Of a stretch of DNA of 64,000 nt, positions 1 to 64,000 are shown one piece after another. The notes beneath the pieces were generated by a model. That model was not told the origin of the DNA and did not search any database. It saw only the letters and a program-made list of their open reading frames with translations. The DNA comes from an uncultured Planctomycetia bacterium. GTDB taxonomy: Bacteria > Omnitrophota > Gorgyraeia > Tantalellales > Tantalellaceae. Numbering within the stretch: position 1 is the stretch's first letter; each line of letters begins with the position of its first letter. The stretch spans positions 300,726 through 364,725 of the forward strand of contig CAYQUS010000001.1 in NCBI GenBank assembly GCA_964421015.1, in the 5' to 3' direction. Made by a program: the position numbers and the translations under genes.

Positions 1-578
1 GGCCTGAACCAGAACATCGACCCCGCCGGAAAATCCAAGAGTGGAACCCCGAATGCGTCCATATTCATTCTCGAACACAGCTTTTCAACAGCCTGTCTGT
101 TCTCCTGCCATGGATCTTTCTCCAGTTCTGTAAAAAGATGCGGGACTATCTCGGGATAAACAACGCCGAGTTTCTCGTCACCGTCGAACATCCCAAGGAT
201 GTTCCTCACGATCTCTTCCGAACCGGAAAGATTGTACATAAGATAGTTTCCCCAGCCTTTCAGCCAGGGTACATGCGGCGTCTTCTTTGTGTGCACTTTA
301 AGCACAAGGTCGTATAACAAGAGGCTCTGGCTGAAATCGCATATGAACGGCGCGATGTCATAACCCCTGTTCTCCACTTCGCGCACTGTTACCCTCGCAC
401 GCGGGAGAACGCTCTTGAACACATCTTCCGTTCTTCTGCTCATACCTCTGGGGGTCGACACGTAAACATCAAGAGGCGAAGGAATATTTGATAACATATC
501 GGCAAGACCCTGGACCATATCCTGGTAAAAACAATGTGCCACTACCGCTATTTTGTATTTGCCGGCAATATCCCTCAT
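1..578 (-). CDS. Partial CDS (N-terminal part; C-terminus lies off the left edge). Rhamnan-synthesis-F (RgpF)-like glycosyltransferase family protein.
   Basis: ATG at 578 on the minus strand overlaps the upstream stop as ATGA. Manual translation MRDIAGKYKIAVVAHCFYQDMVQGLADML...VYVSTP has no stops to the window edge. The KIAVVAHCFYQD motif resembles the Rhamnan_synth_F family. Confidence 0.5.
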   Translation of the reverse strand, partial: MRDIAGKYKIAVVAHCFYQDMVQGLADMLSNIPSPLDVYVSTPRGMSRRTEDVFKSVLPRARVTVREVENRGYDIAPFICDFSQSLLLYDLVLKVHTKKTPHVPWLKGWGNYLMYNLSGSEEIVRNILGMFDGDEKLGVVYPEIVPHLFTELEKDPWQENRQAVEKLCSRMNMDAFGVPLLDFPAGSMFWFR

Positions 579-1321
579 CGAAGTATACCGCCTTCCTTTA
601 AAAGGCGCCTTGCCCTTGCGAGGTCCTCGGGAATGCCGATATCAATAAAAAAACCTTTGGAAACAAATACTTTAAGCCTTCCATTACGAAGCTTTTCCGG
701 AAAAACATCTTTTTCCAGAGAGAATGCCCCCTCCCTGGGAAAATCCTCGAGGTAATTCCTGGGAAAAACATAGCACCCGCTGTTTATAACCCCCGGACCG
801 CGTGAAATTTTCTCCTCAAATCCGGAGAGAAAGGCGCCCGACACATCGAGCCTCCCGTACCTTGAGGTGTCGGGCACTTCACAGCCGACTATAACTGGAA
901 TATGATCCTCTTTCCAGAAAGACTCTATCTCATCTATCTCTGCGTCAAAATAAGTATCTCCGTTAAAAACGAACACATGGTCCGAAGTACATCTTAACAT
1001 CGCCCCCTTCACCGCGCCGCCGGTGCCCAAAGGCTCCTTTTCTATCTCGTAAACCAACTCCAACTCACCGAAAGAATCCCCTATACGATGGATTATATTG
1101 TCGGCCATATGACCGACAGACAATACGACGCGCTTGAATCCTTTGCGCTCCAGGAGAGAAAGAAGGATCTCAAGGAACGGACGTCCATCCACAACCGCCA
1201 TGACTTTAGGCACATCGCTTATCATACTCCTAAGTCTGAGCCCCAGGCCCCCGGCAAGCACCACCGCTTCACGATGAGCGCCTTGTTTCACCGTCCCGGG
1301 AGATACTACATCACTTTCCAT
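575..1321 (-). CDS. Sugar-1-phosphate nucleotidyltransferase. Probably D-glycero-alpha-D-manno-heptose-1-phosphate guanylyltransferase (HddC-like).
   Basis: 248 aa. N-terminal VVLAGGLGLRLRS is the NTP_transferase G-loop (GGxGxRL). It lies next to a GHMP heptose-kinase-like gene, and a GT9 heptosyltransferase is in the locus. Confidence 0.65.
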   Translation of the reverse strand: MESDVVSPGTVKQGAHREAVVLAGGLGLRLRSMISDVPKVMAVVDGRPFLEILLSLLERKGFKRVVLSVGHMADNIIHRIGDSFGELELVYEIEKEPLGTGGAVKGAMLRCTSDHVFVFNGDTYFDAEIDEIESFWKEDHIPVIVGCEVPDTSRYGRLDVSGAFLSGFEEKISRGPGVINSGCYVFPRNYLEDFPREGAFSLEKDVFPEKLRNGRLKVFVSKGFFIDIGIPEDLARARRLLKEGGILR

Positions 1322-2337
1322 GCCTGCGCTCCGCTTTTCGTAAAATGAAAATTGCTCACTACTCCGCCGAACCCTTCTATGGTCTTTGTGACTTCCGCTC
1401 GCTTTTCGGGAGGAACAAAAAGAGCCATAAAACCGCCTCCGCCGGCTCCTGTAAGTTTTCCGGCCAGAGCCCCCGAGCGAAGAGCTCCTTTGTATATCTC
1501 CTCTATGCGAGGGTTAGACACCGACCTCGCTGAACGCTTCTTGTTCTCCCACCCGCTCTTCATGCACTCGACCATACCCGCAAAATCGCCTTTCAGAAGA
1601 CACTCTTTCATCACCAGCGCTTCCTGTTTCATCGCGTCCATGGCTTTTATCGTATCGGACAGACCTGACCTGACATTACTGCTCTGGTCGGAAATAATGC
1701 TAGCCGACTCCCGTGAAATGCCCGTATAAAAAAGAAGCATAGAAGCCTCAAGTTCAGAGATAACCCAATCCTTGACCCTCAGCGGATTAACGATAGCCCT
1801 GCCGTTATTATAAAATTCCATAAAATTAACCCCGCCGAACGCCGCGGAATACTGGTCCTGCCTCCCTCCCTGCAAACCGCAGTCGATCCGCTCTATCTTG
1901 AACGCGAGGCTCGCTATGCCATAATCGTCCAGAGGCAGGTTAAGGAATTCGGTAAATGCGCGGACCATGGCCACTACCAGTGTGGATGAAGACCCCAGCC
2001 CCGATCCGGGAGGCGCGTCGCAGTAAGTAGAAAGTTCGATGTGGAGCAGATTTCCTCCGTTCCAGCTACGGACCATCTCATTATACACAGCCCTGTGAAG
2101 GTCCATCCGTCCGGTCAGAGGAAACTCACCCCGCGCAGCCGGATCAAGGTCTTCTGTATCCTGGCCGATAATGGTAAACCGCACCTTAGATTCGTCCAGT
2201 GTCCTTATGCCCGCATAGACATACCTCGCGATAGCCGCATTGAGCACATAACCTCCGTAAACATCACAATACGGAGAAACATCCGTACCTCCGCCGGCAA
2301 GACCGAAACGAAGAGGAGCCCTTGCCCTGACTATCAT
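1306..2337 (-). CDS. GHMP-family sugar kinase. Probably D-glycero-alpha-D-manno-heptose-7-phosphate kinase (HddA-like).
   Basis: 343 aa. RAPLRFGLAGGGTD at the N-terminus matches HddA-type kinases. The GHMP ATP-binding loop PPGSGLGSSS and a C-terminal GAGGGGF are present. Confidence 0.7.
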   Translation of the reverse strand: MIVRARAPLRFGLAGGGTDVSPYCDVYGGYVLNAAIARYVYAGIRTLDESKVRFTIIGQDTEDLDPAARGEFPLTGRMDLHRAVYNEMVRSWNGGNLLHIELSTYCDAPPGSGLGSSSTLVVAMVRAFTEFLNLPLDDYGIASLAFKIERIDCGLQGGRQDQYSAAFGGVNFMEFYNNGRAIVNPLRVKDWVISELEASMLLFYTGISRESASIISDQSSNVRSGLSDTIKAMDAMKQEALVMKECLLKGDFAGMVECMKSGWENKKRSARSVSNPRIEEIYKGALRSGALAGKLTGAGGGGFMALFVPPEKRAEVTKTIEGFGGVVSNFHFTKSGAQAWKVM

Positions 2338-3143
2338 GCTGGCCCCCTTTCCCGGATGGGACCGTCGTCAACGAACGGTGGCTGCTCGGAATTCATCTTT
2401 ATTATAGCGGCTCGGTCCTTTACGAACTGGTTAAGATGAGCCCTTTCCTCAGGCGCGGGCTGAGACGAATTCTGAGCGTTGTACCTCCCACCTGCTGATA
2501 TTTCGCTCAAAGTCCTTTTCCTGACAACAAACTCTATGCCGCATTCCGCGACAGGCGTTACCGTCTGATCATACCGCGGCAGGTCATATCGATAAGTCGA
2601 CGAAAGTTTAATCAGCTTCACAAGTTCAGCTTCCTCACCGAGGCCGGCAATAAGGTCAACGACATTCCTGGACTTCACGCTCCATGACCTTTTCTTGAAT
2701 ATAGTAAAAGTCCATTTATGCTCAGTGTTAAAGGTGCTTGGGAACACACCCTGCTCATACATATCCTCATCCGGAACGGTCACGATGAGATACCCTCCGG
2801 GGACAACGACCCTCAGCCAGTTCCTCAGCGCTTCAAGCGGATCATCCAGATGTTCAAGACAATGGCTGCTGTGGACAAAATCGAAAGAAGCGTCGGGCAC
2901 TCCCGCGAGGAGCTTCGCGTCACCGTCTTCTTTATCCCAAGTCCTCACTTCCGTCATAAGACGGAAAAGCCCCCTGTACATCCCGAGTGGATCCGGACGT
3001 CCACCGATATCAAGCCCTTTCCCGGAAAAATAATGATTTATGAAATCCGGGTCATGCAGACGCCTTGAGATAGATTTACTGCATTCTCTCACGAAACACC
3101 TCCGCCTCTTTTTTTGAAAGACCTGAACACGAAATGCGGCCAT
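2334..3143 (-). CDS. Class I SAM-dependent methyltransferase.
   Basis: Motif I GLDIGGRPDP. FDFVHSSHCLEHLDDP and VVPGGYLIVTVP are typical of the Methyltransf_11/12 fold. The longest ORF starts at 3212 but overlaps the upstream gene by 124 nt. Start trimmed to the internal ATG at 3143. The exact start is uncertain. Confidence 0.55.
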   Translation of the reverse strand: MAAFRVQVFQKKRRRCFVRECSKSISRRLHDPDFINHYFSGKGLDIGGRPDPLGMYRGLFRLMTEVRTWDKEDGDAKLLAGVPDASFDFVHSSHCLEHLDDPLEALRNWLRVVVPGGYLIVTVPDEDMYEQGVFPSTFNTEHKWTFTIFKKRSWSVKSRNVVDLIAGLGEEAELVKLIKLSSTYRYDLPRYDQTVTPVAECGIEFVVRKRTLSEISAGGRYNAQNSSQPAPEERAHLNQFVKDRAAIIKMNSEQPPFVDDGPIRERGPA

Positions 3144-3868
3144 ATCTGCTCCGAGTTCAGGCCGTCGCGCCTTATGACCTTGTCCTCTACCACCTCGGTC
3201 GCCCCTATGCAACTGGAAACATTCGCGTCATCGAACACTATATACCCGCCTTCAGACATAAAGGGTTTTACGTTCTCATACGAGAAATCCACAGCCGAAC
3301 GTATATCGCAGTCAATATGAGCTAGCGCGACTTTGCCTGCCTCTGCCATCACGCCGGGCGCGGTTTCGCTGAAATCTCCCTTTACTATGATGAGATTACT
3401 CAGCCCAAGCCTCTCTACGTCCTTTCGTATCAACTTGGGATCCGCCCCCGAAAAATCTCCCCGATTATGCGCGTCTACCGCTTTGTCGGTCGCAGGCATG
3501 CCAGCGAAACTGTCCAGCGCAAAAACTGTCATCCCCGGATAAAGCTTACGGGCTATGTACGCCATAAAGATAGCATTACCGCATAGATACGCGCCGTATT
3601 CAACGATATGGCCGAACTCGCAGCGCCCCAGGAAGAACTTCATAATGAGAAACAGGTTCATGCGGTTAGCCTCGCTCATTACACTGCGGCTGCCGGCCGC
3701 GGCAAGAGCCTCCCGGTAAAGAGGATCGTCCAGCACCTTCTCCCGAAGGCCTCCGAACTGCAGCCCCCACCCTCGCTGGTACCCCTCGTAAACGTTCCTT
3801 CCTTTCCTTATCCCGGCTTGAAACCCTTTAAGTTCAGGTAAATATGTGTTCATGTTTTCTCCGTTCAC
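3089..3868 (-). CDS. TylF/MycF-family (macrocin-O-methyltransferase-like) SAM-dependent sugar O-methyltransferase.
   Basis: 259 aa. GHIVEYGAYLCGNAIFMA...FALDSFAGMP...IVKGDFSETAP...AHIDCDIRSAVDF...GGYIVFDD follows the TylF family layout. Confidence 0.65.
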   Translation of the reverse strand: MNGENMNTYLPELKGFQAGIRKGRNVYEGYQRGWGLQFGGLREKVLDDPLYREALAAAGSRSVMSEANRMNLFLIMKFFLGRCEFGHIVEYGAYLCGNAIFMAYIARKLYPGMTVFALDSFAGMPATDKAVDAHNRGDFSGADPKLIRKDVERLGLSNLIIVKGDFSETAPGVMAEAGKVALAHIDCDIRSAVDFSYENVKPFMSEGGYIVFDDANVSSCIGATEVVEDKVIRRDGLNSEQIWPHFVFRSFKKRGGGVS

Positions 3869-6800
3869 TACCTTTTGACCGCATGTATGTAGTGCTGGGC
3901 AGGGCCCAGGTGTCCGTATACTTCAGACCAGTAGAACTTCATGGAAACATCACGGAACCCTCCATTTTCCAGCATTTTAATAAGATCCCATCCGAAATCG
4001 GTGAAGACCAGAGAACCTTTACCGGTAAGAGGGTCGCCGTGGTAGATAGGCTCCGCGATGTGCTCTACCGCCCCTGAAACCAGACGGGCCCTCGAAAAAC
4101 TTTTATCCCTGTCCAGGTAGAGCGGCACTGTCATTATGAGACTCGCCTGCTTTTTCATAACCCTGCAAAGCTCCCTTACCGCGCTTAACGGATCAGGGAC
4201 ATGTTCAAGAACCTCATTGGTGACCACAATATCAAAAATCCCGTCCGTAAAACTCAGCCTGCAGATATCCTCGTGGCGTATACCTCCCACGACACTCCCG
4301 GGTGAGTATTTTCCTCCAAGATATTCGCTTCCTTCAAGTTGAAAATTAGGTAAAGCCTTTTCTGCCCACAGATAAAAAGAAGTCATCTTTTCCGTAAGAT
4401 ATGCTCTGCTTACCTTGTCACTCCTCCTAACCGCGATCTCCTGCAGGACCGACGCTATTGCCCTCTGCCTGTTATTCAGACCGCAGACCGGACAGACAAG
4501 CCTTTCCCTCCAGTTAGGTACCCATGTCCCGCCCGAAATAAAAGAACCGCACTCTTTATCTACCTTGAACCCCACATCCCGGCCGCATACTCTGCAATAC
4601 CCATTAAGCAGGAACCGATCGCTCCTTACATGCCGCATCATGACTTTCTTTTCCCTATTCCTTGAGATCATCTGTCCGTGAGAAACTGACCACTTATCAT
4701 ATTCTTCCTTAGTCTTTATTTCTTTCCAGTCCATCATGGCATCTTTACGCCTATCCGGCTCATACTTTGCGGTCTTTCGGAAATATGCAGCCATAGAGGG
4801 TATTCCTTTTTTCGCTTCGGGACTGTAAGACACCCCAGCGACATTGATAATATGCTTCATGGTATCCATTCCGGCTTCGAGGGAATAGTTCTTTTTTACG
4901 AACGCCAACCCACCCGTTGAAGAGGACTCCCAAAGCGCTTTATCCTCATAAAGTTCCGCTACGCGGGAAGCGAAAACATCCGGATCGTCGCCGACAAGAA
5001 CCCCGTCACCCGGAGAGAGCGACATCCCTTCGGCGCCTATGCTCGTGGAGACACAAGGTACCCCGTAGCTCAAGCTGGTCCCTATCTTTCCTTTTATACC
5101 AGCGCCGTAACGCAAAGGAACTACCGTGATACGGGCCCGGTCCATTTCCGAAGCCAGGTCCTCAACATAACCCGCGATATCTACCCCATGGCCCGCAAGA
5201 TCCCGCACATCATCAGGAATATGACTGCCGACTACGCGGAAAAACGTTCCAGGAAGTTTTTTCCTTACCAAAGGAAATATCTCTTTTACGAAATAAACAG
5301 CGGCATCCTTGTTCGGAAGATGCTGGAAACCGGCAACGAACAATATCCCGTCGCGACCGTCAAAGCTGCGCGTTCTTCCGGGAATATCTATTGCCCAGGG
5401 GAAAAGGCATATGCGGCTATCTTCCTGCTTCGAGTTCAGCTCTTCCTCGAGCATCGTCTTCTCAACGGTACTATGGACTATAACTGCATCCGATAAACGC
5501 ACGATAGCAAGCTCTTTTTCTTTCGTCTTTTTGGCTTTCCGCCGAAGGCTGTCAGACGATACAAGCTCAGCCTCTCTGCCTTCCCTAAGGTGATGAAGAT
5601 CTGAAGTATGCAAAATGTATTTAGCATCCGGACAGTGCCTTTTTATAGTCCGAATATTACGCTCGGCAGCCGTCATCCTGAAAGTTATTACAATATCATA
5701 CGTCTTACCGTATTTTGCCAGATGTTCTTCGAGCGAGGTGACGAACGGCGAATACAGGCACTCTATCCCCATCCGCTGCATATCACGGGTATACGGGGCC
5801 AGAAAAAGGAAATTATCTTCAGGCGCGAATGTAACCTTATACCCCATGCCGAGCAATATGCGCATGATATTAAGGGCCGTTATCGATCCGGCATCCTGGT
5901 CGGGTCTCGGCGTGCAGTGATCGATAACAAGCACCCGGCCACAAGAATACCTGTCTTTTTCAATAAAAGACCCGATCCCCGGAAGAGCGTGTTCGCGTAT
6001 ACGCTCTTTCCATTTTTCGTAAAGCCTGGCGGTATTTTCTTTCTGATAAGATTTAACCCCGCCGGACGTGTCTTTCCCGCATGTAACGCCTTCAAAATGA
6101 ACGACCCGCGAAAGAGGCTGGTAGATGACCCTTCGCCCCGCCTCCCTGACCCTGAAAGCAAGATCCGAATCCTCCCCATAGGCCGGAGAAAAACTTTCGT
6201 CAAAACCGCCAAGGCTGTCAAAAAGTTCCTTCTCTATCATGATCGACGCGCCGGAACAGTAATCCACATCCCTCATGTAGTTATACTCGGGACTTTCCGG
6301 GTCCTGCATCCTGCCGTAATTGCACCCCGAACCGTCCTGCCAAATGATCCCACCGGCCTCCTGCAGACGTCCGTCAGGATAGACCAGCTTTGATCCGACG
6401 AGTCCCGCGGAAGGGACACAGTTAAACGTCTCGACAAGCTCGTCAAGCCATCCGGGCCGGACTATCGTATCATTGTTGAGCATAACAAGAAGACGCCCCT
6501 TCGCGGCGCGAGCACCGGCGTTGCAGGATCTGACAAAACCCTCATTGCGGTCATTGCGGATCACCCTTATCCCTCCTATAGAGTTCAGCATTTCACGGGT
6601 AATATCCGAAGACGCATCGTCGACAACTATGACCTCAAAACTATAACCGGTCATGTGCGACATTAGGGACCTCAGGCACTGGTATGTATACTCGGCTTTA
6701 CCGAAAACCGGGATAATTACAGAAACTAAGGGTTTTTCCGGAAGAATAAGATCGAAAGGCTCTCCCGGTATGCCGGGAGAGCTGAATTTTTCAGGCAGGA

Positions 6801-7896
6801 ATGATCCGTAAAAAAAATAGGCCCCTGCCTGGCCATACTGTCCGGCCTCAGCGAAAAGACCGGGGAAAAGACCGTGAAGCTTCCTCTTTATCGCATGTCT
6901 GATCGGAGGAGAGAACGGAATAGCTTTATAAACAGCCTTCCCCAATAGCCGCAAGGATCCACCTGTTATCCGCGGAACAGAACGACACGTCTCCCCACAG
7001 TTACATAAAAACCGAGCCAGACGCCATGACCTGGAATTTAAAAGACTATTAAATTCCTCTCTAACTCCAAAAATCTCTTCTTTTGCCATTTCTAATTGAC
7101 CGGTTGTCTCGGATAAAAGATCAGATATCCTTTTGTTTTCCGATTTAAGCGCTTCCGACGCGGAACGCTCGTCGGACAATACTTTTTCCATAATACCGAA
7201 TGACGCTGCGTTACCCAGAACCTTGTAAGAATCTCTTATTTTCCCGGCGGTCGCGGCATCTAAAGAGAAAAGGTCCGGCAGATCCCTGGCAGCGTTTCTA
7301 CCCACGGCCAGAACACCCAAACCGCTTGAGTGATAAAATTCAAAACTCGGATATTCCGTTTTAAGCTTTGACCAGTATTCCCTGACACCAAAACCTGCCT
7401 TGTCCTCCGCTGTATCATGAAATAGCACTATACCTCGGGCGCTAAGTTTAGGCTTCCAGGTCTCAAAGTCATGACTGACAGCCTCAATGGTGTGCAGTCC
7501 GTCAATATGAAGAAGATCTATGGATCCGTCCTGGAATTCCGTTGCGGCGGCATCGAACGTCGTCCTCATAAGCCTGGAAAAGCTGCCGTAAGGAACATCA
7601 TGGCGGCGCATCAGGTCCTCAAATACCTCCTCCCCGTAATGACCGGAATGCTCATCCCCCTTCCATGTATCGACCGCGTAACATTTTGCCTCAAGGCCGT
7701 TCCTCTTTACTGCTTCGCAAAATGCCAGGTACGAGTCTCCCGCATAAGTACCCAGCTCAACAAAACACCGGGGATTGAATATCTTTATAAGGGAAAAAGC
7801 GAACGGGATATGCCCCTGCCATGACATTATCCTGCCGGGATCAACCTTCAAGTATTTCGTAAGATCCGAAAATGATATATCGAGAAACCTGTTCAT
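3868..7896 (-). CDS. 1342-aa multidomain glycan synthase. Order: N-terminal class I SAM methyltransferase, coiled coil, GT2 glycosyltransferase, GT4 (GT-B) glycosyltransferase, Cys4 zinc ribbon, C-terminal class I SAM methyltransferase.
   Basis: Single 4029-nt ORF. N-terminus: FVELGTYAGDSYLAF...LLHIDGLHTIEAV...VLFHDT (CmcI/TylF-like methyltransferase). Middle: VSVIIPVFGKAEYTYQCLRSL...EVIVVDDASSD...DSDLAFRVREAGRRV (GT2). Then VLVIDHCTPRPDQDAGS plus EGMSLSPGDGVLVGDD...GIKGKIGTSLSYGVPCVST (GT4). Then CRVCGRD...CPVCGLNN. C-terminus: FDIVVTNEVLEHVPDP...ASLIMTVP (Methyltransf_11-like). Confidence 0.75.
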   Translation of the reverse strand: MNRFLDISFSDLTKYLKVDPGRIMSWQGHIPFAFSLIKIFNPRCFVELGTYAGDSYLAFCEAVKRNGLEAKCYAVDTWKGDEHSGHYGEEVFEDLMRRHDVPYGSFSRLMRTTFDAAATEFQDGSIDLLHIDGLHTIEAVSHDFETWKPKLSARGIVLFHDTAEDKAGFGVREYWSKLKTEYPSFEFYHSSGLGVLAVGRNAARDLPDLFSLDAATAGKIRDSYKVLGNAASFGIMEKVLSDERSASEALKSENKRISDLLSETTGQLEMAKEEIFGVREEFNSLLNSRSWRLARFLCNCGETCRSVPRITGGSLRLLGKAVYKAIPFSPPIRHAIKRKLHGLFPGLFAEAGQYGQAGAYFFYGSFLPEKFSSPGIPGEPFDLILPEKPLVSVIIPVFGKAEYTYQCLRSLMSHMTGYSFEVIVVDDASSDITREMLNSIGGIRVIRNDRNEGFVRSCNAGARAAKGRLLVMLNNDTIVRPGWLDELVETFNCVPSAGLVGSKLVYPDGRLQEAGGIIWQDGSGCNYGRMQDPESPEYNYMRDVDYCSGASIMIEKELFDSLGGFDESFSPAYGEDSDLAFRVREAGRRVIYQPLSRVVHFEGVTCGKDTSGGVKSYQKENTARLYEKWKERIREHALPGIGSFIEKDRYSCGRVLVIDHCTPRPDQDAGSITALNIMRILLGMGYKVTFAPEDNFLFLAPYTRDMQRMGIECLYSPFVTSLEEHLAKYGKTYDIVITFRMTAAERNIRTIKRHCPDAKYILHTSDLHHLREGREAELVSSDSLRRKAKKTKEKELAIVRLSDAVIVHSTVEKTMLEEELNSKQEDSRICLFPWAIDIPGRTRSFDGRDGILFVAGFQHLPNKDAAVYFVKEIFPLVRKKLPGTFFRVVGSHIPDDVRDLAGHGVDIAGYVEDLASEMDRARITVVPLRYGAGIKGKIGTSLSYGVPCVSTSIGAEGMSLSPGDGVLVGDDPDVFASRVAELYEDKALWESSSTGGLAFVKKNYSLEAGMDTMKHIINVAGVSYSPEAKKGIPSMAAYFRKTAKYEPDRRKDAMMDWKEIKTKEEYDKWSVSHGQMISRNREKKVMMRHVRSDRFLLNGYCRVCGRDVGFKVDKECGSFISGGTWVPNWRERLVCPVCGLNNRQRAIASVLQEIAVRRSDKVSRAYLTEKMTSFYLWAEKALPNFQLEGSEYLGGKYSPGSVVGGIRHEDICRLSFTDGIFDIVVTNEVLEHVPDPLSAVRELCRVMKKQASLIMTVPLYLDRDKSFSRARLVSGAVEHIAEPIYHGDPLTGKGSLVFTDFGWDLIKMLENGGFRDVSMKFYWSEVYGHLGPAQHYIHAVKR

Positions 7897-7899
7897 CCC

Positions 7900-8514
7900 C
7901 TATTTGATCCCTCTCGTCAAAACAGCATTCTGCACTTTCAGCTTTACCGTATCCATAAAGTTACCTACTATTCCCCTGTCTGGCTTTCTCGCTACAAGCA
8001 CTGAATCATGCCACCAATCGCTCCCGTCAGAATAACCTTTATCATCCCAGAAAGTCACGGCCTCTATGACCTCGAGCCCCGCGAAATCCGCCATAGCCCT
8101 CATTCCATCCGGGTAGAACCTCCAGCAATCTACCGGGTAACGATGTTCCGGACCGCTTGAAGGCGCTATGATACAAACAAACCCCCCTGGCCTCAAAACC
8201 CTGGCGATTTCGGCCATGGTTATCCAAAAATAACGTATATGCTCGAAAGCCTGTCCCGAAACTACCACATCAACCGAGCTCGACGCTATGCTCCGCCAGG
8301 AATAAGGGTCAGAAAGCACTACATCCACATTCTTCCCGGAAGCCATATCGACCCCTGTATAGTTCCACTTCTCCCGTGCCAAAATATCACGATAGCTGCC
8401 GTTAACATCCTGACTGCCAAGATCAAATATGCTAAGACGTCGTCCTGCCATAGGCGCCAGGTAACGATCTCTGAACAATATCATTTTCTCGATTGAACTT
8501 CTATGCATGATCAC
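7900..8514 (-). CDS. Class I SAM-dependent methyltransferase.
   Basis: 204 aa. IFDLGSQDVNGSY...VDVVVSGQAFEHIRYF...LRPGGFVCIIAPS. The stop overlaps the upstream start as ATGA. Confidence 0.6.
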   Translation of the reverse strand: MIMHRSSIEKMILFRDRYLAPMAGRRLSIFDLGSQDVNGSYRDILAREKWNYTGVDMASGKNVDVVLSDPYSWRSIASSSVDVVVSGQAFEHIRYFWITMAEIARVLRPGGFVCIIAPSSGPEHRYPVDCWRFYPDGMRAMADFAGLEVIEAVTFWDDKGYSDGSDWWHDSVLVARKPDRGIVGNFMDTVKLKVQNAVLTRGIK

Positions 8515-9497
8515 CCCTTACCCCGGACCTGACATCCGGATATATCCCTCCGGACGAAAGCGTCCATCCCCGGCACATCATAAGTGAAATACGAGGGAAG
8601 TCCGTTCGCCATACAAAGCTTGCACACCGCGCTCGACTTTCTCTTCCGCTGGATCTCATCGAGAGCATCATCAAGATAATTCCCTATGACGAACTTACTT
8701 TCATCATAAACAGCGCAGCACAAGAGCGCATCTCCTCTGCAATTTAAAGTTATCTGTTCATCAAGGAGCCTGCACCGCGATATGGCTTTTCCTCTCATCT
8801 CGGCAACCGCTTTTTTCGGAGGCATGATAAGGTCTCCCACCAGACGCTCATCCTCTTCGGTAATTTCAGACAACGGCAATATACCGCAGATGGCCATAAC
8901 CTTTTCCAACGGCAGGAATAGCGCGTCCACAGTCTGTAAAAGCACCTCATTCTCGCGACAATATTCCGCTATTACAGCCTCATCGGCAACATTAGAACGA
9001 TAGCGGTGAAACGCCACCGATATCCTGGTCGAAGGACATATGCCAGTTTTTTCCTTCAAAAGAAAATCCAGATTATCCCTCAAAAGCCCCAGATCTCCGC
9101 CCCTGTGAGTCCTTTCGTATGTTTCTTTCCTGAACCCTGACAACGAGACGCGTAAAATATCGGGACCCGCTGCGATAAGTTTTTTCAGAACATTCTTAGG
9201 AACGTTCAGATTAGTGCTTATGGAACATTTTATCCCGCAGGATCTCACTACCCTTACCATATCATCTATCTCGGGATGAAGAAGCGGTTCCGACCAGTTA
9301 AAAAGCCCTACCCCGGTAATTTTACATTCCTTTGCGGCTTTGGCAAGTATCCGATGAAGAGTATCCGGAGACATCATCCCTTTAGCGTTATCGCCACGCT
9401 GGCTGTTCCCTGACGGACATGAGGGGCACCGTAGATTACATCCTGAAACGACATCGACATAAAAGTGCATTTTGGGTTTTTCAGCAACCATTACCAC
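8511..9497 (-). CDS. Radical SAM domain protein with a Cys-rich C-terminal SPASM/twitch-like region.
   Basis: 328 aa. FYVDVVSGCNLRCPSCP is the canonical CxxxCxxC [4Fe-4S] motif. The C-terminus has CRLLDEQITLNCRGDALLCC and CKLCMANG cysteine clusters. Confidence 0.7.
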   Translation of the reverse strand: MVMVAEKPKMHFYVDVVSGCNLRCPSCPSGNSQRGDNAKGMMSPDTLHRILAKAAKECKITGVGLFNWSEPLLHPEIDDMVRVVRSCGIKCSISTNLNVPKNVLKKLIAAGPDILRVSLSGFRKETYERTHRGGDLGLLRDNLDFLLKEKTGICPSTRISVAFHRYRSNVADEAVIAEYCRENEVLLQTVDALFLPLEKVMAICGILPLSEITEEDERLVGDLIMPPKKAVAEMRGKAISRCRLLDEQITLNCRGDALLCCAVYDESKFVIGNYLDDALDEIQRKRKSSAVCKLCMANGLPSYFTYDVPGMDAFVRRDISGCQVRGKG

Positions 9498-9503
9498 CCC
9501 GCG

Positions 9504-10277
9504 TCAGGCCCGCGTTATCCAGGCATCGGGCCAATATGTCAGCTCTTCGACAACAAACGCCTCCCCGTACATAGCACCGGGGCGCTCTATTTTAAATTCA
9601 GGATGTGTACGGACAAATTCACGCGCCGCTTCAGCCGGATTATCCGATAGCCACTCTTTCCTGCCGTTCGGCGTATCCGCCAGGCGTTCCATTATCCCAT
9701 CTGCGGCCACAATGTATGATCCGGAGCCTACAAGTGTAGCGTAGATCTCCAGCTCTTTCGACACATGATTCCTGGAATGGTCGCTGTCCAGGAAAACAAA
9801 GACCTTTTCGCCGGCCGAGATGTTTTCCTTCACTTTCCTTACGGTATCATCTGACACAGAAGAACCCTCAATAAGTGTGATAAGATCAGAGAATGGGCTC
9901 TTCCCTATGCTGCGGCGCACTTCCTGAGGTATAGTGATATCAATAGAAATAACTTTCCCCTTCCCCATAAGACGACAAATCGAAGCAAAAAAAACGGCGC
10001 TTCCTCCCCGACTCACCCCGGTCTCAATAATAACATCAGGTTTTATAGTGAACACAGATTCCTGGAGCCTCATAAGATCCTCGGGAAACTGCCATATCGG
10101 AAAACCACACCAGGAAAACGACTGCCAATGCAAACTGTTCCACTCCTGTTTTATCCACAGGTCTGACAATGATCTAAAACCCTCAGGAGAATATAACCCG
10201 AACCTTTTCTCTTCCCCGCTCGAGCTCACTGTTGTTACCGTTTTGTCCGCATCGTCTATAATAATTCTCATAAGCAC
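9504..10277 (-). CDS. CmcI-family (cephalosporin-hydroxylase-like) SAM-dependent O-methyltransferase, of the kind that O-methylates rhamnosyl or sugar residues.
   Basis: 257 aa. WQFPEDL...KPDVIIETGVSRGGSAVFFA...KVFVFLDSDHS is the CmcI family pattern. Confidence 0.6.
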   Translation of the reverse strand: MLMRIIIDDADKTVTTVSSSGEEKRFGLYSPEGFRSLSDLWIKQEWNSLHWQSFSWCGFPIWQFPEDLMRLQESVFTIKPDVIIETGVSRGGSAVFFASICRLMGKGKVISIDITIPQEVRRSIGKSPFSDLITLIEGSSVSDDTVRKVKENISAGEKVFVFLDSDHSRNHVSKELEIYATLVGSGSYIVAADGIMERLADTPNGRKEWLSDNPAEAAREFVRTHPEFKIERPGAMYGEAFVVEELTYWPDAWITRA

Positions 10278-10285
10278 CCGCCCCC

Positions 10286-11047
10286 CTAACGCGTCGCCAC
10301 TAAAGTGAATAGTTCTATCTTTTTGTTCATCGGCACAAAAAAGTGTTTAGAAACTGAGAGATCGAACTTGTTAAACCCTCTGAGCTCCAACAAGTTCTCA
10401 AACACCTTAGGCCCTATCCACCACCATGTCCATGCCCCAAAACTTTTGGCCCTTTCTCTTTTGGGCATGAATTCCATCAGTGGCCGCTTCAGATCCATAT
10501 CTGGAGGCAGTCGGTCAGTGATTATTATCGCTTCCTTAGCCCTGTCGGCAGCGAATTGGATAGCGCCCACGGGATTACGTGTGTGCAGAAGCACGGAACC
10601 GAACGTAACAACATCGAAATCGCCCAGCTCTTCCGGAATATCGTATATCGATCCGAAACTGAGTTCGAGTTTTGACCCTAAACGGTTACGGCAATAATAC
10701 CACCCATTATTAAGCCTGCCCATGGTCGAACGCATAGTCCTTTCGACTTCGCGATAATCCTGATCCGAGGTCGGCATAATATCCCAGCTATGAGACGGAG
10801 AAAGATCATAGGGAGTAACTACTGCCCCTTCCTTTTCCATCCAGAAAGCATGACTACCCGTGGCCGTTCCGATCTCAAGAACAGTCTTTCCCTTAAAATC
10901 AAAACTGCCATGGTATTCGCGTTCAGTATATCTGAAATCCCATTGCCCTGGGGTAGGCTCCTCTCCGGGAAGATCTATAACATGAAAAAACGCACATTCT
11001 TCTCTTTTTGGATCCTGATCCACCTTTTGATAACCGACCTTATCCAT
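10286..11047 (-). CDS. Class I SAM-dependent methyltransferase.
   Basis: 253 aa. Motif I KTVLEIGTATGSHAF, then FDVVTFGSVLLHTRNP. Confidence 0.6.
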   Translation of the reverse strand: MDKVGYQKVDQDPKREECAFFHVIDLPGEEPTPGQWDFRYTEREYHGSFDFKGKTVLEIGTATGSHAFWMEKEGAVVTPYDLSPSHSWDIMPTSDQDYREVERTMRSTMGRLNNGWYYCRNRLGSKLELSFGSIYDIPEELGDFDVVTFGSVLLHTRNPVGAIQFAADRAKEAIIITDRLPPDMDLKRPLMEFMPKRERAKSFGAWTWWWIGPKVFENLLELRGFNKFDLSVSKHFFVPMNKKIELFTLVATR

Positions 11048-11084
11048 ACTCCCCCTTAAAATAATATGTGCGCGACAGCTACGA

Positions 11085-12110
11085 TCATTTCCAATCGATC
11101 CCCCAGGATCCCGGATCGCTATTGCGCAATTCTTCTATTTCCCTGAGGCCTTTAAACTCCGGTTCCGCGAAAAATCTTTCCATATCACTTTTCCACCTAT
11201 CAGGATCATATAAGAAAGGCTTATCCGAAAAGAACGTCATGGGGAAATCCCCGACCATCGCCTTAAGATCCCGATTGTATTTTACATGATCTTTCCTTAT
11301 CCGGTTTGAAAAGTCTTCCGAAATATAAAAAGCTCCTCTAAACCGGCTATCCGACAATGCAAGCCTTTTCAAGGCTGCGTAGTACTCCCTTTTATGGGAA
11401 GTAACCCTGTTAAGCGCTAACTTAAAGACCAAAAGATTCCCCGAAATTGTCGGATTACTGTCCGTAGGATTTTCGTCAGGAGCAAGATCCAACCCGAGCC
11501 TCTCGATAAAATCTCCAACAACTCCGCTTTTCTTTTCCCTCGCGTTCTCATAGCTGATAAACTCCGTCTCGTCCGCGAACTTCTCCCAGAATTTTATGAA
11601 CGCCTCAAGACCCACCCGTCGGAAAATAGAGCAATATTCCGCGAAGGAACAGAAAGTCCCGGTGGCCTGAATTTTTTGGGCCCATGCGCTCCGTGTTGAA
11701 TCTAGAAATTCGCGCAGATAACAGATAACTTTAATATTGTACGGCTCCCTTGAGAAAATTTTTGCTAGACGAGGAGCTTTACCAAAAAATCTTCTAAGTC
11801 TGTCAGCTTTTGTAAGGTTCTGAAATCCTTCCGAGCTGACTATAATGCGCCGGAAAGCCGCAACCTCTTCATCGAACCTCGCTTTCAGATCCGATATCTC
11901 CTCCTCACTGATGGAACTTTTTTGGTGACAGGCTGCAGATATCTCTCCTTGCTGAGGAGAAAATAACCTTGTCCCTGTCCTTGGGTAACATACACCCTGG
12001 CGCGCCAGAACTTCGCGGTTTCCAGTAAGAAAAGCCTGTATAGCGCTTGAGCCTGTTTTAGCTCTGCCAATATGAAGATATAACAACTTTTTAGACATGT
12101 CCAAACCCAT
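11085..12110 (-). CDS. Putative sulfotransferase-fold protein (P-loop-like PAPS-binding motif). Function uncertain.
   Basis: 341 aa. N-terminal LYLHIGRAKTGSSAIQ resembles the sulfotransferase 5-prime-PSB motif. It sits directly downstream of two clear sulfotransferase genes. Confidence 0.4.
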   Translation of the reverse strand: MGLDMSKKLLYLHIGRAKTGSSAIQAFLTGNREVLARQGVCYPRTGTRLFSPQQGEISAACHQKSSISEEEISDLKARFDEEVAAFRRIIVSSEGFQNLTKADRLRRFFGKAPRLAKIFSREPYNIKVICYLREFLDSTRSAWAQKIQATGTFCSFAEYCSIFRRVGLEAFIKFWEKFADETEFISYENAREKKSGVVGDFIERLGLDLAPDENPTDSNPTISGNLLVFKLALNRVTSHKREYYAALKRLALSDSRFRGAFYISEDFSNRIRKDHVKYNRDLKAMVGDFPMTFFSDKPFLYDPDRWKSDMERFFAEPEFKGLREIEELRNSDPGSWGIDWK

Positions 12111-12158
12111 GTTGAAACAAACAAAGAACAGCGCCCGAACTAACTTGTGAATTACCGA

Positions 12159-13118
12159 TCATCCGTTTACCTGTTTTTCATAATTCAGAAAATGAGCCTC
12201 CAGTTCACGCAATGCCGTCAAGTCGACTTCGCCCGGGAAGTGATCTTTGATCGAATTATAATACGCCGCCGCTTCACGGATATTTTTCGACCCTGAAAAA
12301 CTTTTACAGGCACCCTTAACTCCAGAGCTGTTTATTTTTTCCTTGAGTGGCAAAAGACAATCAGAAGAAAATACCTCCCCCAGAAAGTCCAGACAATCTT
12401 TGAGCGTTTTTTCCGGAGACGCTATCAGATCATCGTATTTTATCCTCATCACCCTCCCCCGACCAAGCGCTCGCTCCCCCTTAACCGCATAACTCACTGA
12501 CCGCATCCATCGCGCACAAGCATCATCACTTTTGATGTCCTTTCCGGCACCCCCTGCTCCCGAGAATCCGGTGAAAGAACTCACGACAGCCACGGGGTCT
12601 CGTAGCAGGTGTATAAACTTCGCTTCCGGAAAAAGTTTTGCAAGCGCATACATATAGAAAGTATTCTCCGGGCCGCCGTCCACCCATCGTTTTTTCGAAT
12701 CATCCGGAGACCGGACTACCTGATAATTCCCGGCCGAAACCACACCCGGATCAGGACTCAATAAACCGTTCCGTTCCATACTCTTTATGTTTTCTTCGGG
12801 AACAATGTGATTTGAAACTGACAACTTCCGTATAAATCTGAGACGGGGTTCTCGCGTATCAGTTATAAACTGATCGACTGCCTTCCCGAAAGCAGCGTAA
12901 AAATCGTTTTCATCCCAATCAAGCGCGCTTAAGTGGGAATATCTTCCGTGTACTGTTCCGAACCTGTAAAGTTCTTTCATCCTGACAGCCAATCTTGCTA
13001 TCCAATGCGTTTCCGGGAGCGGCAGTATATTCGGATGCTGACCAAGGCACCATGTTAGGACACTGGTCCCTGATCTGCCCGATCCGACTATAAATATCGG
13101 TTTGTTATCAGACTGCAT
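12159..13118 (-). CDS. Sulfotransferase (PAPS-dependent, bacterial Sulfotransfer_3-like).
   Basis: 319 aa. PIFIVGSGRSGTSVLTWCLGQHP is the 5-prime-PSB PAPS-binding loop. It is a paralog of the adjacent gene. Confidence 0.65.
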   Translation of the reverse strand: MQSDNKPIFIVGSGRSGTSVLTWCLGQHPNILPLPETHWIARLAVRMKELYRFGTVHGRYSHLSALDWDENDFYAAFGKAVDQFITDTREPRLRFIRKLSVSNHIVPEENIKSMERNGLLSPDPGVVSAGNYQVVRSPDDSKKRWVDGGPENTFYMYALAKLFPEAKFIHLLRDPVAVVSSFTGFSGAGGAGKDIKSDDACARWMRSVSYAVKGERALGRGRVMRIKYDDLIASPEKTLKDCLDFLGEVFSSDCLLPLKEKINSSGVKGACKSFSGSKNIREAAAYYNSIKDHFPGEVDLTALRELEAHFLNYEKQVNG

Positions 13119-13122
13119 ATTC

Positions 13123-14172
13123 TCACCGTCCCCAGATTTCCGATAAACTTCTTAAAAAAGATCCCGTCGTGCGAATAAGCCCGGCTTTCGCCAAACGCAA
13201 ACAGTTTATCCATTGACATTGTTCTTCTCTAGACGCAGACAAAAATCTTTTTTCTAAAACACAGAGTGCCCCAAAATCCGGTTCCGCTGGAGGAAACGTA
13301 TGCATGATCTCACGATACAATATGTTCGCGCGCCTGCCTTCAGGGGATGCGGGATCCGGCTCGTTCAGATCAGCGCCAGATGTCCTGGAACTGTTCATCC
13401 TTTCATTTAACGGCAAAAGACAGTCCTGACAAAATGGCTCTCCCAGAAAAGACAGGCATCTCCTTACAACACTTTCCGGATCCGTCTCCAATTCAGAATA
13501 ATTTATTCTCAGAACTTTACCCGCCCCCAGCGCTTTTTCCGCCGTCACAACATCGCTAGTCGCCTTTACCCATACCCGGTAAGCATCCTTTTGGCTGTAA
13601 TCCGCCGTTTTCTTATTAGCCTTGGAAAAATTCATGAGGGAACGTGCCACCGCATCTGGTTCCCTTAAAATATGTATGAATTTCGCCCCGGGGAAAAGCA
13701 GTGATAAACCGTAAATGTGCCTACTGTTCCCCGGAGCCCCGTCAACCCATCTTCTCTTGGGATCGCTGGGGCTTCTCTCTACACAACAACTCCTTCTCGT
13801 GTTACTAAGAGAAGACCGCAAGCCAGGCATATCGGTTCGAACTTTACCGTTCCTTATAAAACTCAGACGAGGCTCGCGTGTATCCACCACAAACCTGTAT
13901 ATGGCATGCCCCAACTCGGAGTAAAAATCATTCTCAGACCATCCGAGTGCCCCTATGTGGGAATAATGTCCGTTGGCCGTGCCCGCTTCATAAAGCTCTT
14001 TCATCATGGTCGTAAGCCTGAAAAGCCAGTTCGTTTCGGGAAGAGGCAATATATTAGGATGCTGTCCGAGACACCAGGTCATAACACTACTGCCGGACCT
14101 TCCGGACCCTACAATAAAGATCGGGTTATCCGTCACTTCCCCTCCGGTATTGTCAGAAAAATCTCTGTTCAT
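13123..14172 (-). CDS. Sulfotransferase, tandem paralog of 12159-13118.
   Basis: PIFIVGSGRSGSSVMTWCLGQHPNILPLPETNW is nearly identical to the neighbour over the first ~90 residues. The longest ORF starts at 14244 but overlaps the ABC exporter gene by 92 nt. Start trimmed to the ATG at 14172 (protein begins MNRDFSDN). Confidence 0.6.
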   Translation of the reverse strand: MNRDFSDNTGGEVTDNPIFIVGSGRSGSSVMTWCLGQHPNILPLPETNWLFRLTTMMKELYEAGTANGHYSHIGALGWSENDFYSELGHAIYRFVVDTREPRLSFIRNGKVRTDMPGLRSSLSNTRRSCCVERSPSDPKRRWVDGAPGNSRHIYGLSLLFPGAKFIHILREPDAVARSLMNFSKANKKTADYSQKDAYRVWVKATSDVVTAEKALGAGKVLRINYSELETDPESVVRRCLSFLGEPFCQDCLLPLNERMNSSRTSGADLNEPDPASPEGRRANILYREIMHTFPPAEPDFGALCVLEKRFLSASREEQCQWINCLRLAKAGLIRTTGSFLRSLSEIWGR

Positions 14173-15991
14173 TCCAGTACCTGTAAAATTTACCTTTCTT
14201 ATCAAGAAGCTCCGATAACGCGCCCTGTTCAGCCACGGTTCCATCTTCCAGGACCACTATCTTGTCGGCACCTCGTATCGTGAAAAACCTGTGCGCCGCC
14301 ACAATGGCCGTTCGGCCCGAAACTGCGTCGCTAATGGCCTCCTGTATGAGTTTCTCTGTACTCGAATCGAGCGAGCTAGTAGCTTCATCAAGTATAATTA
14401 TCTCCGCATCTCTGAGAAGCGCCCTGGCAATGGACAAACGCTGCTTCTCTCCTCCGGATAGTTGCGCGCCCCTTTCTCCTATAACCGTATCAAACCCATC
14501 GGGAAGACGCTTTATCAGCATATCTATCCGGGCTTTTACGGACGCTTCCATAAGCTCCTCTTCACTCACTTCCCGGTCGAGCCCATACGTCATATTCATC
14601 CTAATGGTGTCGTTAAAGAAAAAAGCATCCTGGCTCACGTAAGCTATCTTATCGAGAAGCGACTGTATCTTAAGATCTCGGATATCCGTACCGTCGAGTA
14701 ATATTGTCCCCGCCGGACAATCGTAAAACCGCATAATAAGGTGTATTAGTGTCGTCTTACCCGACCCCGTGGCGCCGACAATAGCCGTCATCTGCCCTTT
14801 ATTAAAAACCAGGGAAATGCCTTTCAATACCATATTCCTGCCGTCATAGGAAAAATCCAATCCCCTCACCTCTATACCGCTCCCTATGCCGGTAAACTCC
14901 CGAGTACCATCGGATAGAATGAACTTTTTTTCATCATCAAGCACTTCCAGTATCTTTTCTATCCGGGCACTGGATATGTTGAGATTTACCCTGAACTGAT
15001 TTATGGCGTTAAAACCGGGAAGAGAAAGTCTGGCAATGTAGAAAAAAACCAGATACGACGAAATGTTCCCTTTTCCCGAAGGCAAAAGGAACGCGACAGC
15101 CGAAGCCAGGGCAATAAACGCGACCGTCATACACAGTTCCTGTATGTGCGGAATGAGCCTTCCCTTCCTGTCGAGGCGGAACGATAATCGCGCCTCCTCT
15201 CTATTGGCTTCCTGGAACAGAGACTTTTCCCAATGTTCCATATTGTGAGCCTTTACCAGAGGCATCGCCATAAGAACGCTGAATATCCGGTCATCCAGGT
15301 CTTCCTCCGCCTTGACCTGTGCCCTCGAGATATTTCGTATACTGGCAGTGACCCACTGTGCCAGAAGAACAAAAAATGGGAATATGCACAACATAAGAGA
15401 TGTTAATTCCCATGAAATATACAGCATTATCCCCAAATACGCGGCAAGCGACAAAACCTGGCTGATAAGTTTCTGAATGTTATTAAGCTGCGCCGAGGTA
15501 GAAGAGGAAAATTTCATAATAACGGTATTTATCCTGCCGAGACTCGCCTTGTCGAAAAAGGATTTCCCGAACTTAAGATACCGTTCGAACATAAGCGACC
15601 TCAAACTGCCGGTCGCCCGCCGAACCAGGTAAGTCACGCCAATGTCCGACATGTACTGCAAAGTAAGTTTCGCCAGGGTTACAGCAAAAATCGACGTTAC
15701 AAGTACCAAGAAAACCGCCTCGAACTGTCCTGTCCCGGAAATAAAGGGACCAACTATGTTCTTCAGGACCGGCACACTGCCGACAAAACCGTAATCCCGG
15801 GTTATCATCACCCTTAAGGCCGCCATCAAAAGCTGGAGATTAAGCACCTGGAAAAGTATCGTCACGGAAGAAAGAAGTATCGTCAGGACAAAATAGCCCC
15901 GGTTCACACCCATTGTTTCCATGAACCGTATCAGGCGTATAGTTTCGGATGCCACCCCTAAATTTCTGTGATCATGATAATTCTTTTTCAT
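14153..15991 (-). CDS. ABC transporter, fused permease/ATPase (type I exporter, MsbA/PglK-like).
   Basis: 612 aa. N-terminal half has about six TM helices. Walker A GATGSGKTT, ABC signature LSGGEKQRLSIARAL, Walker B IIILDEATSSLD. Confidence 0.85.
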   Translation of the reverse strand: MKKNYHDHRNLGVASETIRLIRFMETMGVNRGYFVLTILLSSVTILFQVLNLQLLMAALRVMITRDYGFVGSVPVLKNIVGPFISGTGQFEAVFLVLVTSIFAVTLAKLTLQYMSDIGVTYLVRRATGSLRSLMFERYLKFGKSFFDKASLGRINTVIMKFSSSTSAQLNNIQKLISQVLSLAAYLGIMLYISWELTSLMLCIFPFFVLLAQWVTASIRNISRAQVKAEEDLDDRIFSVLMAMPLVKAHNMEHWEKSLFQEANREEARLSFRLDRKGRLIPHIQELCMTVAFIALASAVAFLLPSGKGNISSYLVFFYIARLSLPGFNAINQFRVNLNISSARIEKILEVLDDEKKFILSDGTREFTGIGSGIEVRGLDFSYDGRNMVLKGISLVFNKGQMTAIVGATGSGKTTLIHLIMRFYDCPAGTILLDGTDIRDLKIQSLLDKIAYVSQDAFFFNDTIRMNMTYGLDREVSEEELMEASVKARIDMLIKRLPDGFDTVIGERGAQLSGGEKQRLSIARALLRDAEIIILDEATSSLDSSTEKLIQEAISDAVSGRTAIVAAHRFFTIRGADKIVVLEDGTVAEQGALSELLDKKGKFYRYWNEQRFF

Positions 15992-16040
15992 AGAAAACTT
16001 GAATATCGCCGGCGTAATGCCAGACGGCCGGATGGCCCTT

Positions 16041-17072
16041 TCAATAAAGCTTTGGAAGGGCTGGTTCCGCTGAGATCTTATTGACGCTACCTAAAGTCTT
16101 CTCTATAACTTTCTTCGAAAGCAGCATGTACAGATAGGAGTCCCCGGTCCTTCTTCCAAATAACTTAAGTAATACAACTGAAAATAAATGCCTGAAAAAA
16201 TGGAACCCGTATTTGATAAAAAGAAATACGCGGATCGCCGCTTCGCCGTACCATTTATAGTATTTCCCGGCAAAATATATCTCGCTTTTCCGGTATTCCG
16301 TCATAGCGAGCATCAGGTTCTTTTTAGCGGAATAACCCCCGTAATGCACGATGGTTGTCTCGGGGAAATATCTTACGGCCCATCCCTTGGCGGCAAAACG
16401 CGCGCAAAGGTCTATGTCCTCAAAATACATGAAAAAGTTCTCATCCAGAAGCCCAGTATCAAAAAGCGCGGTACGTCGCATCATCATGCATGAACCCGAC
16501 ACCCAGTCGACATCGCTGCGCTCGCTGTGACGGGCATCAAGGTAGTCCCTGAAACTGTAATCTTTAAGAGAAAGACGGTAATGACATATCTTACGGCCCA
16601 GTTCTGTAAAAAAAGTCGGGAATGCCCCGCATGACATCTTGAAATTGCGTCTCTCATCCACCTGGCGCGGTCCCAGAACGCCTACCTTCCGGTTCTTTTC
16701 GTTGTCCATGTACAAAAGCATCCTGTCGAAAGTATTCTCAAAAATACATGTATCGCTGTTCAGAAGAACGATAAAATCACCGTAAGAGTTGTAGATACCG
16801 ATATTGTTAGCCTTGCTGAACCCTTCATTACTTCCCATACGGATAAGACGCACTTCAGGAAAAGCCGAAAGTTCCACAGGGTCGATCTCGCCGGAACTAT
16901 TATCGATGAGGACTATCTCAAAACTGCACCTCGGCCTGAAATCATATATGGACCTGATACAATCTCTTGTAAGGTTCCAGGTGCCATAATTGACTATTAT
17001 TACGCTAAGCTTAACTTTGCAAGATCCTTCCCTGTCCACACCTTCTCCGTTCTGTTTACCTCTTTTCCTCAA
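16041..17072 (-). CDS. GT2-family glycosyltransferase.
   Basis: 343 aa. LSVIIVNYGTWNLTRDCIRSI...EIVLIDNSSG...LNSDT is the GT-A DxD-type layout. Confidence 0.75.
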   Translation of the reverse strand: MRKRGKQNGEGVDREGSCKVKLSVIIVNYGTWNLTRDCIRSIYDFRPRCSFEIVLIDNSSGEIDPVELSAFPEVRLIRMGSNEGFSKANNIGIYNSYGDFIVLLNSDTCIFENTFDRMLLYMDNEKNRKVGVLGPRQVDERRNFKMSCGAFPTFFTELGRKICHYRLSLKDYSFRDYLDARHSERSDVDWVSGSCMMMRRTALFDTGLLDENFFMYFEDIDLCARFAAKGWAVRYFPETTIVHYGGYSAKKNLMLAMTEYRKSEIYFAGKYYKWYGEAAIRVFLFIKYGFHFFRHLFSVVLLKLFGRRTGDSYLYMLLSKKVIEKTLGSVNKISAEPALPKLY

Positions 17073-17089
17073 TTTCGACCGACAAACCT

Positions 17090-18175
17090 CTATCCCGCCC
17101 GGTGATATAACTCAAGGGTTTCCTTTGCGGCCTTTGCCCAGGAGAATTCCCGGGCCCGTTCCATCCCCTTTTCCACGAAACCGTCCGAAAGTTCCCTGTT
17201 CATGAGGATGTTGTATATGACGTCGGCGGATTTTTTGACATCGGTAGGCGGCACCATAAAGGCAGCGTCCCCCGCTACCTCGGGGAGAGAGGAACCTTCA
17301 GAACACACTACCGGCGTCCCGCACTGCATGGCCTCAAGAACCGTAAGCCCGAACCCCTCGTAAAGTGAGAGGTGAACCAGCACACTGGCGATACTGTAAA
17401 GCACCGCAAGATCCCTGGAAGGGACTTCCCCAAGATACCTGATATACCTGCCTTTAAGAATGTCTTTAAGCTCATCTTCTTTTTTATCCCATCTCCCGCA
17501 AACTACGAGCTGATGGGGAATACCCCAAGACCTCAAAAGCTCGAAAACCTTGAGAAGATTCCCCACGTTCTTATGGGGCTTTATACTTCCGACGTAAAGC
17601 ACTATATCTTTGTCCAGCCGGTACCTGCTCCGTACGTCCGCTATCCTGGTCTTATCGTCTATCCGGTGAAAATCTTTTCCTCCTGCCTCATACACAACAT
17701 CTATTTTAGAGGCAAAATCTTTGCCGAATATCCTCAGAAGATCCTGCTCCGTATGCCGGGATACCGAGATCACTTTTTCCGCTGTTCCCAGCGCCCGGCC
17801 TATCATGAAAGAAGCGTAGATCCTGGCTAAAGGTGACGGCACAGATTCTGGGAACAAAAGATATATGAGGTCATGTATCGTGACCACCATTCTACCCTTG
17901 TAAAGAAGCGGGATGTTGAAATGCGGAACGTGCAGCACGTCTAGTTTTGCCGACTCATATGGCGTGAAAAACTGTTCCCTTCCTGAATATATCGGCGCCT
18001 CCCATTCTACTATGCGGACTTTTTCCCTGGGGAGCGTCTCTTCAAGAACACCCGTTTTTCCAAAAACAACGAACTCGTCATCTTTGGATTGCCTTACCAT
18101 CTCCGGCAAAAGGCTTTTTATGTAGCTGCCTATCCCCGGATGGCTTATCATCCTCGCGTCAAAACCTATTCTCAT
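17090..18175 (-). CDS. GT4-family (GT-B, group 1) glycosyltransferase.
   Basis: 361 aa. The C-terminal domain EGFGLTVLEAMQCGTPVVCSEGSSLPEV is the GT4 EX7E motif. Confidence 0.8.
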   Translation of the reverse strand: MRIGFDARMISHPGIGSYIKSLLPEMVRQSKDDEFVVFGKTGVLEETLPREKVRIVEWEAPIYSGREQFFTPYESAKLDVLHVPHFNIPLLYKGRMVVTIHDLIYLLFPESVPSPLARIYASFMIGRALGTAEKVISVSRHTEQDLLRIFGKDFASKIDVVYEAGGKDFHRIDDKTRIADVRSRYRLDKDIVLYVGSIKPHKNVGNLLKVFELLRSWGIPHQLVVCGRWDKKEDELKDILKGRYIRYLGEVPSRDLAVLYSIASVLVHLSLYEGFGLTVLEAMQCGTPVVCSEGSSLPEVAGDAAFMVPPTDVKKSADVIYNILMNRELSDGFVEKGMERAREFSWAKAAKETLELYHRAG

Positions 18176-18318
18176 AACCGTCCTTCTTGCCCTTACCTCT
18201 TAACCTCAACCTTTAACCTGAACCCTAGATTTGGCCAAAATACAGTATGTATTTTGTTCTTATAGGTCAACTCACAGCCAAATCTACACCTTACTCCTTT
18301 CTCCTTCCCTCTTTCTCC

Positions 18319-19809
18319 TTATATCTTCTCGAATATTATAACCCCCGGAGCTTCCCTATCCGTCCGGAATCTATGGAACCCCATATCATCAGGTCTATTC
18401 TCCCACTTTATATCCGGGTAATCAAGCACATGTTTCTTATATTTACCGCTCACCTCCCTGAAATATGGGCTGTCAAGAGACTCCTTCCAGTCTTTCCTGA
18501 AAACTATCCATTCCGGCATATGATCGCTGTCATATATCCCGTAATTATCCACTTTCAGGTCGGTATAGAACATGACAGCCATATCACCGTATATTATTTT
18601 TACCTCGTCTCCGGTTTTAGCGTTCTTATTCAAAAATTTCACTATCCCCTCTACCGGACCGTCATAGTCATGCGTGATCTCATAAAGATACTTCGGAAGA
18701 TAACACTCAAAACGCCCCATATTGAACACCCCGGTCAGGATAGAAAGTCCCAAAAAACAACCGAAGAGCGCTCTATTGAACTTAAAAAGCCTGAAAAGTA
18801 TCATTCCTTCAACAATAGCCAGAAGCGGTATAAAATATACCAGGTACCTGAAGTTCCTCTCCTCGGCAAAAAGAAAAGCAGCCATACTGAGAAGAAGCAC
18901 CGGCAGAATAAGCCAAACTGCCCTGGCCTCTTCGGTGGAAAGCTTTATTTTCCAGCGCCTCTTCCATATCAGCCTGAAGGCGTAGGCCCCCAAAAAGAAA
19001 AAGACCGGCATAATGAACTTATTTATCATCCGGATCTGGAACTCAAAATTTTTCCATAATCTTTTAGCGCTTATGGCCGCTACATGAGCCCCGCTATTGG
19101 AGTATAAGAACCATGGAGCTACGCTCCCTGCCGTAAATATGATAAATAAGCCGAAAACGGGAAAAGTTTTCCGCTGAAAAGAAAAAACGAAATAATGCAG
19201 GCAGATCGCGGCGAAAACCGGAAGGAACATACCATGTACCGTGTAACCGAGAGCGGTAAGCGAGATATAAACCCCTAAAATGTCGGACCATTTTCGTTTT
19301 TCCAGATATCGGGAGTAAAAGATAAGTGCAACAATCACCAGAAACACCGCCGGGGCATAGTACCTGGCCTGACGCATTAAAAGAAGATAATTTACCGAAA
19401 AAGCCGTAAGCACAGAGGCCGTCAATGCCGTAAAACTCTCCCGGGTCAAACGAAGCGCCAGTATGTATAAGAGAGGGATGTTTAAAAGCCCCAACAAGGC
19501 AAAAAATACACGCGCCGAAAAATTACTTTCGCCGAAGAGCCGGAAAGCCGCCGCCGTTATGTAGAACTGTCCCCAGGGGTGATATCTCCAGCCGTAATCT
19601 TCCGAGAATGACGTTCTTATGGTGGGATTGACGAGATTCTTACCGTCATAAGCCTTTGGATAGCCATATTCAAGCGTGCGCCTGGCAAGAATGGCAGTCT
19701 CCGCCTCGTCCTGCCAGAGATACTGGTTTCCCAGGTTAGCAAAAAGCAGGATCCCCGCCAGGACAGTAAGGATGGCTATAGAATAGTACTGGTTAAGTTT
19801 CTTTATCAT
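18319..19809 (-). CDS. Polytopic membrane glycosyltransferase. ArnT/PMT_2-like GT-C fold (GT39/GT83-like).
   Basis: 496 aa with more than 10 predicted TM helices. The first periplasmic loop LWQDEAETAILARRTLEYGY resembles the ArnT DE-x-x-YAEI motif. Confidence 0.55.
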   Translation of the reverse strand: MIKKLNQYYSIAILTVLAGILLFANLGNQYLWQDEAETAILARRTLEYGYPKAYDGKNLVNPTIRTSFSEDYGWRYHPWGQFYITAAAFRLFGESNFSARVFFALLGLLNIPLLYILALRLTRESFTALTASVLTAFSVNYLLLMRQARYYAPAVFLVIVALIFYSRYLEKRKWSDILGVYISLTALGYTVHGMFLPVFAAICLHYFVFSFQRKTFPVFGLFIIFTAGSVAPWFLYSNSGAHVAAISAKRLWKNFEFQIRMINKFIMPVFFFLGAYAFRLIWKRRWKIKLSTEEARAVWLILPVLLLSMAAFLFAEERNFRYLVYFIPLLAIVEGMILFRLFKFNRALFGCFLGLSILTGVFNMGRFECYLPKYLYEITHDYDGPVEGIVKFLNKNAKTGDEVKIIYGDMAVMFYTDLKVDNYGIYDSDHMPEWIVFRKDWKESLDSPYFREVSGKYKKHVLDYPDIKWENRPDDMGFHRFRTDREAPGVIIFEKI

Positions 19810-21745
19810 TACCCCCCTCTCCTTGACATAAAAAACCCTTTCTTAGCAAAAATCCGACAAGGTACTCCGCGCAGTCGCAAACCGTGGTCTCTTCTGACCT
19901 TAAAACTATATCCGGTTTTTTGGGGGGTTCATATGGCGCGTTTACTCCGGTGAACTCCGTAACGATCCCCAGTCGAGCCTTCTCATACAGGTTTTTAGGA
20001 TCCCTTTTTTCACAGGTTTCTAAAGATGTATCGATAAAAACCTCTACAAAATTGTCTTCACCCACAACCCTCCTGGCTTGGGCCCGGTCTTCTCGGTAAG
20101 GAGAGATAAAAGCGGCAATGACAATAACACCGGCATCATTCATAAGCCGCGCCACTTCAGCGACACGTCTTATGTTTTCCGTTCTGTCCTGCGGGGAAAA
20201 ACCCAAGTCCCTGTTTAGCCCATGCCGAACATTATCCCCGTCCAGGACATAACACAAGTGGCCCCTGGAAATAAGTTGTTTTTCGGTCTCATACGCAATG
20301 GTGGATTTCCCGGAGCCGCTTAAACCCGTGAACCAGAAAGTAACGGGCCGCTGTTTCAGGATATTCTCCCGGGCTCTTTTCAGATCTTCCCCCTCCTGAG
20401 GATATAGATTGACTCTGTCAGGATTTGCCGTGTTCTCCGGGCGTGCCATCGAAGGAAGCCGGCCTCTTTCTATTATCATCCCAGCGGCCACCGTGGCATG
20501 GGTCGCGGTATCTATAAGTATAAAACTTCCGGTCTGACGATTCCTTGTATATTCGTCACAAAAAACAGACTTGAAACACTGGACAGTTACTCGGCCTATC
20601 TCATTCAGTTTCAGGAAAGAAGCTTCCTGCCTGTTCAATGTCGAAGGATCTATGCTGAACTGGATATTGGTTAGTGAACACTTGATAAGCTGTGTCGTAT
20701 GTTTAAGCCAGTATACCTTCCCCAATTCCAGCGGAGAATTATCCATCCAAACGAGGATGGTCTCGATCTCTCTGCTTATTTTCGGTAAATTTGAAACATG
20801 CACGATCATGTCACCGCGGGCTATATCCAGCTCATCTTCGGTTGTCACGATTACAGATTGCGGAGCAAATGCGTACGGGACTTCTCCCCGGGGACTCACG
20901 ATAGACCGTACGCACGTTTTTTTCTGCGACGGAAGCACCATTATCTCGTCGCCTTTATGTATCACCCCCGAAGCTAACTGCCCGGAATATCCCCTGAAAT
21001 CCATATTGGGCCTTATGACATACTGTACCGGGAATCGAAGATCTATAAGATTCCTGGAACTGTGAATATGTATGTTTTCAAGATAACCTAAAAGCGGGAA
21101 TCCCTTATACCATGGCATACGCTTGCTTTTTTTGACTATATTGTCGCCTTTTAATGCGCTGATCGGTATGTACTCTATATTGGATATTTGAAGTTTCCCG
21201 GAAAAATCTTCAAAGTCCCTGACTATGCGGTTGAACGTCTCCTGCGAATACTTCACCAGGTCCATTTTGTTGACTGCCACAACTATGTTCTTTATGCCTA
21301 AAAGCGAAACAATAAAAGCATGCCTCTTAGATTGGACCAAAAGCCCCTTTCTCGCGTCAACGAGAATAACGGCAAGATCAGACGTAGACGCTCCCGTAGC
21401 CATGTTACGGGTGTATTGTTCATGCCCCGGGGTATCCGCTATGATAAAATGCCTTTTGGGTGTTGAAAAATATCTGTACGCTACATCTATTGTTATTCCC
21501 TGTTCCCTCTCGGATTTAAGACCGTCCATCGCAAGTGACAGATCAAGTTTTGGGCGTTTTAACCTTTTCGAATCTTTCCTGACGTTCGCCAGCTGATCCC
21601 CGTAAAGCCCGTTGGCTTCGAACAGAAGCCGCCCTATCATCGTGGATTTACCGTCATCCACGCTTCCGGCCGTTGATATCCTCAATAGATCAGCTTTCCG
21701 GCTTTGCTTTACCACCTCATGGCTTTCCTCTCGTAAAGTCGTCAT
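19793..21745 (-). CDS. cysNC: Bifunctional sulfate adenylyltransferase subunit 1 / adenylylsulfate kinase (CysN-CysC fusion, NodQ-like).
   Basis: 650 aa. N-terminal GTPase G1 motif GSVDDGKSTMIGRLL and DTPGHEQY are CysN-like. The C-terminal ~180 aa has P-loop GLSGSGKSTIA and DGDNVRHGLNRDLGFS, which is the APS kinase pattern. Confidence 0.9.
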   Translation of the reverse strand: MTTLREESHEVVKQSRKADLLRISTAGSVDDGKSTMIGRLLFEANGLYGDQLANVRKDSKRLKRPKLDLSLAMDGLKSEREQGITIDVAYRYFSTPKRHFIIADTPGHEQYTRNMATGASTSDLAVILVDARKGLLVQSKRHAFIVSLLGIKNIVVAVNKMDLVKYSQETFNRIVRDFEDFSGKLQISNIEYIPISALKGDNIVKKSKRMPWYKGFPLLGYLENIHIHSSRNLIDLRFPVQYVIRPNMDFRGYSGQLASGVIHKGDEIMVLPSQKKTCVRSIVSPRGEVPYAFAPQSVIVTTEDELDIARGDMIVHVSNLPKISREIETILVWMDNSPLELGKVYWLKHTTQLIKCSLTNIQFSIDPSTLNRQEASFLKLNEIGRVTVQCFKSVFCDEYTRNRQTGSFILIDTATHATVAAGMIIERGRLPSMARPENTANPDRVNLYPQEGEDLKRARENILKQRPVTFWFTGLSGSGKSTIAYETEKQLISRGHLCYVLDGDNVRHGLNRDLGFSPQDRTENIRRVAEVARLMNDAGVIVIAAFISPYREDRAQARRVVGEDNFVEVFIDTSLETCEKRDPKNLYEKARLGIVTEFTGVNAPYEPPKKPDIVLRSEETTVCDCAEYLVGFLLRKGFLCQGEGGNDKET

Positions 21746-22651
21746 TTAAAAATACCCTTCTTTCTTCTTCTGTTCCATTGATGAGTCCCGGTCATGGTCT
21801 ATAAGGCGGGTTATTCTCTCTGAATCTGTAGCGGTCATTATCTCCTTTATGATTTCCGGGACAGTAGACGCCTTTGACAGTATCGCTCCCGTGCATGGGT
21901 AACAACCAAGTGTCCGGAACCGGCAAACGACCTTTTTGGGTCTTTCTCCTTTCTTCAGAGGAACCGGGCCGTCTAAAGGTATCAGCCGCCCTTCCCTCAC
22001 TATCATCTCCCTTTTCTTAGCAAAATACATCGGCACTACGGGTATCTTTTCCGCATATATGTATTCCCAAACGTCAAGTTCTGTCCAGTTGGAAAGCGGG
22101 AAAACCCTTATGCTCTGTCCTTTGTCAAGCATGGTATTGTACACATTCCACAACTCAGGGCGCTGGTTTTTAGGATCCCACTGTCCGAATTCATCGCGGA
22201 AAGAAAAGACCCTTTCCTTAGCCCTGGATTTTTCTTCCTCACGCCTTGCCCCTCCGAATGCCGCGTCATGCTTACCTTCTTTCAGCGCGGCCAGTAGGGC
22301 TTGTGTCTTCAGGATCTCACAGCACTTTACGGTGCCTAATTCCCAGGGGTTCACTTGCCCCCCGGAAATTTGGGGAGGCAAATAAACTTTAAGCTCAACA
22401 CCCGACTTTTTTACAAATTTATCACGGAAACGGTACATTTCCTTAAACTTCATGGAGGTATCAACATGCAGGAGCGGGAAAGGTATTTTACCGGGGTAAA
22501 AAGCCTTCTGAGCTAGACGTACCATTACAGAGGAATCCTTACCGACAGAATAAAGCATAACGGGCCGCTCGAAGGATGCCGCCACTTCTCGAATTATCTG
22601 TATGCTTTCCGCTTCAAGTAACTCTAGATTATTGATCCTGTACTTTTGCAT
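21746..22651 (-). CDS. cysD: Sulfate adenylyltransferase subunit 2 (CysD, NodP-like).
   Basis: 301 aa. PP-loop SVGKDSSV plus PAPS_reduct-family conservation. It is immediately upstream of cysNC with zero gap. Confidence 0.9.
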
Positions 22652-22710
22652 AATTGTTCTCTTATCGGCTATCGGGTCTCCTCAGATTTCCGCTCGCCTT
22701 CCCGCTTAGT

Positions 22711-23802
22711 TTAAAGAAAGCCTATCTCCCTGATAATATCTTCCGCCTCGAATCTATCGAGGTTTTCTCCCTCCCCGGGGTAAATCACCCTGACATTCTC
22801 ACCTCTCGGTGCCCACCGGGCGGGATCATTGACACCGCTGAAAAGTATTATCGTCTGCACTCCTGAAACAGCCGCAATGTGCGCCGGAGCGGAATCAAGC
22901 CCGATGAAGATCTCCGCATTTTTCATAAGAGGCCCCAGAACGTTAAGATTTACTTTACCTGATAGATCGATCACTTTTTGCGGAGTTTTTCGCGCGACTC
23001 CTTTAATGTAAACACTGTCTTCTTTACTCCCGACTATCACAGGTAAAAGCTTCTTTTGCGTTTGAAGATAGTCAATGACCCCGGCGAACCCTTCAGGGGT
23101 CCAGTTCTTTTCCTTCCTTCCGGAAACCATATGAAGCACTGCGTACGGCCTGTCGATACCCTCTTTTTTTCTTATATTTTCGGCTTCCAGATCGCTTTCC
23201 TTTGATGAAACAAGCCTAACCTGGGCCTCCTCGCACCTTATACCCAAAGGCCCAAGGAGCGCCGCGTTTTTGTCGATTTCGTGGGCATTTTCATCATACG
23301 GCACTTCGTGCGTCAGTAAAAAACCCAGGCCTGTTATACCATAACTTATTCTGTATTTAACTCCCGCCAGAAATGAGGCGAGTATATGCCTTGCGTCCCC
23401 CCTGAGATCTACTACCGCGTCATATTCTCCCCTCTTAATAATGCGGACCATATCTAAAAAACCACGTATCCCATACCATAGTCCGCGTCTTTCACGCCTG
23501 AACCACGGCGCGTCAAAAACCTTTAAACCGCTGATAGATGCTTCGTCTGACAATAAGCACTGTGCCCACGAAGGAACCATAAGATCTATCCTTGCTTGGG
23601 GAAAGGCCTTCCTAAGCGGAGCCAGCACGGACGTCGCCATGACCACATCCCCAATATGATCTATCCTTATCACAAGTAAACTTTCGGGGGGATGTATCAT
23701 CTTTGCAGGTACACTTTTTAATATCCGCCTGACGATTTCCCCGGCGGAATCCAACATAGCGAATAGAACCGTATACAGCCCCTTCTTGTAAACATACTTC
23801 AT
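22711..23802 (-). CDS. GT9-family glycosyltransferase (heptosyltransferase-like, RfaF/WaaC/WaaQ family).
   Basis: 363 aa. LVIRIDHIGDVVMATSVLAPLRKAFPQARIDLMV at the N-terminus and GLDSAPAHIAAVSGVQTIILFSG in the C-terminal domain are the GT9 signature. Confidence 0.8.
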   Translation of the reverse strand: MKYVYKKGLYTVLFAMLDSAGEIVRRILKSVPAKMIHPPESLLVIRIDHIGDVVMATSVLAPLRKAFPQARIDLMVPSWAQCLLSDEASISGLKVFDAPWFRRERRGLWYGIRGFLDMVRIIKRGEYDAVVDLRGDARHILASFLAGVKYRISYGITGLGFLLTHEVPYDENAHEIDKNAALLGPLGIRCEEAQVRLVSSKESDLEAENIRKKEGIDRPYAVLHMVSGRKEKNWTPEGFAGVIDYLQTQKKLLPVIVGSKEDSVYIKGVARKTPQKVIDLSGKVNLNVLGPLMKNAEIFIGLDSAPAHIAAVSGVQTIILFSGVNDPARWAPRGENVRVIYPGEGENLDRFEAEDIIREIGFL

Positions 23803-23848
23803 TCTATGTCCCGCCTGTCCGTCATATACTCGAATTGCTTTTCCAAGG

Positions 23849-25276
23849 ATGTTGTGTTATAGTTTTGCTATTGTGAACCTATTCCGGTCAAAAAACAACC
23901 TGAATTTGCCTAGTAGCGCTCTCTTTCTGTCTGGCTTTCTGCTTTTATGGATAGCTTTGCCGCTTTTCTCCTGGTTACGGCCTCTTTTCGGGGACTATAA
24001 CTATCCACCACTCAACCCAGGCTTCCGGTACATTATCCTGGCTTATATATCCTTGCTATACATCCTGTACCTGTGCGCGTCGGAAAGTTTCAAAGAAAAA
24101 TTTAGCGTTCCCAGACCCTTTATATTTTGTATCCTGCTCGTTCTTACGTACTGTTCTTTCGCCCCACCGGTATTCTCGATAGACCTTTACGAATATGTAA
24201 TAAGAGGACGTATGTCCGCTATCTACGGGCTTAACCCCTTTGTACATACGCCGCAAAGCGCCTCGCAGGACCCCCTATACAACGTGATATTCTGGAAATC
24301 CACAGTCACTACCTACGGACCGCTTTGGAACATCATAGCCGACCTTCTTGTCAGGCTTTCGGGGACGGGTGTAAAGGCAAATATCGTCTCCTTCAAGTCA
24401 TTGCTCTTTCTCTTTCACCTCGCGTCCGGCTATTTCGTTTACCTCCTCGCGGACAGTGAAAACAAGCGCGGAAGCTTCCGCATAACTTTTCTTTTTCTGC
24501 TTAACCCCTACATAGTGGTGATGAATCTCATGGAAAACCACAACGATATCGTCATGGTGGCTTTCTTTATTCTTTCTCTATACCTGCTCAAGAAGGAAAA
24601 ATACCTTCTATCTACAATGCTGCTGACTCTTTCCGCGGGAACTAAATACCTTACCGCGATTTTCTTTCCCCTCTTCATCATATATGCCGTAAAAAAAACC
24701 GATCCTGTCGGCAAAAAAGTTTCTTTTCTCGTCAAGGCAGCGGCCGCAAACTCTGTCCTTGCCGCCCTGATGTGGTCTCCTTTCGGGATGGGACCTTCTT
24801 CTGTCATGAATGCCATACAGGACATTAAAACCCGCCTTGACACTAACAGTATCCCCTACCTTACATACAGCATTTTTACCCGTCTCTTTTCAGAGCTTTC
24901 CGTAACAGACTTCAGAAAAATATCCGACATCGTCTTTTTAGTTCTGATTTTTTCCTCATACGCAATGTTTATATTTTCCAGGAATAATTCCATAAAAACT
25001 CTCGTAAATATGTGCGTAGTAATACTTATCGGGTATTTTTCTCTGGTATCTTTTCAGTTCGGAAGCTGGTACATCCTCTGGCTATCGCCTCTCATTATTT
25101 TTTCAGGCCTGCCGAAAAAGAACATGTTTTTCGTGCTTCTCACTTTCGCCGCGCTTATCTCGTTCTGGAAACGAATATCGTTTCTCCTTATAGCTGTGTC
25201 CCTGATCTACGCCATAAGTTTTCTTTTGGACACCCGTAAACACTTAAAAGAAAAGTCCGGGTTTTTATCCCGATAA
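23849..25276 (+). CDS. Polytopic integral membrane protein. Possible GT-C-type polyprenyl-phosphate-sugar-dependent glycosyltransferase or polymerase. The only convincing plus-strand gene.
   Basis: 475 aa with about 12 hydrophobic helices. It is convergent with the DPM1-like GT2 at 25283-25975. No catalytic motif was recognised by eye. Confidence 0.45.
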   Translation: MLCYSFAIVNLFRSKNNLNLPSSALFLSGFLLLWIALPLFSWLRPLFGDYNYPPLNPGFRYIILAYISLLYILYLCASESFKEKFSVPRPFIFCILLVLTYCSFAPPVFSIDLYEYVIRGRMSAIYGLNPFVHTPQSASQDPLYNVIFWKSTVTTYGPLWNIIADLLVRLSGTGVKANIVSFKSLLFLFHLASGYFVYLLADSENKRGSFRITFLFLLNPYIVVMNLMENHNDIVMVAFFILSLYLLKKEKYLLSTMLLTLSAGTKYLTAIFFPLFIIYAVKKTDPVGKKVSFLVKAAAANSVLAALMWSPFGMGPSSVMNAIQDIKTRLDTNSIPYLTYSIFTRLFSELSVTDFRKISDIVFLVLIFSSYAMFIFSRNNSIKTLVNMCVVILIGYFSLVSFQFGSWYILWLSPLIIFSGLPKKNMFFVLLTFAALISFWKRISFLLIAVSLIYAISFLLDTRKHLKEKSGFLSR

Positions 25277-25282
25277 TCCCGT

Positions 25283-25975
25283 TCATTTAAATTTTCCCAG
25301 TTTTATCATGAGAAGAGTATTAACGGCTTCAAGACCGTCTTTCCACCCTATTTTCTTGCCTTCATCGTAACTTCTCCCCCTGTAGGACACAGGAACTTCA
25401 ACTATCTTCGCCTTTCTCATCAAAAGCTTGGCCGTCACCTCAGGTTCGAATTCGAAACGGCTGGCTTTTATATCCAGCGATCTCATAACTTCGGTACGAA
25501 CCATTTTATAGCAGGTTTCCATGTCCGTAAGGCTGCCCCCGAAAAGCACGTTCGTGAGTGAAGTAAGAAATCGGTTTATCATATAGTGAGGAAAAGAAGT
25601 GCTCTTCCAGGTCTTAAGGAACCTGGAGCCGTATACGGCCTCCGGAGCGGATTCTCCGGCCACGGCAGCCATACCCACCATATCGCTCGGGGAATATTCA
25701 AGGTCAGCGTCCTGCACAATAACATAGTCGCCCTTTGCGTTTGAAAGAGCTGTTCGTATCGCGGATCCTTTCCCCTGGTTCCTGTCGTGATAAAAAACCT
25801 TTACTTCACCCTTTCCCGTGCCAAAGGTACGCTCCAGAAGCTCTCTTGTTCCGTCGCTGGAACAGTCGTCCACAAGAATTATCTCTTTATCGAGATCGAC
25901 GTTCCTTACAAGCTCAAGAAGGTCGAGAATGGTCTTGTTTTCGTTGTAAACCGGTATGAGTATACTGAGCTTCAT
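25283..25975 (-). CDS. GT2 polyprenyl-phosphate glycosyltransferase (DPM1/ArnC/GtrB/CsbB-like).
   Basis: 230 aa. MKLSILIPVYNENKTI...EIILVDDCSSDGT...YVIVQDADLEYSP is the GT2 layout. The short soluble form is typical of polyprenyl-P-sugar synthases. Confidence 0.7.
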   Translation of the reverse strand: MKLSILIPVYNENKTILDLLELVRNVDLDKEIILVDDCSSDGTRELLERTFGTGKGEVKVFYHDRNQGKGSAIRTALSNAKGDYVIVQDADLEYSPSDMVGMAAVAGESAPEAVYGSRFLKTWKSTSFPHYMINRFLTSLTNVLFGGSLTDMETCYKMVRTEVMRSLDIKASRFEFEPEVTAKLLMRKAKIVEVPVSYRGRSYDEGKKIGWKDGLEAVNTLLMIKLGKFK

Positions 25976-26781
25976 TTATCTCCTCCATAATTTTTTCTGC
26001 ATATAAAAACAACCCCCGGCGCGGAAAGCCACGGCATAAGTTTTTTGCACCATTTTGTCGCCGCGACACATAGTCTGCTGGGGCCGTCATAAGTGCTTTT
26101 GTCCCTAAAAATCCCTGAAAAGACCATAAGAGCATGTTCCTGATCCACAGGAATTATTTTTTCCACGGAGAAACCGGATCTCTCAAGGACGGATCTAAGC
26201 TCCCCGACAGAGAACCTCTGCTCCCAATAATGTTCTTCGGGAGGAGTTTTTCCTAAAATCTTTCGGACAAACCTGTTATTTTTTATCACAGTAACAGGCA
26301 AGGACACCATTTCAAATATCGTGGTCCTGGGAACCTTGACTATAAAAACCCCTCCGGGTTCGAGTACCCTGAACGCTTCCAGAACAGCCTTCTGGGGACC
26401 TTCCGTAAAATGCTCTATGACACCCAGGGAAAGATATCCTCCGAAATGACCGTCAGGAAAAGGCAGTTTTTCCACATTTCCGCATCTAAGGTCTATTCCA
26501 GGTTCGAACTCTCTGGCTTTTCTTAGAGGCTCCTCATTATAATCAACACCTATTACGTCATACCCCATGCGCCTCAGGTATATCACATACGGCGCAAGAC
26601 CGCATCCGCCCTCCAGTATTCTTTTTCCACGTGGCAGGAATGATAGGAATATCCCGATATTTTCTTTTACCCTGGGGTATTCGAAGATCTCCATTATCCG
26701 CGCAAGGCCCACCCCCTGCCAGTTCTCTTCCCATGCTTTTTTTGTGCTCAGATCTATGCGCTCGTCTTTTTGGGATCTCAT
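25972..26781 (-). CDS. Class I SAM-dependent methyltransferase.
   Basis: 269 aa. KRILEGGCGLAPYVIYLRRMGYDVIGVDYN...LEPGGVFIVKVP. Confidence 0.6.
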   Translation of the reverse strand: MRSQKDERIDLSTKKAWEENWQGVGLARIMEIFEYPRVKENIGIFLSFLPRGKRILEGGCGLAPYVIYLRRMGYDVIGVDYNEEPLRKAREFEPGIDLRCGNVEKLPFPDGHFGGYLSLGVIEHFTEGPQKAVLEAFRVLEPGGVFIVKVPRTTIFEMVSLPVTVIKNNRFVRKILGKTPPEEHYWEQRFSVGELRSVLERSGFSVEKIIPVDQEHALMVFSGIFRDKSTYDGPSRLCVAATKWCKKLMPWLSAPGVVFICRKNYGGDK

Positions 26782-26783
26782 TT

Positions 26784-27938
26784 CTACCTTTTGGTTTTGA
26801 TCTCCGCTCTTCCCGACCGTTTAGCGGAATTTTTTAATATCTCCGCTATTCTTTTCGAGGCTTTACCATCGCCGTAGGGATTCCTGGCTTTGGACATTTT
26901 CATGTAAAGTTCCTTATTCTCGATCAGTTTTATGACCCCCTTCACAATATCCTCTGTCCCTGTGCCCAAAAGCATCGCGCACCCTGCCCGAACCCCCTCC
27001 GGCCTTTCGGTCACCTGCCTCATTACAAGAACCGGTTTATTCAACGCCGGAGCTTCTTCCTGGATCCCCCCGGAATCAGTCAATATCAGGTAGGACATTT
27101 TCATGAGCCTGACGAACGGCTCATACTCCATCGGCTCTGTAAGATTGACCCGCGGTACTTTCCTTAATATGCGGGATACCTGCGAGCGCACATTGGGATT
27201 AAGATGGACCGGGTAGATTATCTCGACGTCGGGCCTCATCTCAGCGATCTTCTTTATAGCCTTAAACATGTTCTCCATGTCCCGCCCGAAACTCTCTCTT
27301 CTGTGAGCCGTAACCAGTATTATTTTTTTTCCGGCATCCGGATCGAGCGGAAATTTTCCGTCTATTTTCTGATTTTCGCCTTTAATTTTTCTGCCTGTTA
27401 TCCCCAACAAGGCGTCTACAACGGTGTTTCCGGTAATGAAAATGGAATTTTTATCTATGTTTTCCTTCCTGAGGTTTTCCGCGGCAGCGGGAGTGGGGGC
27501 GAAATGGAAATCCGCCAGGTGGCTTAAAAGCCTTCTCTGCACTTCTTCGGGATAAGGTTTGAACTTATCGTAGCTTCTTAGTCCGGCCTCCACATGGGCC
27601 ACTTTTATTTTTCGAAGGAACGCCGAAAGGGCCGCTGCGAAAGCCGTGGTCGTATCCCCCTGGACCACCACAATGTCCGGTTTGACCTTGTCAAAAACTT
27701 TCCCAAGCCCCTTGATAACCCCGCTTATGATCTCTTCGACCGACTGGTCATGTTTCATCACATCGAGATCATGATCGGGAATTATCCCGAAAAGTTCCAG
27801 AACCTGATCAAGCATACGGCGATGCTGTCCCGTGACGCAGACAAAACATTCTATCCCTCTGGTTTTTTCCAGCTCTCTTACCACAGGAGCGAGTTTTATA
27901 GCTTCGGGCCTTGTCCCGAAAACAGCAAGAACTCTCAT
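26784..27938 (-). CDS. wecB: UDP-N-acetylglucosamine 2-epimerase (non-hydrolysing, WecB/MnaA family).
   Basis: 384 aa. MRVLAVFGTRPEAIKLAPV...VVVQGDTTTAFAAALSAF...HVEAGLRSYD...VHLNPNV...LTDSGGIQEEAPALNKPVLVMR. All Epimerase_2 hallmarks are present. Confidence 0.9.
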   Translation of the reverse strand: MRVLAVFGTRPEAIKLAPVVRELEKTRGIECFVCVTGQHRRMLDQVLELFGIIPDHDLDVMKHDQSVEEIISGVIKGLGKVFDKVKPDIVVVQGDTTTAFAAALSAFLRKIKVAHVEAGLRSYDKFKPYPEEVQRRLLSHLADFHFAPTPAAAENLRKENIDKNSIFITGNTVVDALLGITGRKIKGENQKIDGKFPLDPDAGKKIILVTAHRRESFGRDMENMFKAIKKIAEMRPDVEIIYPVHLNPNVRSQVSRILRKVPRVNLTEPMEYEPFVRLMKMSYLILTDSGGIQEEAPALNKPVLVMRQVTERPEGVRAGCAMLLGTGTEDIVKGVIKLIENKELYMKMSKARNPYGDGKASKRIAEILKNSAKRSGRAEIKTKR

Positions 27939-27965
27939 GGTTTTCCCTCTTCTTCCTTCTTATTT

Positions 27966-29006
27966 TTACTTCCCGATAACCCTTCGATAAGCTTCGGCGG
28001 TCTTTTCAGCCACTTTTTCCCATGTGAAATTCTTAAGTATGTGTTCTTTAAGTTCCACGGTTCTATCCGAGGAATAAGCTTTGTCAACTGAGGCCCTTAT
28101 GGAAAAAATGTCTTCAGGTTTGGCGTAAAAGGCCATGTCACCGAAATACTCCCTGGTACTTCCTTCCTCCGTAATGACCACTTTGGAACCCGACAAACCC
28201 GCTTCCAAAGCGGCAAGACCTGGCGTCTCGAACCAGCTGGTAAGAGCGAATATGCCGGAGGCCGCGTACGCGGAAGAGAGTAATGTGGACTCATGCTCCA
28301 CCCGCCCTATGAAAAAGGTATTTTCAGAGGCCTCTTTTCTGCATTGTTCGTAATAGTCCGTATAATCCGAAACAGGCTCTCCGGCAAAAACAACCGTGCG
28401 TCCTGTCCCCTTCATGGCCCTTATGAAATTAAGCTGGTTTTTCCTGGGCTCTATACGTCCCGCATACAGGATAAAATCCTTTTTACCGTACCTTTCTATA
28501 AATTCAGCCGCATCGGCTTCCCTGAACCTGAGGTCAACCCCGTTGGGAACTACAGACATCTTCCTCCTGGAAATCCCGAAAAGCTTGGTTATCTGTTCGG
28601 CTTCCATAATGGAATTGGGAAGCATTATATCCGAAAGCTCCATGGTCTCTCTTCGCCCTGAAGGGAAATAAGGGAAAACCCGTTTTACGGCGTGCCGGAC
28701 CAAAAGTCCGGTTTTTTTGAGAATATCTCCCTCTTCCCTTAGAGCCCGTTTAAGACCGGACCAGAAGATCGGGGACAAAACCACTTTAACTCCCCTATTA
28801 CGCGCCGCGGCCATAAGACCCGTACAGTCTTTGACCGAACCGAAAACATGCAGTATATCAAAATCTTCCAGTTTGTCTTTCCACTGGTCAAAAAGCTTAA
28901 CTTCCACCCCCGCTTTTCTCAGATATTCCCCTGTCTTTATAAGCTGTACCTCACCGCCCCCCGGATTCTGGAACGCGGATGGGTAAGAATAAAAAGCCGC
29001 TCTCAT
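27966..29006 (-). CDS. GT4-family glycosyltransferase.
   Basis: 346 aa. C-terminus ETPGLAALEAGLSGSKVVITEEGSTREYFGD is a GT4 EX7E-like motif. Confidence 0.75.
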   Translation of the reverse strand: MRAAFYSYPSAFQNPGGGEVQLIKTGEYLRKAGVEVKLFDQWKDKLEDFDILHVFGSVKDCTGLMAAARNRGVKVVLSPIFWSGLKRALREEGDILKKTGLLVRHAVKRVFPYFPSGRRETMELSDIMLPNSIMEAEQITKLFGISRRKMSVVPNGVDLRFREADAAEFIERYGKKDFILYAGRIEPRKNQLNFIRAMKGTGRTVVFAGEPVSDYTDYYEQCRKEASENTFFIGRVEHESTLLSSAYAASGIFALTSWFETPGLAALEAGLSGSKVVITEEGSTREYFGDMAFYAKPEDIFSIRASVDKAYSSDRTVELKEHILKNFTWEKVAEKTAEAYRRVIGK

Positions 29007-29752
29007 CCGATCCCTCCTTCACGCAACAACCCGAAATATTTCCTGTATTTTAAATAGTCGTAATACGCGCAAAGCGAATAAAAATCAAAACCTTCCTTAC
29101 CGTCCAAAAAACCCATCTGGATAAAATACCTCTTTAAAAAAGTCCATGCGGGTTTAAGAAAAAGCCGGTACGGTTTAACGACCTGTCCTCTATCACGCAT
29201 ATTGAAAGCTTCCAGATCGGTATAAAGATCCAGCTTCTTAATATACTCTTCTTTTGATGCCGTCGAGTAATGGAGTATCGGGTTAGTTAAACATCCGGCA
29301 CAACCCTTTATTTCTACTTTTTCATGAACGAGGCCCGTAAAAGCTCCTTTTTCTTTCCTGAATATCCTCAAGTGCCTGTCGTTCTGATGCCCCCCATAAC
29401 GCATTTCTCTGCCGAAAATAATGTTGCTCCTGGGGATAAAATATCCGTCATACTTATCTGAGGACAAGGCTCTTTTTATCTCTGCCGCGAGAGCTTCAGT
29501 GACAATTTCATCGGCATCCAGTGAAAATATCCATTCCCCAACGGCCTGTTTAACGGCAAAATTCTTCTGTGACGAAAAATCGTCGAATTCCCGGGAAAAA
29601 GTCTTTGCTCCTCCGGATCTTGCGACTTCGATTGTTCTGTCCGAAGACCCTGAATCCACGACAATAACCTCATCCGCCCAAGCCACCGATCTCAGACACT
29701 CCTGAAGTTTCTTTTCCTCATTAAGAGCTATTATTACGGCACTTATACCCAT
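29003..29752 (-). CDS. GT2-family glycosyltransferase (WaaE/KdtX-like LPS-core type).
   Basis: 249 aa. ISAVIIALNEEKKLQECLRSV...EVIVVDSGSSDRT...FSLDADE. Confidence 0.75.
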   Translation of the reverse strand: MGISAVIIALNEEKKLQECLRSVAWADEVIVVDSGSSDRTIEVARSGGAKTFSREFDDFSSQKNFAVKQAVGEWIFSLDADEIVTEALAAEIKRALSSDKYDGYFIPRSNIIFGREMRYGGHQNDRHLRIFRKEKGAFTGLVHEKVEIKGCAGCLTNPILHYSTASKEEYIKKLDLYTDLEAFNMRDRGQVVKPYRLFLKPAWTFLKRYFIQMGFLDGKEGFDFYSLCAYYDYLKYRKYFGLLREGGIG

Positions 29753-29770
29753 ACTCTTTCTTCCTCTGTG

Positions 29771-30721
29771 TCACTTGAAAATTCCAAAAACATCCCTGTC
29801 CGTTGGCCCTGCCTCACCATAGGCCCGGGCACATCTCTTTCTGACGGCCTCCGGGAATCTTTTTAAAGCCTGAAAAAATCCCTTTACAGCGGCAATATCC
29901 CCCCGCCAGACCCACCAAAGCAGTCGGATAGGTATAAAAATAAGGTGCGTTATCCAGTATCCTGGATAGGAAATATTTTTCCAGAAAAAAAAGGCGCTGT
30001 TGCGGCTGTCTATCGCGGAGACACCCTTTTTGCCGAACTTCTTCCCGAAACTCGCCCCTCCCATGTGGTATACGACGGATCCGGGCTCATAACGGCACTT
30101 CCACCCTCTTTTCCATGCGCGGAAACATATATCGGAATCCTCCAGCCTTCCGGGAAGATAAAGATCGTCATATCCTCCCAGCTCAAGGAACATATCTCTC
30201 CTTACTGCCCCGAACCCTGTCTGAAAGGTATTCCCGCTCGTGTCAACTTCCTTTTCCCACCCATCATACCTGGCCTTAGCGCCGAACCAGCCGTATTTTA
30301 TAAAACCCTTGGACCTGCCCCCCTCAAGCTCTTCACCGGTAAAATTGAAACATTTCGGAGCTACCATAAAAATATCACTGCTATTTTCAAGGGTCTTTAC
30401 CATAGGATCAAGAAAATCCTCTTTAACCTTCATATCGTTATTGAGAAGCACCGCTATCTCTTCGCTCTGGTCACGCACGACCTTGTTATACGAACAGAAT
30501 ACCCTGTTATCCATGGGCACGACCGTTATGTCTCCGGAAAAAGCTTCAAGCGCCGTAAGGCTGGCATCTGTACTCTGATTATCTATTACGGTGATCCTGG
30601 CCTCCCGGGAGGACATGTTTTTTGCCTTAATGATCGAAGGCATGCACTCGGGGATGAATTTTTCACCGTTGTAGTTAAGCACTATAATATTAACTTTCAT
30701 GTCCTCTCCGAATGATCTCAC
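29771..30721 (-). CDS. GT2-family glycosyltransferase.
   Basis: 316 aa. VNIIVLNYNGEKFIPECMPSI...ITVIDNQSTD...LLNNDM. Confidence 0.7.
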   Translation of the reverse strand: MRSFGEDMKVNIIVLNYNGEKFIPECMPSIIKAKNMSSREARITVIDNQSTDASLTALEAFSGDITVVPMDNRVFCSYNKVVRDQSEEIAVLLNNDMKVKEDFLDPMVKTLENSSDIFMVAPKCFNFTGEELEGGRSKGFIKYGWFGAKARYDGWEKEVDTSGNTFQTGFGAVRRDMFLELGGYDDLYLPGRLEDSDICFRAWKRGWKCRYEPGSVVYHMGGASFGKKFGKKGVSAIDSRNSAFFFWKNISYPGYWITHLIFIPIRLLWWVWRGDIAAVKGFFQALKRFPEAVRKRCARAYGEAGPTDRDVFGIFK

Positions 30722-32601
30722 TTTATCCTGTAAATAGAATACTCCACTCCCCTGGCGTTCCCGGAAACAGGCTTGTTGCGATAAACAAGTTCAAGAAAAT
30801 CCTCCCGAAAACCGCTGTCCCTGATCAAACCTGTAAGCCTTCTTCTGTCCTGAAACTCAGGGGTCTTATTTTCGTAATCCGCGTAAAGAATATGAGAAAA
30901 CCCCTCTGACTTAAGCTTGTTTATTACCTCGGCCCCGCCGCCGAGATATTTATCGTACCTATCGAATATCCACCAGTAGATTTCACGCCTGTAGGGTTTA
31001 TCTATGAAAAAAGTGTTGCTTTCGTTAACTACCATTATTTTCACGTTTTCATCAGTGATACCGTTTATATACATCGAAACATCAAAAGACCTTTCATTAT
31101 CCGACAGGTAATCCTCTTCGCTTGTTATACCAAAAACCACTTTGCCTCTGTCTATATTTCTGTAAATGTTTAAGGACAGGTGAATAACTAAAAACGCCGA
31201 TACGGTGAACATCAGCAGTCTTTTCAGGGTTCTACTGTTCCACTCTGAGGCAAGCACCCACGCTGATAGCACACTAAGAAAAGGTATGGCCGGAAGAAAA
31301 AACCTCATATGCTGATATTGGAAGAACCAGAAAAGCGTGTACAGAAGTGAAAAGCCCATTACGTATTTCAGTATACGCGTGAGTTTCCCCGTTAAAAGAA
31401 GACCCGGGATAAGCGCCAGAAAAAGCGCCCCGAGCCTTTCCCCTCCGAACTCTTCCGGGCGCATGGCTGTTCTCCACGGCAGACTTAAAAAACTTCCCAA
31501 CCCCGTAGACATTCCGTGCGAAACTCTTATCGACCTTTCCGATACAAGCTTCAACACCTCATTATCCAACCCACCTCCCCCGAAAATATCCGAAAAAAAC
31601 GGGAATAATGGAGTGCCTCTTACCACATACTGCCTCAGATACCAAACAGACGAAAATAGAGCCGCAGCCAGCATAAAAGATAGAATCGCTTTGCCTTCCA
31701 TCTTAAGCTCCGTAGGCTTTTTGAAAAAAGCTGCCGCGAAAAAACATACAAGAAGTATGATCGGCACCACCGCGAAAAAATATTTTACCGAAAGCCCGAA
31801 CCCGCACATAACCCCTGAAAACAACGCCCATCTAAAATCTTTATTCTCCTGATACAGAACAAAGGCATAAAAAGCCAGAAAGGCGTATAAAACGGAGCCA
31901 AGATCCACATAGGTATGCGTAGCCTCGGAAAATACCGCGGGGGTCAGAAAAAAAATCGTGGAGGCAAACACTCCGGTTTTTACCGAAAAGAACCTTTTTG
32001 AGAAGGCGTAAACCGCCGCGGCCGAAAAAACAGCCAGAGAAAAATGGAAAAGACCGGTTAAAGGGAAAAGCCCTAAAACGAGAGCCATGGTGTAATACAT
32101 CTCAACAAGGTACGGCCACAAACAGTTAGTACTGTTAAAAGGTATAAGTCCGACCGTCCCAGCCCCGGCGAAATATTTGGCGTCAGTGAGATGGTAAACC
32201 ATCGAATCGTTGCTAAAAGACGGCGCCATGGCTCCAACCATGGTTACCGCCATGCCCGTTAATAGCAGGCACAAAAAGAACCCGGTAAAAGCTTCTCTCC
32301 CCGCTTTTGACATTACGGAAAATGCCACGGGAATATCCCTGAGGCACATTCTTATTTCCGGCAATACCAGAATAGCGATGGCCATGATAACCCCAGCGGT
32401 AACTAGAGGATAGAGTATTCTAAGGATACCTAAAAAGAGGATAACGCAGGATAGCGTTCCAAAACCCATGGCGAAGGAAAAGACCATATTTTCGGAGACA
32501 GAAATGGTCTTTAGACCCGCTGCGCCAAGCAGCTTTCTCCCGAGAGCCCATAGAACCAGCACTAAAACAAAAAAAACAGATATGCTTATAAAATAATCCA
32601 T
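30718..32601 (-). CDS. Large polytopic membrane protein with a ~200-aa C-terminal extracytoplasmic domain. Possible GT-C glycosyltransferase or polymerase.
   Basis: 627 aa. The N-terminal ~420 aa is very hydrophobic (more than 12 helices). The C-terminal portion is soluble. The stop overlaps the upstream start by 4 nt. Confidence 0.4.
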   Translation of the reverse strand: MDYFISISVFFVLVLVLWALGRKLLGAAGLKTISVSENMVFSFAMGFGTLSCVILFLGILRILYPLVTAGVIMAIAILVLPEIRMCLRDIPVAFSVMSKAGREAFTGFFLCLLLTGMAVTMVGAMAPSFSNDSMVYHLTDAKYFAGAGTVGLIPFNSTNCLWPYLVEMYYTMALVLGLFPLTGLFHFSLAVFSAAAVYAFSKRFFSVKTGVFASTIFFLTPAVFSEATHTYVDLGSVLYAFLAFYAFVLYQENKDFRWALFSGVMCGFGLSVKYFFAVVPIILLVCFFAAAFFKKPTELKMEGKAILSFMLAAALFSSVWYLRQYVVRGTPLFPFFSDIFGGGGLDNEVLKLVSERSIRVSHGMSTGLGSFLSLPWRTAMRPEEFGGERLGALFLALIPGLLLTGKLTRILKYVMGFSLLYTLFWFFQYQHMRFFLPAIPFLSVLSAWVLASEWNSRTLKRLLMFTVSAFLVIHLSLNIYRNIDRGKVVFGITSEEDYLSDNERSFDVSMYINGITDENVKIMVVNESNTFFIDKPYRREIYWWIFDRYDKYLGGGAEVINKLKSEGFSHILYADYENKTPEFQDRRRLTGLIRDSGFREDFLELVYRNKPVSGNARGVEYSIYRIK

Positions 32602-32602
32602 C

Positions 32603-34204
32603 TCAGAGCTTTTCCTTAAGGTCGTATATCACATAGCCCAAAGACCGCCTCTCAAGTTTTTTCCTGTACCCGTCCGCTCTCGAACCGGACAGCGCCAGAA
32701 TTTCCCACAAGAACCTGTCAAAAGTACCTTTTTCAGGTTCCTCGTAAACCCTTTCCCCGGCTTCAACAAGCCTGTAATTATTTTCCAGATATTCTTTGAA
32801 AGCCTGGTCTGAATCAAACTCATCAAGGTTTCCACATACAAAATAGTCTGCCCCTTCCTCTCTTCTTTTCTCGAGAAGATCTATATTGCCTTTCATAGCC
32901 GGCAGATATTGCGACCACCCCTTTCTCCCGCAGTAGTAAAGAAGCATCGCGTCAGGCCCGAAAGATGTGAGAATAAGATCTTTTTCCCCAGTAATATGGT
33001 TTACCCTGGCGCCAAGCTCCTCCTGGAACTCGAATACCGGTTTGTATTTTATTTTTGGGAACACAATAACGAATATACTTACGGTTACAAGAGCCCAGAA
33101 AAACAACTTAACTGTCTTTTTAAGAAAACCACCCCTAATTCGGCCGAAGACCGAATAATACCCCAAAGCCGCCAGTATCGCTCCGGGAGGGAGAAAATGT
33201 ATCTTGTAATAGTCCTGCACGGAAGCCATCGGGACAAGGAAGATAAAAGCCGCTGCCGCAAAGATCCATGAGAACAGTACCCATTTCAGCGTTTCCTCTT
33301 TTTTAGAAAAACATCCAAGAATAGCCAGGATAAAGATACCCGGGGAGAATATTACCCAGGAAACCTGCTTAAGGATAACCCTCCAGAATTCAATTGAAAA
33401 AGAATTTTCTATTATCTGCGATATGAGGAATTTCGGTCCGAAAATGGCCTCCCCCTCCACCAGAGTATACTCTGTGGGAAAGGCGGCACGCACCGAACCG
33501 GAATGTATCACCCACCACCAAGCGTTAACAGCAAGCACAAACGTGAGCGGTATTAAAAACAATGGGATAAGCCTAGTTTTTCTGAAGATCAGAAATAACG
33601 CCGCGATAAAAACAAGTATGTACAGATTGGTAAGTTTTAGAAGTATGAAAAGCGTGAGCGCCAAAGATGCCGTAACAAGATCTACCACCCTCTCATCCCT
33701 CAACCACTTTATGGCATGGTAAATCAAAACGAACATGGCAAGAAGCATAAAACTTTCCGCCTGAAATACTCTGCTCATAAGTATGGAAATGGGAGCTATA
33801 CAGTAAAACACCAAGGCTGTCAAAGCAGTCCTGTCGCCCGATATCAGAAAACATAGCCTGAAAAAATAAAAAGCCGACAGGCCGAATAGAATTATCACCG
33901 GTAACCTGAACACCCAGTTGTGGTCACCAGCCGCCCTTATGATAAAAGAAACGGAGTAAGGTAAAACAGGAAGCTCGAACATGAAATATCCGGGAGAAGC
34001 TCCGTCATTATCGACCCTGGGCAATAAAAAACTCGAAGCAGGGTCCTGGGCATAGTTTCGTGCTATGGCCGTTCCCATAGCCTGACGGAGAGGATTAAAG
34101 TCAAATAAGGCGCCGTTTATGTTGTAGAACCTGATGCCGATAGCCGCTAATATTATCGCAGCGGCTATAATATTCCTTCGGCTTACTGAAAAAACACCGG
34201 TCAT
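32603..34204 (-). CDS. Polytopic membrane protein, PMT_2/ArnT-like GT-C glycosyltransferase candidate.
   Basis: About 533 aa from the ATG at 34204. This start forms an ATGA overlap with the stop of the upstream gene, verified in sequence. The protein begins MTGVFSVSRRNIIAAAIIL. There are more than 10 TM helices and a soluble C-terminal domain. Confidence 0.45.
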   Translation of the reverse strand: MTGVFSVSRRNIIAAAIILAAIGIRFYNINGALFDFNPLRQAMGTAIARNYAQDPASSFLLPRVDNDGASPGYFMFELPVLPYSVSFIIRAAGDHNWVFRLPVIILFGLSAFYFFRLCFLISGDRTALTALVFYCIAPISILMSRVFQAESFMLLAMFVLIYHAIKWLRDERVVDLVTASLALTLFILLKLTNLYILVFIAALFLIFRKTRLIPLFLIPLTFVLAVNAWWWVIHSGSVRAAFPTEYTLVEGEAIFGPKFLISQIIENSFSIEFWRVILKQVSWVIFSPGIFILAILGCFSKKEETLKWVLFSWIFAAAAFIFLVPMASVQDYYKIHFLPPGAILAALGYYSVFGRIRGGFLKKTVKLFFWALVTVSIFVIVFPKIKYKPVFEFQEELGARVNHITGEKDLILTSFGPDAMLLYYCGRKGWSQYLPAMKGNIDLLEKRREEGADYFVCGNLDEFDSDQAFKEYLENNYRLVEAGERVYEEPEKGTFDRFLWEILALSGSRADGYRKKLERRSLGYVIYDLKEKL

Positions 34205-35775
34205 TTTTCTCCCCCGGACCTTCCCGCGCACATATACTGTGCCCCGGCCGGCAGCCACCCCAGGGAAGGCTCCATGCGCCGTAACATCCTTAAAAACCCC
34301 GGGAAAAATACAATGTACCTTTTTCTGTAAGTTTCAAGGCCCGCCCCATGAATAAGTTTTTCTGCGTCATTGAGTGTTAAAAGCGAGGTGTTTTTGTCAA
34401 GAACCGAAAATTTTACGGTCAATCGCGTAAGTGGGTTATACGGGTTATGCTCAAAAATTATGACCACTCCTTCTTTCGCCAGAAAATCCGATATTTTTTT
34501 AAGGAAAGAACCCCTGTCTTCGGGACTCACATGATGCAGTACGTTAGCCATGATAACGGCTTGAAATTTATTGCCTGCCATATCGTTTATATCGTCCAGG
34601 AACCTTACCCCTCTTACATTATTTGCCGCTTCTTTTACGGACGCGCTTGAGATGTCGTACCCGGTTATTCCAACCTTGTTCTTTTCAAAATGTTCACGTA
34701 AAAATCGGCTCACAAGCCCTACCCCGCATCCGTAATCCAATATGTTACCTCTAAAATTTTCCCCAAGAAGCTCTTTAACACATTCCGCCTTGTAATTCGC
34801 GAAATACTCCGGTCCCTCTCCCGAGAATCTCACGTCGCGGTTGAGTATACTGCTGTAATCCCGTCCGAATTTGTCGAACTCGGCCCCGCTTTGTTGCGCA
34901 GAGAAATATTCTTCTATGCTCTTAGGGGCGTAGCCAAGATCGGAGGCGGCTTCGGAAATGTCGTAAGATTTCTCCGAAAACAGCCTGGGTATCTGATCCA
35001 TAGCGAACCCTCTTCCTCTTGTCGCTAAAACCACCGCCCTGGCACCTATGGCTAAAAGCGGCATCGGGATGTGTACTTTTACTTTTGAAATTTTTTTAAA
35101 ACCAAGCAATTTTTCTACAAAGACGTTGTACTCCAGGCTTTCTGGACCGGCTATCGTGTAGATCTTGCATCGCAGGTATTCCTTTTCGATGCAGGTTAAA
35201 AGCACCGAAATAAGATCCGACACATGTACGGGGGAAACAGTGTACTTTCCATTTCCGGGAACAGGAATGAACGGCAGAGAATCTACCTTGTCGATAAGCA
35301 TGTTTATACCGCTTTTGTCCGATATACCGTAAACCTCCGAAGGCCGTAAAATGACCCAGTCCATTATCGACTTTTTAACATGCTCTTCTCCCCGGAGTTT
35401 TGAAACGCTGTATTCCCCGCCCAAAACCGAAATAGCCTGTGTGCTGACATATATGAACCTTTTAACGCCGTTTTCCTCGCACGCTTTTACAAGCAGTCTT
35501 GTCCCTTCGGTGTTGACCCTGAAATAAAGACCGGCATCGTTGGTATGGGTAACGGCCGCCATGTGTACGACCGTATCTACACCCTTAAGAAAAGAACCGT
35601 AAGAATCCGGATCCAGGATATTTCCGGTAACTCTTTCTACTTCCGGATAAAGAAGCTCCGGGTCTCCCGGAAGACAAAGCGATCGTATCCTGTATCTTGA
35701 TCTTATAAGCTCTTTCAGGAGAAAATTACCAATTTTCCCGGACGCTCCGGTTATAAAAACCCTTTTTCCTGTCAT
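34201..35775 (-). CDS. Fusion protein. N-terminal NAD-dependent epimerase/dehydratase (extended SDR) and C-terminal class I SAM methyltransferase.
   Basis: The start at 35775 forms an ATGA overlap with the upstream stop, verified. N-terminus: KRVFITGASGKIGNFLLKEL plus VVHMAAVTH. C-terminal ~200 aa: ILDYGCGVGLVSRFL...AVIMANVLHHVSPEDR...GVVIIFEHNPYNP. Confidence 0.7.
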   Translation of the reverse strand: MTGKRVFITGASGKIGNFLLKELIRSRYRIRSLCLPGDPELLYPEVERVTGNILDPDSYGSFLKGVDTVVHMAAVTHTNDAGLYFRVNTEGTRLLVKACEENGVKRFIYVSTQAISVLGGEYSVSKLRGEEHVKKSIMDWVILRPSEVYGISDKSGINMLIDKVDSLPFIPVPGNGKYTVSPVHVSDLISVLLTCIEKEYLRCKIYTIAGPESLEYNVFVEKLLGFKKISKVKVHIPMPLLAIGARAVVLATRGRGFAMDQIPRLFSEKSYDISEAASDLGYAPKSIEEYFSAQQSGAEFDKFGRDYSSILNRDVRFSGEGPEYFANYKAECVKELLGENFRGNILDYGCGVGLVSRFLREHFEKNKVGITGYDISSASVKEAANNVRGVRFLDDINDMAGNKFQAVIMANVLHHVSPEDRGSFLKKISDFLAKEGVVIIFEHNPYNPLTRLTVKFSVLDKNTSLLTLNDAEKLIHGAGLETYRKRYIVFFPGFLRMLRRMEPSLGWLPAGAQYMCAGRSGGEK

Positions 35776-36485
35776 TTCGCTGAGAACTCCCTGATCCTGG
35801 CTTTGAGCATATTTCTGAGGAACTCGAGTATAGTGCCGTACTTGACAAATGAATTTCTGTAATTGCATTTATAGAATTTGGAAGGTATGGAAGCTACCGA
35901 AAGCTTAAGCCTCCTGGCCTGTATCATTATCTCCGCGTCAAGGAACCAGTCGTCGGAAGAAAGGTCCATTTTTTCGTAAGCTTCCCGTCTTATCACTTTA
36001 GGTTTAGAGTTCACATCTACGGCATTTATACCGGGGAACATGATAAAAAATAATATGTTGTAAACTACCGAAATTATCCTTCTGACAATGCCGTCGTGCC
36101 GCACCACCCTGTAGGTTTTAACAAGGTCGAGGTTATCCTTCTTGATCTTGCGATAAACCCTCACTATGTCCCTGTAAGGCATCTGTTCATCCCCGTCAAT
36201 AAGGCATACATAATTCCCTTCCGCCATTTTAAGTCCGCTTCTGGCGTCCCACCCCATCATCCCTTCCTTGGGCATGGCCACGTACTTTATATTTTCATGC
36301 CGCGAAGCTATGTCTTTCACGATAAAGGGAGTTTCGTCCCCCTTGCCTTCGAAATAATTCCCCACAAGAACTATCTCCCAGGACGGCAGAAACCTGTCCA
36401 CAAGCTTAACGACCTTTTCGACAAAATCATACGCCCTGCCGCCGGCCGCGTAACAAAGTATTACTACCGACAACTCTGCCCGCAT
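35772..36485 (-). CDS. GT2 glycosyltransferase (DPM1-like polyprenyl-phosphate-sugar synthase type).
   Basis: 237 aa. LSVVILCYAAGGRAYDFVEKVV...EIVLVGNYFEGKGDETPF...YVCLIDGDEQMP. Confidence 0.65.
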   Translation of the reverse strand: MRAELSVVILCYAAGGRAYDFVEKVVKLVDRFLPSWEIVLVGNYFEGKGDETPFIVKDIASRHENIKYVAMPKEGMMGWDARSGLKMAEGNYVCLIDGDEQMPYRDIVRVYRKIKKDNLDLVKTYRVVRHDGIVRRIISVVYNILFFIMFPGINAVDVNSKPKVIRREAYEKMDLSSDDWFLDAEIMIQARRLKLSVASIPSKFYKCNYRNSFVKYGTILEFLRNMLKARIREFSAK

Positions 36486-36511
36486 AAGATATCTCCCGTT
36501 TTTTAAAGACC

Positions 36512-37096
36512 TTATAGCGTTCTTATTACCTTGTTCCCGTCAAGATTGTAGCGCTTAGCGCACTTTGCGCATTCCGAGGACCCGTTTTCGAACTCCAGCT
36601 TTTCACCGCACTCACACATCCAGCCTTTTATACGGGCGGGATTACCGTAGACAAGAGCATAGTCTGGAATATCCTTTGTCACGACGGATCCGGCTCCTAC
36701 AAAAACTGACCTGCCGATAGTATTACCGCATACTATGGTAGCGTTGGCCCCCACGCTGGCTCCTCTTTTAAGGACTGTTTTTAAAAACTCCTTTTCCCTG
36801 TCTCTCGGATATTCGGACCTTGGATTAAAAACATTGGTAAAAACACAGGAAGGACCGCAAAAAACATAATCCTCAAGAACTATCTTGTCATAAATAGAAA
36901 CATTGTTTTGAATTTTTACACCGTTGCCTATCACAACGTCTCCCCCTATAAAAACATTCTGCCCTATCTGGCACTTCTCCCCTATGACAGCCCCTTTAGA
37001 CACATGAGAAAAATGCCAGATCTTGGTTCCCGTGCCTATTTTAGCTCCGTCATCCACGTAACTTGATTCGTGCACAAAATAATTTTTTTCTTCCAT
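36512..37096 (-). CDS. Hexapeptide-repeat (LbH) sugar N-acetyltransferase (WbpD/PglD/WlbB-like), with a C-terminal Cys4 element.
   Basis: 194 aa. Consecutive hexapeptide repeats [68 protein letters not shown] at the C-terminus. Confidence 0.8.
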
Positions 37097-37116
37097 GTCG
37101 TCTCCTAGTATGCATT

Positions 37117-38127
37117 TTAGATTTTTACGGGAACTCCGTTATTACTCAACGATTCCTGCGCCTTTTCCAGTATCTTTACTACCTCAAGCCCGTTACGCCC
37201 GTCTGTAAGAGGTTTCTTCTTATTTTTAATGCACTCAAGAAAATGCAGACATTCCAGCCTGAGGGGCTCAGACATATCCACCCTCGGAAGATATATGTCC
37301 CCTGTTCTCAGCGTAAGATAATCCCCATAGGAATCAAAACCGGATTTTTCTCCCTTGTCGAAACCTTTATTGTATATCTTAATTTTCTCGACGCTCTGCA
37401 CATCGTCAAACACAAGCATTTTTTTACTGCCCACTATGGTCAGTTTTCGCTCTTTATGGGGATCGAGCCAGGATATCTGCACCTGGGCCATTTTCTTGTC
37501 CTTAAAGTACATGGAAAGGAAAACTACATCCTCGAGGCCCTTCTGCAGGTAACACTGGCCTCTTGCTGACACATTCTCGACTTCCGAACCAAAAAGATAA
37601 AGCAGCATCGATATGTCATGGGGCGCGAAGCTCCAAAGAGAATTCTCATCTTTCCTTATCGTTCCCAGATTGACCCGCAGAGAATAGGCGTAATAAACGT
37701 CGCCGAGGTCCCCTGAATCTATGTACCCTTTAATCTGCCGAAGCGCTGGGTGATAAAGCATAAGATGCCCGACCATAAGGGGTATGTTCTTCCGTTCCGA
37801 TATAGCGACAATCTCCTTGCAATGCTCTTCCTTGAGAGCCATTGGTTTTTCCACATATGTAGCCTTGCCTGCCTCGAGAGCGGCCTTGGCAAGACGGTAA
37901 TGGTCCACGGCAGGAGCGGCTATTACCACGCCATCAATTTTTGGATCCGACAATATGAGATCAAAATCATCGGTAGCCACCGGGAGGTTGAACGCCTTTT
38001 TAGCGGACTCTAATTTCTTTTTATCCACGTCACAACAGGCATACAGAACCCCGAGATCATAATAGTTCCTGACCAGATGTTTCCCCCAGCTTCCGGTTCC
38101 GACAACAGCTATCTTAAGATCTTTCAT
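37117..38127 (-). CDS. Gfo/Idh/MocA-family NAD(P)-dependent oxidoreductase. Sugar-nucleotide 3-dehydrogenase candidate (WbpB/GnnA-like).
   Basis: 336 aa. [18 protein letters not shown] Rossmann motif, EKPMA motif. Context: next to the LbH acetyltransferase. Confidence 0.75.
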
Positions 38128-39415
38128 TTATTCCCCCGTTAGTTACTTTTTTAAAACATTCAGACCCGCCGGACAACCCGGCAGCTACAATAACACAAAG
38201 GGCTAAGAAAATCATCCTCGACACGAGCATAACACCGCCCCATCTTACCGAAAATCCGTGCATTATATCCGGCAATCCCGGAAGATTTCCGAAAAAAGAA
38301 GGATCAACAGGCATAAGAAGCCCTGTGGTCGTTCCGGGAGAATTCAGATTATAAATAAAAAGAGTGGAAACCTGCGCCCAGTATATTCTTTCAGATAAAT
38401 CCTTCCTGCACACGGCCAGGATAAGCAGCGGCGTAACCCAAATAAAATAGTGCACGGGCACATAGAAAACAGTGTAAACCAGCATCAGCGAAGAGATCCC
38501 TGTTAAAACAATGTCCTGTTCTCTTCCCCGTTTCTTCAAGACCAGACAATTCGCGATAAAAACCGGGTACAAAACAAGAAATATAATTTTTTCAAAGGCA
38601 AAACCGGAATCCAACCTTATCCCGGAATAGAATTTTGGGAAAATTGAACCAATAACATCTTCTCCCGATAACACATAAAAAGGTAAAAGCACGAAGACAA
38701 CTGGCATGAGAACGGCCGCAATGCTCTTAAGCAAACTTTTTTTTGAATCTGTTGCGACTATAAGCAATGGCAATATCATGAAGATCGTGAACGTTTTAAA
38801 AAGCGCTGCGAGACTCAGAATAAAAAAGGCCTGCCATATCCGTTTTTTTTCCATGACCAGGAGAGAAAAAACCGTGAGGGACGCCGGAATGATATCGAAC
38901 TGCCCGAACATATACGCGCCATAAAGCACAACGGGGCTTAAACACCAGAGCTTCAAAGCTTTTTGGGACGTTTCCCAGGATTTTAAAAAATTCATGATGC
39001 AGAACAAGCAAAGTCCGTCAAAAATGAGGTACGGGCTCTTCATTATGATAAGATATCTGAATACCGAGAGAGAAGTCCCATTGGTCAACAGCCATTCCCT
39101 CAAACCTGAGCTAAAAACATCCTGTATCCAGGGATAAAACCCCGGGTTAACCGGTTTAAAGATCATCTGGCAAACCCCGAAAAAAACATAGGTGAGCGGA
39201 GGATAATAGTTCCATGATCTTCCGGGCGGAAAATTTTCCGCTATATACCCGTATACATCCAGGATACCAGAATAAGCCAGTTTGCTTGGGAAAAAGTTTA
39301 TGAATATTATGTCGTTATGCGCTGCCGCGAACATCATCACAGCTCTCAGCGCAAGACCGGCTGTTATCCAAACGGTAAAATTTCGCCAGTTTTTTTTTAT
39401 CTCTTGGGCAGCCAT
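38114..39415 (-). CDS. Polytopic integral membrane protein. Possible GT-C glycosyltransferase or Wzy-like polymerase.
   Basis: 433 aa with about 11 TM helices. It is immediately downstream of a DPM1-like GT2. Confidence 0.4.
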   Translation of the reverse strand: MAAQEIKKNWRNFTVWITAGLALRAVMMFAAAHNDIIFINFFPSKLAYSGILDVYGYIAENFPPGRSWNYYPPLTYVFFGVCQMIFKPVNPGFYPWIQDVFSSGLREWLLTNGTSLSVFRYLIIMKSPYLIFDGLCLFCIMNFLKSWETSQKALKLWCLSPVVLYGAYMFGQFDIIPASLTVFSLLVMEKKRIWQAFFILSLAALFKTFTIFMILPLLIVATDSKKSLLKSIAAVLMPVVFVLLPFYVLSGEDVIGSIFPKFYSGIRLDSGFAFEKIIFLVLYPVFIANCLVLKKRGREQDIVLTGISSLMLVYTVFYVPVHYFIWVTPLLILAVCRKDLSERIYWAQVSTLFIYNLNSPGTTTGLLMPVDPSFFGNLPGLPDIMHGFSVRWGGVMLVSRMIFLALCVIVAAGLSGGSECFKKVTNGGINERS

Positions 39416-40146
39416 AAGACAAAAACCTCTCTAAAGATCAGTTTCATATACGACAGGGTGGTTTTAAAGATCTTCATCTTGCTCTTCCCTTTCCTCCTGT
39501 CACATTTCAAAACCATTGAAACTTCTTCCATCCTCGCTCCCAGCCTTTTGAGCTTGAGAAATATCTCTACCGCGCAGACAAAACCCTTCTCTGTTATAAA
39601 CCCATCTCCGTATATCTCATATGCCCTATTCAGGACATCATAGCTATAGCACCTGTAGAAAGAACTGAACGTTCTTATGCCCGTGCTGCCGGACACCAGG
39701 CTTATCAGAAAATTGGCTCCCTGGCTCAGCATTTTTCTAAAAAATGTTGTCCCCTGAACTCCCCCATTTTTAGCGTAACATGACGCGAGCGCTACGTCGC
39801 ATCCGGATCTCACCTTTTCCAGCATATCTTCCAGAACCCCAAGGTCGCTGGTATTATCGGCTTCCATCGTCACGATCACATCGCCTTTTCCTGAAGATCT
39901 GAGCGCTGCCCTGAAACCCAGATCAAAAGCCGACCCTGGGCCCATGTTAACGGGATTCTTTACGACCTCCAGGGGGAAATCCTTTCTCATCGACTCAGCT
40001 ATAGACACCGTTGAATCCGAAGAACCGTCATCGGATAGTACAACTCTATAGTCCCACCTTTTGGATAGGGCCGCCCGCGACAGATTATGAAGCAATGCTC
40101 CTATGTTTTTTTCCTCGTTGTATACAGGAAAAACAAATACTATCAT
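39397..40146 (-). CDS. GT2 polyprenyl-phosphate glycosyltransferase (DPM1-like).
   Basis: MIVFVFPVYNEEKNIGALL...VVLSDDGSSDST...VTMEADNTSD. The ATG at 40146 gives an ATGA overlap with the upstream stop. An alternative in-frame ATG at 40167 would add MAKGRDQ. Confidence 0.65.
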   Translation of the reverse strand: MIVFVFPVYNEEKNIGALLHNLSRAALSKRWDYRVVLSDDGSSDSTVSIAESMRKDFPLEVVKNPVNMGPGSAFDLGFRAALRSSGKGDVIVTMEADNTSDLGVLEDMLEKVRSGCDVALASCYAKNGGVQGTTFFRKMLSQGANFLISLVSGSTGIRTFSSFYRCYSYDVLNRAYEIYGDGFITEKGFVCAVEIFLKLKRLGARMEEVSMVLKCDRRKGKSKMKIFKTTLSYMKLIFREVFVLWLPKR

Positions 40147-41138
40147 CTGGTCACGCCCTTTTGCCATTCTATGGTTCTTGGGAGACCTTCCTCAAGGCTG
40201 ACCTTAGCCCTGTATCCAAGAACCTTTTCCGTCTTCGAAAGATCCGGCACCCTGCGCATTACATCCTGATACCCTTTTGAAAGGCTGTCATAAGGGATAA
40301 ACTTGATCTTGGTCTTCTTCCCTGGCCTTACCATTCCCCAGATCATATCGGCGAGTTTCTTTATCGTTATCTCCCGGTCGTTACCTATGTTAAGTATCTC
40401 TCCATTCGCCTGTGGTCTTTCCATGGCTCGGACTATCCCCTCTACAGTGTCCTCTACATAAGTGAAAGACCTTGTCTGACTGCCGTCACCGTGAAGAGGT
40501 ATAGCCTTATTTTTAAGAGCGCAATCTATAAAAACAGACTGCGGCCCTCCCCACCAGCTGGTGTTCTGATTGGGACCATATCCCCCGAAAAACCTTAATA
40601 CAGAAACCATTATGCCGTATTTTTCCTCATAGGCAAAACATAAATGCTCGTCGAATATCTTGGACGCGGCGTATGCCCACCTTTTGACGTTTGAAGGCCC
40701 TATCACCAGGTTCTTATGTTCAGAAAAAGGAATGTCCGGATTTCGTCCGTAAACGTCGGATGTAGAAGAAAAAACGATTTTTGCGTTTTTTACCCTGGCT
40801 ACTTCCAGCATTGATTCAGTGCCTTTAGCGTTTACCATAAGGGTATCGTAAGAGTTACCGTATCGGGGGATTTTGAACGCTGCCAGGTGAATTATGTAAT
40901 CCAGGGATTTACCTTTCAAAATTTTTAATATCTTTCCGTTTTCCCTGACATCGCCCTTTATAAAACTGAATGCCTTATCTGCCATCACGGGTTTTATGTT
41001 CCTGTATAGCCCCTGAGACAGATTATCCAGCCCTATGACATTATACCCTCTGGATAAAAGCTCTCCGGCGAGGTTAGATCCTATAAAACCGGCCACACCC
41101 GTTATCAGAACCCTTTTATTCTTTTTTATTTTTGCCAT
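40143..41138 (-). CDS. NAD-dependent nucleotide-sugar epimerase/dehydratase (extended SDR, UDP-glucose-4-epimerase/UDP-glucuronate-decarboxylase-like).
   Basis: 331 aa. RVLITGVAGFIGSNLAGELL glycine-rich loop, YAASK catalytic YxxxK. Confidence 0.8.
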   Translation of the reverse strand: MAKIKKNKRVLITGVAGFIGSNLAGELLSRGYNVIGLDNLSQGLYRNIKPVMADKAFSFIKGDVRENGKILKILKGKSLDYIIHLAAFKIPRYGNSYDTLMVNAKGTESMLEVARVKNAKIVFSSTSDVYGRNPDIPFSEHKNLVIGPSNVKRWAYAASKIFDEHLCFAYEEKYGIMVSVLRFFGGYGPNQNTSWWGGPQSVFIDCALKNKAIPLHGDGSQTRSFTYVEDTVEGIVRAMERPQANGEILNIGNDREITIKKLADMIWGMVRPGKKTKIKFIPYDSLSKGYQDVMRRVPDLSKTEKVLGYRAKVSLEEGLPRTIEWQKGVTR

Positions 41139-42240
41139 AACGTTTTACCCCTTCCTTCAGGATCTTTGTTATTCTGGAACTTGTGTCCTTATCGCCGTAA
41201 TGGTTTACATGCCTCCCTGGACGAAAATCTGAAGAAACCTCGGAAGCTATACGTCTGAAATCTGCGTCTACCAGCTTGTTCCAACCGTTCTCCGTGGTTT
41301 CGGTCCATTCTGTGCGGTCTCTGACGGTGACACACGGTACTTTGAAGAAATAAGCCTCTTTCTGCACCCCGCCTGAATCTGTCACTATCTTTCTGGCGTT
41401 CCTCTCAAGATTCACCATGTCGAGATATCCGGCGGGAGGAATGATCCTTAGATTCCTGTTTTTTTCAAGTTTTTTAAGTAGATCGAATTTTTCCAGCATT
41501 TTCCTTGTCCTGGGATGCAGAGGAAATACAATTGTGTCCTTAATTCCCGATATCCCTCTTACTATGGACGTCAGTCTTGCGGGGAAATCGGTATTTTCAG
41601 CTCTATGTACCGTGACCAGAACATATCTTCCCGCCCTCACTTCCAATTCGTCAAGTATCGCTGATTTTCGTGAAGCCACATCAGCCATTTTCATAGAAAG
41701 TTCATACATTATGTCACCCACATTGTGTACTCCGCCTGATATCCCTTCCTTCTTCAGGTTCCTGACAGCCCCGATCGTCGGACAGAAAAGCGTTGATGAC
41801 ACTCTGTCTGTAAGTATCCTATTGATCTCCTCCTGCATATTCCAGTCAAAACTCCTAAGTCCCGCCTCCACATGAGCCAGGTCTATTTTCATCTTGGTTG
41901 CGGCAAGGGCGCCAGCCAGGGTCGAATTAGTATCTCCGTAAACAAGGATAACGTCAGGCTTTTCTTTGATTATTATAGGCACCAGTTTCATCATCATGGT
42001 AGAAACCTGTTCAACCTGGTTCATAGAGCCTATCCCCAGATCGTAGGTAGGGTCATCCATATCAAGGTCCTCGAACATTTTCCGCGACATTTCATAGTCG
42101 TAATGCTGCCCCGTGTTGACAAGCACCTCTCTGATCCCGGCCTTTTTCATGGCTCTGGAAACAAGAGCGGCTTTTATGAACTGGGGCCTGGCCCCGACTA
42201 CCGTTATTATTTTCAATTTAAACAACCTCCGATCGTACAA
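41116..42240 (-). CDS. UDP-N-acetylglucosamine 2-epimerase family (WecB/WbpI-like). Second copy.
   Basis: 374 aa. LKIITVVGARPQFIKAALV...VILVYGDTNSTLAGALAA...HVEAGLRSFD...LHPRT...VTDSGGVQKEAYFFKVPCVTVR. Confidence 0.8.
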   Translation of the reverse strand: MYDRRLFKLKIITVVGARPQFIKAALVSRAMKKAGIREVLVNTGQHYDYEMSRKMFEDLDMDDPTYDLGIGSMNQVEQVSTMMMKLVPIIIKEKPDVILVYGDTNSTLAGALAATKMKIDLAHVEAGLRSFDWNMQEEINRILTDRVSSTLFCPTIGAVRNLKKEGISGGVHNVGDIMYELSMKMADVASRKSAILDELEVRAGRYVLVTVHRAENTDFPARLTSIVRGISGIKDTIVFPLHPRTRKMLEKFDLLKKLEKNRNLRIIPPAGYLDMVNLERNARKIVTDSGGVQKEAYFFKVPCVTVRDRTEWTETTENGWNKLVDADFRRIASEVSSDFRPGRHVNHYGDKDTSSRITKILKEGVKRYGKNKKE

Positions 42241-42275
42241 AAAGCGGTAATAGCTCTGTAATTCTCAACGCCCTC

Positions 42276-43502
42276 CTACTTTGCTCCGGGCATCATTTTC
42301 AGAGTGTTTATATCCTTCAGCGCAGGGGTCGGAAAGAATTTTGACGCCTTGGAGTCATTGTCAAACAAAAATATACCGCAATCCATTGATATATTGTTCG
42401 ATACACCCTGCATACGGTCAAAGTATCTGTGCAGGCTCTGCGCGACATAGTAGTAGCTCCCGTCGAAATCCAAACCGCGGACAAACCCGTTGAAATGGGA
42501 AGCCGTCTTGTGGGAACTGATGTGAAGATCTCCTCTCATGGAATCAAGGTAACACAATCCGCCATCCAGGATCCTGACGCTGTGAGGCTGCCAAAGCCCG
42601 CTCTCGACCACACCGTTGACCTTCCCCCTGAAAAGATCATATTCCATTATCCCACCGTCAAAACAATTCTTCTGTACGTTCCCCGTCAAAGAAAACATGG
42701 ACATAAAGAGGGAGCCGCCATCGACACAAATATCGTTTATATGGTGGTTATATTCCCCTGTCCTTTCAAATTTATCGCTTATGGATATGGTCTCCAGCAT
42801 TTTATTGGTACTGAGATCGTAAACCCCTATCTTGTCCAGCAGACAGAGTACAACATATATAACCTTACGCGAAGCATCTACAGCTATTCCGTGGGGAATG
42901 CTCCTGTCCGGGAGCGGAAAAAAATCGATCTCTTTGTATGCCCGATCAAATATCCTCACTCCTTTTAGCGCATCGACCACATATAGGTGATCACCATACC
43001 AGTCAAAACCACGCGTGATCCCGGAAATTTCCTTTTTCATTCTCCCGGAAGGGATGCTGTAACTGTAGATCCCCCCGCCTTTCACTCTGCTCCTGTCACT
43101 CGTATCTGAGCTTGATATAAGAAGATCCGCATTATGAGAACAGATATCGTCTATGACTTTAAAATTACGTAAAAGCGGCGAAACCGAAAAATTTTTACCG
43201 GGATGATAACCGTAACTCTCCAGCTGTGCTATCACTTCGTAAAAAGCGGTGGTAGTTATTATCACATAAACGCTGTTTTTGTCTTTTATGTTCTCGAGGC
43301 AACTGGGATCTAGCACATCGTATCCCCTGTAAGCTCCCGGTCCCTGTTGATTTTTTGAAATATCAACGATGTATTTGACCTTCTTTCCTAAAAGCTTATG
43401 TGTTTTGTCAAACCAGCCTGCGCTACCCCAGTAAATTACATCTTTCCCTGAAACAGCTCTGCTTAATTCCTTTAAGTCCAGCCATGCGGTCTTGGATATC
43501 AT
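42276..43502 (-). CDS. Hypothetical protein. N-terminal alpha/beta region, C-terminal part probably beta-rich (propeller-like).
   Basis: 408-aa ORF with coding-like composition, in operon context. No motif recognised. Confidence 0.45.
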   Translation of the reverse strand: MISKTAWLDLKELSRAVSGKDVIYWGSAGWFDKTHKLLGKKVKYIVDISKNQQGPGAYRGYDVLDPSCLENIKDKNSVYVIITTTAFYEVIAQLESYGYHPGKNFSVSPLLRNFKVIDDICSHNADLLISSSDTSDRSRVKGGGIYSYSIPSGRMKKEISGITRGFDWYGDHLYVVDALKGVRIFDRAYKEIDFFPLPDRSIPHGIAVDASRKVIYVVLCLLDKIGVYDLSTNKMLETISISDKFERTGEYNHHINDICVDGGSLFMSMFSLTGNVQKNCFDGGIMEYDLFRGKVNGVVESGLWQPHSVRILDGGLCYLDSMRGDLHISSHKTASHFNGFVRGLDFDGSYYYVAQSLHRYFDRMQGVSNNISMDCGIFLFDNDSKASKFFPTPALKDINTLKMMPGAK

Positions 43503-43510
43503 TTTCCTCC

Positions 43511-44974
43511 TTAACTCGTGCCTCTCCTTAAAAATACCCTATTTAATACCCTGGTTTTCCTATTAAGATACCAAAGCACGGGTATATATGCTATACAAAA
43601 AAATAACATTCCCAGTATCCCCCTTAGAAGCGGGGGCATATCGACAGTTATTCTCTCGATACTAAAAACAACCGCCAAGGAATATAAGAACGGTAGCATA
43701 ACGCTACTGAGAAAAACCAACACTTTGGACCACCTTTCGGAATGCCTGACGCAATATATAAGAAGCACGGCAAAGTAAACATAATAGGTCAAGGATGTCC
43801 CCCAGGCAACCCCGCATATACCGTACCCTCCCTTTATGGCCATATAATTTACAGCTACACCGACAAAACAGACCAGGATGGTCATAGGAATAAGGACCAT
43901 CTGTTTGCTTATGGTGACCACAAAACTGCTGGACATGGGTGTCAGTGACAGAAAAAAACATCCCGCAAGAAGTATTTTCATGCTGCTCACACCGGGCAGA
44001 TACTGCGGCAGAAAGAACGTCACCAGCACCGGAATGACAAAATACGCGCTAGCCAGCAACACCGGAAAAAGGTACGCCATGACAAAAGTGGTTTGTTTCA
44101 CGTACTGCACTATGTGCCCCCGCGAGTCCGTCCTTCCGAAAGCCTCCTGCATATCCGGCGCGACTACAATACCGAATAATTTAGGAAGAGTGTTGGTATA
44201 GGTAAGGGCAAGAACAGCTATGGAATAAAATCCCATCGGTTCCGCTCCCAACATCCTTATTATCATTATTTTGTCCAGGCTTATTAGAACGGTATACGCT
44301 ATACCCGAAAGCAGTATGGGAAGCCCGAACTTGGACAAAGCGAATATCCTCCCGACGTCTATCCTGAACCTTAAGGAGTAATCGGTTTTAAGCATAATGA
44401 ACAGCCAGCTCAAAAAAGTAGCCGCTAAGGTGGCCATAAAAATACCCGAAAGTCCGAAGTATTTTGTCAACAGTATGATAAAAAACAAAGAACTCAAAGA
44501 ATTGAATAGAACATTGCCGGATAGCAAAGAAAAATTCTTGTCGGCTCGCAGCATTTCCTGAAAAAGATTATAGAAAAGCGTGACAGAGATTATAAAGGGG
44601 ATCATCCTTATTCCGGCTATGATATACCCTGGAGTACCCGTCGGCATGACAAAAGAAACGGAAATAAAAACCAGAATTACCAGAAACGACATCAACGTCG
44701 CTATCGAAAAGGCCGAATCCCTCATGGCCTGGACTTCCCCTACGTCTCCCTTGCCCCGGAAATATGGTATCTTAACGGTTATCGCTGTAAAAACACCAAA
44801 ATGAACGAAAAGAGAATAATTAAGCACGACAAGAAATCCCGACCATATTCCCATCATTTCCGGGTCGAGAAATTTACGCGTCATAATACTTGTAAAAACC
44901 CCTATGACCTGTGCCGCCAGGGTGAACGCCGCGAAACGGGAGCTCTCTCTTATGACCTTACCTACATATTTCAT
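43511..44974 (-). CDS. Polysaccharide biosynthesis protein of the MOP/Wzx flippase family.
   Basis: 487 aa with about 12-14 TM helices. Organisation and internal segments (AVLALTYTNTLPKLFGIVVAPDMQEAFG) resemble Wzx-type O-unit flippases. Confidence 0.55.
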   Translation of the reverse strand: MKYVGKVIRESSRFAAFTLAAQVIGVFTSIMTRKFLDPEMMGIWSGFLVVLNYSLFVHFGVFTAITVKIPYFRGKGDVGEVQAMRDSAFSIATLMSFLVILVFISVSFVMPTGTPGYIIAGIRMIPFIISVTLFYNLFQEMLRADKNFSLLSGNVLFNSLSSLFFIILLTKYFGLSGIFMATLAATFLSWLFIMLKTDYSLRFRIDVGRIFALSKFGLPILLSGIAYTVLISLDKIMIIRMLGAEPMGFYSIAVLALTYTNTLPKLFGIVVAPDMQEAFGRTDSRGHIVQYVKQTTFVMAYLFPVLLASAYFVIPVLVTFFLPQYLPGVSSMKILLAGCFFLSLTPMSSSFVVTISKQMVLIPMTILVCFVGVAVNYMAIKGGYGICGVAWGTSLTYYVYFAVLLIYCVRHSERWSKVLVFLSSVMLPFLYSLAVVFSIERITVDMPPLLRGILGMLFFCIAYIPVLWYLNRKTRVLNRVFLRRGTS

Positions 44975-45004
44975 GGCAAAAAATCCCTCTCCAAAACAAC
45001 CTTT

Positions 45005-46882
45005 TCATATTTTTCGGTTTTTCATAGCCGCCAGAGCGTTAAACGCCCTGTCTCTCCGGAAGGGTATATCCACGATATAGTCCTCCGCGGGCGCCTCCAG
45101 AAAATCCTCTACCTTGGCTATAGCCTCGGAAAAACTCCCGAACTTCTGCAATGACCTCCCGAAGAGACGTTTCCCTCTCTCTCCCACTTCGACACACGGC
45201 GAATAAAGAGACATGACCGGGAGCCCGGCCACGGCGGCCTCATGGAAACTTGTAGAGGGATAATCAAGAATGACCCGGTTTAAGCCTCCCAGGCACTCGG
45301 ATACGCGTTTCTCTTCTATGGAAATATTGCTTTTACCATGGTCCAAAATGTACCTGACTATTGACATCCTTGACCATTCCTGGCCCGGAGCGTACTTGAA
45401 GATGAACCTTGTGTTTTTCTTTGAGAAAAAATGATCCACAAGTCTCTTCTGGAACTCATAGTACCAGGTTATGGGATACAGATATCCGTTGATACCTCTG
45501 AACCCAAGAAAAAGTTTAGTCGGTATGTACATAACAGGCCCGTCATCACGCCTTTTCCGCGCCCATTTCCTTTTCACGGCCTCAAGCTGTCCGGCATCCT
45601 GGAACACGCTGCACCCAGAAAGATAACCGTAATTCAGGGCTTCTTTAAGCCTTTTCTCCTCGGAAGAGTTAATGGAAAAATATATGTCAAAATGGTCCAT
45701 TTCACTTATGAGGTCCCTGCCCCCGTCGGCAACGCTGCATGAATGCTGAAAACAAACCCTTTTACCTTTTTTAGCCGCGGCTAATATAGAACTTATAGAA
45801 TCCTTTTCCGAACTGGATCTGGCCACGACATAGTCTATTTTTTCTTCTTCTATAAACCTCTCCAAAACAGTCATTTCGGAGAGGTTCCTGTAAAAAACAT
45901 CGCCTATAAGGTCTCTCATGTACGGGATAAAAAACCTTGATACGTCCGCGCCGCATTGTTCATTAAGCCAGCCTGTTATCTTTGTCTCGAGAGGAAACCT
46001 CTCTGCGGCCGCGCCGCAAGATGCCTTGATATCATCTTGCCCTTTTATCTTATACGGCACTGAAAGATCCAGACATACTTCATGGAAAAGACCGTGTACC
46101 GAGAATATAGACTCCGGCCCGGTCTTAAGAAAAACCTTTCCCCGGTTCCTTATGGTCTCAGCTATAAACCTGTCTATCGCGTAACATCCGGCATGAAGAG
46201 ACATGACGTTCAATCTTTTTTTAACCCGGGAAGGCAAAACTTTCATGAACTTCCTGAACCTGAAAAAATAAAAAATCGACCTGGCGGCACACCTAAAAGA
46301 ACATATCCCGGGAAACTTAAAATGCCGCTGCTCTAATCTCTTCGGAACGCCTCCTCCCGATACCCAGCGGGAAAAAGCCACACCCCTCTGCTTTGATATT
46401 TCCTCTATAAGACCGGAAACTATTTTGCCCTGTTCGGGAAAAGGTCTATAGAGACTGGCGCCCTCCATATAAGCGCCATCTCTCCCGCAATAAGTCACAG
46501 AATCGGGGCGTACCGCCTCCAGAAATTTTATCACCGCCCTGGAAACAAGGACCAGAGAATCCATAAGACACTTGACCCTGAAATAATGAGCCCTTACAAG
46601 ACCCAGGTTTTTCGGAATATCTGCCCGTAGATTTTTCCGGAGAAAATGGTCAAGCTCATCCATTACGGAAAGCTGTTCCGTAAAGTACATTCCCTGGTCC
46701 GGCAAAAGGCTCTCTTCCTCATAGTAGTCCTCAAGGATGGAATAATTAATGCCTTTTTTGCCAAGCAGATACGAAACTGCGGGGCTAAGCGAAACAAGAT
46801 TTTTTCCTGAAAGATCCGTTTCGTGAACAATATCCTCTACTAGATACCAGTCCCCATGCATATTTTTGAAATCGCGTAACAT
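45005..46882 (-). CDS. Large hypothetical protein. The C-terminal region resembles a GT-B/Capsule_synth/TagF-like nucleotide-sugar transferase fold. Candidate glycan-tailoring transferase.
   Basis: 625 aa. The C-terminal segment ...RVILDYPSTSFHEAAVAGLPVMSLY resembles donor-binding ends of retaining GT-B enzymes. No firm family assignment by eye. Confidence 0.45.
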   Translation of the reverse strand: MLRDFKNMHGDWYLVEDIVHETDLSGKNLVSLSPAVSYLLGKKGINYSILEDYYEEESLLPDQGMYFTEQLSVMDELDHFLRKNLRADIPKNLGLVRAHYFRVKCLMDSLVLVSRAVIKFLEAVRPDSVTYCGRDGAYMEGASLYRPFPEQGKIVSGLIEEISKQRGVAFSRWVSGGGVPKRLEQRHFKFPGICSFRCAARSIFYFFRFRKFMKVLPSRVKKRLNVMSLHAGCYAIDRFIAETIRNRGKVFLKTGPESIFSVHGLFHEVCLDLSVPYKIKGQDDIKASCGAAAERFPLETKITGWLNEQCGADVSRFFIPYMRDLIGDVFYRNLSEMTVLERFIEEEKIDYVVARSSSEKDSISSILAAAKKGKRVCFQHSCSVADGGRDLISEMDHFDIYFSINSSEEKRLKEALNYGYLSGCSVFQDAGQLEAVKRKWARKRRDDGPVMYIPTKLFLGFRGINGYLYPITWYYEFQKRLVDHFFSKKNTRFIFKYAPGQEWSRMSIVRYILDHGKSNISIEEKRVSECLGGLNRVILDYPSTSFHEAAVAGLPVMSLYSPCVEVGERGKRLFGRSLQKFGSFSEAIAKVEDFLEAPAEDYIVDIPFRRDRAFNALAAMKNRKI

Positions 46883-46933
46883 TATTTATCTCCCGGGCAA
46901 AAATACCGTGTGGGGCAACTTTTGCCAACAGAA

Positions 46934-48238
46934 TCAAATGAGCTCATCTACATTGTCACAGACTTTTCGGAACGCCTCCACCACGTCATCAATATCCCTT
47001 TTTTTCATATCAGAATGCATAAGTTCGTGGGTTATTACTATCTTTTCGTGCATTTTCTCGGCAATCGGACAGAGCCCTTTACCGTAGCTGATTTCACCCT
47101 TGTACTTTTCACATTTCCAGGGACAACCGGTCTTACCATAAGCTATCCTTTCCCTGAAAATAGGCTGAAGGTAAAGCGGCCTAACATAACCCGCCCCCAC
47201 TTTTATCCCCTCCGTCTCTCTGCGGGTCGTAAATTCGAGCTCAGCCTTGACCGCCTCCACAAATCTGTCACGCCCTACGGGAGAAGCTTCCGGATTGTAT
47301 TTCAAAACATGTAGATAAAAAACATGTTTTGAAAAAGGCCTTGTGGGGGCTGCTTCCAGCAGACTCGATCCGGACAGACCTTTACAAATACGTTCCACAT
47401 TCTCTATTCTTCTGCCCACAAGGCGCTCTAGTTTCTTAAGCTGCTCCCGGGCCATCGCCGCCTCGATCTCTGTCATCCTGAAGTTATACCCTATCATATT
47501 AACCAGGGACTTAACACCCTTAGCCTCAGTCACAGCCTCCGCGTGGTTCCTTATTAAACGGAGTTTTTCAGCCAGATCATCTGAATCCGTGACGATAACC
47601 CCCCCCTCTCCCGTGTGAATATGTTTATGGTAATTCAAAGAATAAATCCCCATATCCCCCAGTGTGCCGGCATATTTTCCTTTGTATTTTGCTCCCGGCG
47701 CCTGAGCCGCGTCCTCTATCACAATTAGGCCGTGTTTTTCCGCGAGAGCTTTAACGGCATCGGCATCGTATGGCTGTCCGAAGATATCCACCGCTATTAT
47801 GGCCCTGGTCCTTGGTGTTATTTTCTCTTCAATAGACCTTGCCGAGATACAGAAATGATCCTCCTCTATGTCCGCGAAAACCGGGATAGCGTTAAAAATG
47901 AGAGGCGCCACCGCCGATGCCGACATCGTGTAAGGTGAAACGATTACCTCGTCCCCGGGCCCTAATCCGGCGGCTCCGACAGCGCAGTAAAGGCCGGAAG
48001 TGGCTGAATTTACTGCTACGGCGTGTTTTACCCCGAAATATTCCGCCCATTCTTCCTCAAGAGCCCTTACCTCAGACCCTCCGTAAAAATCCTCATGCCA
48101 TGCGCCCAGGAATTTGGAAAGTACTTTCGATCTTAAAACTCTCAGCGCCGCCTTTTCCTCTTCCCTGCCTACGGGAGAGTACGCCGGGAATTTAACATTC
48201 CTAACCTTAGAGCCTCCGTTAATAGCTAACTTCGCCAT
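46934..48238 (-). CDS. DegT/DnrJ/EryC1/StrS-family PLP-dependent sugar aminotransferase.
   Basis: 434 aa. FLGAWHEDFYGGSEVRALEEEWAEYFGVKHAVAVNSATSGLYCAV...DAAQAPGAKYKGKYAGTLGDMGIYSLNYHKHIHTGEGGVIVT. The PLP lysine context is conserved. Confidence 0.85.
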   Translation of the reverse strand: MAKLAINGGSKVRNVKFPAYSPVGREEEKAALRVLRSKVLSKFLGAWHEDFYGGSEVRALEEEWAEYFGVKHAVAVNSATSGLYCAVGAAGLGPGDEVIVSPYTMSASAVAPLIFNAIPVFADIEEDHFCISARSIEEKITPRTRAIIAVDIFGQPYDADAVKALAEKHGLIVIEDAAQAPGAKYKGKYAGTLGDMGIYSLNYHKHIHTGEGGVIVTDSDDLAEKLRLIRNHAEAVTEAKGVKSLVNMIGYNFRMTEIEAAMAREQLKKLERLVGRRIENVERICKGLSGSSLLEAAPTRPFSKHVFYLHVLKYNPEASPVGRDRFVEAVKAELEFTTRRETEGIKVGAGYVRPLYLQPIFRERIAYGKTGCPWKCEKYKGEISYGKGLCPIAEKMHEKIVITHELMHSDMKKRDIDDVVEAFRKVCDNVDELI

Positions 48239-49365
48239 ATGTTTTCCTCCACCAGAGAAACTATCCTTTCCGCCGCGTCCTTAATGAAATCAAAATCGCA
48301 CCCCACTGTGTTATTCCCCGTCAAAACCGAATTTATCCGCCTTTCCAGCTCGTTATATTCCGTAACCGTACTCAACGAACCTCTTTTAGACAATATAAAT
48401 GGGTCGGGACAGGACAGTCCTATTTGAACGCTTATTACCGGTTTTTTTAATATAGCCGCCTCGATAAGAAGCATAGAGGACATCCCTACCACAAGATCGG
48501 AAGAAGAAGCAAGGGTAAGAGAACTCGACGAACGGTCTACCTCAAACCTTAACTTTCCGACCTTTTTGCCGGCAATATCCGACCATTTTTCTTCTTTTTC
48601 CCTGGGGTGGGGTCTGACAACAATAATAAAATTTCCGGGAAATCCACGGGAAACAACTTCCAGGGACTTTTCTACCTCTGAAAATATTGTCATTTCATCA
48701 TAACCGAGCGTGTTGCCTTTTTCAGCCTTGCCGTAATCCTGCGATATGGGTTCTGAGACAAACACTATGACCTTGTCTTTTTCTCCCGCCCCCATAGAAT
48801 CTCTTAAATAATATATTTCACCTTGGGACAAGCGCTCCGCCTTCTCAAGGACCGTCTTAAAATGCGGCTGTCCGGTAACAACTATGGCCTCGGGGTCGAC
48901 ACCCTCGGAGACAGCCTCTTCTCTGGCTTTCTCATCCATGACAAGAACCTTAGAGGGGACATAATCCAGTTTCTTATTGTTTTTATAATCCCTCATGCCG
49001 GAGACCCCGTACTTGGAAAATCTTATCCCGTAATTAAGCCACTGGTCCAGTATAGCCATACTGAAAATACCAAGACCGCTGGCCTCTTTCCACATGTACC
49101 TTTCCGTCATGTCTTCAGCGCTGGTTCCTGTGATCAGGATATCCGGGGAAAGATCCGACAAAAAATCCCTTATCGATCCAGGGCTTATCACGGTAACCTC
49201 CGCGGCTATATCTTTGCCCTCGAGACCGTATCTTTTATACACTTCCATCGCTGTATCCTTGCCGTAAAGAAACACCTCGTATCCTTTCGCTCTGAGCGGT
49301 CCGGCCAAAGGCACAACGGTATTGGCACCTCCCGGATCTCTTGAAAAAAGCAGTATCTTAGGCAT
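48226..49365 (-). CDS. Hypothetical protein. Possible GT-B-fold glycosyltransferase/hydrolase-like protein.
   Basis: 379 aa. N-terminal KILLFSRDPGGANTVVPLAGPL resembles Rossmann starts of GT-B enzymes (MurG/PseG-like). No catalytic motif confirmed. Confidence 0.4.
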   Translation of the reverse strand: MPKILLFSRDPGGANTVVPLAGPLRAKGYEVFLYGKDTAMEVYKRYGLEGKDIAAEVTVISPGSIRDFLSDLSPDILITGTSAEDMTERYMWKEASGLGIFSMAILDQWLNYGIRFSKYGVSGMRDYKNNKKLDYVPSKVLVMDEKAREEAVSEGVDPEAIVVTGQPHFKTVLEKAERLSQGEIYYLRDSMGAGEKDKVIVFVSEPISQDYGKAEKGNTLGYDEMTIFSEVEKSLEVVSRGFPGNFIIVVRPHPREKEEKWSDIAGKKVGKLRFEVDRSSSSLTLASSSDLVVGMSSMLLIEAAILKKPVISVQIGLSCPDPFILSKRGSLSTVTEYNELERRINSVLTGNNTVGCDFDFIKDAAERIVSLVEENIWRS

Positions 49366-50332
49366 TTTTACCCTTTTTTATTTTTTCACAGGACGCGAGA
49401 GACAAAGAGGCTTCCCTGCCGCTGCACAAAGGCTCAGCTGCTCCTTTAAGGCAATCGTAAATATTCTTAGCGGCGTACAATAGACCTTTTCCAAGATCCG
49501 TTTCGATACAACTGGATAATCCAAGGATCTTGTATCCCTTAAAAACCGGGCTTGTTTTAACATCGTATTTTTCTATTCTGAACCCGGACTCCGTTATCCG
49601 TATCCTGGATTTTTGAAAAAAAAGATCAATTTCAAATACCGTATAATTGCCGCATGGTGCCGGAGCAAGGTAGAAATCCCCGCCGCTTATGCGTAAAAAA
49701 GCGGAAACCGACGGGTCCTGATCATAATAATCCTCTGTCTTTCCCAGGGAAACAGGAGTCCTTACTTCACCTAAAAGAAATCTCAGAAGATCAACCATGT
49801 GTGACCCATTGTGAAAAAGACCCTTTCCGTAATGACCTGTTCCCGTCACAAATTTGCCATACTTCCCGGAAGAGATATCTTTCCTTAACGCGTTAAACTC
49901 TGGAACAAACCTTCGGGTATAATTAACTATAAGCAGTATTTTTTTTCTAAAATAAAGTTCGGATATCTCACGACAGTGCCTCACAGATAAAGCAAGCGGT
50001 TTTTCACAAAAAACAAGCTTTATGGGGTATCTTGATATTTTCCTAAGTACTTCATAGTGCCCGCTATCAGGCACGGCCACCGAAACTACGTCCACCTTGC
50101 CGCTGGAAAAAGCTTCCTCTATAGACGCAAAAGCCTTGCCTCCCCAGGATCTGGAAGCCTTAATGGACCTTTTAACGTCGCTATCCACAAACCCGGCTAA
50201 CTTAAATCCCGGGCAAGCGGTATACGCGTGGGCATGGGTAAGGATTTTCTTGTCCGAAGGCCTGTCAAAAGAGGCTCCTATATTCCCCGCCCCGACAATA
50301 AGAACATTGTACCTCACACTTTCCTTACCCAT
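49358..50332 (-). CDS. Gfo/Idh/MocA-family oxidoreductase.
   Basis: 324 aa. YNVLIVGAGNIGASF Rossmann motif, EKPLA motif. Confidence 0.7.
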   Translation of the reverse strand: MGKESVRYNVLIVGAGNIGASFDRPSDKKILTHAHAYTACPGFKLAGFVDSDVKRSIKASRSWGGKAFASIEEAFSSGKVDVVSVAVPDSGHYEVLRKISRYPIKLVFCEKPLALSVRHCREISELYFRKKILLIVNYTRRFVPEFNALRKDISSGKYGKFVTGTGHYGKGLFHNGSHMVDLLRFLLGEVRTPVSLGKTEDYYDQDPSVSAFLRISGGDFYLAPAPCGNYTVFEIDLFFQKSRIRITESGFRIEKYDVKTSPVFKGYKILGLSSCIETDLGKGLLYAAKNIYDCLKGAAEPLCSGREASLSLASCEKIKKGKNA

Positions 50333-51032
50333 TCGCCTTCTCTCCCCTTAAAACCCGGTATTTGTACTCGGCCATCTTCCAATCTTCCTCATTATCGATA
50401 TCCTGCACTTCCGACTCGGGTATTTCTATGCCCACGGTATTATCCGTAAAAAGGGTTTTTTTGCGAATAAAACTCTCGGTTCTCAGCCAGTAAAATTGAC
50501 CGGCATCGTGATAGGCGGGCATAAGGTCCTGCGATCTTTTATCCCTGTTTTCCGGCCATATCATCGAAACCTTACCGGACTCTAACTTAAATGCCCTCTG
50601 TATGGGAAAACTGAACCTGACTACGGGAACCGCTGAATCAGCACTGCTATCTTCCAGAAGTTCGAGACTGCGTCTTATTTTATCCGGGGATATCAGAGGC
50701 GCTGTGGGGTATATACAGCATGCATACTTAAAGTCCCTCCCCCTTGCCGAATAATCATTTAATACCTCCAGCATGACCTCGGCCGTGGTTGAGTAGTCCC
50801 CGGAAGTGCCCCTTGACCGCAGAAAGGGAACTTTGGCTCCATATTTCCTGGCTATAGACGCTATATTTTCGTCCTCGGTGGACACCATGACCTCATCAAA
50901 ACACCCAGAAGCAAAGGCGGCGTCAATAGAATACTTTATTATCGGATTACCGAGAAAATTCCTTATATTCTTGCCGGGGATACGCTTAGATCCTCCCCTC
51001 GCCGTTATTACGGCTACAGTGTTTTCCGCCAT
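50325..51032 (-). CDS. pseF: Pseudaminic acid cytidylyltransferase (CMP-Pse synthetase, PseF; NeuA/KdsB family).
   Basis: AVITARGGSKRIPGKNIRNFLGNPIIKYSIDAA is the CTP_transf_3 signature. Start trimmed to MAENTVAV at 51032. The longest ORF starts at 51056. Confidence 0.75.
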   Translation of the reverse strand: MAENTVAVITARGGSKRIPGKNIRNFLGNPIIKYSIDAAFASGCFDEVMVSTEDENIASIARKYGAKVPFLRSRGTSGDYSTTAEVMLEVLNDYSARGRDFKYACCIYPTAPLISPDKIRRSLELLEDSSADSAVPVVRFSFPIQRAFKLESGKVSMIWPENRDKRSQDLMPAYHDAGQFYWLRTESFIRKKTLFTDNTVGIEIPESEVQDIDNEEDWKMAEYKYRVLRGEKANG

Positions 51033-51119
51033 AAATCCTCCATCACCCGGGCACACCCCGCTTCCCGCGGGCTATGCCCGGGATTTCAACGCTCCCTTTA
51101 TGTCACTCTTTCAGGACAG

Positions 51120-52322
51120 TTATGCCGACTTTTTCTTTTTCGTCGTCTTCGCTGCCAGTTTATAAGCCAGCTTGTAGACGTCTATCTTCTTTTTCGGCGG
51201 TTCCTGTTCCCATATGGGGGACTTTAGTTTCCACCTTTCTTTTCCGACTCGCTCCCACATGTCCCCCCTGAAACCATCGGCCACACGCCAGAATTCCTTT
51301 ACGCTTATGCCTATATAGTCACAGAAGGCTTTCACATATTTCGCGGAGCACTTCCCATCGAAGGCTTTAACAAGAGCAATAGCCTCATCTCTTGTTATCC
51401 TCCCGCTCCTTATATCGTAGCATGCGTGGTCGGTACACTGTCCGAAACCGAACTTTATATACTTCAGCATCTGATTCACCTGGACAAGATCGGAATCCAG
51501 CTGATAAAAGTTGCCGTATGTACCTATGTCTTTAGGGTCGTGATCTGCCGGCCTCACCTTCAACCCGTTGGCCATGGAGAACCTGACATTGTTGTACTGC
51601 GACCACTCCTTAGCGTAATACTGGAGCCACACCCCCCTTATACCCTTACTTTCCAGGCCTTCCCTGTCGTAGTGAAAAAGAAAAAGATCTTTCTCGGAAA
51701 TACCGTCTCCGACATACTTTTTCCAATCCTCCGAAAGGGTATTTAGTTTATTCGCGTTAAGAGCGTTATCGTTGGTTCCCACGCCGGTATTTCTTACACC
51801 AAGGGTCAACCCGGCATTCTCTCCCTGTATTATAAGCGGAATACCGAACCGCTCTGCCGCAATATATGTCGAAGCCCAGAGCGAGTATTCCGTGACCTTC
51901 ACAGGATTGAGAAATTTGTAAAAATCCCTCTTTACCACTTTTTTCATGATCTTCGGATTCGGCCTCAACTTTATAGTGTCAAACCCGAGGTTTATTATAT
52001 TCTCTATGTTCTTTGACCCGATAGCCGTTATCCCTTCAGGCTCGCTGTTCACAAGAAGGACACGAAGCCCTAGCCTGTCTCTCGCGTACAAGGCCTGAAA
52101 AGTAGAATCTTTACCACCACTTATCCCGACCGCGCAATCGTAGGGAGCCTTTGTGGTCTTCTTTGCCCACTCGGCTATATCGTGGAGTTCTTTCTCCCGC
52201 TTAACCCAATCGATCTGGCGATCTGATTCCTCCTCGTAGAGGCATGCCCCGCAGACTCCTTCTTCGTTGAAGTAGATCCCGGGTCTCGTATCCGGCTGAA
52301 CACATCTTTTGCAATACTTCAT
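51120..52322 (-). CDS. N-acetyl-sugar amidotransferase (PP-loop ATPase, WbpG/PseA-like). Converts an acetamido group to an acetamidino group.
   Basis: 400 aa. N-terminal Cys4 CKRCVQPDTRPGIYFNEEGVCGAC, then PP-loop GISGGKDS. This is the same arrangement as LPS/flagellin-glycan amidotransferases. Confidence 0.65.
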   Translation of the reverse strand: MKYCKRCVQPDTRPGIYFNEEGVCGACLYEEESDRQIDWVKREKELHDIAEWAKKTTKAPYDCAVGISGGKDSTFQALYARDRLGLRVLLVNSEPEGITAIGSKNIENIINLGFDTIKLRPNPKIMKKVVKRDFYKFLNPVKVTEYSLWASTYIAAERFGIPLIIQGENAGLTLGVRNTGVGTNDNALNANKLNTLSEDWKKYVGDGISEKDLFLFHYDREGLESKGIRGVWLQYYAKEWSQYNNVRFSMANGLKVRPADHDPKDIGTYGNFYQLDSDLVQVNQMLKYIKFGFGQCTDHACYDIRSGRITRDEAIALVKAFDGKCSAKYVKAFCDYIGISVKEFWRVADGFRGDMWERVGKERWKLKSPIWEQEPPKKKIDVYKLAYKLAAKTTKKKKSA

Positions 52323-52335
52323 TTTGATACCTCCG

Positions 52336-53367
52336 TTATTTTACGAGATCCAGTTTAATAGGAGTTCCTTTTGTAACGCCTCTTTTGGCTTTTTTGCCGG
52401 CAATTCGTTTAAAATACCTCGGCTCAAGCCCGAAACATGGCCGGATAGACCGAACGTTCTCCTCGTTTATCACCTCCCCCTTTTTAATATCCTTAACGGC
52501 AAATAAAGACCGTCGGAATACCCTGCTGGTTTTTTCCTTCTTTGTTGTGCCGTAACTTGCTTGTCCTAGAGCTTTCTCGACCACACGTATGTCCCTGACC
52601 AGCGCTTCAAGCTCAGAAGGTTCTATGGAGAAAAAACTGTCAGGAGTTTGTATTTTACGGTCAAGGGTGAAATGTTTTTCCACCATTACCGCTCCCAAGG
52701 CCGCCGCGGCTACCGAAGCGGCCGTATCAAGGGTGTGATCCGATATCCCGACCCGCGCGCCGAACCTTCTAGCCATATCCGGAATAGTTCTAAGGTTCAT
52801 CTCGGAGGGATCGGCAGGATAACTCGAAACACATTTCAAGAGGACCACTTCTCCTGCGCCGGCTCTTCTGGCGGCCATTACAGCCCGTTTTATCTCTCCG
52901 AGATCAGCCATTCCGGTCGAGAGAACCAAAGGCTTACCGGTTTTTGCGGCGTACTCGATAAGGGGTATATCCACAATCTCAAAAGACGCTATCTTGTGGA
53001 AAGGCACACCGATCCCCTCCAGAAAATCCACAGAACTTTTATCGTAGGCCGTTGAAAAAAAAGTTATTTTTTCATCGTCCGCTGTTTTTTTCAGCAACGG
53101 GAACCATTCCCAGGGGGTGAACGCCTTGGAATAAAGTTGATAAAGCGTCTGTCCACCCCACTTGGGGTGCCGTAACCTGAAAAACCTCTTATCCGAATCT
53201 ATCGTAAGGGTGTCGGGAGTATAGGTCTGGAATTTTACGGCGTCAGCCCCGCATTCTTTGGCCTTTTTTATCATGGCTACAGCCCTGGTAAGGTCCTGTC
53301 CGTGATTTGCGGAAACCTCGGCAGCAATGAAACAGCCTCTCTTATCGAACAGATTTTTTACGGCCAT
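52336..53367 (-). CDS. pseI: Pseudaminic acid synthase (NeuB-family, PseI).
   Basis: 343 aa. CFIAAEVSANHGQDL...AKECGADAVKFQT...IASFEIVDIPLI...PLVLSTGMA...DHTLD NeuB TIM-barrel motifs. A C-terminal SAF/antifreeze-like domain is present. The Pse context gives the assignment. Confidence 0.85.
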   Translation of the reverse strand: MAVKNLFDKRGCFIAAEVSANHGQDLTRAVAMIKKAKECGADAVKFQTYTPDTLTIDSDKRFFRLRHPKWGGQTLYQLYSKAFTPWEWFPLLKKTADDEKITFFSTAYDKSSVDFLEGIGVPFHKIASFEIVDIPLIEYAAKTGKPLVLSTGMADLGEIKRAVMAARRAGAGEVVLLKCVSSYPADPSEMNLRTIPDMARRFGARVGISDHTLDTAASVAAAALGAVMVEKHFTLDRKIQTPDSFFSIEPSELEALVRDIRVVEKALGQASYGTTKKEKTSRVFRRSLFAVKDIKKGEVINEENVRSIRPCFGLEPRYFKRIAGKKAKRGVTKGTPIKLDLVK

Positions 53368-53878
53368 TGGTCCTCCGCCATATTTTAAAAAGCGCTGACA
53401 GAAGGGCGCTCGCGTAATAGGGATACAGTCTGTTGTACGCCTCCTCCGGGGTAGATACTCCCCTAATATCTACGAATTCCTCAACGATAACCTTCCCGGC
53501 GTCAACTTCCTCGGTCATTAAGTGAACTCCCACACTTGCCTTAAAATTCTCCTCAGAAAGAGCTTTCCCCACAGGATCGGCACCTTTGTATTTGTAAAGA
53601 TACGGATGAACATTTATCGCTCCTACACGGGGTAGCGATATAATGTCATTTCCGGCTATTTCCCGCCCGTGAACACTGACAAGAAGATCTGATTTTTTTA
53701 GAAAATTCCTGAATGATTTCGTTTTTATGCTTCGGAATACAGGTATACCCAGCAACTTCAAGATCCTGTCGGTATCCTCGCTATAACTTACAGCGGCTAC
53801 TATGCCGCTTCCCGAGGCAAGGATAGTCATAACACCTAAAACACCGGCTTGTCTGCCTCCCATAAAACATGTCCTCAT
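53342..53878 (-). CDS. Formyltransferase-domain protein (Fmt/PurN fold) embedded in the Pse operon.
   Basis: GAINVHPYLYKYKGADP corresponds to the formyl_transf HxSLLPxxxG motif region. Start trimmed to MRTCFMGG at 53878 to avoid a 41-nt overlap with pseG. Confidence 0.55.
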   Translation of the reverse strand: MRTCFMGGRQAGVLGVMTILASGSGIVAAVSYSEDTDRILKLLGIPVFRSIKTKSFRNFLKKSDLLVSVHGREIAGNDIISLPRVGAINVHPYLYKYKGADPVGKALSEENFKASVGVHLMTEEVDAGKVIVEEFVDIRGVSTPEEAYNRLYPYYASALLSALFKIWRRTNGRKKSVR

Positions 53879-53885
53879 TTTGGTG

Positions 53886-54887
53886 TTAGGCCTCACGGCG
53901 CAACCTCCCCACAATACTGTCCGCAACTCGCATAGCCCCTTTCCCGTCTACCAGGGCATTCCCTGACAAGCTCATGGAAAGCCTGGTATTTTCATCTGAC
54001 AGTTCCATAATAAGCTTTTCCAGATTCTCCAGCGCGCCCGGATCATAACAATAGCCCGCATTTTTGATAAAACCGGCCTTTTCCCAGCCGTATATGTTAT
54101 TGCTCTGATTCTCGGCGACGGCAAATGTTATGGTGGGGACTCCCGTTCTGGCCAGTTCATAAAGTGTCTGGCCTCCGGCCGAAACGGCAAGATCAGCATC
54201 AAGCATGAGTTCTCTCATTGCCCCGTCGTCGGGATAGAATACGTACTTGATCTTTTCCCCTTCTCCGGGATTTGCAAGGAACTCTCCCTTAAAACCCTTT
54301 CCGACTACCACCGCAAGTTCAATTTCAGTAAATTTTTTCCTGAAAAGATCCACCACCTTATGTGTCATCCCGGCGGGGTCTTCCCCGCCAAAAGTAACCA
54401 TTACTTTCCTGACGGACTTTCTTATATGTTTACGAGACTCTTGCCAGAACGCCTTGCGTAAAGGTATGTACTGTGTGCCCAGAAGATACCTCATTCCCAC
54501 TGGACGAGGGTATGGCATGCTCTCCGCTCCGACGGAACCATTGATAACAACCCCTTTCGGGTATTCAATGCGCATCGTATCGTCAATGTATGCGGGAACC
54601 CCCGCTATTCTTGACACTTCGCTATAGAAACTAAAATCTGCATCATATGAATCAACTATAACAATGTCATCGCCTTTTATGTTTTTGAGTGCCGTCCGGC
54701 TGTGTTCTATCCAGTTTATGAGCTCATATTGGACCCCCGACAAAATATCTCCGGCGCTGCCATCCCCGTCCAGATAAAAAACTGCCTGGATCCCCCTTTC
54801 CTTAAAGGCCTGGGCGATAGAAAGACACCGTGTAACATGTCCCGCCCCTCTTCCCTTTCCGCCTTCTGTAAAAAAATAAGCTCTCAT
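53886..54887 (-). CDS. pseG: UDP-2,4-diacetamido-2,4,6-trideoxy-beta-L-altropyranose hydrolase (PseG, GT28-like fold).
   Basis: 333 aa. N-terminal YFFTEGGKGRGAGHVTRCLSIAQAF matches the PseG GxGHxxR start. It sits between the pseH-like and pseI genes. Confidence 0.7.
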   Translation of the reverse strand: MRAYFFTEGGKGRGAGHVTRCLSIAQAFKERGIQAVFYLDGDGSAGDILSGVQYELINWIEHSRTALKNIKGDDIVIVDSYDADFSFYSEVSRIAGVPAYIDDTMRIEYPKGVVINGSVGAESMPYPRPVGMRYLLGTQYIPLRKAFWQESRKHIRKSVRKVMVTFGGEDPAGMTHKVVDLFRKKFTEIELAVVVGKGFKGEFLANPGEGEKIKYVFYPDDGAMRELMLDADLAVSAGGQTLYELARTGVPTITFAVAENQSNNIYGWEKAGFIKNAGYCYDPGALENLEKLIMELSDENTRLSMSLSGNALVDGKGAMRVADSIVGRLRREA

Positions 54888-54888
54888 T

Positions 54889-55461
54889 TCACTCTTTGTT
54901 CTTTGTGTTGGATTTAGCGTATTTCACTATATCGAGATATTCTCCGTCCTTTAAAAAAACTTTTTTTTCTATACCCTCAAACAACATCCCGTTCTTTTCA
55001 GCAACCCTTATCATCGCTTTATTACGTGACGTCATCCCCGAAAAAACCCTGTTAAGCCCAAGCGTCTCGAAAGCGTATTCTGTCACAAGTCTGTACGCCT
55101 CAAGACCTATCCCCCTGCCCCAGACATCTTTCTCGCCGATAATTATGGATATTTCTCCGGAATTGTTCTCCCACGATATGGACAGACTTATATTACCAAC
55201 GTGCCGGCCGTCGGCCATGTTTATTATGGCAAATACCGCCTTGTCGCCGGACCTGTCCACCTCTTCCACATACCTGGCCGTTTTTTCTAAAGTGTTATCT
55301 CCCTGTCCGTGCCGATTGTCCCTGCAGACCTCTTTGTCGTTGAACCAGTCCGTGTAACGCTGGCTTACGTGCTTCAGAGAAAGCCCCTCGAGCCGGATAG
55401 TATCGCCGTTCAGCTCTGGCTCATCTATGACTTTTTTCATTCGTTCCCTGAATTTTTCCAT
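54889..55461 (-). CDS. pseH: GNAT-family N-acetyltransferase. Probably UDP-4-amino-4,6-dideoxy-N-acetyl-beta-L-altrosamine N-acetyltransferase (PseH).
   Basis: GNAT motif A region VWGRGIGLEAYRLVTEYAFETLGLNRV. Start trimmed to MEKFRERM at 55461. The longest ORF (55497) overlaps the upstream methylase by 32 nt. Confidence 0.6.
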   Translation of the reverse strand: MEKFRERMKKVIDEPELNGDTIRLEGLSLKHVSQRYTDWFNDKEVCRDNRHGQGDNTLEKTARYVEEVDRSGDKAVFAIINMADGRHVGNISLSISWENNSGEISIIIGEKDVWGRGIGLEAYRLVTEYAFETLGLNRVFSGMTSRNKAMIRVAEKNGMLFEGIEKKVFLKDGEYLDIVKYAKSNTKNKE

Positions 55462-55465
55462 AAAA

Positions 55466-56104
55466 CTATTTCCGTATGAGGTAAAACTTGTCGACATTAT
55501 CGCTGCCTATGTACTTAACCAGCCTATGCTTGATGATACGGCATTCGGGGAAACTCTCCTTGAACATCCCGGCAAAGTCCCCCTTCCACATCATATTGTT
55601 CCTGCCCCTGTAGGTTATTTCATGATATTCCGGTGAATAATACTCGTATCCCCATATGTACCGCGAACTTGTCCTGTAAATTTCAGAAAGAGCCTTACTT
55701 ATATCCTTCGGACTTATGTGTATCAAAACTCCCGCCGTGAACACAAGATCAAAAAACCCATCTTTAAATGGAATATCGAAGGCTGAGCCGCATATCACAT
55801 CTATCCCTTTCAGTCTCTTCTTGGCTTTTTCCACGGCATACCGGTTTATTTCTACCCCATAAAGATTTTTAAATCCCAACTTTTGAAACAAGGCCAGCTG
55901 GTTGCCGACATTCGAACCCACCTCGAGTATCCTCATGTCCTTATCCAGCTTACCGAGAAAGTCTCTAGTTATGCTGCTGGCCGTAATACCGTACATTTTT
56001 TTGTAAACCGCGTCTAATTTGCCGGGGGAAAAGGTGTTTCTCCCGACATATTTTCTGCCGAACTCACCGGTCCATTTCTCCAGCTGTTTTGTCATAATTT
56101 CCAT
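55466..56104 (-). CDS. Class I SAM-dependent methyltransferase (Pse-biosynthesis-associated methylase type).
   Basis: 212 aa. MRILEVGSNVGNQLALF...FDLVFTAGVLIHISP. Confidence 0.6.
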   Translation of the reverse strand: MEIMTKQLEKWTGEFGRKYVGRNTFSPGKLDAVYKKMYGITASSITRDFLGKLDKDMRILEVGSNVGNQLALFQKLGFKNLYGVEINRYAVEKAKKRLKGIDVICGSAFDIPFKDGFFDLVFTAGVLIHISPKDISKALSEIYRTSSRYIWGYEYYSPEYHEITYRGRNNMMWKGDFAGMFKESFPECRIIKHRLVKYIGSDNVDKFYLIRK

Positions 56105-57312
56105 TATTTTCCCCTTCTTTTAAAAATGTCCATGACTGTTTTTATTACCCTTGCCGTTTCAGTTTTTTTCATAAGAGGATATATCGGCAAGCTTATCTCC
56201 CCTGCATAAAACCTCTCGGCATTCGGACAAAGACCCGGTTTGTACCCAAGCCCCCTGTAATAAGGGTGAAGGTAGACAGGGATATAGTGTACTTGAACGC
56301 CTATACCTCTTGAGCGCAGTTCTTCAAAAACTTCTTTTCTCGATCCCGCATGAGCATCACTCATTCTTATAGGATACAGGTGCCAGGCTGACCTCTTCCT
56401 ATGATCCCGTACCGGGATATCAAAGTAAGGGTTAGAAGCGAACTTTCGCGAATATTCTTCAGCGATAACCCTTCTTTTTGAAATAAATCCGTCGAGTTTT
56501 CCTAGCTGCGCAATGCCAAGAGCGCACTGGAAATCCGTTATCCTATAGTTCAGGCCGAGGGACTGCATCTCGGCATACCACCCTCCGTTACTATTTCCTC
56601 CGCATATTAATTTCTTCTCATCCCGGGTTATCCCATGCGTTCTTAACTCCAGAAGTTTCTCGTAAAACTTACGGCTGTTTGTAAGAACAGCTCCCCCTTC
56701 CCCGGTAGTTATGGATTTTACCGGATGAAAGCTGAATACGGTCATATCCGAGTGTTCGCAACTTCCCACCTTTACCCACCTGTCCCGTTCCCTGTACTCA
56801 GCCCCTAAAGCATGGCACCCATCCTGGATGACCGCAAGTTTATTCTTTTTGGCTATCTTAAATATTTCGGCGATATCGCATGGCACACCGGCGTAATCCA
56901 CGGGAAGTATGGCTTTAGTTCTCTTTGTTATCTTCCTCTTGATGTCATCGATCGATATATTGGCCGTCGCCGGATCCACGTCGGCAAAAACGGGCTTAGC
57001 TCCGGAATAAAGGATGGAATTGGCTGTCGCGGCGAAAGTCATTGGGGTCGTTATAGCTTCGTCCCCCCTGCCCAGACCCGAGGCAATACAGGCGATATGG
57101 AGAGCCGCGGTACCGTTGGAAACCGCTACCGCGTACTTGCTGCCGCAATAAGCAGCCAGAGCTTTTTCGAACTCTGCTACCGTGGGCCCCTGGGTCAGCC
57201 AGTCACTTTTCAAGACCTCTATGACGGCTCTGATATCGTTTATATCTATTGTTTGCCTGCCATATGGAATGCTCTTAAGCATTTTTCCGTCCTTCGCTTT
57301 TATCAACGGCAT
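56104..57312 (-). CDS. pseC: UDP-4-amino-4,6-dideoxy-N-acetyl-beta-L-altrosamine transaminase (PseC, DegT family).
   Basis: 402 aa. IPYGRQTIDINDI...AVAVSNGTAALHIA...SFHPVKSITTGEGGAV matches PseC-type aminotransferases. Confidence 0.85.
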   Translation of the reverse strand: MPLIKAKDGKMLKSIPYGRQTIDINDIRAVIEVLKSDWLTQGPTVAEFEKALAAYCGSKYAVAVSNGTAALHIACIASGLGRGDEAITTPMTFAATANSILYSGAKPVFADVDPATANISIDDIKRKITKRTKAILPVDYAGVPCDIAEIFKIAKKNKLAVIQDGCHALGAEYRERDRWVKVGSCEHSDMTVFSFHPVKSITTGEGGAVLTNSRKFYEKLLELRTHGITRDEKKLICGGNSNGGWYAEMQSLGLNYRITDFQCALGIAQLGKLDGFISKRRVIAEEYSRKFASNPYFDIPVRDHRKRSAWHLYPIRMSDAHAGSRKEVFEELRSRGIGVQVHYIPVYLHPYYRGLGYKPGLCPNAERFYAGEISLPIYPLMKKTETARVIKTVMDIFKRRGK

Positions 57313-58295
57313 TAAGAATCTTTAACCATCCTCTTAAGATCACTCAAGGTATACCAGCTTTTATTATTGTCACTTCTGTACCCTTCGAAATTGAAATCCA
57401 AGGCCCTTCCCCCGTCCTTCTTTTCCCTGCCGCGCACAACGTAATGATAAGTAATGTACCTGTCCTTATATTCATTGGTGTAGATCCCGTCATCCGCCGA
57501 CACGAGTGTCTCATGCAGTTTTTCCCCTTCCCTTACGCCCACTATTTTATGCCGGCAATTTGGGCAGACCGCCTGGGCAAGCTCAACTATCTTAATACTC
57601 GGCATCTTGGGTATGAATATCTCTCCCCCTTTCATGTCATTAAGAGACCTTAAAACAAAATCTACTCCCTGGTCCAGGGTTATCCAGAACCTGGTCATTC
57701 TCGGATCCGTTATGGGTACCACGCCTTTTGCCCTGCACTCCTTAAAAAAAGGTACGACGCTCCCCCTGGAACCAAAAACATTTCCGTACCTGACCACGCT
57801 GAACTCTGTCTTTCCTGAGGAATAGTTATTAGCGGCAACGAACATTTTTTCCGAACAAAGTTTAGTCGCCCCGTAAAGGTTTATAGGATTCGCGGCTTTA
57901 TCGGTACTTAAGGCTATCACCTTCTTAACTCCATTGTCGATAGCCATATTTATTACGTTTTCAGCCCCTATAACGTTGGTCTTGACAGCTTCAAAAGGGT
58001 TATATTCGGCTGTCGGAACTATCTTTATGGCCGCCGCGTGCACAACGACATCCACGCCGTTAAAAGCCCTGTGAAGCCTGTCGGCGTCTCTCACATCTCC
58101 CAGGAAATAACGTATGTTAGGGTATTTCGCCACGCTGAATTTTTTCGCCATCTCCCACTGCTTCATTTCATCACGGCTGAAAATTATAAGTTTTTTGGGA
58201 GAGTATTTCTCAAGCACGGTTTCGGTGAATTTATTCCCGAAAGATCCTGTCCCGCCCGTTATAAGCACTGTTTTATTTTTGAATATCTTCTCCAT
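57312..58295 (-). CDS. pseB: UDP-N-acetylglucosamine 4,6-dehydratase, inverting (PseB/FlaA1/CapD family).
   Basis: 327 aa. KTVLITGGTGSFGNKF...LIIFSRDEMKQ...VVHAAAIKIVPTAEYNPFEAVKTNVIGAENV...YGATKLCSEKMF. Confidence 0.9.
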   Translation of the reverse strand: MEKIFKNKTVLITGGTGSFGNKFTETVLEKYSPKKLIIFSRDEMKQWEMAKKFSVAKYPNIRYFLGDVRDADRLHRAFNGVDVVVHAAAIKIVPTAEYNPFEAVKTNVIGAENVINMAIDNGVKKVIALSTDKAANPINLYGATKLCSEKMFVAANNYSSGKTEFSVVRYGNVFGSRGSVVPFFKECRAKGVVPITDPRMTRFWITLDQGVDFVLRSLNDMKGGEIFIPKMPSIKIVELAQAVCPNCRHKIVGVREGEKLHETLVSADDGIYTNEYKDRYITYHYVVRGREKKDGGRALDFNFEGYRSDNNKSWYTLSDLKRMVKDS

Positions 58296-58348
58296 TTTTC
58301 CCCCTGAAAGTTGCGTAAATTGAAAATAGAAAATATACCGGCGCTCTT

Positions 58349-58585
58349 TTATTCCTCTCCCTCATGCAGCCAGTTACGGGCCTTATTGTAGGCTTTCCCT
58401 ACCTTGTCTTCTACCTTGGGAGAAACCACTCTTAAAAGTTCCTTACCCAGGATTCGATACTGTTTGCCCACTTTGGCGGTCCTTATTATTCCTTTCTTAA
58501 TTAACCTCATCATGGTACTTGTAGATACCTTGAGTAAAGCCTCGGCTTCTTTTACCGTATAGACCGTGTTATCGTTTATCTCCAT
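58349..58585 (-). CDS. Small helix-turn-helix DNA-binding protein (excisionase/MerR-like HTH_17 type).
   Basis: 78 aa. YTVKEAEALLKVSTSTMMRLIKKGIIRTAKVGKQYRI is an excisionase-family HTH. The RBS GGGGG lies 5 nt upstream of the ATG. Confidence 0.6.
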   Translation of the reverse strand: MEINDNTVYTVKEAEALLKVSTSTMMRLIKKGIIRTAKVGKQYRILGKELLRVVSPKVEDKVGKAYNKARNWLHEGEE

Positions 58586-58644
58586 TTTACCCCCAATGAC
58601 TTTTTGTTTCCCAGCTACGGCTTAGATGTGGCTTGAAATTCAAA

Positions 58645-58712
58645 CAGGTGCAGAATACCATAAACATCTTTACACGTCAATACTATTCATTGATATTCAA
58701 TAGTATTCATGA
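58645..58712 (-). promoter_or_regulatory. Sigma70-like promoter (minus strand) for the HTH gene. An inverted repeat AATACTATT-N11-AATAGTATT overlaps and flanks the -35.
   Basis: Read on the minus strand: TTGACG (plus coordinates 58675-58680), a 16-nt spacer, TATTCT (58653-58658). The inverted-repeat arms are at 58679-58687 and 58699-58707. The region is also a near-direct repeat, TCAATACTATTCAT / TCAATAGTATTCAT. It lies in the only long (273 bp) intergenic region of the window. Confidence 0.35.
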
Positions 58713-58858
58713 TACCGCGAGCATCTTTATTGTAAGTCTTTTATTTTTGGGAGGATACTAAGGAATATGTAACATATAAGAACCGCTGAGACCCAAAGCA
58801 GGAAGATCATTCCCCCTACTGATCTGTAATATGTTCTCATCTCTCACCTTTGCCCTTT

Positions 58859-59962
58859 TTACCGTATCTCCGAGACTCTTAAATACTCTTTTTCCAATAT
58901 TTTAGAGGCGACAGAGTGCCCCCTTCGAGTCCAGTGGGGATCTATGTCGAAGTACAGTCTCTTCCCACTAATATTGCTTTCTTTGACCATTTCCGGTAAA
59001 AGATCAATACAGGCTATACCGTTTCTTTCAAGCATATCAGACAAAACTTCATTTGGCCTGTCAACATTGTATCCCGGGAACTTATTCAGCTCCTCACGGC
59101 AGTATATCTGCTCCCTTAGCGGTATAAGAACAACTGCAAAATCTATACCTTTCTCCTTCGCCTCGCGGGACATTTTAACAAGTATCTTTTCAGCTTCATT
59201 ACAGGAATTTTTCAAAGCATCGGTGTATTCCTCAAGAAAAATATCGCGCTTGTTGTTTATCCCGGAAGCCAGCATCAGGTTCCTTATCGACGGAAATGTT
59301 ATGTAAAGCCTGTCTCTCACCATTGTGACCAGGTGTAAACGGTTTATGAACTCCCTTACGTGAAAAGCTAGATCCTTTTTTTCTATCCTGACCCCTTCTT
59401 TTACTTCCCCTGCGGAGCCCTTGAGCGGTGTTATGTTAAGGTCGTTTTCCAGGCAAAAACCAAGAAAAATGACGTCCGGAGAATATTTCAAGACCCTTTT
59501 AAAAACTTCCGTGTACTGCACTATATCGTATCCATACACAGCCGCGTTAATTATAGTTACCTTGCCCGCCGGATTTAATTTTTTAAGGGCCTTACCGAAA
59601 AGAAAAGGATAGGCTTCTTCATCCTCCACACCCCAACCGAAAGTAAAAGAATCCCCTATGAAAGCTGCTCTGAACTCTCCCTGGACTTTTTCATGGGAAA
59701 TATTTTCTTTCCCTCTGAACCCTGAGGAATTTATGTTCATTCCCACATCAAACTGGTTTTTTAAAACCATTCTCCCGCTGTAAGAAGGCCTGGGAACATA
59801 TGGAAGGATCTCGTCATCGGCTCTCCATTCATAATTTATTTTAAGTTCCAGTATCTGCGGATAGAAAGCTCTCAGGAAAATTTCCACAAAAAATAAACAC
59901 ACAAAAACCGAAAACAGCATCAGGATAACGTTCGCCGCTTTGCTTAAGACCTTCATGTACAC
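58859..59962 (-). CDS. SGNH/GDSL-family hydrolase with an N-terminal membrane anchor. Possible glycan O-acetyl esterase/transferase partner, AlgX/AlgJ-like.
   Basis: 367 aa. N-terminal TM helix. GDS block AAFIGDSFTFGWGV. The C-terminal DPHW resembles the SGNH catalytic DxxH. Confidence 0.55.
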   Translation of the reverse strand: MYMKVLSKAANVILMLFSVFVCLFFVEIFLRAFYPQILELKINYEWRADDEILPYVPRPSYSGRMVLKNQFDVGMNINSSGFRGKENISHEKVQGEFRAAFIGDSFTFGWGVEDEEAYPFLFGKALKKLNPAGKVTIINAAVYGYDIVQYTEVFKRVLKYSPDVIFLGFCLENDLNITPLKGSAGEVKEGVRIEKKDLAFHVREFINRLHLVTMVRDRLYITFPSIRNLMLASGINNKRDIFLEEYTDALKNSCNEAEKILVKMSREAKEKGIDFAVVLIPLREQIYCREELNKFPGYNVDRPNEVLSDMLERNGIACIDLLPEMVKESNISGKRLYFDIDPHWTRRGHSVASKILEKEYLRVSEIR

Positions 59963-59966
59963 ACCC

Positions 59967-61655
59967 CTATTTTTTCCGCATGTCGTAAATCAGTATCGAC
60001 CCGCCGGCTGTGGCTGAGACTTTCTCATGTTTTGTCCACCCGAGAGATTCCAGATACTGGGCGCTTACGGCATACACGGCCTCTTGAGGAAACTCTCTCT
60101 CTTCCTCGTTAACATCAATATGCTTCACTCCGTAGTATGAAGGATCGGCTGTACCGAAATAAACTAGCCTGACTTCCTTTATACCGTTTTTATCCATGTA
60201 GCTCTTAAGAGCCGGGAGATCCTGCCCCCAATCCAGATTAGAATCCCTAAGGTACAAATAACCGTTCTCAGTACCGCCCACAAGTTCGTTGAAATAGCTC
60301 AGGTAATCGGGCCACACGAAAAAATGCAGAACCGCTGTCCAGACCACAAGGCCAGCTCCGAGAAAATTTAAGATCTTCCCCCCTTTTAAAAGGGTACCCA
60401 TTCCCAAAGCGGCTATAACAAAGATCATGGGATATGCCGGCAGTACGTATCTCAGTCCCAGCTGAAGGTTGGAACGCGACGCCGCTACAAAGAACATAAC
60501 TGCGAAAAATAAAAGATACAGGTTTAGATCTCTTTTTTCCCGTTTTGTGAATACAAGCACCGTCCCGGTAAAAAAAGCTATCACGACCGGGATAGGTGTT
60601 TTTATAATGAACGCCGCGGCGTAATAAATGGGGTTACCCATGGCGCTCCAGGAACCCATAAAAAAGTTCCTGGTACCCTCCGCGCTATGCCTCGCTATTC
60701 CGGCTATCCCAACCCAAAAAGAACTTAAAGGAACGGGAACAGAATAAAGGAACTTTCTCGCAAGATCCGTTAGTCCGGTTCCCGCTGAAGGGAATATTTT
60801 ATTTAGAAATTCCAGAAAAAACCCCTCTTTTTGAGAAGCCCTCATGGCTCCCTCAAGGAGAGGCCTCAATTCAAAGAGATACCCCGCCCACAGGATAAAA
60901 AAAGCCGCCGGAAAAACTACAAATAGCATGGTACGCATAGCCTTCCCGAAGCGCGACCTTTCCTCTTCCCGGTATTTAAAAAAAAGACCGAAAGAGACAA
61001 GGATATAGGCGGGTAAAAGAAAAACCGCGGTAAACTTGCTGAGAAGGGCCAGACCCAGCGTCACGCCGGAAACCAGGGCGCGTTCCGTACGGGGATTTTC
61101 GAGAAAATCCCACATACAGAATACTGACAGCATTATGAATACAGTTGCCGTCATGTCTGTGGTAGCAAGGCTGGAATGCGCGATCATGTTCGGGCATAAA
61201 AAGTACATAAAAGCCGCAAGCACGGCCGTCAGGTCCCCGTAATGCCTTCTTGTCCAGAAAAAAAGGAAAAATCCCCCAAAAAGCCCGATAACTACGATGG
61301 GTAACCTCGAGAAAAGAACTATCTTATCCGCCTTTTCCCTATTTAGGCCATATATGAATTCTCTGGAGAATTCGCCTCTGTCCTCCCTGGCCCAGAAAGA
61401 CCTTTCATCCGGAAGTTCAAGCTCGAGAGCCAGTAGCGGCAAAGCCATAATGTACCGAGAAAGCGGCGGAACCTCGGTGGAAAAAGAAAAATCGCCTTTT
61501 GTCAGAAAAATATACCCTGACGCTATATGGTGCCCGGTCTCATCACAGGTAGGCGACTTTCTGACAAGACTTGTAACGGAAAGCGCGGTGAACGCTATTG
61601 ACAGGATGAACAATATAAAAACCGGAGTATTCTTGCGAAAACATCCCTGGCTCAT
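59967..61655 (-). CDS. PMT_2/GT39-like polytopic membrane glycosyltransferase (GT-C fold).
   Basis: 562 aa with more than 11 TM helices. The first extracytoplasmic loop has PTCDETGHHIASGYIF, which is the DE-motif of protein-O-mannosyltransferase/ArnT-type enzymes. Confidence 0.55.
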   Translation of the reverse strand: MSQGCFRKNTPVFILFILSIAFTALSVTSLVRKSPTCDETGHHIASGYIFLTKGDFSFSTEVPPLSRYIMALPLLALELELPDERSFWAREDRGEFSREFIYGLNREKADKIVLFSRLPIVVIGLFGGFFLFFWTRRHYGDLTAVLAAFMYFLCPNMIAHSSLATTDMTATVFIMLSVFCMWDFLENPRTERALVSGVTLGLALLSKFTAVFLLPAYILVSFGLFFKYREEERSRFGKAMRTMLFVVFPAAFFILWAGYLFELRPLLEGAMRASQKEGFFLEFLNKIFPSAGTGLTDLARKFLYSVPVPLSSFWVGIAGIARHSAEGTRNFFMGSWSAMGNPIYYAAAFIIKTPIPVVIAFFTGTVLVFTKREKRDLNLYLLFFAVMFFVAASRSNLQLGLRYVLPAYPMIFVIAALGMGTLLKGGKILNFLGAGLVVWTAVLHFFVWPDYLSYFNELVGGTENGYLYLRDSNLDWGQDLPALKSYMDKNGIKEVRLVYFGTADPSYYGVKHIDVNEEEREFPQEAVYAVSAQYLESLGWTKHEKVSATAGGSILIYDMRKK

Positions 61656-61658
61656 TGC

Positions 61659-63848
61659 TCACATCTCCGTATTTGAAGCCAAACCTGAAAAGGCGCTGTA
61701 TTTGAATTCAACAACATTTTTCCCCACGCTCAGACTGACGGCCTGTATCACCGAAAATGGTTCTATTCGGGAGGTCTTTCCGTTAACTTTAACATTCCAC
61801 CCGGGATACCTGTTCTCCGAGAACACCAGGAACCCCGCATACGGCATTTCAAGCTCAAATACAGCGTACCCCGGAGAATACCGCACTACCGCTACGGGAA
61901 TAGACCTGTCTATCCCCTCAAAACTCAGCTGTTTTGCGGCGAAAGCCCTGGGAAGAGTTTCCTTAAGCCTGTACAATGATATCTCCCCCTCCGAAACAAC
62001 AAGATCCAGCCAGGGCTCATTAAGTTTTTCCGGGCTTATGACATACTTAACGTTAAGCGCTTCAATAAGAGACCGGTTTTCCCCTAATGAACCTTCTTGC
62101 GGAGCCTTGAGGCCCAGAGCGTTATCTACCACTTCCAGCTCCTCAAGTTCTTTTCTGTAATACTCGTTCGCCAGCGGGGTGTACAGGGCTATACTGTCTA
62201 TCCCGTATATCGAATTTAAGCTCGGCACTGTCCAGTTCGGTAATTTCGCGGACGCCACATTGTACGGAAAAATGCGAAAAAGGGTCTTATCCTTCTTGAT
62301 GACTTTGAATATTTCGCTGTAAGCCGGATCTACAAAATCAAAGTTCCTTATGTTACCCCTGAAACCTGTTCCGTAAGAACTGAAAACGGCAAGATCTATA
62401 AATATTAGCGCGGCAGCGGCCGAACGCGTAAAAACAATGATTTTCTTCTTACCCGTTAACACGTAAAAACAAACCGCTATCAGCCCCGCGCACAGAAGCA
62501 CCGAAAAAAGATTGGGCCAGAGAGACAAAGAGGAACTTGCTACCATGGAGTCGTAAAAACCCTTCACTTTCTTAAGGTATATTGAAAGGTCATGCCTGTG
62601 AAAGGGCTGGCCGTAGATGTCTCGGGTAACAAGATATTCCCCGAGAGATATGATCCTGTCCTTGAAGATAACAAGAACCGCCTTTGAGGCCAGGAAAACC
62701 ACCAGCATAAAAGAGAGAAATCCCGAAAATATCCGCAAATAAAACTGTCGGTCTTTTCCCTTCTCAAAAAACACTGTAAAACCTATCCCCGAAAGCACAG
62801 ACATAGAAAAAATAGTGAAGAGTATGGCTTTGGACGGCCCCCTGAAATCATATATCCTGAAAAACCTTATCATCGCGGCGAAAAGCGGATTGTATTTACC
62901 AAGAGCTACAAATACGGAAACCGCCAATACGGCAAATATCGGATATATCGTCCTGGCCTTCAGATTTTTCCGGACAGCCGTCATGAGGAACAAAACGCTC
63001 AAAAGACCTATGTAGACCCTGGCTCCACCGGGAACGGGATACGGGAAAACGACGCTTATAAAAGCCAGCGGAGAAAATGACCCGGATAAAGCGAAATCCA
63101 GATTTGCCCCGGACCTCCATGATAAGCCGGCCAGGACTTTGGTTAAAACGAACTGCGGAAGAAAAATACCCGCTGCTATGGCCATTGTCATGGACATCCA
63201 GGCAATGTCCGAAAATCTCACCTTGCCCCTGACGCCGAGACCGGTTAAAAAGTACACCAGGCACAAAAAAGCGCTGTATAACGCGGCCTGGGGAGCCCCG
63301 GAAAGAAGCTGAAGCCCCGTAGCGACTCCGGCAAATGCCAATATAGCGGGCTTGCGAGATTCAAAATATTTCTCATAAAGAAAAAGAACCAGAGGAAGCC
63401 ACGTCAGGGCTTTGAGCGTAGCCGTATTTATCATGCACCCGGCATATGCCCCGCCGAAACAGAAAATAAAGGCCGCGAGGGCGCTTCCCCACTCGCATCC
63501 CCCCATTTTTTTTGTGTAGATGTAAGTAAATATACCTGCAAGAGCGAAATGTATCACCGTGAGGTAGTTATACGCGAATCTGAAAGGGAAAAGAAAGTAA
63601 AAGATCATGTGCGGCGGATAGAACCCCCCTATCTGTCCTTCCGCCATGACCGGAAAGCCGCTTTGAACATATCTCGTCCAAAAAGGTAAAACCAGGTTTT
63701 TTATGTTCCCGGCGTATATCATGCTCCACGGGTAGAACTGATCGGAATAGTCCCCGTAGAGGAACCCGCCTTTCATGCTGATAAGCTCCCGGAGAAAGAG
63801 TAAAAGGGCTGAAGCGAAAAGGATAATGAAAACTGAATGTTTTTTCAT
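61659..63848 (-). CDS. Large polytopic membrane protein, YfhO-like GT-C glycosyltransferase candidate.
   Basis: 729 aa. The N-terminal ~480 aa are multi-TM and the C-terminal ~230 aa are soluble. GDYSDQFYPW lies near the N-terminus. The ATG at 63848 overlaps the upstream stop as ATGA. Confidence 0.45.
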   Translation of the reverse strand: MKKHSVFIILFASALLLFLRELISMKGGFLYGDYSDQFYPWSMIYAGNIKNLVLPFWTRYVQSGFPVMAEGQIGGFYPPHMIFYFLFPFRFAYNYLTVIHFALAGIFTYIYTKKMGGCEWGSALAAFIFCFGGAYAGCMINTATLKALTWLPLVLFLYEKYFESRKPAILAFAGVATGLQLLSGAPQAALYSAFLCLVYFLTGLGVRGKVRFSDIAWMSMTMAIAAGIFLPQFVLTKVLAGLSWRSGANLDFALSGSFSPLAFISVVFPYPVPGGARVYIGLLSVLFLMTAVRKNLKARTIYPIFAVLAVSVFVALGKYNPLFAAMIRFFRIYDFRGPSKAILFTIFSMSVLSGIGFTVFFEKGKDRQFYLRIFSGFLSFMLVVFLASKAVLVIFKDRIISLGEYLVTRDIYGQPFHRHDLSIYLKKVKGFYDSMVASSSLSLWPNLFSVLLCAGLIAVCFYVLTGKKKIIVFTRSAAAALIFIDLAVFSSYGTGFRGNIRNFDFVDPAYSEIFKVIKKDKTLFRIFPYNVASAKLPNWTVPSLNSIYGIDSIALYTPLANEYYRKELEELEVVDNALGLKAPQEGSLGENRSLIEALNVKYVISPEKLNEPWLDLVVSEGEISLYRLKETLPRAFAAKQLSFEGIDRSIPVAVVRYSPGYAVFELEMPYAGFLVFSENRYPGWNVKVNGKTSRIEPFSVIQAVSLSVGKNVVEFKYSAFSGLASNTEM

Positions 63849-64000
63849 TTTTCAAGCGCTCTTTGGTATATCCTTATGGCAGGCCCGGGGGACACTCTTG
63901 TAAAAACATCCTCGTCCTTGACAGCCATGTAAGTCGACGCTATGAGGTCGAGCGTGGGTCTAAAAACACCGTCACGATAAGGGCTAACGTCTTTATATAT
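63845..64000 (-). CDS. Partial CDS (C-terminal 51 codons; the start lies off the right edge). Unknown product.
   Basis: Manual translation of the minus strand gives an open frame from the window edge, ...IYKDVSPYRDGVFRPTLDLIASTYMAVKDEDVFTRVSPGPAIRIYQRALEK, ending in a TGA that overlaps the downstream ATG. Confidence 0.35.
   Translation of the reverse strand: MYKDVSPYRDGVFRPTLDLIASTYMAVKDEDVFTRVSPGPAIRIYQRALEK

Follow-up and report, generated by a model that had tools for sequence, protein, structure and literature searches.

A conserved, methyltransferase-rich gene cassette proposed to direct synthesis of an O-methylated and sulfated heptose glycan

Results

Methyltransferase genes of the block

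The window analyzed here, from a genome probably belonging to the Omnitrophota, is a 64-kb stretch of DNA containing 54 genes, and all features given coordinates below lie on its minus strand. From 575 to 18175 the genes are closely spaced on a single strand, either overlapping or separated by no more than 49 bp. Within this array, a Pfam scan placed seven class I SAM-dependent methyltransferase (MT) domains, all scoring above the curated cut-offs, in six of the seven tightly packed genes at 2334-11047. The first-pass annotation had described six consecutive MT genes; six genes do bear MT domains, but the run is interrupted by a radical SAM/SPASM gene. Its division of the six into a TylF type, a CmcI type and four generic class I types was borne out by Pfam matches above cut-off. 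The whole window holds 10 MT domains in 9 of the 54 genes (seven in the block and three outside it), in agreement with an earlier tally of at least ten. Five domains had been placed elsewhere, of which three are truly outside, but the two in the gene at 3868-7896 sit within the block. That these are SAM-binding folds was checked by profile search and is upheld by the Pfam scores, with further support from AlphaFold/Foldseek and hhalign.

The small class I MT at 2334-3092 (252 aa; Methyltransf_11, 43.8 bits) has 245-aa orthologs at 59-65% identity, and a PDB sequence search places it closest to SAM-dependent MTs, among them a glucose O-methyltransferase (6uv6), with E values of 0.001 to 0.004. 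Its open reading frame reaches 3212, and the GTG at 3092 is the likely start because of a GTGA overlap with the stop of the TylF-like gene, an upstream GGAGG and a 1:1 alignment to a 245-aa ortholog. The TylF-family sugar O-methyltransferase at 3089-3868 (Pfam TylF, 49.5 bits) is 67-69% identical to its orthologs; its PDB relatives are the O-methyltransferases 5i10 and 4cdz, followed by NovP, CalS11 (a TDP-rhamnose 3'-O-methyltransferase) and MycF. A PDB sequence search with the 204-aa class I MT at 7900-8514 (Methyltransf_11, 38.5 bits) returned no significant relative; hhalign aligned it with profiles of canonical MTs, starting at motif I, with a probability of 79%, and the protein is 62-63% identical to orthologs encoded directly before homologs of the 1342-aa enzyme described below. 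The CmcI/rhamnosyl-O-methyltransferase-family protein at 9504-10277 (RMNT_CmcI, 209.9 bits) is 60-65% identical to its orthologs and has CmcI as its PDB relative, but it reaches only 92.9 bits against the NCBIfam rhamnosyl O-methyltransferase equivalog (cut-off 400). The last MT of the block, at 10286-11047 (253 aa; Methyltransf_23, 32.1 bits), has VLEIGTATGS as motif I and an hhalign probability of 86% in the same profile comparison; no ortholog was found in related loci, making it an accessory particular to this window. The closest solved relatives of the cassette MTs are sugar O-methyltransferases: MeT1, NovP, CalS11, MycF, AtmM and RebM.

The interrupting gene at 8511-9497 (Radical_SAM, 47.4 bits; SPASM, 22.6 bits) encodes a CxxxCxxC motif at aa 20-27 and matched no NCBIfam model above cut-off. 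It is particular to the cassette of this window, being missing between the equivalent neighbors in loci L081, L082 and L085. The radical SAM protein consumes SAM yet is not a class I MT.

With MTs assumed to make up 2% of genes as background, the probability of finding at least nine in 54 genes is ~1e-6, which together with gene order kept in other phyla excludes chance. The MT paralogs of the block are mutually unrelated, so the run is not the product of recent duplication. Transmembrane segments were found neither in any block MT nor in the 1342-aa enzyme, implying that all of them work in the SAM-containing cytoplasm.

A 1342-aa methyltransferase-glycosyltransferase fusion

The gene at 3868-7896 encodes a soluble protein of 1342 aa, here called BIG, with an N-terminal MT, a helical spacer, GT2 and GT4 glycosyltransferase modules, and a C-terminal Zn ribbon with a second MT. 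It has more than 2500 homologs, the full-length ones at 50-54% identity. Pfam detects Methyltransf_24 near the N terminus (aa 46-162; 91.8 bits) and Methyltransf_11 near the C terminus (aa 1206-1254; 42.6 bits). In the N-terminal O-methyltransferase domain (aa 1-200; 7297-7896), our candidate chain terminator, the ELGTxxGxS glycine loop and the DTWxGD, HIDG and HD motifs are invariant among 30 orthologs. Its AlphaFold model (pLDDT 84.3) matches class I MTs with a Foldseek probability of 1.0; the best PDB fold match is Mycobacterium hassiacum MeT1 (E 4e-9, TM 0.68 on target), followed by Mg-dependent catechol-O-methyltransferase-like enzymes.

Two long predicted helices of 73 and 37 residues (H214-286 and H289-325 in the AlphaFold secondary structure) make up aa 214-325 (6922-7257), which may act as a coiled-coil-like spacer or ruler; heptad periodicity is weak. 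Across 30 orthologs, the stretch linking MT to GT2 ranges in length from 111 to 215 residues, and the domains on either side of it are conserved. The GT2 (GT-A) module (aa 386-640; 5977-6741; Glycos_transf_2, 95.8 bits) has chondroitin synthase and GalNAc-transferases as PDB relatives, and the GT4-type (GT-B) module (aa ~650-1020; 4837-5949) matches Glyco_trans_1_4 at aa 850-985 (70.5 bits) and has a TIGR03087-like match at aa 785-1018. The C-terminal region (aa 1030-1342; 3871-4809), recognized by Methyltransf_11 and AlphaFold, joins a Zn ribbon of four invariant Cys to an atypical class I MT in which the GxGxG loop is not present, a YLxExxT motif is conserved at the beta1 loop and a Glu after beta2 is invariant. 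Its model (pLDDT 88.6) matches AtPMT2, AtmM, RebM and CgnL with a Foldseek probability of 1.0. In the fusion proteins P0040 and P0065, a BIG homolog is continuous with TylF and CmcI domains or with a sulfotransferase.

Putative heptose genes adjoining the block

Directly adjoining the MT genes are an HddA-like GHMP kinase of the D-glycero-D-manno-heptose 7-phosphate kinase type (1306-2337; GHMP_kinases_N/C) and an HddC-like sugar-1-phosphate guanylyltransferase (575-1321; Pfam NTP_transferase). The HddC activity is the last step to GDP-D-glycero-alpha-D-manno-heptose. With the NCBIfam HddA equivalog the kinase aligns end to end (1-338 of 338) and scores 376 bits, short of the cut-off of 600; fucokinase comes second at 120 bits. 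The kinase is 66-68% identical to orthologs in L081, L082, L085 and L001. Among NCBIfam models, the guanylyltransferase scores highest with the HddC equivalog (168.8 bits, under the cut-off of 300); the protein is 41-54% identical to the product of the cassette-ending gene in L081, L082 and L085. GmhA and GmhB were not found in the 64-kb window, and a full GmhA/HddA/HddC/GmhB set is attached to the cassette in relatives. Among the sugars proposed in the first-pass annotation, heptose is accordingly favored, and judged by gene content it is most likely the cassette sugar. The donor specificity of the BIG GT2 and GT4 modules leaves room for a backbone built from another sugar, in which case heptose might form a side chain or cap.

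Sulfation, export and methyltransferases outside the block

On the other side of the block, a divergent sulfotransferase-like protein (11085-12110) lacks a Pfam match of its own and has 3526 homologs with a conserved HIGxxKTGT(S)S loop. Among 33 of these homologs, three match Sulfotransfer_1 (best 1.5e-6) and two match Sulfotransfer_3; the top PDB profile match is the sulfotransferase 3rnl (E 0.013). Two Sulfotransfer_3 proteins follow (12159-13118 and 13123-14244; 112 and 104.8 bits), with 58% and 46% identity to a pair in L082. PAPS supply is represented by a CysN/CysC fusion and CysD (19793-22651; APS_kinase and GTP_EFTU, PAPS_reduct), and APS kinase also adjoins the cassettes of relatives in L085 and L086. 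This sulfation arm of sulfotransferases and CysDNC is absent from the first-pass annotation, though equally conserved.

The gene at 14153-15991 encodes a fused TMD-NBD ABC exporter of the HepA/MsbA type (ABC_membrane, ABC_tran), for which the NCBIfam HepA family is best at 430 bits (cut-off 725) and MsbA next at 381 bits. We propose it as the glycan exporter by position: it holds the place of Wzm/Wzt in relatives, and comparable fused exporters stand beside BIG homologs in L031, L045 and L072. Wzm/Wzt, a WecA-type initiating transferase and a WaaL ligase were not found in the 64 kb. A GT2 (16041-17072) and a GT4 (17090-18175) on the exporter's strand, 49 bp from its gene, are possible adaptor or primer glycosyltransferases.

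The three MT domains outside the block are assigned to other pathways. A stand-alone canonical class I MT (25972-26781; Methyltransf_11, 72.1 bits) lies outside the cassette in a separate sub-cluster, flanked by a GT2 and a UDP-GlcNAc 2-epimerase. The gene at 34201-35868 encodes an NAD-epimerase/dehydratase (Epimerase, 75.8 bits) fused to a class I MT in its C-terminal half (aa 364-512; Methyltransf_25, 49.6 bits); the open reading frame overlaps its upstream gene by 97 nt, and the start at 35775 (Met32) given in the first-pass annotation is plausible. The protein encoded at 55466-56104 scores 181.7 bits against TIGR03587, the pseudaminic-acid-biosynthesis-associated methylase (cut-off 112), and its gene is embedded among PseB-like, PseC-like, PseI and cytidylyltransferase genes, assigning it to a different pathway.

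The cassette in other bacteria

Three other genomes, a Gammaproteobacteria MAG, a Syntrophales MAG and GCA_041643195.1, share the order CmcI, MT, BIG, TylF, MT, HddA, (GmhA), HddC, (GmhB), with identities of 41-69%. All three have Wzm/Wzt and sulfotransferases upstream of the cassette, and GCA_041643195.1 also has APS kinase. Variant cassettes, among which the number of MTs differs, occur in Pseudomonas taiwanensis (GCA_013393345.1) and a Pyrinomonadaceae MAG, and WecA-family genes are present in relatives. The Pyrinomonadaceae Wzt carries a cap-binding Wzt_C domain, but in four of the five relatives with Wzm/Wzt the protein is short (232-251 aa) and lacks it, which weakens the idea of a cap as export signal.

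Discussion

Domain identities, predicted folds, operon packing, cross-phylum synteny and the link to heptose genes are direct observations at this locus. On the strength of sequence and structural models, we consider that the cassette probably specifies a heptose-containing surface polysaccharide that is made in the cytoplasm, carries multiple O-methyl groups as well as sulfate, and depends on an ABC exporter. Common to distant bacterial phyla, the cassette would have spread by lateral transfer, with the block as its conserved core. HddA and HddC would provide GDP-D-glycero-alpha-D-manno-heptose, with GmhA and GmhB supplied from elsewhere in the genome. BIG, the proposed polymerase-terminator, would extend a lipid-linked primer through its GT2 and GT4 modules, and its N-terminal Mg-type O-methyltransferase, kept off those modules by the helical spacer of ~110 residues, would methylate the non-reducing end so that growth stops. 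The C-terminal Zn-ribbon MT and four stand-alone O-methyltransferases (the TylF type, the CmcI type and two small class I enzymes), plus one extra here, would put more methyl ethers on heptose hydroxyls. Two or three adjacent sulfotransferases, using PAPS from CysDNC, would add sulfate, and the HepA/MsbA-type exporter would carry the finished glycan over the inner membrane. What we infer in this scheme is the identity of the sugar, the roles of BIG as polymerase and terminator, which positions are methylated and the final acceptor.

The heavily O-methylated glycan suggested by the first-pass annotation thus agrees with sugar O-methyltransferase lineages whose genes lie among those for glycosyltransferases, nucleotide sugars and an exporter, but it does not extend to all ten domains: these do not all serve one glycan, since one is pseudaminic-acid-associated and two lie in other sub-clusters. 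Nor does the cassette belong to the mycobacterial MGLP/GPL systems offered as examples; the closest fold to the BIG N-terminal MT, MeT1, comes from the mycobacterial methylmannose polysaccharide pathway. As modeled, BIG parallels Klebsiella pneumoniae O7 ORF6, an O-antigen polymerase-terminator with an MT, long helices and a GT-GT layout (PMC11231755), and WsaE, which has the same type of layout and works in S-layer protein glycosylation (PMC2943079). The cassette is an uncharacterized version of a known pathway type, not a new kind of system.

A possible but more doubtful arrangement is that all cassette MTs act on one non-reducing terminal residue, giving a per-O-methylated cap that sets chain length and leaves the polymer body unmethylated. 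Such caps have precedents in the 2,3,4-tri-O-methylfucose of the Rhizobium etli CE3 O-antigen and of Mycobacterium tuberculosis PGL. A chain-termination cap had also been raised in the first-pass annotation, and the MT, long helix and GT2-GT4 layout speaks for that part, with the N-terminal MT in a terminator-like position behind a length-variable helical spacer, as do the Wzt_C domain of the Pyrinomonadaceae variant, the WsaE and WbdD-type precedents (PMC11231755, PMC2943079) and the five free hydroxyls of a terminal heptose, near the six conserved MT domains. Restriction of all methylation to the cap fits less well with the short Wzt of four relatives, with the second BIG MT, fused right after the GT4 module and not on the spacer side, with the variable MT number, and with MeT1, the best structural match, belonging to a polymethylated polysaccharide pathway.

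Methylation before transfer, in which the MTs would modify the nucleotide sugar, as CalS11 does TDP-rhamnose, and glycosyltransferases would polymerize pre-methylated GDP-heptose, is unlikely. The solved relatives found for the TylF-like protein include CalS11, and the MT genes directly adjoin those for HddA and HddC, but most characterized relatives (MeT1, WsaE, WbdD and TylF, MycF and NovP) methylate after glycosyl transfer, and two of the MT domains share one polypeptide with the glycosyltransferase modules.

We regard as similarly improbable that the product is not an LPS- or capsule-type polysaccharide but a small methylated glycolipid, a glycosylated metabolite (PGL/GPL- or macrolide-like) or a glycosylated S-layer protein, pilin or flagellin. 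Members of the TylF and CmcI families are familiar chiefly as tailoring enzymes of natural products and PGL, WaaL and WecA were not found in the window, many GT-C/PMT_2-like membrane glycosyltransferases were, and WsaE serves an S-layer protein. Against this, PKS, NRPS and lipid-synthesis genes occur nowhere in the window, and the dual-GT layout and the Wzm/Wzt and WecA-family genes of relatives are hallmarks of undecaprenyl-PP polymer assembly. The polysaccharide model would also accommodate transfer of the finished polymer to a protein.

That unrelated MT genes, decayed paralogs or non-methylating MT-fold proteins were grouped by accident is scarcely credible: the fold matches do include the cyclase SpnF, and the BIG C-terminal domain has no canonical glycine loop, but conserved synteny, with each MT kept at 59-69% identity in unchanged order across phyla, effectively refutes it, and the intact, tightly coupled open reading frames, the unrelated paralogs, the invariant cofactor-loop residues of the BIG N-terminal domain and the low chance probability under the 2% background all point the same way.

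Ten methyltransferase domains are encoded in nine genes of the window

All 54 gene-size ORFs of the window, 53 of which lie on the minus strand, were scanned against Pfam with the curated cut-offs (gathering scores) applied. The scan placed ten class I SAM-methyltransferase domains in nine genes, in agreement with the at least ten domains estimated in the first-pass annotation, and each of the ten scores above the gathering threshold of at least one Pfam methyltransferase family. Six of the seven ORFs within 2334-11047 carry methyltransferase domains above the curated cut-offs: 2334-3212 (Methyltransf_11), 3089-3868 (TylF), a large enzyme at 3868-7896 with two domains (an N-terminal Methyltransf_24 and a C-terminal Methyltransf_11), 7900-8514 (Methyltransf_11), 9504-10277 (RMNT_CmcI, 4e-62) and 10286-11047 (Methyltransf_23), all on the minus strand. 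The seventh ORF, 8511-9497 (minus strand), encodes a radical SAM/SPASM protein according to Pfam, and because it lies inside the block, the six methyltransferase genes, which had been described as consecutive, are not strictly so, their number being correct. Pfam places three further domains outside the block, in 25972-26781, in the C-terminal half of 34201-35868 and in 55466-56104; the earlier figure of five elsewhere also included the two domains of the large enzyme, which lie within it. With an assumed background of 2% methyltransferase genes, the chance of finding at least nine among 54 is P ~1e-6.

The start codon of 2334-3212 is almost certainly GTG 3092, which overlaps the stop codon of the TylF-type gene as GTGA, has GGAGG upstream, and gives an end-to-end alignment with 245-aa orthologues. 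The methyltransferase assignment of 2334-3092 comes from Pfam and weak PDB matches only, and its glycine-rich loop reads as the variant LDIGG. Variants of the glycine-rich SAM loop (E/DxGxGxG) are present in 7900-8514, 9504-10277, 10286-11047 and 34201-35868. PDB sequence searches returned no significant solved relatives of 7900-8514 and 10286-11047; from motif I onward these two proteins align with canonical methyltransferase profiles with hhalign probabilities of 79% and 86%, respectively. The first-pass annotation had allowed that profile searches might find most of the proteins not to be SAM-binding folds. Pfam, AlphaFold/Foldseek and hhalign do not bear this out, and the observation of dense methyltransferases therefore stands.

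The TylF-type protein scores 49.5 bits against a Pfam cut-off of 23 and is related to 5i10/4cdz, NovP, CalS11 and MycF; the segments DSF... and HIDCD, read by eye from the sequence, look like metal-binding Asp sites. The 9504-10277 protein scores 209.9 bits with RMNT_CmcI and covers positions 3-205 of the 206 in the Pfam model, and reaches 92.9 bits with the NCBIfam rhamnosyl 2-O-methyltransferase equivalog NF045824, for which the cut-off is 400. By these scores it is a member of the CmcI / Rv2959c family and no orthologue of the characterized rhamnosyl 2-O-methyltransferase, so a rhamnosyl substrate is not transferable to it.

Recent duplication was rejected as the cause of the methyltransferase density, the block's methyltransferases being mutually unrelated by BLASTP; the sole meaningful similarity among them extends over 41 residues and links 2334-3092 to the large enzyme's C-terminal domain. 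Nor was there support for a methylase role of the radical SAM protein, which lacks a cobalamin-binding domain and matches only SPASM-type maturase/dehydrogenase models of NCBIfam, all far below their cut-offs.

Domain architecture of the large enzyme

The 1342-aa enzyme encoded by 3868-7896 is a soluble protein with GT2 and GT4 modules, and no membrane segments were found in it. It begins with a methyltransferase domain (aa 1-200; Pfam and AlphaFold), which is followed by two long helices of 73 and 37 residues predicted by AlphaFold (aa 214-286 and 289-325), the GT2 module (aa 386-640) and the GT4 module (aa ~650-1020), both from Pfam, and a Zn ribbon with a second methyltransferase domain (aa 1030-1342; Pfam and AlphaFold). 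On the basis of its two GT modules we propose the enzyme as a candidate polymerase.

The AlphaFold model of the N-terminal 385 residues (pLDDT 84.3) consists of a methyltransferase domain and then helices, and matches Mg-dependent O-methyltransferases with a Foldseek probability of 1.0. The glycine loop ELGTxxGxS and the acidic/His motifs of this domain are invariant across 30 orthologues. Its best match among solved structures is MeT1, at 18% identity, a correspondence at the level of the fold. In the C-terminal model (pLDDT 88.6), a four-Cys ribbon precedes a methyltransferase fold that matches AtPMT2, the sugar O-methyltransferases AtmM and RebM, and CgnL, again with a Foldseek probability of 1.0. 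The C-terminal methyltransferase lacks the glycine-rich SAM loop and has a conserved YLxExxT in its place.

The spacer between the N-terminal methyltransferase and the GT2 module ranges from 111 to 215 residues among orthologues, with the flanking domains conserved, and its heptad periodicity is weak. A kinase of the WbdD/ORF6-O7 type was sought in the enzyme and rejected, as AlphaFold models the region between methyltransferase and GT2 as helices only and no kinase profile matches. With that space filled by helix, a kinase domain could not be accommodated, and a methyl-phosphate cap is therefore unlikely.

The cassette recurs in other phyla

The methyltransferase block and the two genes beyond its 3' end form a cassette that is found in other bacteria. 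The large enzyme has more than 2500 homologs, about thirty of which are full-length at 50-54% identity. A common core order is seen in loci of a Gammaproteobacteria MAG (L081), a Syntrophales MAG (L082/L083) and GCA_041643195.1 (L085): CmcI-type methyltransferase, 202-aa methyltransferase, large enzyme, TylF-type methyltransferase, 245-aa methyltransferase and GHMP kinase, then a SIS isomerase, a nucleotidyltransferase and a HAD phosphatase, of which the isomerase and the phosphatase are not present in all. Identities between the window proteins and the corresponding proteins of these loci are 41-69%. In all three genomes the upstream side of the core holds Wzm and a short Wzt together with an OafA-like O-acetyltransferase and one or two sulfotransferases, with another methyltransferase in L081 and L085 and an APS kinase in L085.

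A variant in a genome assigned to Pseudomonas taiwanensis (GCA_013393345.1, QJRF01000042.1; L086) encodes Wzm, Wzt, a sulfotransferase, a methyltransferase, a 1520-aa enzyme, TylF, a methyltransferase, HddA, GmhA and HddC; a gene for an APS kinase is close by. In another variant, from a Pyrinomonadaceae MAG (L087), Wzt bears a Wzt_C carbohydrate-binding domain. Longer relatives of the large enzyme include a 1748-aa protein fused to TylF and CmcI domains (P0040, L084 10001-15247) and a 1480-aa protein fused to a Sulfotransfer_3 domain (P0065). P0040 is alone on its contig, with no other glycan genes.

Specific to the window are the radical SAM gene, the methyltransferase gene 10286-11047 and ORF 11085-12110, none of which has orthologues in the related loci. 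The radical SAM gene sits between the 204-aa and CmcI-type methyltransferase genes, which are directly adjacent to each other in L081, L082 and L085; L082 has a different radical SAM gene, of 451 aa, upstream of the core.

Among GTDB species representatives, the best match to the large enzyme is 44% identical and comes from a Pyrinomonadaceae MAG. The cassette proteins are closest to those of the Gammaproteobacteria and Syntrophales MAGs, whereas the organism-named matches of CysN/C (79% and 66-71% identity) and PseI (65-70%), which lie 30 kb apart in the window, are mostly from Candidatus Omnitrophota/Omnitrophica and indicate a probable Omnitrophota source. This difference in apparent affinity is consistent with lateral acquisition of the cassette. 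No tRNA genes were found in the window, nor were terminator or promoter patterns detected at the operon's 3' end.

A probable GDP-heptose route accompanies the conserved core

The pathway of GmhA, HddA, GmhB and HddC is known from the S-layer glycan of Aneurinibacillus thermoaerophilus and from Campylobacter and Burkholderia capsules. The best, full-length NCBIfam matches of the two genes at the end of the operon are HddA and HddC (models NF049969 and NF049965). The HddA-like protein (1306-2337, minus strand) scores 376 bits over the whole model, below the equivalog cut-off of 600, with fucokinase next best at 120; the HddC-like protein (575-1321, minus strand) scores 168.8 bits, below its equivalog cut-off of 300. 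The window also differs from the known pathway in encoding neither GmhA nor GmhB. SIS/GmhA adjoins the cassette in L081, L085, L086 and L087 and a HAD phosphatase does so in L085, where the complete GmhA/HddA/HddC/GmhB set is attached to the cassette.

Of the nucleotide-sugar pathways, this probable GDP-D-glycero-alpha-D-manno-heptose route alone accompanies the core, the variable extras being ManC in L081 and RmlA/C/D in L082. We therefore infer heptose as the leading candidate for the polymerized or methylated sugar. Enzymes for 6-deoxyheptose were not encountered among the conserved core genes.

Putative sulfation and export genes adjoin the methyltransferase block

Directly upstream of the methyltransferase block are three genes of a sulfation arm: 11085-12110 (minus strand) and two Sulfotransfer_3 genes (12159-14244, minus strand; Pfam). 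The 341-aa product of 11085-12110 has no Pfam match. Its family is large (3526 homologs at E<=1e-3) and lacks annotation; a PAPS-loop-like HIGxxKTGT(S)S motif is conserved in it, and Sulfotransfer_1/3 matches occur in a minority of the members. For the protein itself, the best PDB profile match is a sulfotransferase (E 0.013), and it is probably a third, divergent sulfotransferase beside the two annotated ones. A CysN/C fusion and CysD for PAPS supply (19793-22651, minus strand; Pfam) are encoded a few genes beyond the exporter. Sulfotransferases accompany the cassette in L081, L082, L085 and L086, with an APS kinase in two of them, and sulfation is therefore as conserved as methylation.

The exporter is a fused TMD-NBD ABC protein (14153-15991, minus strand), which scores highest in NCBIfam with the HepA-family and MsbA models, without reaching the cut-off of either. 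It holds the position of Wzm/Wzt in the related loci. Three loci of Alphaproteobacteria (L031, L045 and L072) have exporters 28-31% identical to it next to homologs of the large enzyme, and the transporter class may have been swapped within one cassette type. Pfam detected neither an ABC2_membrane protein nor Wzm/Wzt in the 64-kb window; Wzm/Wzt is encoded in L081, L082, L085, L086 and L087. The window contains no initiating transferase of the WecA/PF00953 type and no WaaL ligase. A WecA-type gene is present in L081, L082 and L083, and that of the window's genome may lie elsewhere on the 524-kb contig.

Proposed assembly route and placement of the methyl groups

The cassette would best be classed, from its gene content, as an ABC-transporter-dependent polymerase-terminator system. 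In the proposed mechanism, a glycan would grow on a lipid carrier in the cytoplasm, polymerized from GDP-heptose by the GT2 and GT4 modules of the large enzyme, whose N-terminal methyltransferase would terminate the chain through methylation. Further O-methyl groups would be contributed by the C-terminal methyltransferase of the enzyme and by the stand-alone TylF-type, CmcI-type and small methyltransferases, sulfate would be added by the sulfotransferases, and the product would leave through the ABC transporter. We consider this general model of a lipid-linked heptose glycan that is polymerized, methylated, sulfated and ABC-exported to be somewhat favored.

The methyl groups could form a terminal cap only, as the terminator-like architecture of the large enzyme and the Wzt_C domain in L087 would suggest. 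Set against this are the Wzt_C cap-binding domain's absence from the short Wzt of four loci (L081, L082, L085 and L086), the large count of methyltransferases and the fusion of one of them beside the GT4 module, all of which speak for methylation along the chain. We give a cap-only arrangement less than even odds. If the product were only a methyl-capped O-antigen, the locus would represent ordinary serotype diversity. Methylation at the level of the nucleotide sugar is a minor possibility, entertained because CalS11 is among the solved relatives of the TylF-type protein.

The most far-reaching version of the along-chain reading is that the cassette makes an exported polysaccharide in which the heptoses of the entire chain have methyl or sulfate groups on the majority, or even all, of their free hydroxyls. 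Polymethylated polysaccharides would then exist as a class beyond the actinobacteria, spread laterally among four phyla or more, the ultra-small uncultivated Omnitrophota being one, with the large enzyme coupling polymerization, per-residue methylation and termination. We consider this unlikely.

No description of the cassette or its product was found in the literature searched. Methyl ethers and sulfate esters alter the contacts of surface glycans with water, lectins, phages and hydrolases, and the clusters that install many methyl or sulfate groups have, to our knowledge, been described in detail solely for mycobacteria and some O-antigens. The present cassette is self-contained, uniting precursor supply, a putative fused polymerase/terminator, six or seven O-methyltransferase domains and sulfotransferases, and recurs in Pseudomonas, Syntrophales and Acidobacteriota as well as in the window's probable Omnitrophota genome. 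Confirmation of the product would bring a new modified-heptose polymer to the bacterial surface glycans, provide glyco-engineers with a compact set of regiospecific sugar O-methyltransferases, and supply a second architecture (methyltransferase, spacer, GT2-GT4, methyltransferase) for the molecular-ruler model of chain-length control. The P. taiwanensis variant is a possible model, since the species belongs to a readily cultured genus.

Comparison with known polymerase-terminator and sugar methylation systems

Single-polypeptide polymerase-terminators of ABC-transporter-dependent O-antigens include O7 ORF6, O12 WbbB and E. coli O9a WbdD/WbdA, and the K. pneumoniae O7 ORF6 protein combines a methyltransferase-kinase terminator, a coiled coil and two GT2 modules (PMC11231755). 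The large enzyme resembles these proteins in being soluble and in having a putative N-terminal chain-modifying domain, long helices and two GT modules, although significant likeness in sequence was seen for generic domains only; the relatives of the window cassette also use Wzm/Wzt. Unlike them, it has no kinase domain, pairs GT2 with GT4 rather than with a second GT2, and carries a second, C-terminal methyltransferase behind a Zn ribbon. The cassette further adds four or five stand-alone methyltransferases and sulfotransferases, and the window has the fused HepA/MsbA-type exporter instead of Wzm/Wzt. Unusual in this system are the seven methyltransferase domains, the GDP-heptose link, the conserved sulfation arm and the non-Wzm/Wzt exporter found here.

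WsaE, a trifunctional enzyme of the S-layer glycan of Geobacillus stearothermophilus NRS 2004/3a, has an N-terminal O-methyltransferase that makes a 2-O-methyl cap and two rhamnosyltransferase domains that build the repeat, and its gene adjoins wzm/wzt (PMC2943079). Compared by its published description, it shares the N-terminal O-methyltransferase and two GT domains with the large enzyme, but its product is a rhamnan with one methyl group, whereas the window cassette has seven methyltransferase domains, heptose genes and sulfotransferases. The common polysaccharide antigen (CPA) loci of P. aeruginosa and P. syringae encode WbdD-like methyltransferases, accessory methyltransferase genes (PA5457, PA5459) and an acetyltransferase for an ABC-transporter-dependent homopolymer, and some P. 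syringae isolates have GT-methyltransferase fusions (PMC3560663, PMC7820976). The CPA, in contrast to the product proposed here, is a D-rhamnan with one or two methyltransferases, and its loci have neither heptose genes nor sulfotransferases.

Sugar O-methyltransferases of the families found in the block also have roles in mycobacterial PGL/GPL and in macrolide tailoring, where Rv2959c belongs to the CmcI family and TylF, MycF, NovP and CalS11 represent the others. The window resembles those systems in combining the RMNT_CmcI and TylF families in one locus, the methylation there being of several deoxyhexose hydroxyls. It differs in that 9504-10277 scores below the rhamnosyl O-methyltransferase equivalog cut-off, in having no lipid or polyketide aglycone genes, and in its polymerase/exporter context.

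The mycobacterial 3-O-methylmannose polysaccharide (MMP) is described as intracellular, as is MGLP. Membership of the cassette in the MGLP or PGL systems was considered and rejected. MeT1 is the 1-O-methyltransferase of the MMP pathway, whose set comprises MeT1, pMeT3, ManT and MmpH (PMC9883506). In both cases sugar O-methyltransferases are clustered with a GT-B glycosyltransferase and the donor, a predicted one in the cassette, is a GDP-sugar, and the cassette may work in a partly similar way. The window differs in having another sugar pathway, added sulfation, no MmpH hydrolase and an exporter; membership in the MMP system was rejected on the last two points and on the match to MeT1, which is one of fold only.

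Other glycan pathways in the window

The ten methyltransferase domains do not all serve one glycan. The 55466-56104 protein is a pseudaminic-acid-associated methylase, above the NCBIfam cut-off, and is encoded within a block of Pse-type genes. This block of the pseudaminic-acid type of nonulosonic acid (46934-58295, minus strand) encodes PseB-like and PseC-like proteins, PseI, a cytidylyltransferase, a formyltransferase, a GNAT protein and the methylase; the homologs of its PseI are named pseudaminic acid synthase. Small GT2s and membrane glycosyltransferases of GT-C-like type abound in the sub-clusters that hold the genes 25972-26781 and 34201-35868. The latter gene (minus strand) joins an NAD-dependent epimerase/dehydratase and a class I methyltransferase in one polypeptide. 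Its full ORF overlaps the upstream neighbor by 97 nt, so the later start at 35775 (Met32) chosen in the first-pass annotation is probably right.

Two proteins of 625 and 400 aa, encoded by 45005-46882 and 51120-52322 (minus strand) within the Wzx/nonulosonic-acid part of the island, lack TM-like segments and remain without a Pfam match when the threshold is relaxed to E<=1. Seven other proteins are polytopic, with 6-10 TM-like segments each, and are encoded at 18319-19809, 30718-32601, 32603-34258, 38114-39415, 59967-61655 and 61659-63848 on the minus strand and at 23849-25276 on the plus strand. The 729-aa product of 61659-63848 has no Pfam match; most of the seven match PMT_2/GT87 (GT-C), and several adjoin small GT2 genes. 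They constitute an unusual density of candidate periplasmic glycosyltransferases. The GT87-like gene at 23849-25276 is the sole plus-strand gene of the window, and the GC skew of the window is continuously negative.

What the first reader, a model, noticed from the sequence alone, without database searches (positions are those of the whole stretch)
3868..7896. A 1342-aa single-polypeptide synthase with two methyltransferase domains flanking GT2 and GT4 domains and a coiled coil.
The domain order is methyltransferase, coiled coil, GT2, GT4, Cys4 ribbon, methyltransferase. This resembles the ABC-transporter-dependent O-polysaccharide systems (WbdA polymerase and WbdD methylating terminator in E. 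coli O8/O9a). In those systems multidomain GTs polymerise a glycan and a terminal methylation caps the chain, with a coiled coil acting as a molecular ruler. Here both functions appear fused in one protein. An MsbA/PglK-type ABC exporter is encoded about 6 kb away in the same array.
Basis: partly seen in the sequence, partly recalled or inferred. Interest (0 to 1): 0.65.

Follow-up and report, generated by a model that had tools for sequence, protein, structure and literature searches.

The report
Multi-domain methylating glycan synthase with stalk
This intact 1342-residue gene encodes a bacterial surface-polysaccharide synthase that joins two sugar-adding and two methyl-adding modules on one chain, an uncharacterised but widespread variant of a known type of O-antigen assembly enzyme, here paired with an unusual exporter.

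Summary
Window 3868-7896 (-) is one intact 1342-aa ORF. Its order is Methyltransf_24 O-methyltransferase, a 73-residue heptad helix, GT2, a GT4-like GT-B domain, an invariant Cys4 ribbon, then a class I methyltransferase. More than 45 relatives share this architecture, so it is not a frameshift fusion.

The logic matches ABC-transporter-dependent glycan assembly, with a modifying enzyme at the far end of a coiled coil. In relatives the stalk is the only length-variable element (64-305 aa). The distal module is swappable. More distant relatives sit beside Wzt proteins carrying the Wzt_C cap-binding module.

Fusion of polymerase and terminator is already known (WbbB, Klebsiella O7 ORF6, WsaE). 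No sequence kinship to WbdD or WbbB was detected.

The closest relatives have short Wzt proteins without a cap-binding module. This window and locus L087 instead carry a HepA/MsbA-type fused ABC exporter at the Wzm/Wzt position.

The conserved cassette adds four stand-alone methyltransferases, sulfotransferases and HddA/HddC-like GDP-heptose genes. In-chain methylation therefore remains a serious rival to capping.

Verdict: a new variant of a known kind, of moderate interest.

The parts
3868..7896 (-). Whole ORF: 1342-aa multi-module glycan synthase (called 'BIG' in the report text)
7282..7836 (-). Residues 21-205: N-terminal Methyltransf_24 O-methyltransferase domain. It has the motif I sequence VELGTYAGDS. 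H130, D132, H135, D143, H160 and D161 are invariant.
   Evidence: Pfam. Invariant columns. AF2. Foldseek top hit is M. hassiacum MeT1 (6g80), followed by cation-dependent O-methyltransferases.
7039..7257 (-). Residues 214-286: single long alpha-helix with heptad periodicity, read as a coiled-coil stalk. Sequence conservation is poor. Its length varies widely among homologues.
6745..7038 (-). Residues 287-384: basic amphipathic linker with the conserved S-x-S-W-x-x-T-x-P-x-R motif. It is the candidate peripheral membrane or partner-binding region. The protein has no transmembrane helix.
   Evidence: Consensus. Hydrophobic-moment scan (strongest amphipathic 18-mers at 292-322; K+R 14 against D+E 6). 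The function is inferred.
5977..6744 (-). Residues 385-640: GT2 (GT-A) glycosyltransferase module. The VVDDxS, NNDT and EDxDL acidic motifs are nearly invariant.
4837..5949 (-). Residues 650-1020: GT-B glycosyltransferase module (Pfam Glyco_trans_1_4, GT4-like). It has the conserved motif RYGAGIKGK...GxPxVST..GAEGM. It follows GT2 after a fixed 10-residue gap.
   Evidence: (TIGR03087-like)
4477..4614 (-). Residues 1095-1140: Cys4 zinc-ribbon-like element (C1101, C1104, C1135, C1138), followed by the conserved N-x-R-x-R motif
3871..4476 (-). Residues 1141-1342: C-terminal class I methyltransferase core. Motif I is non-canonical (Y-L-T-E-K-M-T in place of GxGxG). E1169, S1190, E1191, E1231 and H1232 are invariant.
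   Evidence: Pfam. Invariants. AF2. Foldseek (PMT, AtmM, RebM, CgnL). Family size.
7900..8514 (-). Upstream 204-aa Methyltransf_11 gene, three nucleotides from the synthase start. It is conserved next to the synthase in all related loci (56-63% identity).
8511..9497 (-). Radical SAM/SPASM gene lying between the methyltransferase genes. It is conserved in L087 (45% identity).
9504..10277 (-). RMNT_CmcI-type sugar O-methyltransferase, conserved in the cassette (56-65% identity)
10286..11047 (-). 253-aa Methyltransf_23 gene (83% identical in L087)
11085..12110 (-). 341-aa protein with no Pfam, NCBIfam or PDB match. It is conserved in L087 (54% identity).
12159..14244 (-). Two Sulfotransfer_3 genes (12159-13118 and 13123-14244)
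14153..15991 (-). Fused TMD-NBD ABC exporter. Its best NCBIfam match is HepA_fam (430 bits), then MsbA (381 bits), both below the curated cut-offs. It occupies the position that Wzm/Wzt hold in related loci.
3089..3868 (-). Downstream TylF-type O-methyltransferase whose start overlaps the synthase stop codon. In homologue P0040 it is fused to the synthase C-terminus.
2334..3212 (-). Methyltransf_11/23 gene. The listed TTG start is probably too far upstream, because homologues are about 245 aa.
575..2337 (-). HddA-like heptose-7-phosphate kinase (1306-2337) and HddC-like heptose-1-phosphate guanylyltransferase (575-1321). These are candidate GDP-D-glycero-alpha-D-manno-heptose supply genes and are co-conserved with the synthase.
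   Evidence: (376 and 169 bits, below the curated cut-offs)

Best explanation
The protein is a cytoplasmic, peripherally membrane-associated, multi-module synthase of an ABC-transporter-dependent surface glycan of the O-antigen type.

Proposed mechanism:
- The GT2 (GT-A) and GT4-like (GT-B) modules, joined by a fixed 10-residue link, alternately extend a lipid-linked chain.
- The donors probably include GDP-heptose made by the co-conserved HddA/HddC-like genes.
- The C-terminal zinc-ribbon methyltransferase sits beside the GT modules. Together with four neighbouring stand-alone methyltransferases and two sulfotransferases it decorates the glycan.
- The N-terminal O-methyltransferase is held about 10 nm away on a coiled-coil stalk. 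It methylates the non-reducing end once the chain is long enough, capping it. This is the WbdD / WbbB / KpO7-ORF6 logic.
- The finished glycan is exported here by a HepA/MsbA-type fused ABC exporter rather than by Wzm/Wzt, with no cap-reading CBM.

Shown: the domain identities, the conservation of catalytic-type motifs, the helix and its natural length variability, module swapping, and the synteny.

Inferred: polymerase activity, the donor sugars, which methyltransferase caps and which modifies in-chain, membrane association, and the exporter's substrate.
For: Domains and folds.

Catalytic-type motifs nearly invariant in 38-49 homologues.

Coiled coil:
- A 73-residue helix with a significant heptad pattern.
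- The distance from the methyltransferase to the SW motif ranges from 64 to 305 aa in 86 homologues. By contrast, the GT2-to-GT4 gap is 10 aa in 85 of 86, and the GT4-to-ZnMT gap is about 70-77 aa in most.
- Long stalks contain repeated matches to the stalk HMM.

The distal module is exchanged on a constant chassis. It is Methyltransf_24 in most, canonical Methyltransf_11/25 in P0034 and P0041, and Sulfotransfer_3 in P0065.

Among the related loci where a Wzm/Wzt pair could be located, 14 of 25 have a long Wzt (416-497 aa as called). All 8 long Wzt proteins tested match Pfam Wzt_C, 6 of them above the gathering score. One is L001, which encodes a full-length 44%-identical relative next to HddA/HddC homologues.

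The conserved cassette RMNT_CmcI - MT11 - synthase - TylF - MT - HddA - (GmhA-like SIS) - HddC is found with Wzm/Wzt in L081-L085. L086 has the same cassette, but its upstream region is not covered.

WecA-type initiating transferase genes and small GT2 genes lie nearby in related loci, as expected for an initiation - adaptor - polymerase scheme.

The exporter link recurs. L087 is syntenic: exporter 57% identical, then sulfotransferase, the 341-aa protein, MT253 at 83%, RMNT, radical SAM, MT204, and a synthase of the same architecture. More distant exporter relatives also lie among sulfotransferase, methyltransferase and GT genes.

[quoted passage not shown] WsaE is an N-terminal cap methyltransferase plus two GT domains (PMC2943079).
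Against: - Neither the exporter here nor the Wzt proteins of the five closest Wzm/Wzt loci (about 232-258 aa, no Wzt_C) carry a cap-binding CBM. PMC11231755 states that all characterised terminated systems have one.
- The cassette has six methyltransferase domains and two sulfotransferases, which suggests extensive in-chain decoration. No result here assigns capping to the N-terminal domain specifically.
- There is no sequence-level similarity to WbdD or WbbB.
- The C-terminal methyltransferase lacks the Gly-rich SAM loop, so its activity is not assured.
- The GT-B module lacks the canonical GT4 E-x7-E glutamates. This was read by eye from the alignments.
- The stalk in this protein is at the short end of the family range (81 aa against a median of 118).
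- No glycan structure or biochemistry exists for any family member, and the organism is unknown.
Confidence: 0.5

Rival explanations
1. The protein is a synthase of a polymethylated glycan with no capping role. Both built-in methyltransferases, like the four stand-alone ones, methylate every repeat unit as it is made, comparable to the alternating glycosylation and methylation of mycobacterial methylmannose polysaccharides. The coiled coil serves only for oligomerisation or scaffolding. Chain length is set by the balance between exporter and synthase, as in Klebsiella O2a.
For: - The conserved cassette has six methyltransferase domains.
- Transporters in the window and its closest relatives have no CBM.
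- The closest solved structure to the N-terminal domain is MeT1 of the methylmannose-polysaccharide pathway.
- According to PMC11231755, transporters that lack a CBM (Klebsiella O1/O2) work without a chain-length-determining terminator.
Against: - A pure oligomerisation domain would not be expected to vary from 64 to 305 aa while every other spacing stays fixed.
- The distal module is swapped for chemically different enzymes, including a sulfotransferase, on an unchanged GT chassis.
- Relatives with the same N-terminal module are linked to Wzt_C CBMs, which read chain termini.
Confidence: 0.33
2. The protein is not a polymerase. It adds a defined, methylated di- or oligosaccharide (an adaptor, a side branch or a core extension). 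Another enzyme in the array builds the polymer, for example the RgpF-like protein or the neighbouring GT2 and GT4 genes.
For: - Further GT genes flank the cassette: GT2 at 16041-17072, GT4 at 17090-18175, and a partial RgpF gene at the window start.
- Polymerase activity cannot be read from sequence.
Against: - Two GT modules combined with a coiled coil and a distal modifying enzyme is described as the marker of the polymerase-terminator strategy (PMC11231755).
- The synthase is the constant centre of the cassette, while the flanking GT genes vary between loci.
Confidence: 0.12
3. The long ORF is an assembly or frameshift artefact that fuses separate methyltransferase and glycosyltransferase genes.
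For: None was found.
Against: - 48 of 121 homologues from independent assemblies and phyla have the same four-domain order.
- About 30 relatives are 50-54% identical over 100% of the length.
- Inter-domain spacings are fixed.
Confidence: 0.01

Closest known systems
Klebsiella pneumoniae O7 ORF6 (methyltransferase-kinase terminator, coiled coil, two GT2 polymerase modules; PMC11231755)
   Same: It is a single polypeptide. An N-terminal SAM methyltransferase sits at the distal end of a coiled coil and two glycosyltransferase modules lie C-terminal to it. It acts in an ABC-transporter-dependent lipid-linked glycan pathway. Its orthologues also show modular variation.
   Different: The window protein has no kinase or Ig-like CBM domain. 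It has GT2 plus a GT-B module rather than two GT2 modules. It has an extra C-terminal zinc-ribbon methyltransferase. Its N-terminal methyltransferase is of the Methyltransf_24/COMT-like type, and CgnL appears only among hits to the C-terminal domain. The transporter has no CBM.
WbbB of K. pneumoniae O12 / Raoultella terrigena (GT99 beta-Kdo terminator, coiled coil, GT102 and GT103 polymerase modules)
   Same: It is an all-in-one terminator, ruler and polymerase protein. One polymerase module is GT-B-like and the other is GT-A-like (PMC11231755).
   Different: Its terminator is a Kdo transferase, not a methyltransferase. Export requires a CBM-bearing Wzt. Sequence and profile searches of PDB returned no WbbB chain.
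E. coli O8/O9a WbdD (terminator on a coiled coil) with WbdA (dual-GT4 mannan polymerase)
   Same: It uses terminal methylation or phospho-methylation, a coiled-coil molecular ruler and a membrane-proximal polymerase (PMC3482155, PMC11231755).
   Different: The functions lie on two proteins. WbdD anchors through its C-terminus. Its methyltransferase belongs to a different family. Wzt carries a CBM specific for the cap. No WbdD chain was hit in PDB searches.
WsaE of Geobacillus stearothermophilus NRS 2004/3a (S-layer glycan; PMC2943079)
   Same: It has an N-terminal O-methyltransferase domain plus two glycosyltransferase domains in one protein. The methyl cap is proposed to terminate the chain. 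Its gene lies next to wzm and wzt.
   Different: It comes from a Gram-positive S-layer glycan pathway and makes a rhamnan. It has no second methyltransferase. Homology to the window protein was not tested here.
Mycobacterium hassiacum MeT1 (PDB 6g80, 6g7d), 1-O-methyltransferase of methylmannose polysaccharide
   Same: It is the best structural match to the N-terminal domain (Foldseek E 3e-9, TM 0.64 on the target, 18% identity). It is a sugar O-methyltransferase of the cation-dependent COMT-like class.
   Different: It is a stand-alone enzyme that acts on the reducing end of a cytoplasmic oligosaccharide. The relationship is at fold level only.
HepA-family, MsbA and PglK type fused ABC exporters
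   Same: The window exporter has the ABC_membrane plus ABC_tran architecture. Its best NCBIfam matches are HepA_fam (430 bits), MsbA (381 bits) and PglK (187 bits).
   Different: All scores are below the curated cut-offs, so it is not an equivalog of any of these families. Its clade is embedded in loci rich in sulfotransferase and methyltransferase genes.

Membership tests
Coiled-coil terminator/polymerase machinery of ABC-transporter-dependent glycan assembly (WbdD+WbdA, WbbB, KpO7 ORF6) | Two or more glycosyltransferase modules that polymerise the repeat unit, either on the coiled-coil protein or recruited by it | tested here: inconclusive
   Two GT modules are present and their acidic and basic motifs are nearly invariant. 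Polymerising activity cannot be shown in silico.
Coiled-coil terminator/polymerase machinery of ABC-transporter-dependent glycan assembly (WbdD+WbdA, WbbB, KpO7 ORF6) | An extended coiled coil separates the terminator from the polymerase modules | tested here: met
   There is a 73-residue helix. Its heptad pattern is reached by 1 of 5000 shuffles. Among homologues it is the only length-variable segment, at 64-305 aa. The oligomeric state was not tested.
Coiled-coil terminator/polymerase machinery of ABC-transporter-dependent glycan assembly (WbdD+WbdA, WbbB, KpO7 ORF6) | [quoted passage not shown] | tested here: inconclusive
   An O-methyltransferase-fold domain sits at the distal end and is swappable in relatives. 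Whether it caps the chain is not testable with these tools.
Coiled-coil terminator/polymerase machinery of ABC-transporter-dependent glycan assembly (WbdD+WbdA, WbbB, KpO7 ORF6) | A Wzm/Wzt (ABC-2 type) transporter encoded with the system | tested here: not met
   No ABC2_membrane gene or Wzm/Wzt homologue occurs anywhere in the 64-kb window. A fused HepA/MsbA-type exporter takes that position. The feature is met in related loci L001 and L081-L085. The rest of the genome was not available.
Coiled-coil terminator/polymerase machinery of ABC-transporter-dependent glycan assembly (WbdD+WbdA, WbbB, KpO7 ORF6) | A carbohydrate-binding module on the transporter NBD that recognises the terminal cap | tested here: not met
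   The window exporter has only ABC_membrane and ABC_tran. Wzt proteins in L081-L085 are about 232-258 aa; L081 and L085 were scanned and have no Wzt_C. Wzt_C is present in more distant relatives (L001, L009, L010, L019, L030, L065).
Coiled-coil terminator/polymerase machinery of ABC-transporter-dependent glycan assembly (WbdD+WbdA, WbbB, KpO7 ORF6) | Sequence homology to a characterised member | tested here: not met
   phmmer and a 38-sequence profile against all PDB chains returned only generic GT2 and class I methyltransferase hits. No WbdD or WbbB chain appeared among the matches listed (all 30 at E<=0.01; the best 60 of 85 at E<=0.1). WbdA, KpO7 ORF6 and WsaE could not be compared.
Pfam Methyltransf_24 / cation-dependent class I O-methyltransferases (N-terminal domain) | Rossmann fold with a Gly-rich SAM motif I and an acidic residue at the end of strand 2 | tested here: met
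   The Pfam score is 91.8 bits against a cut-off of 26.3. The motif VELGTYAGDS and D76 are invariant. The AF2 fold and Foldseek hits to SAM-bound O-methyltransferases agree.
Pfam Methyltransf_24 / cation-dependent class I O-methyltransferases (N-terminal domain) | A divalent-cation site formed by Asp/Asn residues | tested here: inconclusive
   H130, D132, H135, D143, H160 and D161 are invariant, which is compatible with a metal site. No structural superposition was possible with the tools.
Class I SAM methyltransferase, Methyltransf_11-like (C-terminal domain) | Class I fold with SAM-binding motifs | tested here: inconclusive
   The fold is confirmed (pLDDT 89; Foldseek probability 1.0 to many SAM methyltransferases). 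Pfam matches only profile positions 46-94 of 95. The GxGxG loop is replaced by Y-L-x-E-(K/Q)-x-T. The acidic residue at the end of strand 2 (E1191) and the E1231/H1232 pair are invariant. SAM binding is likely but not shown.
CAZy GT2 (GT-A, inverting) | GT-A domain with DxD-type acidic motifs | tested here: met
   The Pfam Glycos_transf_2 score is 95.8 bits. VVDDxS, NNDT and EDxDL are at least 90% conserved. PDB hits include chondroitin polymerase K4CP and ppGalNAc-transferases.
CAZy GT4 (GT-B, retaining) | GT-B fold with the E-x7-E signature | tested here: inconclusive
   Pfam Glyco_trans_1_4 scores 70.5 bits and the Glyco_transf_4 N-half is weak. The signature region reads GAGIKGKIGTSLSYGVP, without the two glutamates (read). 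No PDB GT-B chain is among the listed matches. CAZy family assignment was not possible.
MsbA / HepA / PglK equivalogs (the neighbouring exporter) | Score above the NCBIfam curated cut-off | tested here: not met
   HepA_fam scores 430 against a cut-off of 725. MsbA scores 381 against 602. PglK scores 187 against 1000.

The most novel reading that the evidence does not exclude
In this lineage, a fused type-IV ABC exporter (HepA/MsbA/PglK-like) has replaced the Wzm/Wzt transporter of a classical coiled-coil polymerase-terminator system, and the cap-reading CBM has been lost. If so, a long lipid-linked polymer made by a ruler-type synthase is exported by a mechanistically different transporter, without the known quality-control checkpoint. 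The product would be a heavily O-methylated and sulfated heptose-containing glycan, a chemistry not described for O-antigens.
Probability: 0.25. Interest if true: 0.6.

Novelty: new variant of a known kind. Interest (0 to 1): 0.42.

Why it matters
Coiled-coil polymerase-terminator proteins are the model for how bacteria measure the length of surface polysaccharides. All characterised cases couple a terminal cap to a cap-reading module on a Wzm/Wzt transporter.

This family is large, spans several phyla and is entirely uncharacterised. It offers three natural experiments:
- Stalk length varies five-fold on an otherwise constant enzyme.
- The distal modifying module is exchanged: two types of methyltransferase and a sulfotransferase.
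- Within syntenic cassettes, the transporter is a Wzt with a CBM, a Wzt without one, or a fused MsbA/HepA-type exporter.

Together these could show whether ruler-type chain-length control works without cap-gated export, and whether type-IV exporters can handle such polymers.

The predicted methylated and sulfated heptose-containing glycan would also be chemically unusual.

The protein itself is not a new principle.

Tried and rejected
- Exact-sequence look-up of the window protein's contig found nothing on record. The cluster look-up gave no name or taxon. The source organism therefore stays unknown. It was not found in the one-genome-per-species collection either: no locus close to 100% identity.
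- Mann et al. 2019 (Glycobiology), the key bioinformatic survey of terminators and CBMs, is not held.
- I tested whether the neighbouring 292-aa methyltransferase is a paralogue of the C-terminal zinc-ribbon domain. Only the generic motif around 'LEH' aligns, so this was rejected.
- I tested whether the 341-aa unknown protein could be a detached CBM. It has no PDB, Pfam or NCBIfam match.
- The 218-221-aa unknown protein seen in L081, L083 and L084 is absent from the window and from L082 and L085. It is therefore not a conserved CBM substitute.
- Literature searches for methylated-heptose O-antigens with this gene set, and for characterised proteins with an N-terminal methyltransferase joined to GT domains beyond those cited, found nothing relevant.
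- The frameshift or fusion artefact was rejected on conservation of the architecture.
- The idea that the exporter is the housekeeping MsbA was rejected. It scores below the cut-off, and its clade is syntenic with glycan-modification genes in four other contigs.
- My crude heptad score also flags short segments inside the GT domains. It is therefore used only together with the AF2 helix and the shuffle test.

Full report
**1. The observation**

Window 3868-7896 on the minus strand is a single ORF of 1342 codons with an ATG start and no internal stop.

Pfam finds four domains:
- Methyltransf_24 at residues 46-162 (E 6e-26).
- GT2 at 392-603.
- The C-terminal half of a GT-B/GT4-type domain (Glyco_trans_1_4) at 850-985, with a weak N-half at 718-836.
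- The second half of a Methyltransf_11 profile at 1206-1254.

AlphaFold2 was run on residues 1-390 with a 38-sequence alignment (mean pLDDT 84). It gives a Rossmann domain up to about residue 200, then one uninterrupted helix at 214-286. Residues 233-288 show a/d heptad periodicity that 1 of 5000 shuffles reaches.

AlphaFold2 on residues 1021-1342 (pLDDT 89) gives beta-hairpins that carry C1101, C1104, C1135 and C1138, followed by a Rossmann fold. The four cysteines are invariant in 38 homologues.

The ABC exporter it mentioned lies at 14153-15991 on the same strand.

**2. It is a real, conserved gene**

A search of 5.8 billion proteins returned 2540 hits. About 30 of them are 50-54% identical over 100% of the length.

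I built HMMs for each domain and scanned the 121 retrieved homologues:
- 48 have the order MT24 - GT2 - GT4 - ZnMT.
- 37 lack the C-terminal methyltransferase.
- About 16 have a different N-terminal methyltransferase.

The fusion is therefore not a frameshift artefact.

**3. What the parts are**

N-terminal domain. Its closest solved structures are M. hassiacum MeT1, a sugar 1-O-methyltransferase, followed by cation-dependent COMT/CCoAOMT-type O-methyltransferases. Motif I (VELGTYAGDS), D76 and a cluster of His/Asp residues are invariant.

C-terminal domain. It matches class I methyltransferases, including the sugar O-methyltransferases AtmM and RebM, and CgnL. Its Gly-rich loop is replaced by Y-L-x-E-(K/Q)-x-T. 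The strand-2 acidic residue E1191 and the pair E1231/H1232 are invariant. SAM binding is likely but not proven.

This zinc-ribbon methyltransferase is a widespread mobile module. It forms 642 clusters at E<=1e-30. It occurs as stand-alone proteins of about 290 aa, and in one to three copies within proteins of 1000-2800 aa.

GT modules. GT2 keeps its acidic motifs. The GT-B module is well conserved but lacks the canonical E-x7-E glutamates.

Membrane association. There is no transmembrane helix. The strongest basic amphipathic segments of the whole protein lie at 292-322, just after the stalk. Peripheral membrane binding at that point is an inference.

Relation to characterised proteins. No solved structure is a close relative. 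Neither the sequence nor a family profile retrieves WbdD or WbbB.

**4. Context**

The whole 64-kb window is a glycan-biosynthesis array, almost entirely on one strand.

Around the synthase, in the order of transcription, lie:
- CysD and CysNC.
- A GT-C gene, a GT4 gene and a GT2 gene.
- The fused ABC exporter.
- Two sulfotransferases.
- A 341-aa unknown protein.
- A methyltransferase, an RMNT_CmcI methyltransferase, a radical SAM/SPASM gene and another methyltransferase.
- The synthase.
- A TylF methyltransferase and another methyltransferase.
- HddA-like and HddC-like genes.
- A partial RgpF gene.

Six loci encoding full-length relatives were examined. They show a conserved core: RMNT_CmcI - MT11 (about 202 aa) - synthase - TylF - MT (about 245 aa) - HddA - (GmhA-type SIS) - HddC.

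HddA, TylF and the small methyltransferase are more conserved (62-70% identity in most loci) than the synthase itself (46-54%).

HddA and HddC are the two steps specific to GDP-D-glycero-alpha-D-manno-heptose synthesis. The NCBIfam matches are below the curated cut-offs. A heptose donor is therefore a reasonable inference, not a demonstration.

One homologue (P0040) has TylF fused to the synthase C-terminus.

**5. Evidence bearing on the ruler/terminator idea**

According to the literature, the terminator in all characterised systems sits at the distal end of a coiled coil, and the polymerase modules may be on the same polypeptide. Examples are WbbB and K. pneumoniae O7 ORF6 (PMC11231755). WsaE is an N-terminal cap methyltransferase plus two GT domains (PMC2943079). 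"Both functions fused in one protein" is therefore a known design.

Three new observations support that logic here:
- In 86 homologues, the distance from the end of the N-terminal methyltransferase to the conserved SxSWxxTxPxR motif ranges from 64 to 305 aa (median 118; 81 in this protein). The GT2-to-GT4 gap is 10 aa in 85 of 86. The GT4-to-ZnMT gap is about 70-77 aa in most. Long stalks contain repeated matches to the stalk HMM.
- On the same GT2-GT4-ZnMT chassis, the distal module is Methyltransf_24, canonical Methyltransf_11/25 (P0034, P0041) or a sulfotransferase (P0065; 29.9 bits against a cut-off of 27).
- Among the related loci where a Wzm/Wzt pair could be located, 14 of 25 have a long Wzt. 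All 8 tested match Pfam Wzt_C, the cap-binding CBM, and 6 of them score above the gathering threshold. One is L001, which encodes a full-length 44%-identical relative next to HddA/HddC homologues.

**6. Evidence against, and what is different**

PMC11231755 states that in all terminated examples a CBM is attached to Wzt. The five closest Wzm/Wzt loci (L081-L085) have Wzt proteins of about 232-258 aa. L081 and L085 were scanned and have no Wzt_C.

The window has no Wzm or Wzt at all. Instead, a fused TMD-NBD exporter sits exactly where Wzm/Wzt sit in the related cassettes. Its best NCBIfam matches are HepA_fam (430 bits), MsbA (381 bits) and PglK (187 bits), all below the cut-offs.

This is not a one-off:
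- Contig L087 carries a 57%-identical exporter, followed by a sulfotransferase, the 341-aa unknown protein (54%), the same methyltransferase (83%), RMNT_CmcI, radical SAM, MT204 and a synthase of identical architecture (45%).
- More distant members of the exporter clade also lie among sulfotransferase, methyltransferase and GT genes.

The system therefore looks like a derived variant that lost the CBM checkpoint and, in one sub-lineage, exchanged the transporter class.

With six methyltransferase domains and two sulfotransferases in the cassette, in-chain decoration is certain to be part of the chemistry. Which methyltransferase caps the chain, if any does, cannot be decided in silico.

**7. 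Most likely mechanism**

The overall class (confidence about 0.8) is a multi-module synthase of an ABC-exporter-dependent, lipid-linked surface glycan.

For the specific model (confidence about 0.5):
- GT2 and the GT-B module alternately extend the chain near the membrane.
- The adjacent C-terminal methyltransferase and the stand-alone methyltransferases and sulfotransferases decorate it.
- The N-terminal O-methyltransferase, held on a stalk of about 10 nm (73 residues at 1.5 Å per residue, an inference), caps the non-reducing end.
- The fused exporter moves the product across the inner membrane.

Rivals are:
- A non-capping synthase of a polymethylated glycan (0.33).
- A non-polymerising oligosaccharide-adding enzyme (0.12).
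- An artefact (0.01).

**8. Novelty and verdict**

The protein is an uncharacterised member of a known functional class, with no detectable sequence kinship to the characterised members.

The variant features are a second methyltransferase bearing a zinc ribbon, the absence of a CBM, and a type-IV exporter in place of Wzm/Wzt.

A specialist would find it useful rather than startling. Its main value is as a set of natural experiments on ruler length, terminator chemistry and exporter coupling.

Interest is 0.42. It is a new variant of a known kind.

Noticed in passing
window 14153-15991 (-); L087 10001-11857; L088; L089; L090: A clade of fused TMD-NBD ABC exporters (HepA/MsbA-like, below all curated cut-offs) recurs next to sulfotransferase, methyltransferase and GT genes. 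In the window and in L087 it occupies the slot that Wzm/Wzt hold in otherwise syntenic cassettes. This looks like a non-orthologous transporter replacement.
   Followed up: partly
window 18319-19809, 30718-32601, 32603-34258, 59967-61655 (PMT_2); 38114-39415 and 23849-25276 (GT87-like); 25283-25975, 29003-29752, 35772-36485, 39397-40167 (small GT2 genes): At least four GT-C (PMT_2) genes and two GT87-like genes are interleaved with small GT2 genes of 230-256 aa. This resembles the three-component polyprenyl-phosphate-sugar, flippase and GT-C systems for periplasmic glycan decoration (title of PMC11127046). That is an unusually high number for one locus.
   Followed up: no
window 43511-58295 (-): A nonulosonic-acid (pseudaminic/legionaminic-type) cluster. 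It contains PseB-like Polysacc_synt_2, two DegT aminotransferases, a GNAT, a methyltransferase, a formyltransferase-like gene, NeuB, a CMP-transferase and a GT28-C-like gene, plus a Wzx-type flippase at 43511-44974. A second, Wzx-dependent glycan pathway therefore shares the array.
   Followed up: no
window 19793-22651 (-) and 12159-14244 (-): CysNC and CysD (PAPS synthesis) are embedded in the glycan array along with two sulfotransferases. The same pairing occurs in L087, and sulfotransferases are present in most related loci. This suggests a sulfated glycan.
   Followed up: partly
window 8511-9497 (-); L087 15721-16611; larger radical SAM genes in L082, L084 and L089: A radical SAM/SPASM gene is inserted among the methyltransferase genes. 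Related loci carry other radical SAM genes, some with a B12-binding domain. They may carry out C-methylation or another radical sugar modification. The function is unknown.
   Followed up: no
window 11085-12110 (-); L087 12883-13908: A 341-aa protein with no Pfam, NCBIfam or PDB match is conserved at 54% identity in the exporter-type cassette only. I could not test whether it substitutes for a CBM or acts as an accessory to the exporter.
   Followed up: partly
P0065, P0040, P0051 (homologues): Natural module shuffling in the family. P0065 has a sulfotransferase in place of the N-terminal methyltransferase. P0040 has the neighbouring TylF methyltransferase fused at its C-terminus. P0051 (1843 aa, apparently the L001 relative) has two C-terminal zinc-ribbon methyltransferase copies.
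   Followed up: partly
window 1-~578 (-): A partial ORF running off the window start is an RgpF-family (rhamnan synthesis protein F) gene (PF05045, 121 bits). This hints that rhamnose may also be a component of the glycan.
   Followed up: partly
whole window: Nearly every gene is on the minus strand; the 475-aa ORF at 23849-25276 is the only plus-strand ORF treated as a gene. GC skew is negative in every 2-kb bin (-0.04 to -0.23). GC content drifts from about 0.50-0.52 at the synthase end to about 0.42-0.48 further along.
   Followed up: no
window 22711-23802 (-): A GT9 (heptosyltransferase-family) gene lies within the array. Together with LptF/G next to the cassette in L086 and a Wzy_C (O-antigen ligase family) gene in L087, it suggests a diderm host and an LPS-linked product. 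No initiating phosphoglycosyl transferase was seen in the window.
   Followed up: no

What the first reader, a model, noticed from the sequence alone, without database searches (positions are those of the whole stretch)
8511..9497. Radical SAM enzyme with a Cys-rich C-terminus sits between methyltransferase genes in the glycan locus.
The CxxxCxxC motif (CNLRCPSC) and C-terminal cysteine clusters indicate a radical-SAM enzyme, possibly of the SPASM/twitch type. The gene is translationally coupled to neighbouring SAM methyltransferases through ATGA overlaps. Radical-SAM enzymes in sugar pathways do chemically difficult steps. These include C-methylation, epimerisation at unactivated carbons, deoxygenation, and anSME-like oxidation relevant to sulfate-ester metabolism. 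Its substrate here is not obvious.
Basis: partly seen in the sequence, partly recalled or inferred. Interest (0 to 1): 0.6.

Follow-up and report, generated by a model that had tools for sequence, protein, structure and literature searches.

The report
Uncharacterised twitch radical-SAM glycan-tailoring enzyme
The gene encodes a real radical-SAM enzyme with one extra iron-sulfur cluster domain, from a widespread but unstudied family that sits beside methyltransferases in bacterial surface-sugar loci and is sometimes fused to glycosyltransferases, so it probably does a radical step on a sugar chain that nobody has yet defined.

Summary
Window 8511-9497 (minus strand) encodes a 326-328 aa radical SAM protein with CNLRCPSC at residues 20-27. 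Its C-terminal cysteines (C242, C260, C261, C292, C295) are 99-100% conserved in 251 relatives.

The cysteine spacing and the predicted topology match a twitch domain, which is a truncated SPASM domain holding one auxiliary cluster, as in BtrN. The protein is not an anSME, MoaA, QueE, BlsE or B12-dependent enzyme, and no curated family claims it. The family has about 860 clusters at 50% identity across many phyla.

The gene lies in a Candidatus Omnitrophota locus for a methylated, sulfated, probably heptose-containing glycan. A cassette of CmcI-like methyltransferase, radical SAM enzyme and small methyltransferase recurs in the closest relatives. Methyltransferases are the most common immediate neighbours across the family. 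Some members are fused to GT2/GT4 glycosyltransferases and a methyltransferase.

The claimed ATGA overlaps are wrong: the gaps are 2 nt and 12 nt.

My best reading is radical tailoring of a sugar residue during glycan assembly, most likely epimerisation with Cys261 as the hydrogen donor, or BtrN-like oxidation. The chemistry is inferred, not shown. This is a new family within a known superfamily, of moderate interest.

The parts
8511..9497 (-). Radical SAM enzyme with a twitch domain (328 aa from GTG 9497; likely start ATG 9491, giving 326 aa; stop TGA at 8511-8513).
   Evidence: The ORF is listed. Pfam Radical_SAM scores 3.1e-12 and SPASM scores 22.6 bits. The AF2 model has pLDDT 95.4. Foldseek places it with BlsE, MoaA, anSME, SuiB, BtrN and EpeE at TM about 0.5-0.6.
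9417..9440 (-). CX3CX2C motif (C20, C24, C27; CNLRCPSC), which binds the SAM-cleaving [4Fe-4S] cluster.
   Evidence: The motif was read from the sequence. The three cysteines are present in 247-248 of 251 family members, and the rest are alignment gaps.
8613..8774 (-). Twitch (truncated SPASM) region: C242-x12-G255-x4-C260-C261 ... C292-x2-C295.
   Evidence: Pfam SPASM covers residues 242-286, matching profile positions 1-46 of 67. In 251 members C242, C260 and C295 are 100% conserved, C292 is 99.2% and C261 is 98.8%. The predicted beta-hairpin (248-251 and 256-258) lies between C242 and C260, and the CxxC follows helix 279-287. The family profile aligns C242 and C260 with the two BtrN cysteines that flank its hairpin.
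9504..10277 (-). CmcI / rhamnosyl O-methyltransferase-like methyltransferase, immediately upstream; a cassette partner.
   Evidence: Pfam RMNT_CmcI scores 4.4e-62. It is 60% identical to the syntenic L087 gene. It lies next to the radical SAM gene in L083, L085, L087 and L089.
7900..8514 (-). Small class-I methyltransferase (Methyltransf_11), immediately downstream; a cassette partner. Likely start ATG 8508.
   Evidence: Pfam result. It is 63% identical to the L087 orthologue, aligned from MHRSS. A methyltransferase of 201-203 aa occupies the same position in L083, L087 and L089.
3868..7896 (-). 1342-aa multidomain protein with Methyltransf_24, GT2, GT4 and Methyltransf_11 domains; a glycan polymerase/modifier.
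   Evidence: Pfam result. A protein of the same architecture (1334-1368 aa) lies downstream of the cassette in L081 and L087. Its GT2 domain is 31% identical to the GT2 domain of the radical SAM fusion protein P0298.
10286..11047 (-). Class-I methyltransferase (Methyltransf_23).
   Evidence: Pfam result. It is syntenic with L087 2110-2859.
12159..14244 (-). Two Sulfotransfer_3 sulfotransferases (12159-13118 and 13123-14244).
   Evidence: Pfam E-values are 6e-32 and 1e-29. Sulfotransferases are also present in L081, L083, L085, L088 and L089.
14153..15991 (-). Fused ABC exporter (transmembrane domain plus ATPase domain) of the HepA/MsbA type.
   Evidence: Pfam result; NCBIfam HepA_fam_ABC scores 1.4e-128, below its cut-off.
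575..2337 (-). HddC-like nucleotidyltransferase (575-1321) and HddA-like GHMP kinase (1306-2337); probable supply of a GDP-heptose-type precursor.
   Evidence: Pfam result. NCBIfam gives full-length matches to HddA (376 bits) and HddC (169 bits), both below their cut-offs. The same gene pair is present in L081.
19793..22651 (-). CysN/CysC fusion and CysD; they supply PAPS for the sulfotransferases.
   Evidence: Pfam APS_kinase, GTP_EFTU and PAPS_reduct hits.

Best explanation
Shown:
- The gene encodes a member of an unnamed family of twitch-type radical SAM enzymes.
- An N-terminal CX3CX2C motif holds the [4Fe-4S] cluster that cleaves SAM to the 5'-deoxyadenosyl radical.
- A C-terminal truncated SPASM (twitch) domain offers four invariant cysteines (C242 before the beta-hairpin, C260 after it, and C292/C295 after the next helix). 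This is the arrangement that fully ligates one auxiliary [4Fe-4S] cluster in BtrN.
- A fifth, non-canonical cysteine (C261) is also almost invariant.
- The gene belongs to a conserved cassette of CmcI-like methyltransferase, radical SAM enzyme and small class-I methyltransferase. The cassette sits inside an operon-like array for a methylated, sulfated, probably heptose-based surface glycan of a Candidatus Omnitrophota bacterium.

Inferred:
- The enzyme acts on a sugar residue during glycan assembly, on the lipid-linked or growing chain or on the residue just before or after transfer, rather than in early nucleotide-sugar synthesis.
- The 5'-deoxyadenosyl radical abstracts a hydrogen from a hydroxyl-bearing sugar carbon.
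- Cys261 then returns a hydrogen to the opposite face, giving an epimer, and the auxiliary cluster re-reduces the thiyl radical. This is the logic proposed for EpeE, and from my memory also for HygY and NeoN.
- The close alternative is that the auxiliary cluster oxidises the sugar radical to a keto-sugar, as in BtrN.
- The neighbouring methyltransferases then methylate the re-configured or newly exposed position.
For: Domain and fold:
- Pfam hits to Radical_SAM and to the first half of SPASM.
- AF2 model with pLDDT 95.4 and a hairpin plus helix twitch topology.
- Foldseek finds only SPASM/twitch-group and related radical SAM structures, at TM about 0.5-0.6.
- The family profile aligns C242 and C260 with the BtrN hairpin cysteines.
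- PMC6231123 and PMC9012708 give the twitch definition and the four-cysteine ligation in BtrN.

Five C-terminal cysteines:
- They are 98.8-100% conserved in 251 members, whereas C58 (55%) and C91 (73%) are not.
- There is precedent for a non-ligand cysteine acting as hydrogen donor, with the auxiliary cluster proposed to reduce the thiyl radical, in the twitch epimerase EpeE (PMC13012085). EpeE is itself among the structural hits.

Glycan role:
- The cassette is conserved in the near-orthologue loci L083, L085, L087 and L089. L081 has a TylF methyltransferase in place of CmcI.
- Among 133 immediate neighbours in 82 loci, Methyltransf_24 matches 12 (of which RMNT_CmcI 8) and Methyltransf_11 and Methyltransf_23 match 12 each. 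Among 133 control ORFs 6-7 genes away, those generic families match only 3-4 and Methyltransf_24 is not in the top 25.
- CmcI-like genes and the exporter genes Wzm, Wzt and Wzx lie within 3 genes of the radical SAM gene, while nucleotide-sugar genes lie further out.
- Fusion proteins exist: radical SAM-GT4-GT2 (P0283), radical SAM-methyltransferase-GT4-GT2 (P0298) and radical SAM-GT2-GT2 (P0306). A probable GT-B-fold domain fused to the radical SAM domain is also common.
- There is no room for a precursor-peptide gene; gaps around the gene are at most 48 nt.
Against: - No member of the family has been characterised, so no substrate or product is known.
- The model coordinates could not be inspected. 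The positions of C261 and the auxiliary site relative to the SAM site are therefore unverified, and C261 rather than C260 could be the cluster ligand.
- Neighbour enrichment may only reflect that tailoring genes cluster together.
- The neighbouring sugar pathways differ across the family (heptose here; 6-deoxyhexose and C-methyl sugar genes elsewhere), while the active-site residues are invariant. That fits a common substrate feature that I cannot name.
- Some members are fused to TPR or ankyrin repeats or sit next to GT41-TPR genes, which could point to protein substrates.
- One fusion protein (P0298) has SxxC in place of C292xxC295.
Confidence: 0.4

Rival explanations
1. BtrN-type radical SAM dehydrogenase. 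The sugar radical is oxidised through the fully ligated auxiliary cluster to a keto-sugar, which is then methylated next to the carbonyl, transaminated or reduced by other enzymes.
For: - The cysteine topology is the same as in BtrN.
- Fully ligated auxiliary clusters are linked with two-electron oxidations (PMC9012708).
- DegT aminotransferases lie within 3 genes in 8 of 79 loci.
Against: - The fifth near-invariant cysteine (C261) is not needed for a dehydrogenase.
- No reductase or aminotransferase was found among the ORFs scanned between 575 and 25276 of the window.
- Similarity to BtrN is only 25 bits and about 16% identity.
Confidence: 0.2
2. Radical elimination enzyme in the style of AprD4 or DesII. 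Hydrogen abstraction next to a carbon bearing a leaving group (hydroxyl, or here possibly a sulfate ester installed by the neighbouring sulfotransferases) leads to elimination and a deoxy-keto sugar.
For: - Sulfotransferases and PAPS supply genes are conserved in the window and in all six near-orthologue loci.
- DesII is among the fold matches.
- The radical 1,2-elimination chemistry itself is established knowledge for DesII and AprD4 (from my memory).
Against: - No sulfotransferase group stood out among the recurrent neighbour clusters or the 25 commonest neighbour families in the 80 wider family loci.
- No partner reductase was seen.
- As I recall, DesII has no auxiliary cluster.
Confidence: 0.1
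3. Protein- or peptide-modifying SPASM/twitch maturase that acts on a glycoprotein or a carrier protein rather than on a sugar.
For: - The best NCBIfam similarities are to protein and peptide maturases (W_rSAM_matur 71 bits, ScmF, StsB).
- Family members are fused to TPR or ankyrin repeats (P0325, P0330, P0344, P0262).
- A distant subclade sits next to GT41-TPR genes.
Against: - All the NCBIfam scores are far below their cut-offs.
- There is no RiPP recognition element and no small ORF beside the gene.
- In the window's own clade, the fusions and neighbours are glycosyltransferases and sugar methyltransferases.
Confidence: 0.1
4. A radical methylating or carbon-carbon/carbon-oxygen bond-forming enzyme that works together with the adjacent methyltransferases. 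One example would be acting on an O-methyl group to build an acetal or a branched substituent.
For: - The association with methyltransferases is strong and evolutionarily wide, and includes a direct radical SAM-methyltransferase fusion.
- The conserved CC pair leaves a spare thiol.
Against: - There is no cobalamin domain and no HemN-like second SAM site.
- No known precedent exists for a twitch enzyme doing this on sugars.
- The idea is purely inferential.
Confidence: 0.1

Closest known systems
BtrN (2-deoxy-scyllo-inosamine dehydrogenase; twitch radical SAM; PDB 4M7T)
   Same: - It has a partial TIM-barrel radical SAM core followed by a twitch domain.
- It has one cysteine before the beta-hairpin, one after it, and a CxxC after the following helix, which fully ligate one auxiliary [4Fe-4S] cluster.
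- It acts on a carbohydrate-like substrate.
   Different: - It shares only about 16% identity, with a profile score of 25 bits.
- This protein is about 80 residues longer, with an insertion (residues about 190-240) between the core and the twitch domain.
- This protein has an extra invariant cysteine (C261).
- The context is a glycan locus rather than an aminoglycoside cluster.
EpeE/YydG (twitch radical SAM peptide epimerase; PDB 8AI1-8AI6); from my memory, also the sugar epimerases HygY and NeoN
   Same: - It has a twitch-type domain with one auxiliary cluster.
- It has a conserved non-ligand cysteine that donates the hydrogen atom.
- EpeE is a structural hit at TM about 0.55.
   Different: - EpeE acts on a peptide.
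- Identity is only 10-12%.
- The position of C261 relative to the active site could not be checked.
anSME (anaerobic sulfatase-maturing enzyme; full SPASM; PDB 4K36-4K39)
   Same: - It has the radical SAM core and the first half of the SPASM motif (CX9-15GX4C).
- It is a structural hit at TM about 0.57.
   Different: - This protein lacks the CX2CX5CX3C...C part and therefore the second auxiliary cluster.
- There is no sulfatase partner nearby.
- The sulfur genes in this locus make sulfate esters rather than cleave them.
BlsE (cytosylglucuronate decarboxylase; PDB 7VOB)
   Same: - It is the best Foldseek hit (E 1.9e-11) and has weak sequence similarity over the core.
- Its substrate is sugar-derived.
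   Different: - The TIGR04466 model scores 33 bits against a cut-off of 400.
- Identity is 18%.
- The context is different.
WsaE / WbdD-type multidomain glycan polymerase-modifier enzymes (from my memory)
   Same: - In the fusion proteins P0283, P0298 and P0306, the radical SAM domain takes the place of an N-terminal modifying domain ahead of glycosyltransferase domains.
- The window keeps the same order as separate genes: radical SAM enzyme, methyltransferase, then the MT-GT2-GT4-MT giant protein.
   Different: - The known modifying domains in these enzymes are methyltransferases or kinases, never a radical SAM domain.
- A chain-end capping role for this enzyme is conjecture.

Membership tests
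Radical SAM superfamily | CX3CX2C motif binding a [4Fe-4S] cluster, with a match to the family profile. | tested here: met
   C20, C24 and C27 form the motif. Pfam PF04055 scores 47.4 bits against a cut-off of 29.5. The motif is conserved in the family.
Radical SAM superfamily | [quoted passage not shown] | tested here: met
   The AF2 model (pLDDT 95.4) has six beta/alpha units. All top Foldseek hits are radical SAM structures.
Twitch subclass (truncated SPASM, one auxiliary cluster) | CX9-15GX4C around a beta-hairpin, plus further cysteines after the next helix, and no CX2CX5CX3C block. | tested here: met
   The protein has C242-x12-G255-x4-C260 with the hairpin at 248-258, and the C292xxC295 pair follows helix 279-287. 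The SPASM profile is matched only over positions 1-46 of 67. The motif definition comes from PMC6231123.
Twitch subclass (truncated SPASM, one auxiliary cluster) | Actually binds a second Fe-S cluster. | not testable with these tools
   This needs iron and sulfide analysis, Mossbauer or EPR spectroscopy on reconstituted protein.
anSME | Full seven-cysteine SPASM motif binding two auxiliary clusters. | tested here: not met
   Only five conserved C-terminal cysteines are present and there is no CX2CX5CX3C block.
anSME | Partner sulfatase with a Cys/Ser-X-P-X-R motif, and a match to the equivalog model. | tested here: not met
   No sulfatase was found among the 28 window ORFs scanned. No anSME model appears among the 25 best NCBIfam hits shown (33 matched), and none of those 25 reaches its cut-off.
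Cobalamin-dependent radical SAM methyltransferases (GenK, Fom3) | N-terminal B12-binding domain. | tested here: not met
   There is no PF02310 hit, and the radical SAM core starts at about residue 10. By contrast, a B12-binding radical SAM gene does exist in the orthologous locus L081.
MoaA | Score above the equivalog cut-off. | tested here: not met
   NF001199 scores 43.3 against 231, TIGR02666 scores 37.2 against 284, and TIGR02668 scores 35.3 against 325.
QueE | Score above the equivalog cut-off. | tested here: not met
   TIGR03963 scores 24.6 against 260.
BtrN family | Orthology to BtrN. | tested here: not met
   The family profile scores 25-26 bits against BtrN, mostly over the N-terminal 80 residues. 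Foldseek gives 16% identity.
Cysteine-dependent twitch epimerases (EpeE; HygY and NeoN from my memory) | A conserved non-ligand cysteine placed opposite SAM across the substrate. | tested here: inconclusive
   C261 is 98.8% conserved beyond the four canonical ligands. Its position in three dimensions could not be examined because no coordinates were available.

The most novel reading that the evidence does not exclude
This family would be the first radical SAM module built into bacterial surface-glycan assembly machines. It would act on the growing or finished lipid-linked chain, for example by epimerising an unactivated sugar carbon or creating a chain-end structure. It would work in concert with dedicated methyltransferases, and in some organisms as a domain of the polymerising glycosyltransferase itself.
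Probability: 0.3. Interest if true: 0.75.

Novelty: new variant of a known kind. Interest (0 to 1): 0.5.

Why it matters
Radical SAM chemistry on carbohydrates is known almost only from antibiotic pathways such as BtrN, DesII, AprD4, BlsE, NeoN and HygY. A widespread family tied to O-antigen/S-layer-type glycan loci would extend that chemistry to cell-surface polysaccharides. The family has about 860 clusters at 50% identity and relatives in 201 stretches among GTDB species representatives. It has conserved methyltransferase partners and is sometimes fused to glycosyltransferases.

Such an enzyme could explain rare sugar configurations in environmental bacteria. The conserved three-gene cassette and the natural fusion proteins give concrete constructs for finding the substrate. 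However, uncharacterised SPASM/twitch enzymes are very numerous, so the existence of another one is not surprising in itself.

Tried and rejected
- Exact look-up of the window protein's own contig found nothing.
- Literature searches for a characterised radical SAM enzyme in O-antigen or glycan loci, and for PDB entry 8WM2, gave nothing relevant.
- A PDB sequence search with the C-terminal 93 residues alone gave no useful hit.
- An apparent 859-aa fusion in L015 is an artefact of a GC-rich open frame.
- The roughly 400-aa N-terminal domain fused to the radical SAM domain in several alphaproteobacterial-type members has no Pfam or PDB sequence match. Only a modest-confidence model links it to the GT-B fold.
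- The 341-aa neighbour at 11085-12110 could not be tied to sulfotransferases by BLAST against L089's sulfotransferase.
- The methyltransferase domain of P0298 shows no significant BLAST match to the window's small methyltransferase.
- The anSME, MoaA, QueE, BlsE and B12-dependent methylase readings were rejected on profile scores and domain content.
Full report
**1. Is it there?**

Window 8511-9497 on the minus strand is an open reading frame of 328 codons from GTG 9497. The NCBI copy of the same protein (P0001, 326 aa, 100% identical) starts two codons later. That start is ATG 9491, which lies behind a GGGGTGG stretch.

CNLRCPSC occupies residues 20-27 (window 9417-9440). Pfam gives Radical_SAM E 3.1e-12 (47.4 bits, cut-off 29.5, residues 17-146). 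It gives SPASM 22.6 bits (cut-off 21.5) over residues 242-286, but only against profile positions 1-46 of 67. In the whole 64-kb window this is the only CxxxCxxC motif in an ORF of at least 150 aa, and the only match to the family profile.

The flanking genes are a CmcI / rhamnosyl-O-methyltransferase-like gene (9504-10277, E 4e-62) and a small Methyltransf_11 gene (7900-8514). So the core observation is correct.

The stated ATGA overlaps are not. The radical SAM stop is TGA at 8513-8511. The downstream methyltransferase aligns from its third codon (ATG 8508, MHRSS...) with residue 1 of a 63%-identical orthologue, leaving a 2-nt gap. The upstream CmcI stop (9506-9504) is 12 nt from ATG 9491.

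**2. What kind of radical SAM enzyme?**

No curated NCBIfam model comes near its cut-off:

| Model | Score (bits) | Cut-off (bits) |
|---|---|---|
| Tungsten-cofactor maturase TIGR04317 (best hit) | 71 | 380 |
| MoaA models | 35-43 | 231-325 |
| BlsE | 33 | 400 |
| QueE | 25 | 260 |

There is no B12-binding domain.

An alignment of 36 relatives, and then 116, shows conserved cysteines beyond the SAM-cluster motif. In 251 diverse members aligned to the family profile, the conservation is as follows:

| Cysteine | Conservation |
|---|---|
| C242 | 100% |
| C260 | 100% |
| C261 | 98.8% |
| C292 | 99.2% |
| C295 | 100% |
| C58 | 55% |
| C91 | 73% |
| C322 | not conserved |

C242-x12-G255-x4-C260 is the CX9-15GX4C first half of the SPASM motif. 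The CX2CX5CX3C second half is missing. A truncated SPASM domain with one auxiliary cluster is by definition a twitch domain (PMC6231123 and PMC9012708).

The AlphaFold model is confident (pLDDT 95.4, pTM 0.92). It shows six beta/alpha units, then a beta-hairpin (248-251 and 256-258) between C242 and C260, and the CxxC after helix 279-287. This is the arrangement described for BtrN: one cysteine before the hairpin, one after it, and two after the following helix, fully ligating a [4Fe-4S] cluster. The family profile aligns C242 and C260 with the corresponding BtrN cysteines.

Foldseek against the PDB returns BlsE, MoaA, anSME, SuiB, CteB, BtrN, viperin, EpeE, SkfB and DesII. All have TM about 0.5-0.6 and 10-18% identity. 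The protein therefore belongs to the SPASM/twitch group but has no close solved relative. I could not inspect coordinates, so the geometry of the cysteines is inferred from sequence and predicted secondary structure only.

**3. The family**

The word-indexed search found 441 relatives. The nearest non-identical ones are 45-51% identical, and all are named generically. A profile search of 1.84 billion cluster representatives found 861 at E <= 1e-30. Of 219 pattern-matched stretches in the 185,579 GTDB species genomes, 201 encode a relative. These span Proteobacteria, Acidobacteriota, Planctomycetota, Nitrospirota, Desulfobacterota, Cyanobacteria, Verrucomicrobiota, Patescibacteria and others, and nearly all are MAGs.

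The window itself is from Candidatus Omnitrophota. Its UDP-GlcNAc 2-epimerase is 99% identical to an Omnitrophota MAG protein, and two of the next named hits (69% and 64% identity) are also Omnitrophota.

**4. Context in the window**

All genes from 575 to 23802 run on the minus strand. In order of transcription they are:

- a GT9 glycosyltransferase;
- CysD and CysN/C, which supply PAPS;
- a PMT_2/ArnT-like protein;
- GT4 and GT2 glycosyltransferases;
- a HepA/MsbA-type ABC exporter;
- two Sulfotransfer_3 genes;
- a 341-aa unknown protein;
- a Methyltransf_23 gene;
- the CmcI-like methyltransferase;
- the radical SAM gene;
- the small methyltransferase;
- a 1342-aa protein with Methyltransf_24, GT2, GT4 and Methyltransf_11 domains;
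- a TylF-like methyltransferase and another methyltransferase;
- an HddA-like kinase and an HddC-like nucleotidyltransferase.

The HddA and HddC matches are full length but below the NCBIfam cut-offs. A GDP-heptose-type precursor is therefore likely but not proven. The product is evidently a heavily methylated, sulfated surface glycan.

**5. Context elsewhere**

Near-orthologue loci (45-49% identity) repeat the design.

- L087 is fully syntenic: a 341-aa unknown protein, Methyltransf_23, CmcI, radical SAM, a 201-aa methyltransferase, a 1334-aa giant protein and a GT2. Its flanking methyltransferases are 60-63% identical to those of the window.
- L083, L085 and L089 carry CmcI next to the radical SAM gene, with sulfotransferases nearby; in L083 and L089 it is followed by a methyltransferase of about 202 aa, while in L085 the downstream gene is cut off by the contig end.
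- L081 has Wzm, Wzt, a sulfotransferase, the radical SAM gene, a TylF methyltransferase, a methyltransferase, a 1368-aa giant protein, then a kinase, a nucleotidyltransferase and a HAD phosphatase.

Across 82 non-redundant loci I took the ORF on each side of the radical SAM gene (133 ORFs) and scanned them against Pfam. The commonest families were:

| Pfam family | Immediate neighbours (of 133) |
|---|---|
| Methyltransf_24 (including RMNT_CmcI 8 and TylF 3) | 12 |
| Methyltransf_23 | 12 |
| Methyltransf_11 | 12 |
| GT2 | 7 |
| ABC_tran | 5 |
| C-methyltransferase | 4 |
| Wzt_C | 4 |
| GT41 | 4 |

A control set of 133 ORFs lying 6-7 genes away gave Methyltransf_23 4, Methyltransf_11 3, and Methyltransf_24 not among the top 25. 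That set was led by SDR, RmlD and NTP-transferase genes.

With sequence clusters, CmcI-like genes were within 3 genes in 9 loci against 4 loci at distance 4-9. The figures were 7 against 0 for Wzm, 6 against 0 for Wzt and 4 against 0 for Wzx. Dehydratase/epimerase, C-methyltransferase, RmlC and nucleotidyltransferase genes were commoner further out. In distant members (L005, L007, L060) the radical SAM gene is followed by a class-I methyltransferase, with a CmcI-like gene next in L005 and L060.

So the radical SAM gene sits in the tailoring/export part of glycan loci, next to methyltransferases, and not in the nucleotide-sugar block.

**6. Fusions**

Among the best 150 representatives are several fusion proteins:

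- P0283 (1104 aa): radical SAM, GT4, GT2.
- P0298 (1309 aa): radical SAM, Methyltransf_11, GT4-like, GT2.
- P0306 (977 aa): radical SAM, GT2, GT2.

The GT2 domain of P0298 is 31% identical (E 2e-31) to the GT2 domain of the window's giant protein. P0298 is thus the window's three consecutive genes in one chain.

At least six further representatives, and loci L030, L040 and L041, carry a roughly 400-aa N-terminal domain without any Pfam or PDB sequence match. A modest model of it (pLDDT 71) resembles GT-B enzymes such as GT9 heptosyltransferases, at E about 1e-5 and TM about 0.4. Other members are fused to TPR or ankyrin repeats. A distant subclade of about 452 aa sits beside GT41-TPR genes and a 495-aa unknown protein.

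**7. Mechanism**

The following is shown: a SAM-cleaving cluster site, a twitch domain with four canonical ligands, and a fifth invariant cysteine adjacent to one of them.

From established knowledge, fully ligated auxiliary clusters in BtrN, anSME and SuiB are linked with electron transfer from substrate radicals. In the twitch epimerase EpeE, a non-ligand cysteine (C223) quenches the substrate radical from the opposite face, and the auxiliary cluster is proposed to re-reduce the thiyl radical.

I therefore rank epimerisation of a sugar carbon via Cys261 first and BtrN-like oxidation to a keto-sugar second. A DesII/AprD4-like elimination comes third; here sulfate could serve as the leaving group, but sulfotransferases did not stand out among the recurrent neighbours in the wider family. 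A protein or peptide substrate and a methyl-linked bond-forming reaction are the remaining rivals.

The glycosyltransferase fusions and the position beside exporter and methyltransferase genes suggest action at or near the glycan-chain level. None of the chemistry is demonstrated.

**8. Comparison and novelty**

The protein works like a twitch radical SAM enzyme. It is not a member of the BtrN, anSME, MoaA, QueE, BlsE or B12-dependent methylase families; the features tested are listed in the membership table. It is best described as a new, unnamed subfamily of a known superfamily, in a context (surface-glycan assembly) where radical SAM enzymes are, to my knowledge, essentially undescribed.

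Interest is moderate. The family is coherent and widespread, has conserved partners and natural fusions that make it experimentally tractable, and could reveal new carbohydrate radical chemistry. However, uncharacterised SPASM/twitch proteins number in the hundred thousands, and nothing here is mechanistically anomalous.

Noticed in passing
window 11085-12110 (-): This 341-aa ORF has no Pfam or NCBIfam match. A 341-aa protein without a Pfam match holds the same position in the syntenic locus L087 (969-1994). Its N-terminus (LYLHIGRAKTGSSAIQ) looks like a PAPS-binding loop of sulfotransferases. BLAST against a sulfotransferase from L089 found nothing.
   Followed up: partly
window 575-2337 (-): The GHMP kinase and the nucleotidyltransferase give full-length best matches to HddA and HddC of the GDP-D-glycero-D-manno-heptose pathway, but both are below the curated cut-offs (376 against 600 bits, and 169 against 300). 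The same pair plus a HAD phosphatase is present in L081. The glycan is therefore probably heptose-based.
   Followed up: partly
window 3868-7896 (-): This 1342-aa protein combines Methyltransf_24, GT2, GT4 and Methyltransf_11 domains. Two CxxC pairs (CRVCG ... CPVCG) lie just before the last methyltransferase domain and look like a zinc ribbon. An SWR/SWK-containing helical segment is shared with the fusion protein P0298.
   Followed up: no
L081 1-2216; L085 2843-4168; L088 4864-6345: The orthologous loci carry extra radical SAM genes that the window lacks. They include a B12-binding radical SAM gene, a 331-aa SPASM protein, a 441-aa protein whose SPASM motif lies N-terminal to the core, and a 493-aa protein.
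   Followed up: partly
L030 8765-10975, L040, L041; P0253, P0255, P0258, P0259, P0261, P0272: A roughly 400-aa N-terminal domain of unknown family is fused to the radical SAM domain. It has no Pfam or PDB sequence hit. A model with pLDDT 71 weakly resembles GT-B enzymes such as GT9 heptosyltransferases and UDP-GlcNAc 2-epimerases.
   Followed up: partly
L058, L062, L067, L068, L071, L076: A distant subclade of the family (about 452 aa) always sits next to a GT41-TPR protein and a 495-aa protein with no Pfam match, in Gammaproteobacteria and Cyanobacteria. It may serve a different, possibly protein-linked, function.
   Followed up: no
window 18319-19809, 30718-32601, 32603-34258, 59967-61655 (-): The window encodes four PMT_2/ArnT-like membrane glycosyltransferases. 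Of the 28 ORFs scanned against Pfam, 24 matched glycan-related families and four had no hit, and nearly all lie on the minus strand. The window comes from a Candidatus Omnitrophota MAG.
   Followed up: no
window 8511-9497, residues 58 and 91: Two further cysteines are moderately conserved (C58 55%, C91 73%). Both sit at the N-terminal ends of adjacent predicted strands beta2 and beta3, away from the expected active-site face. Their role is unknown.
   Followed up: partly
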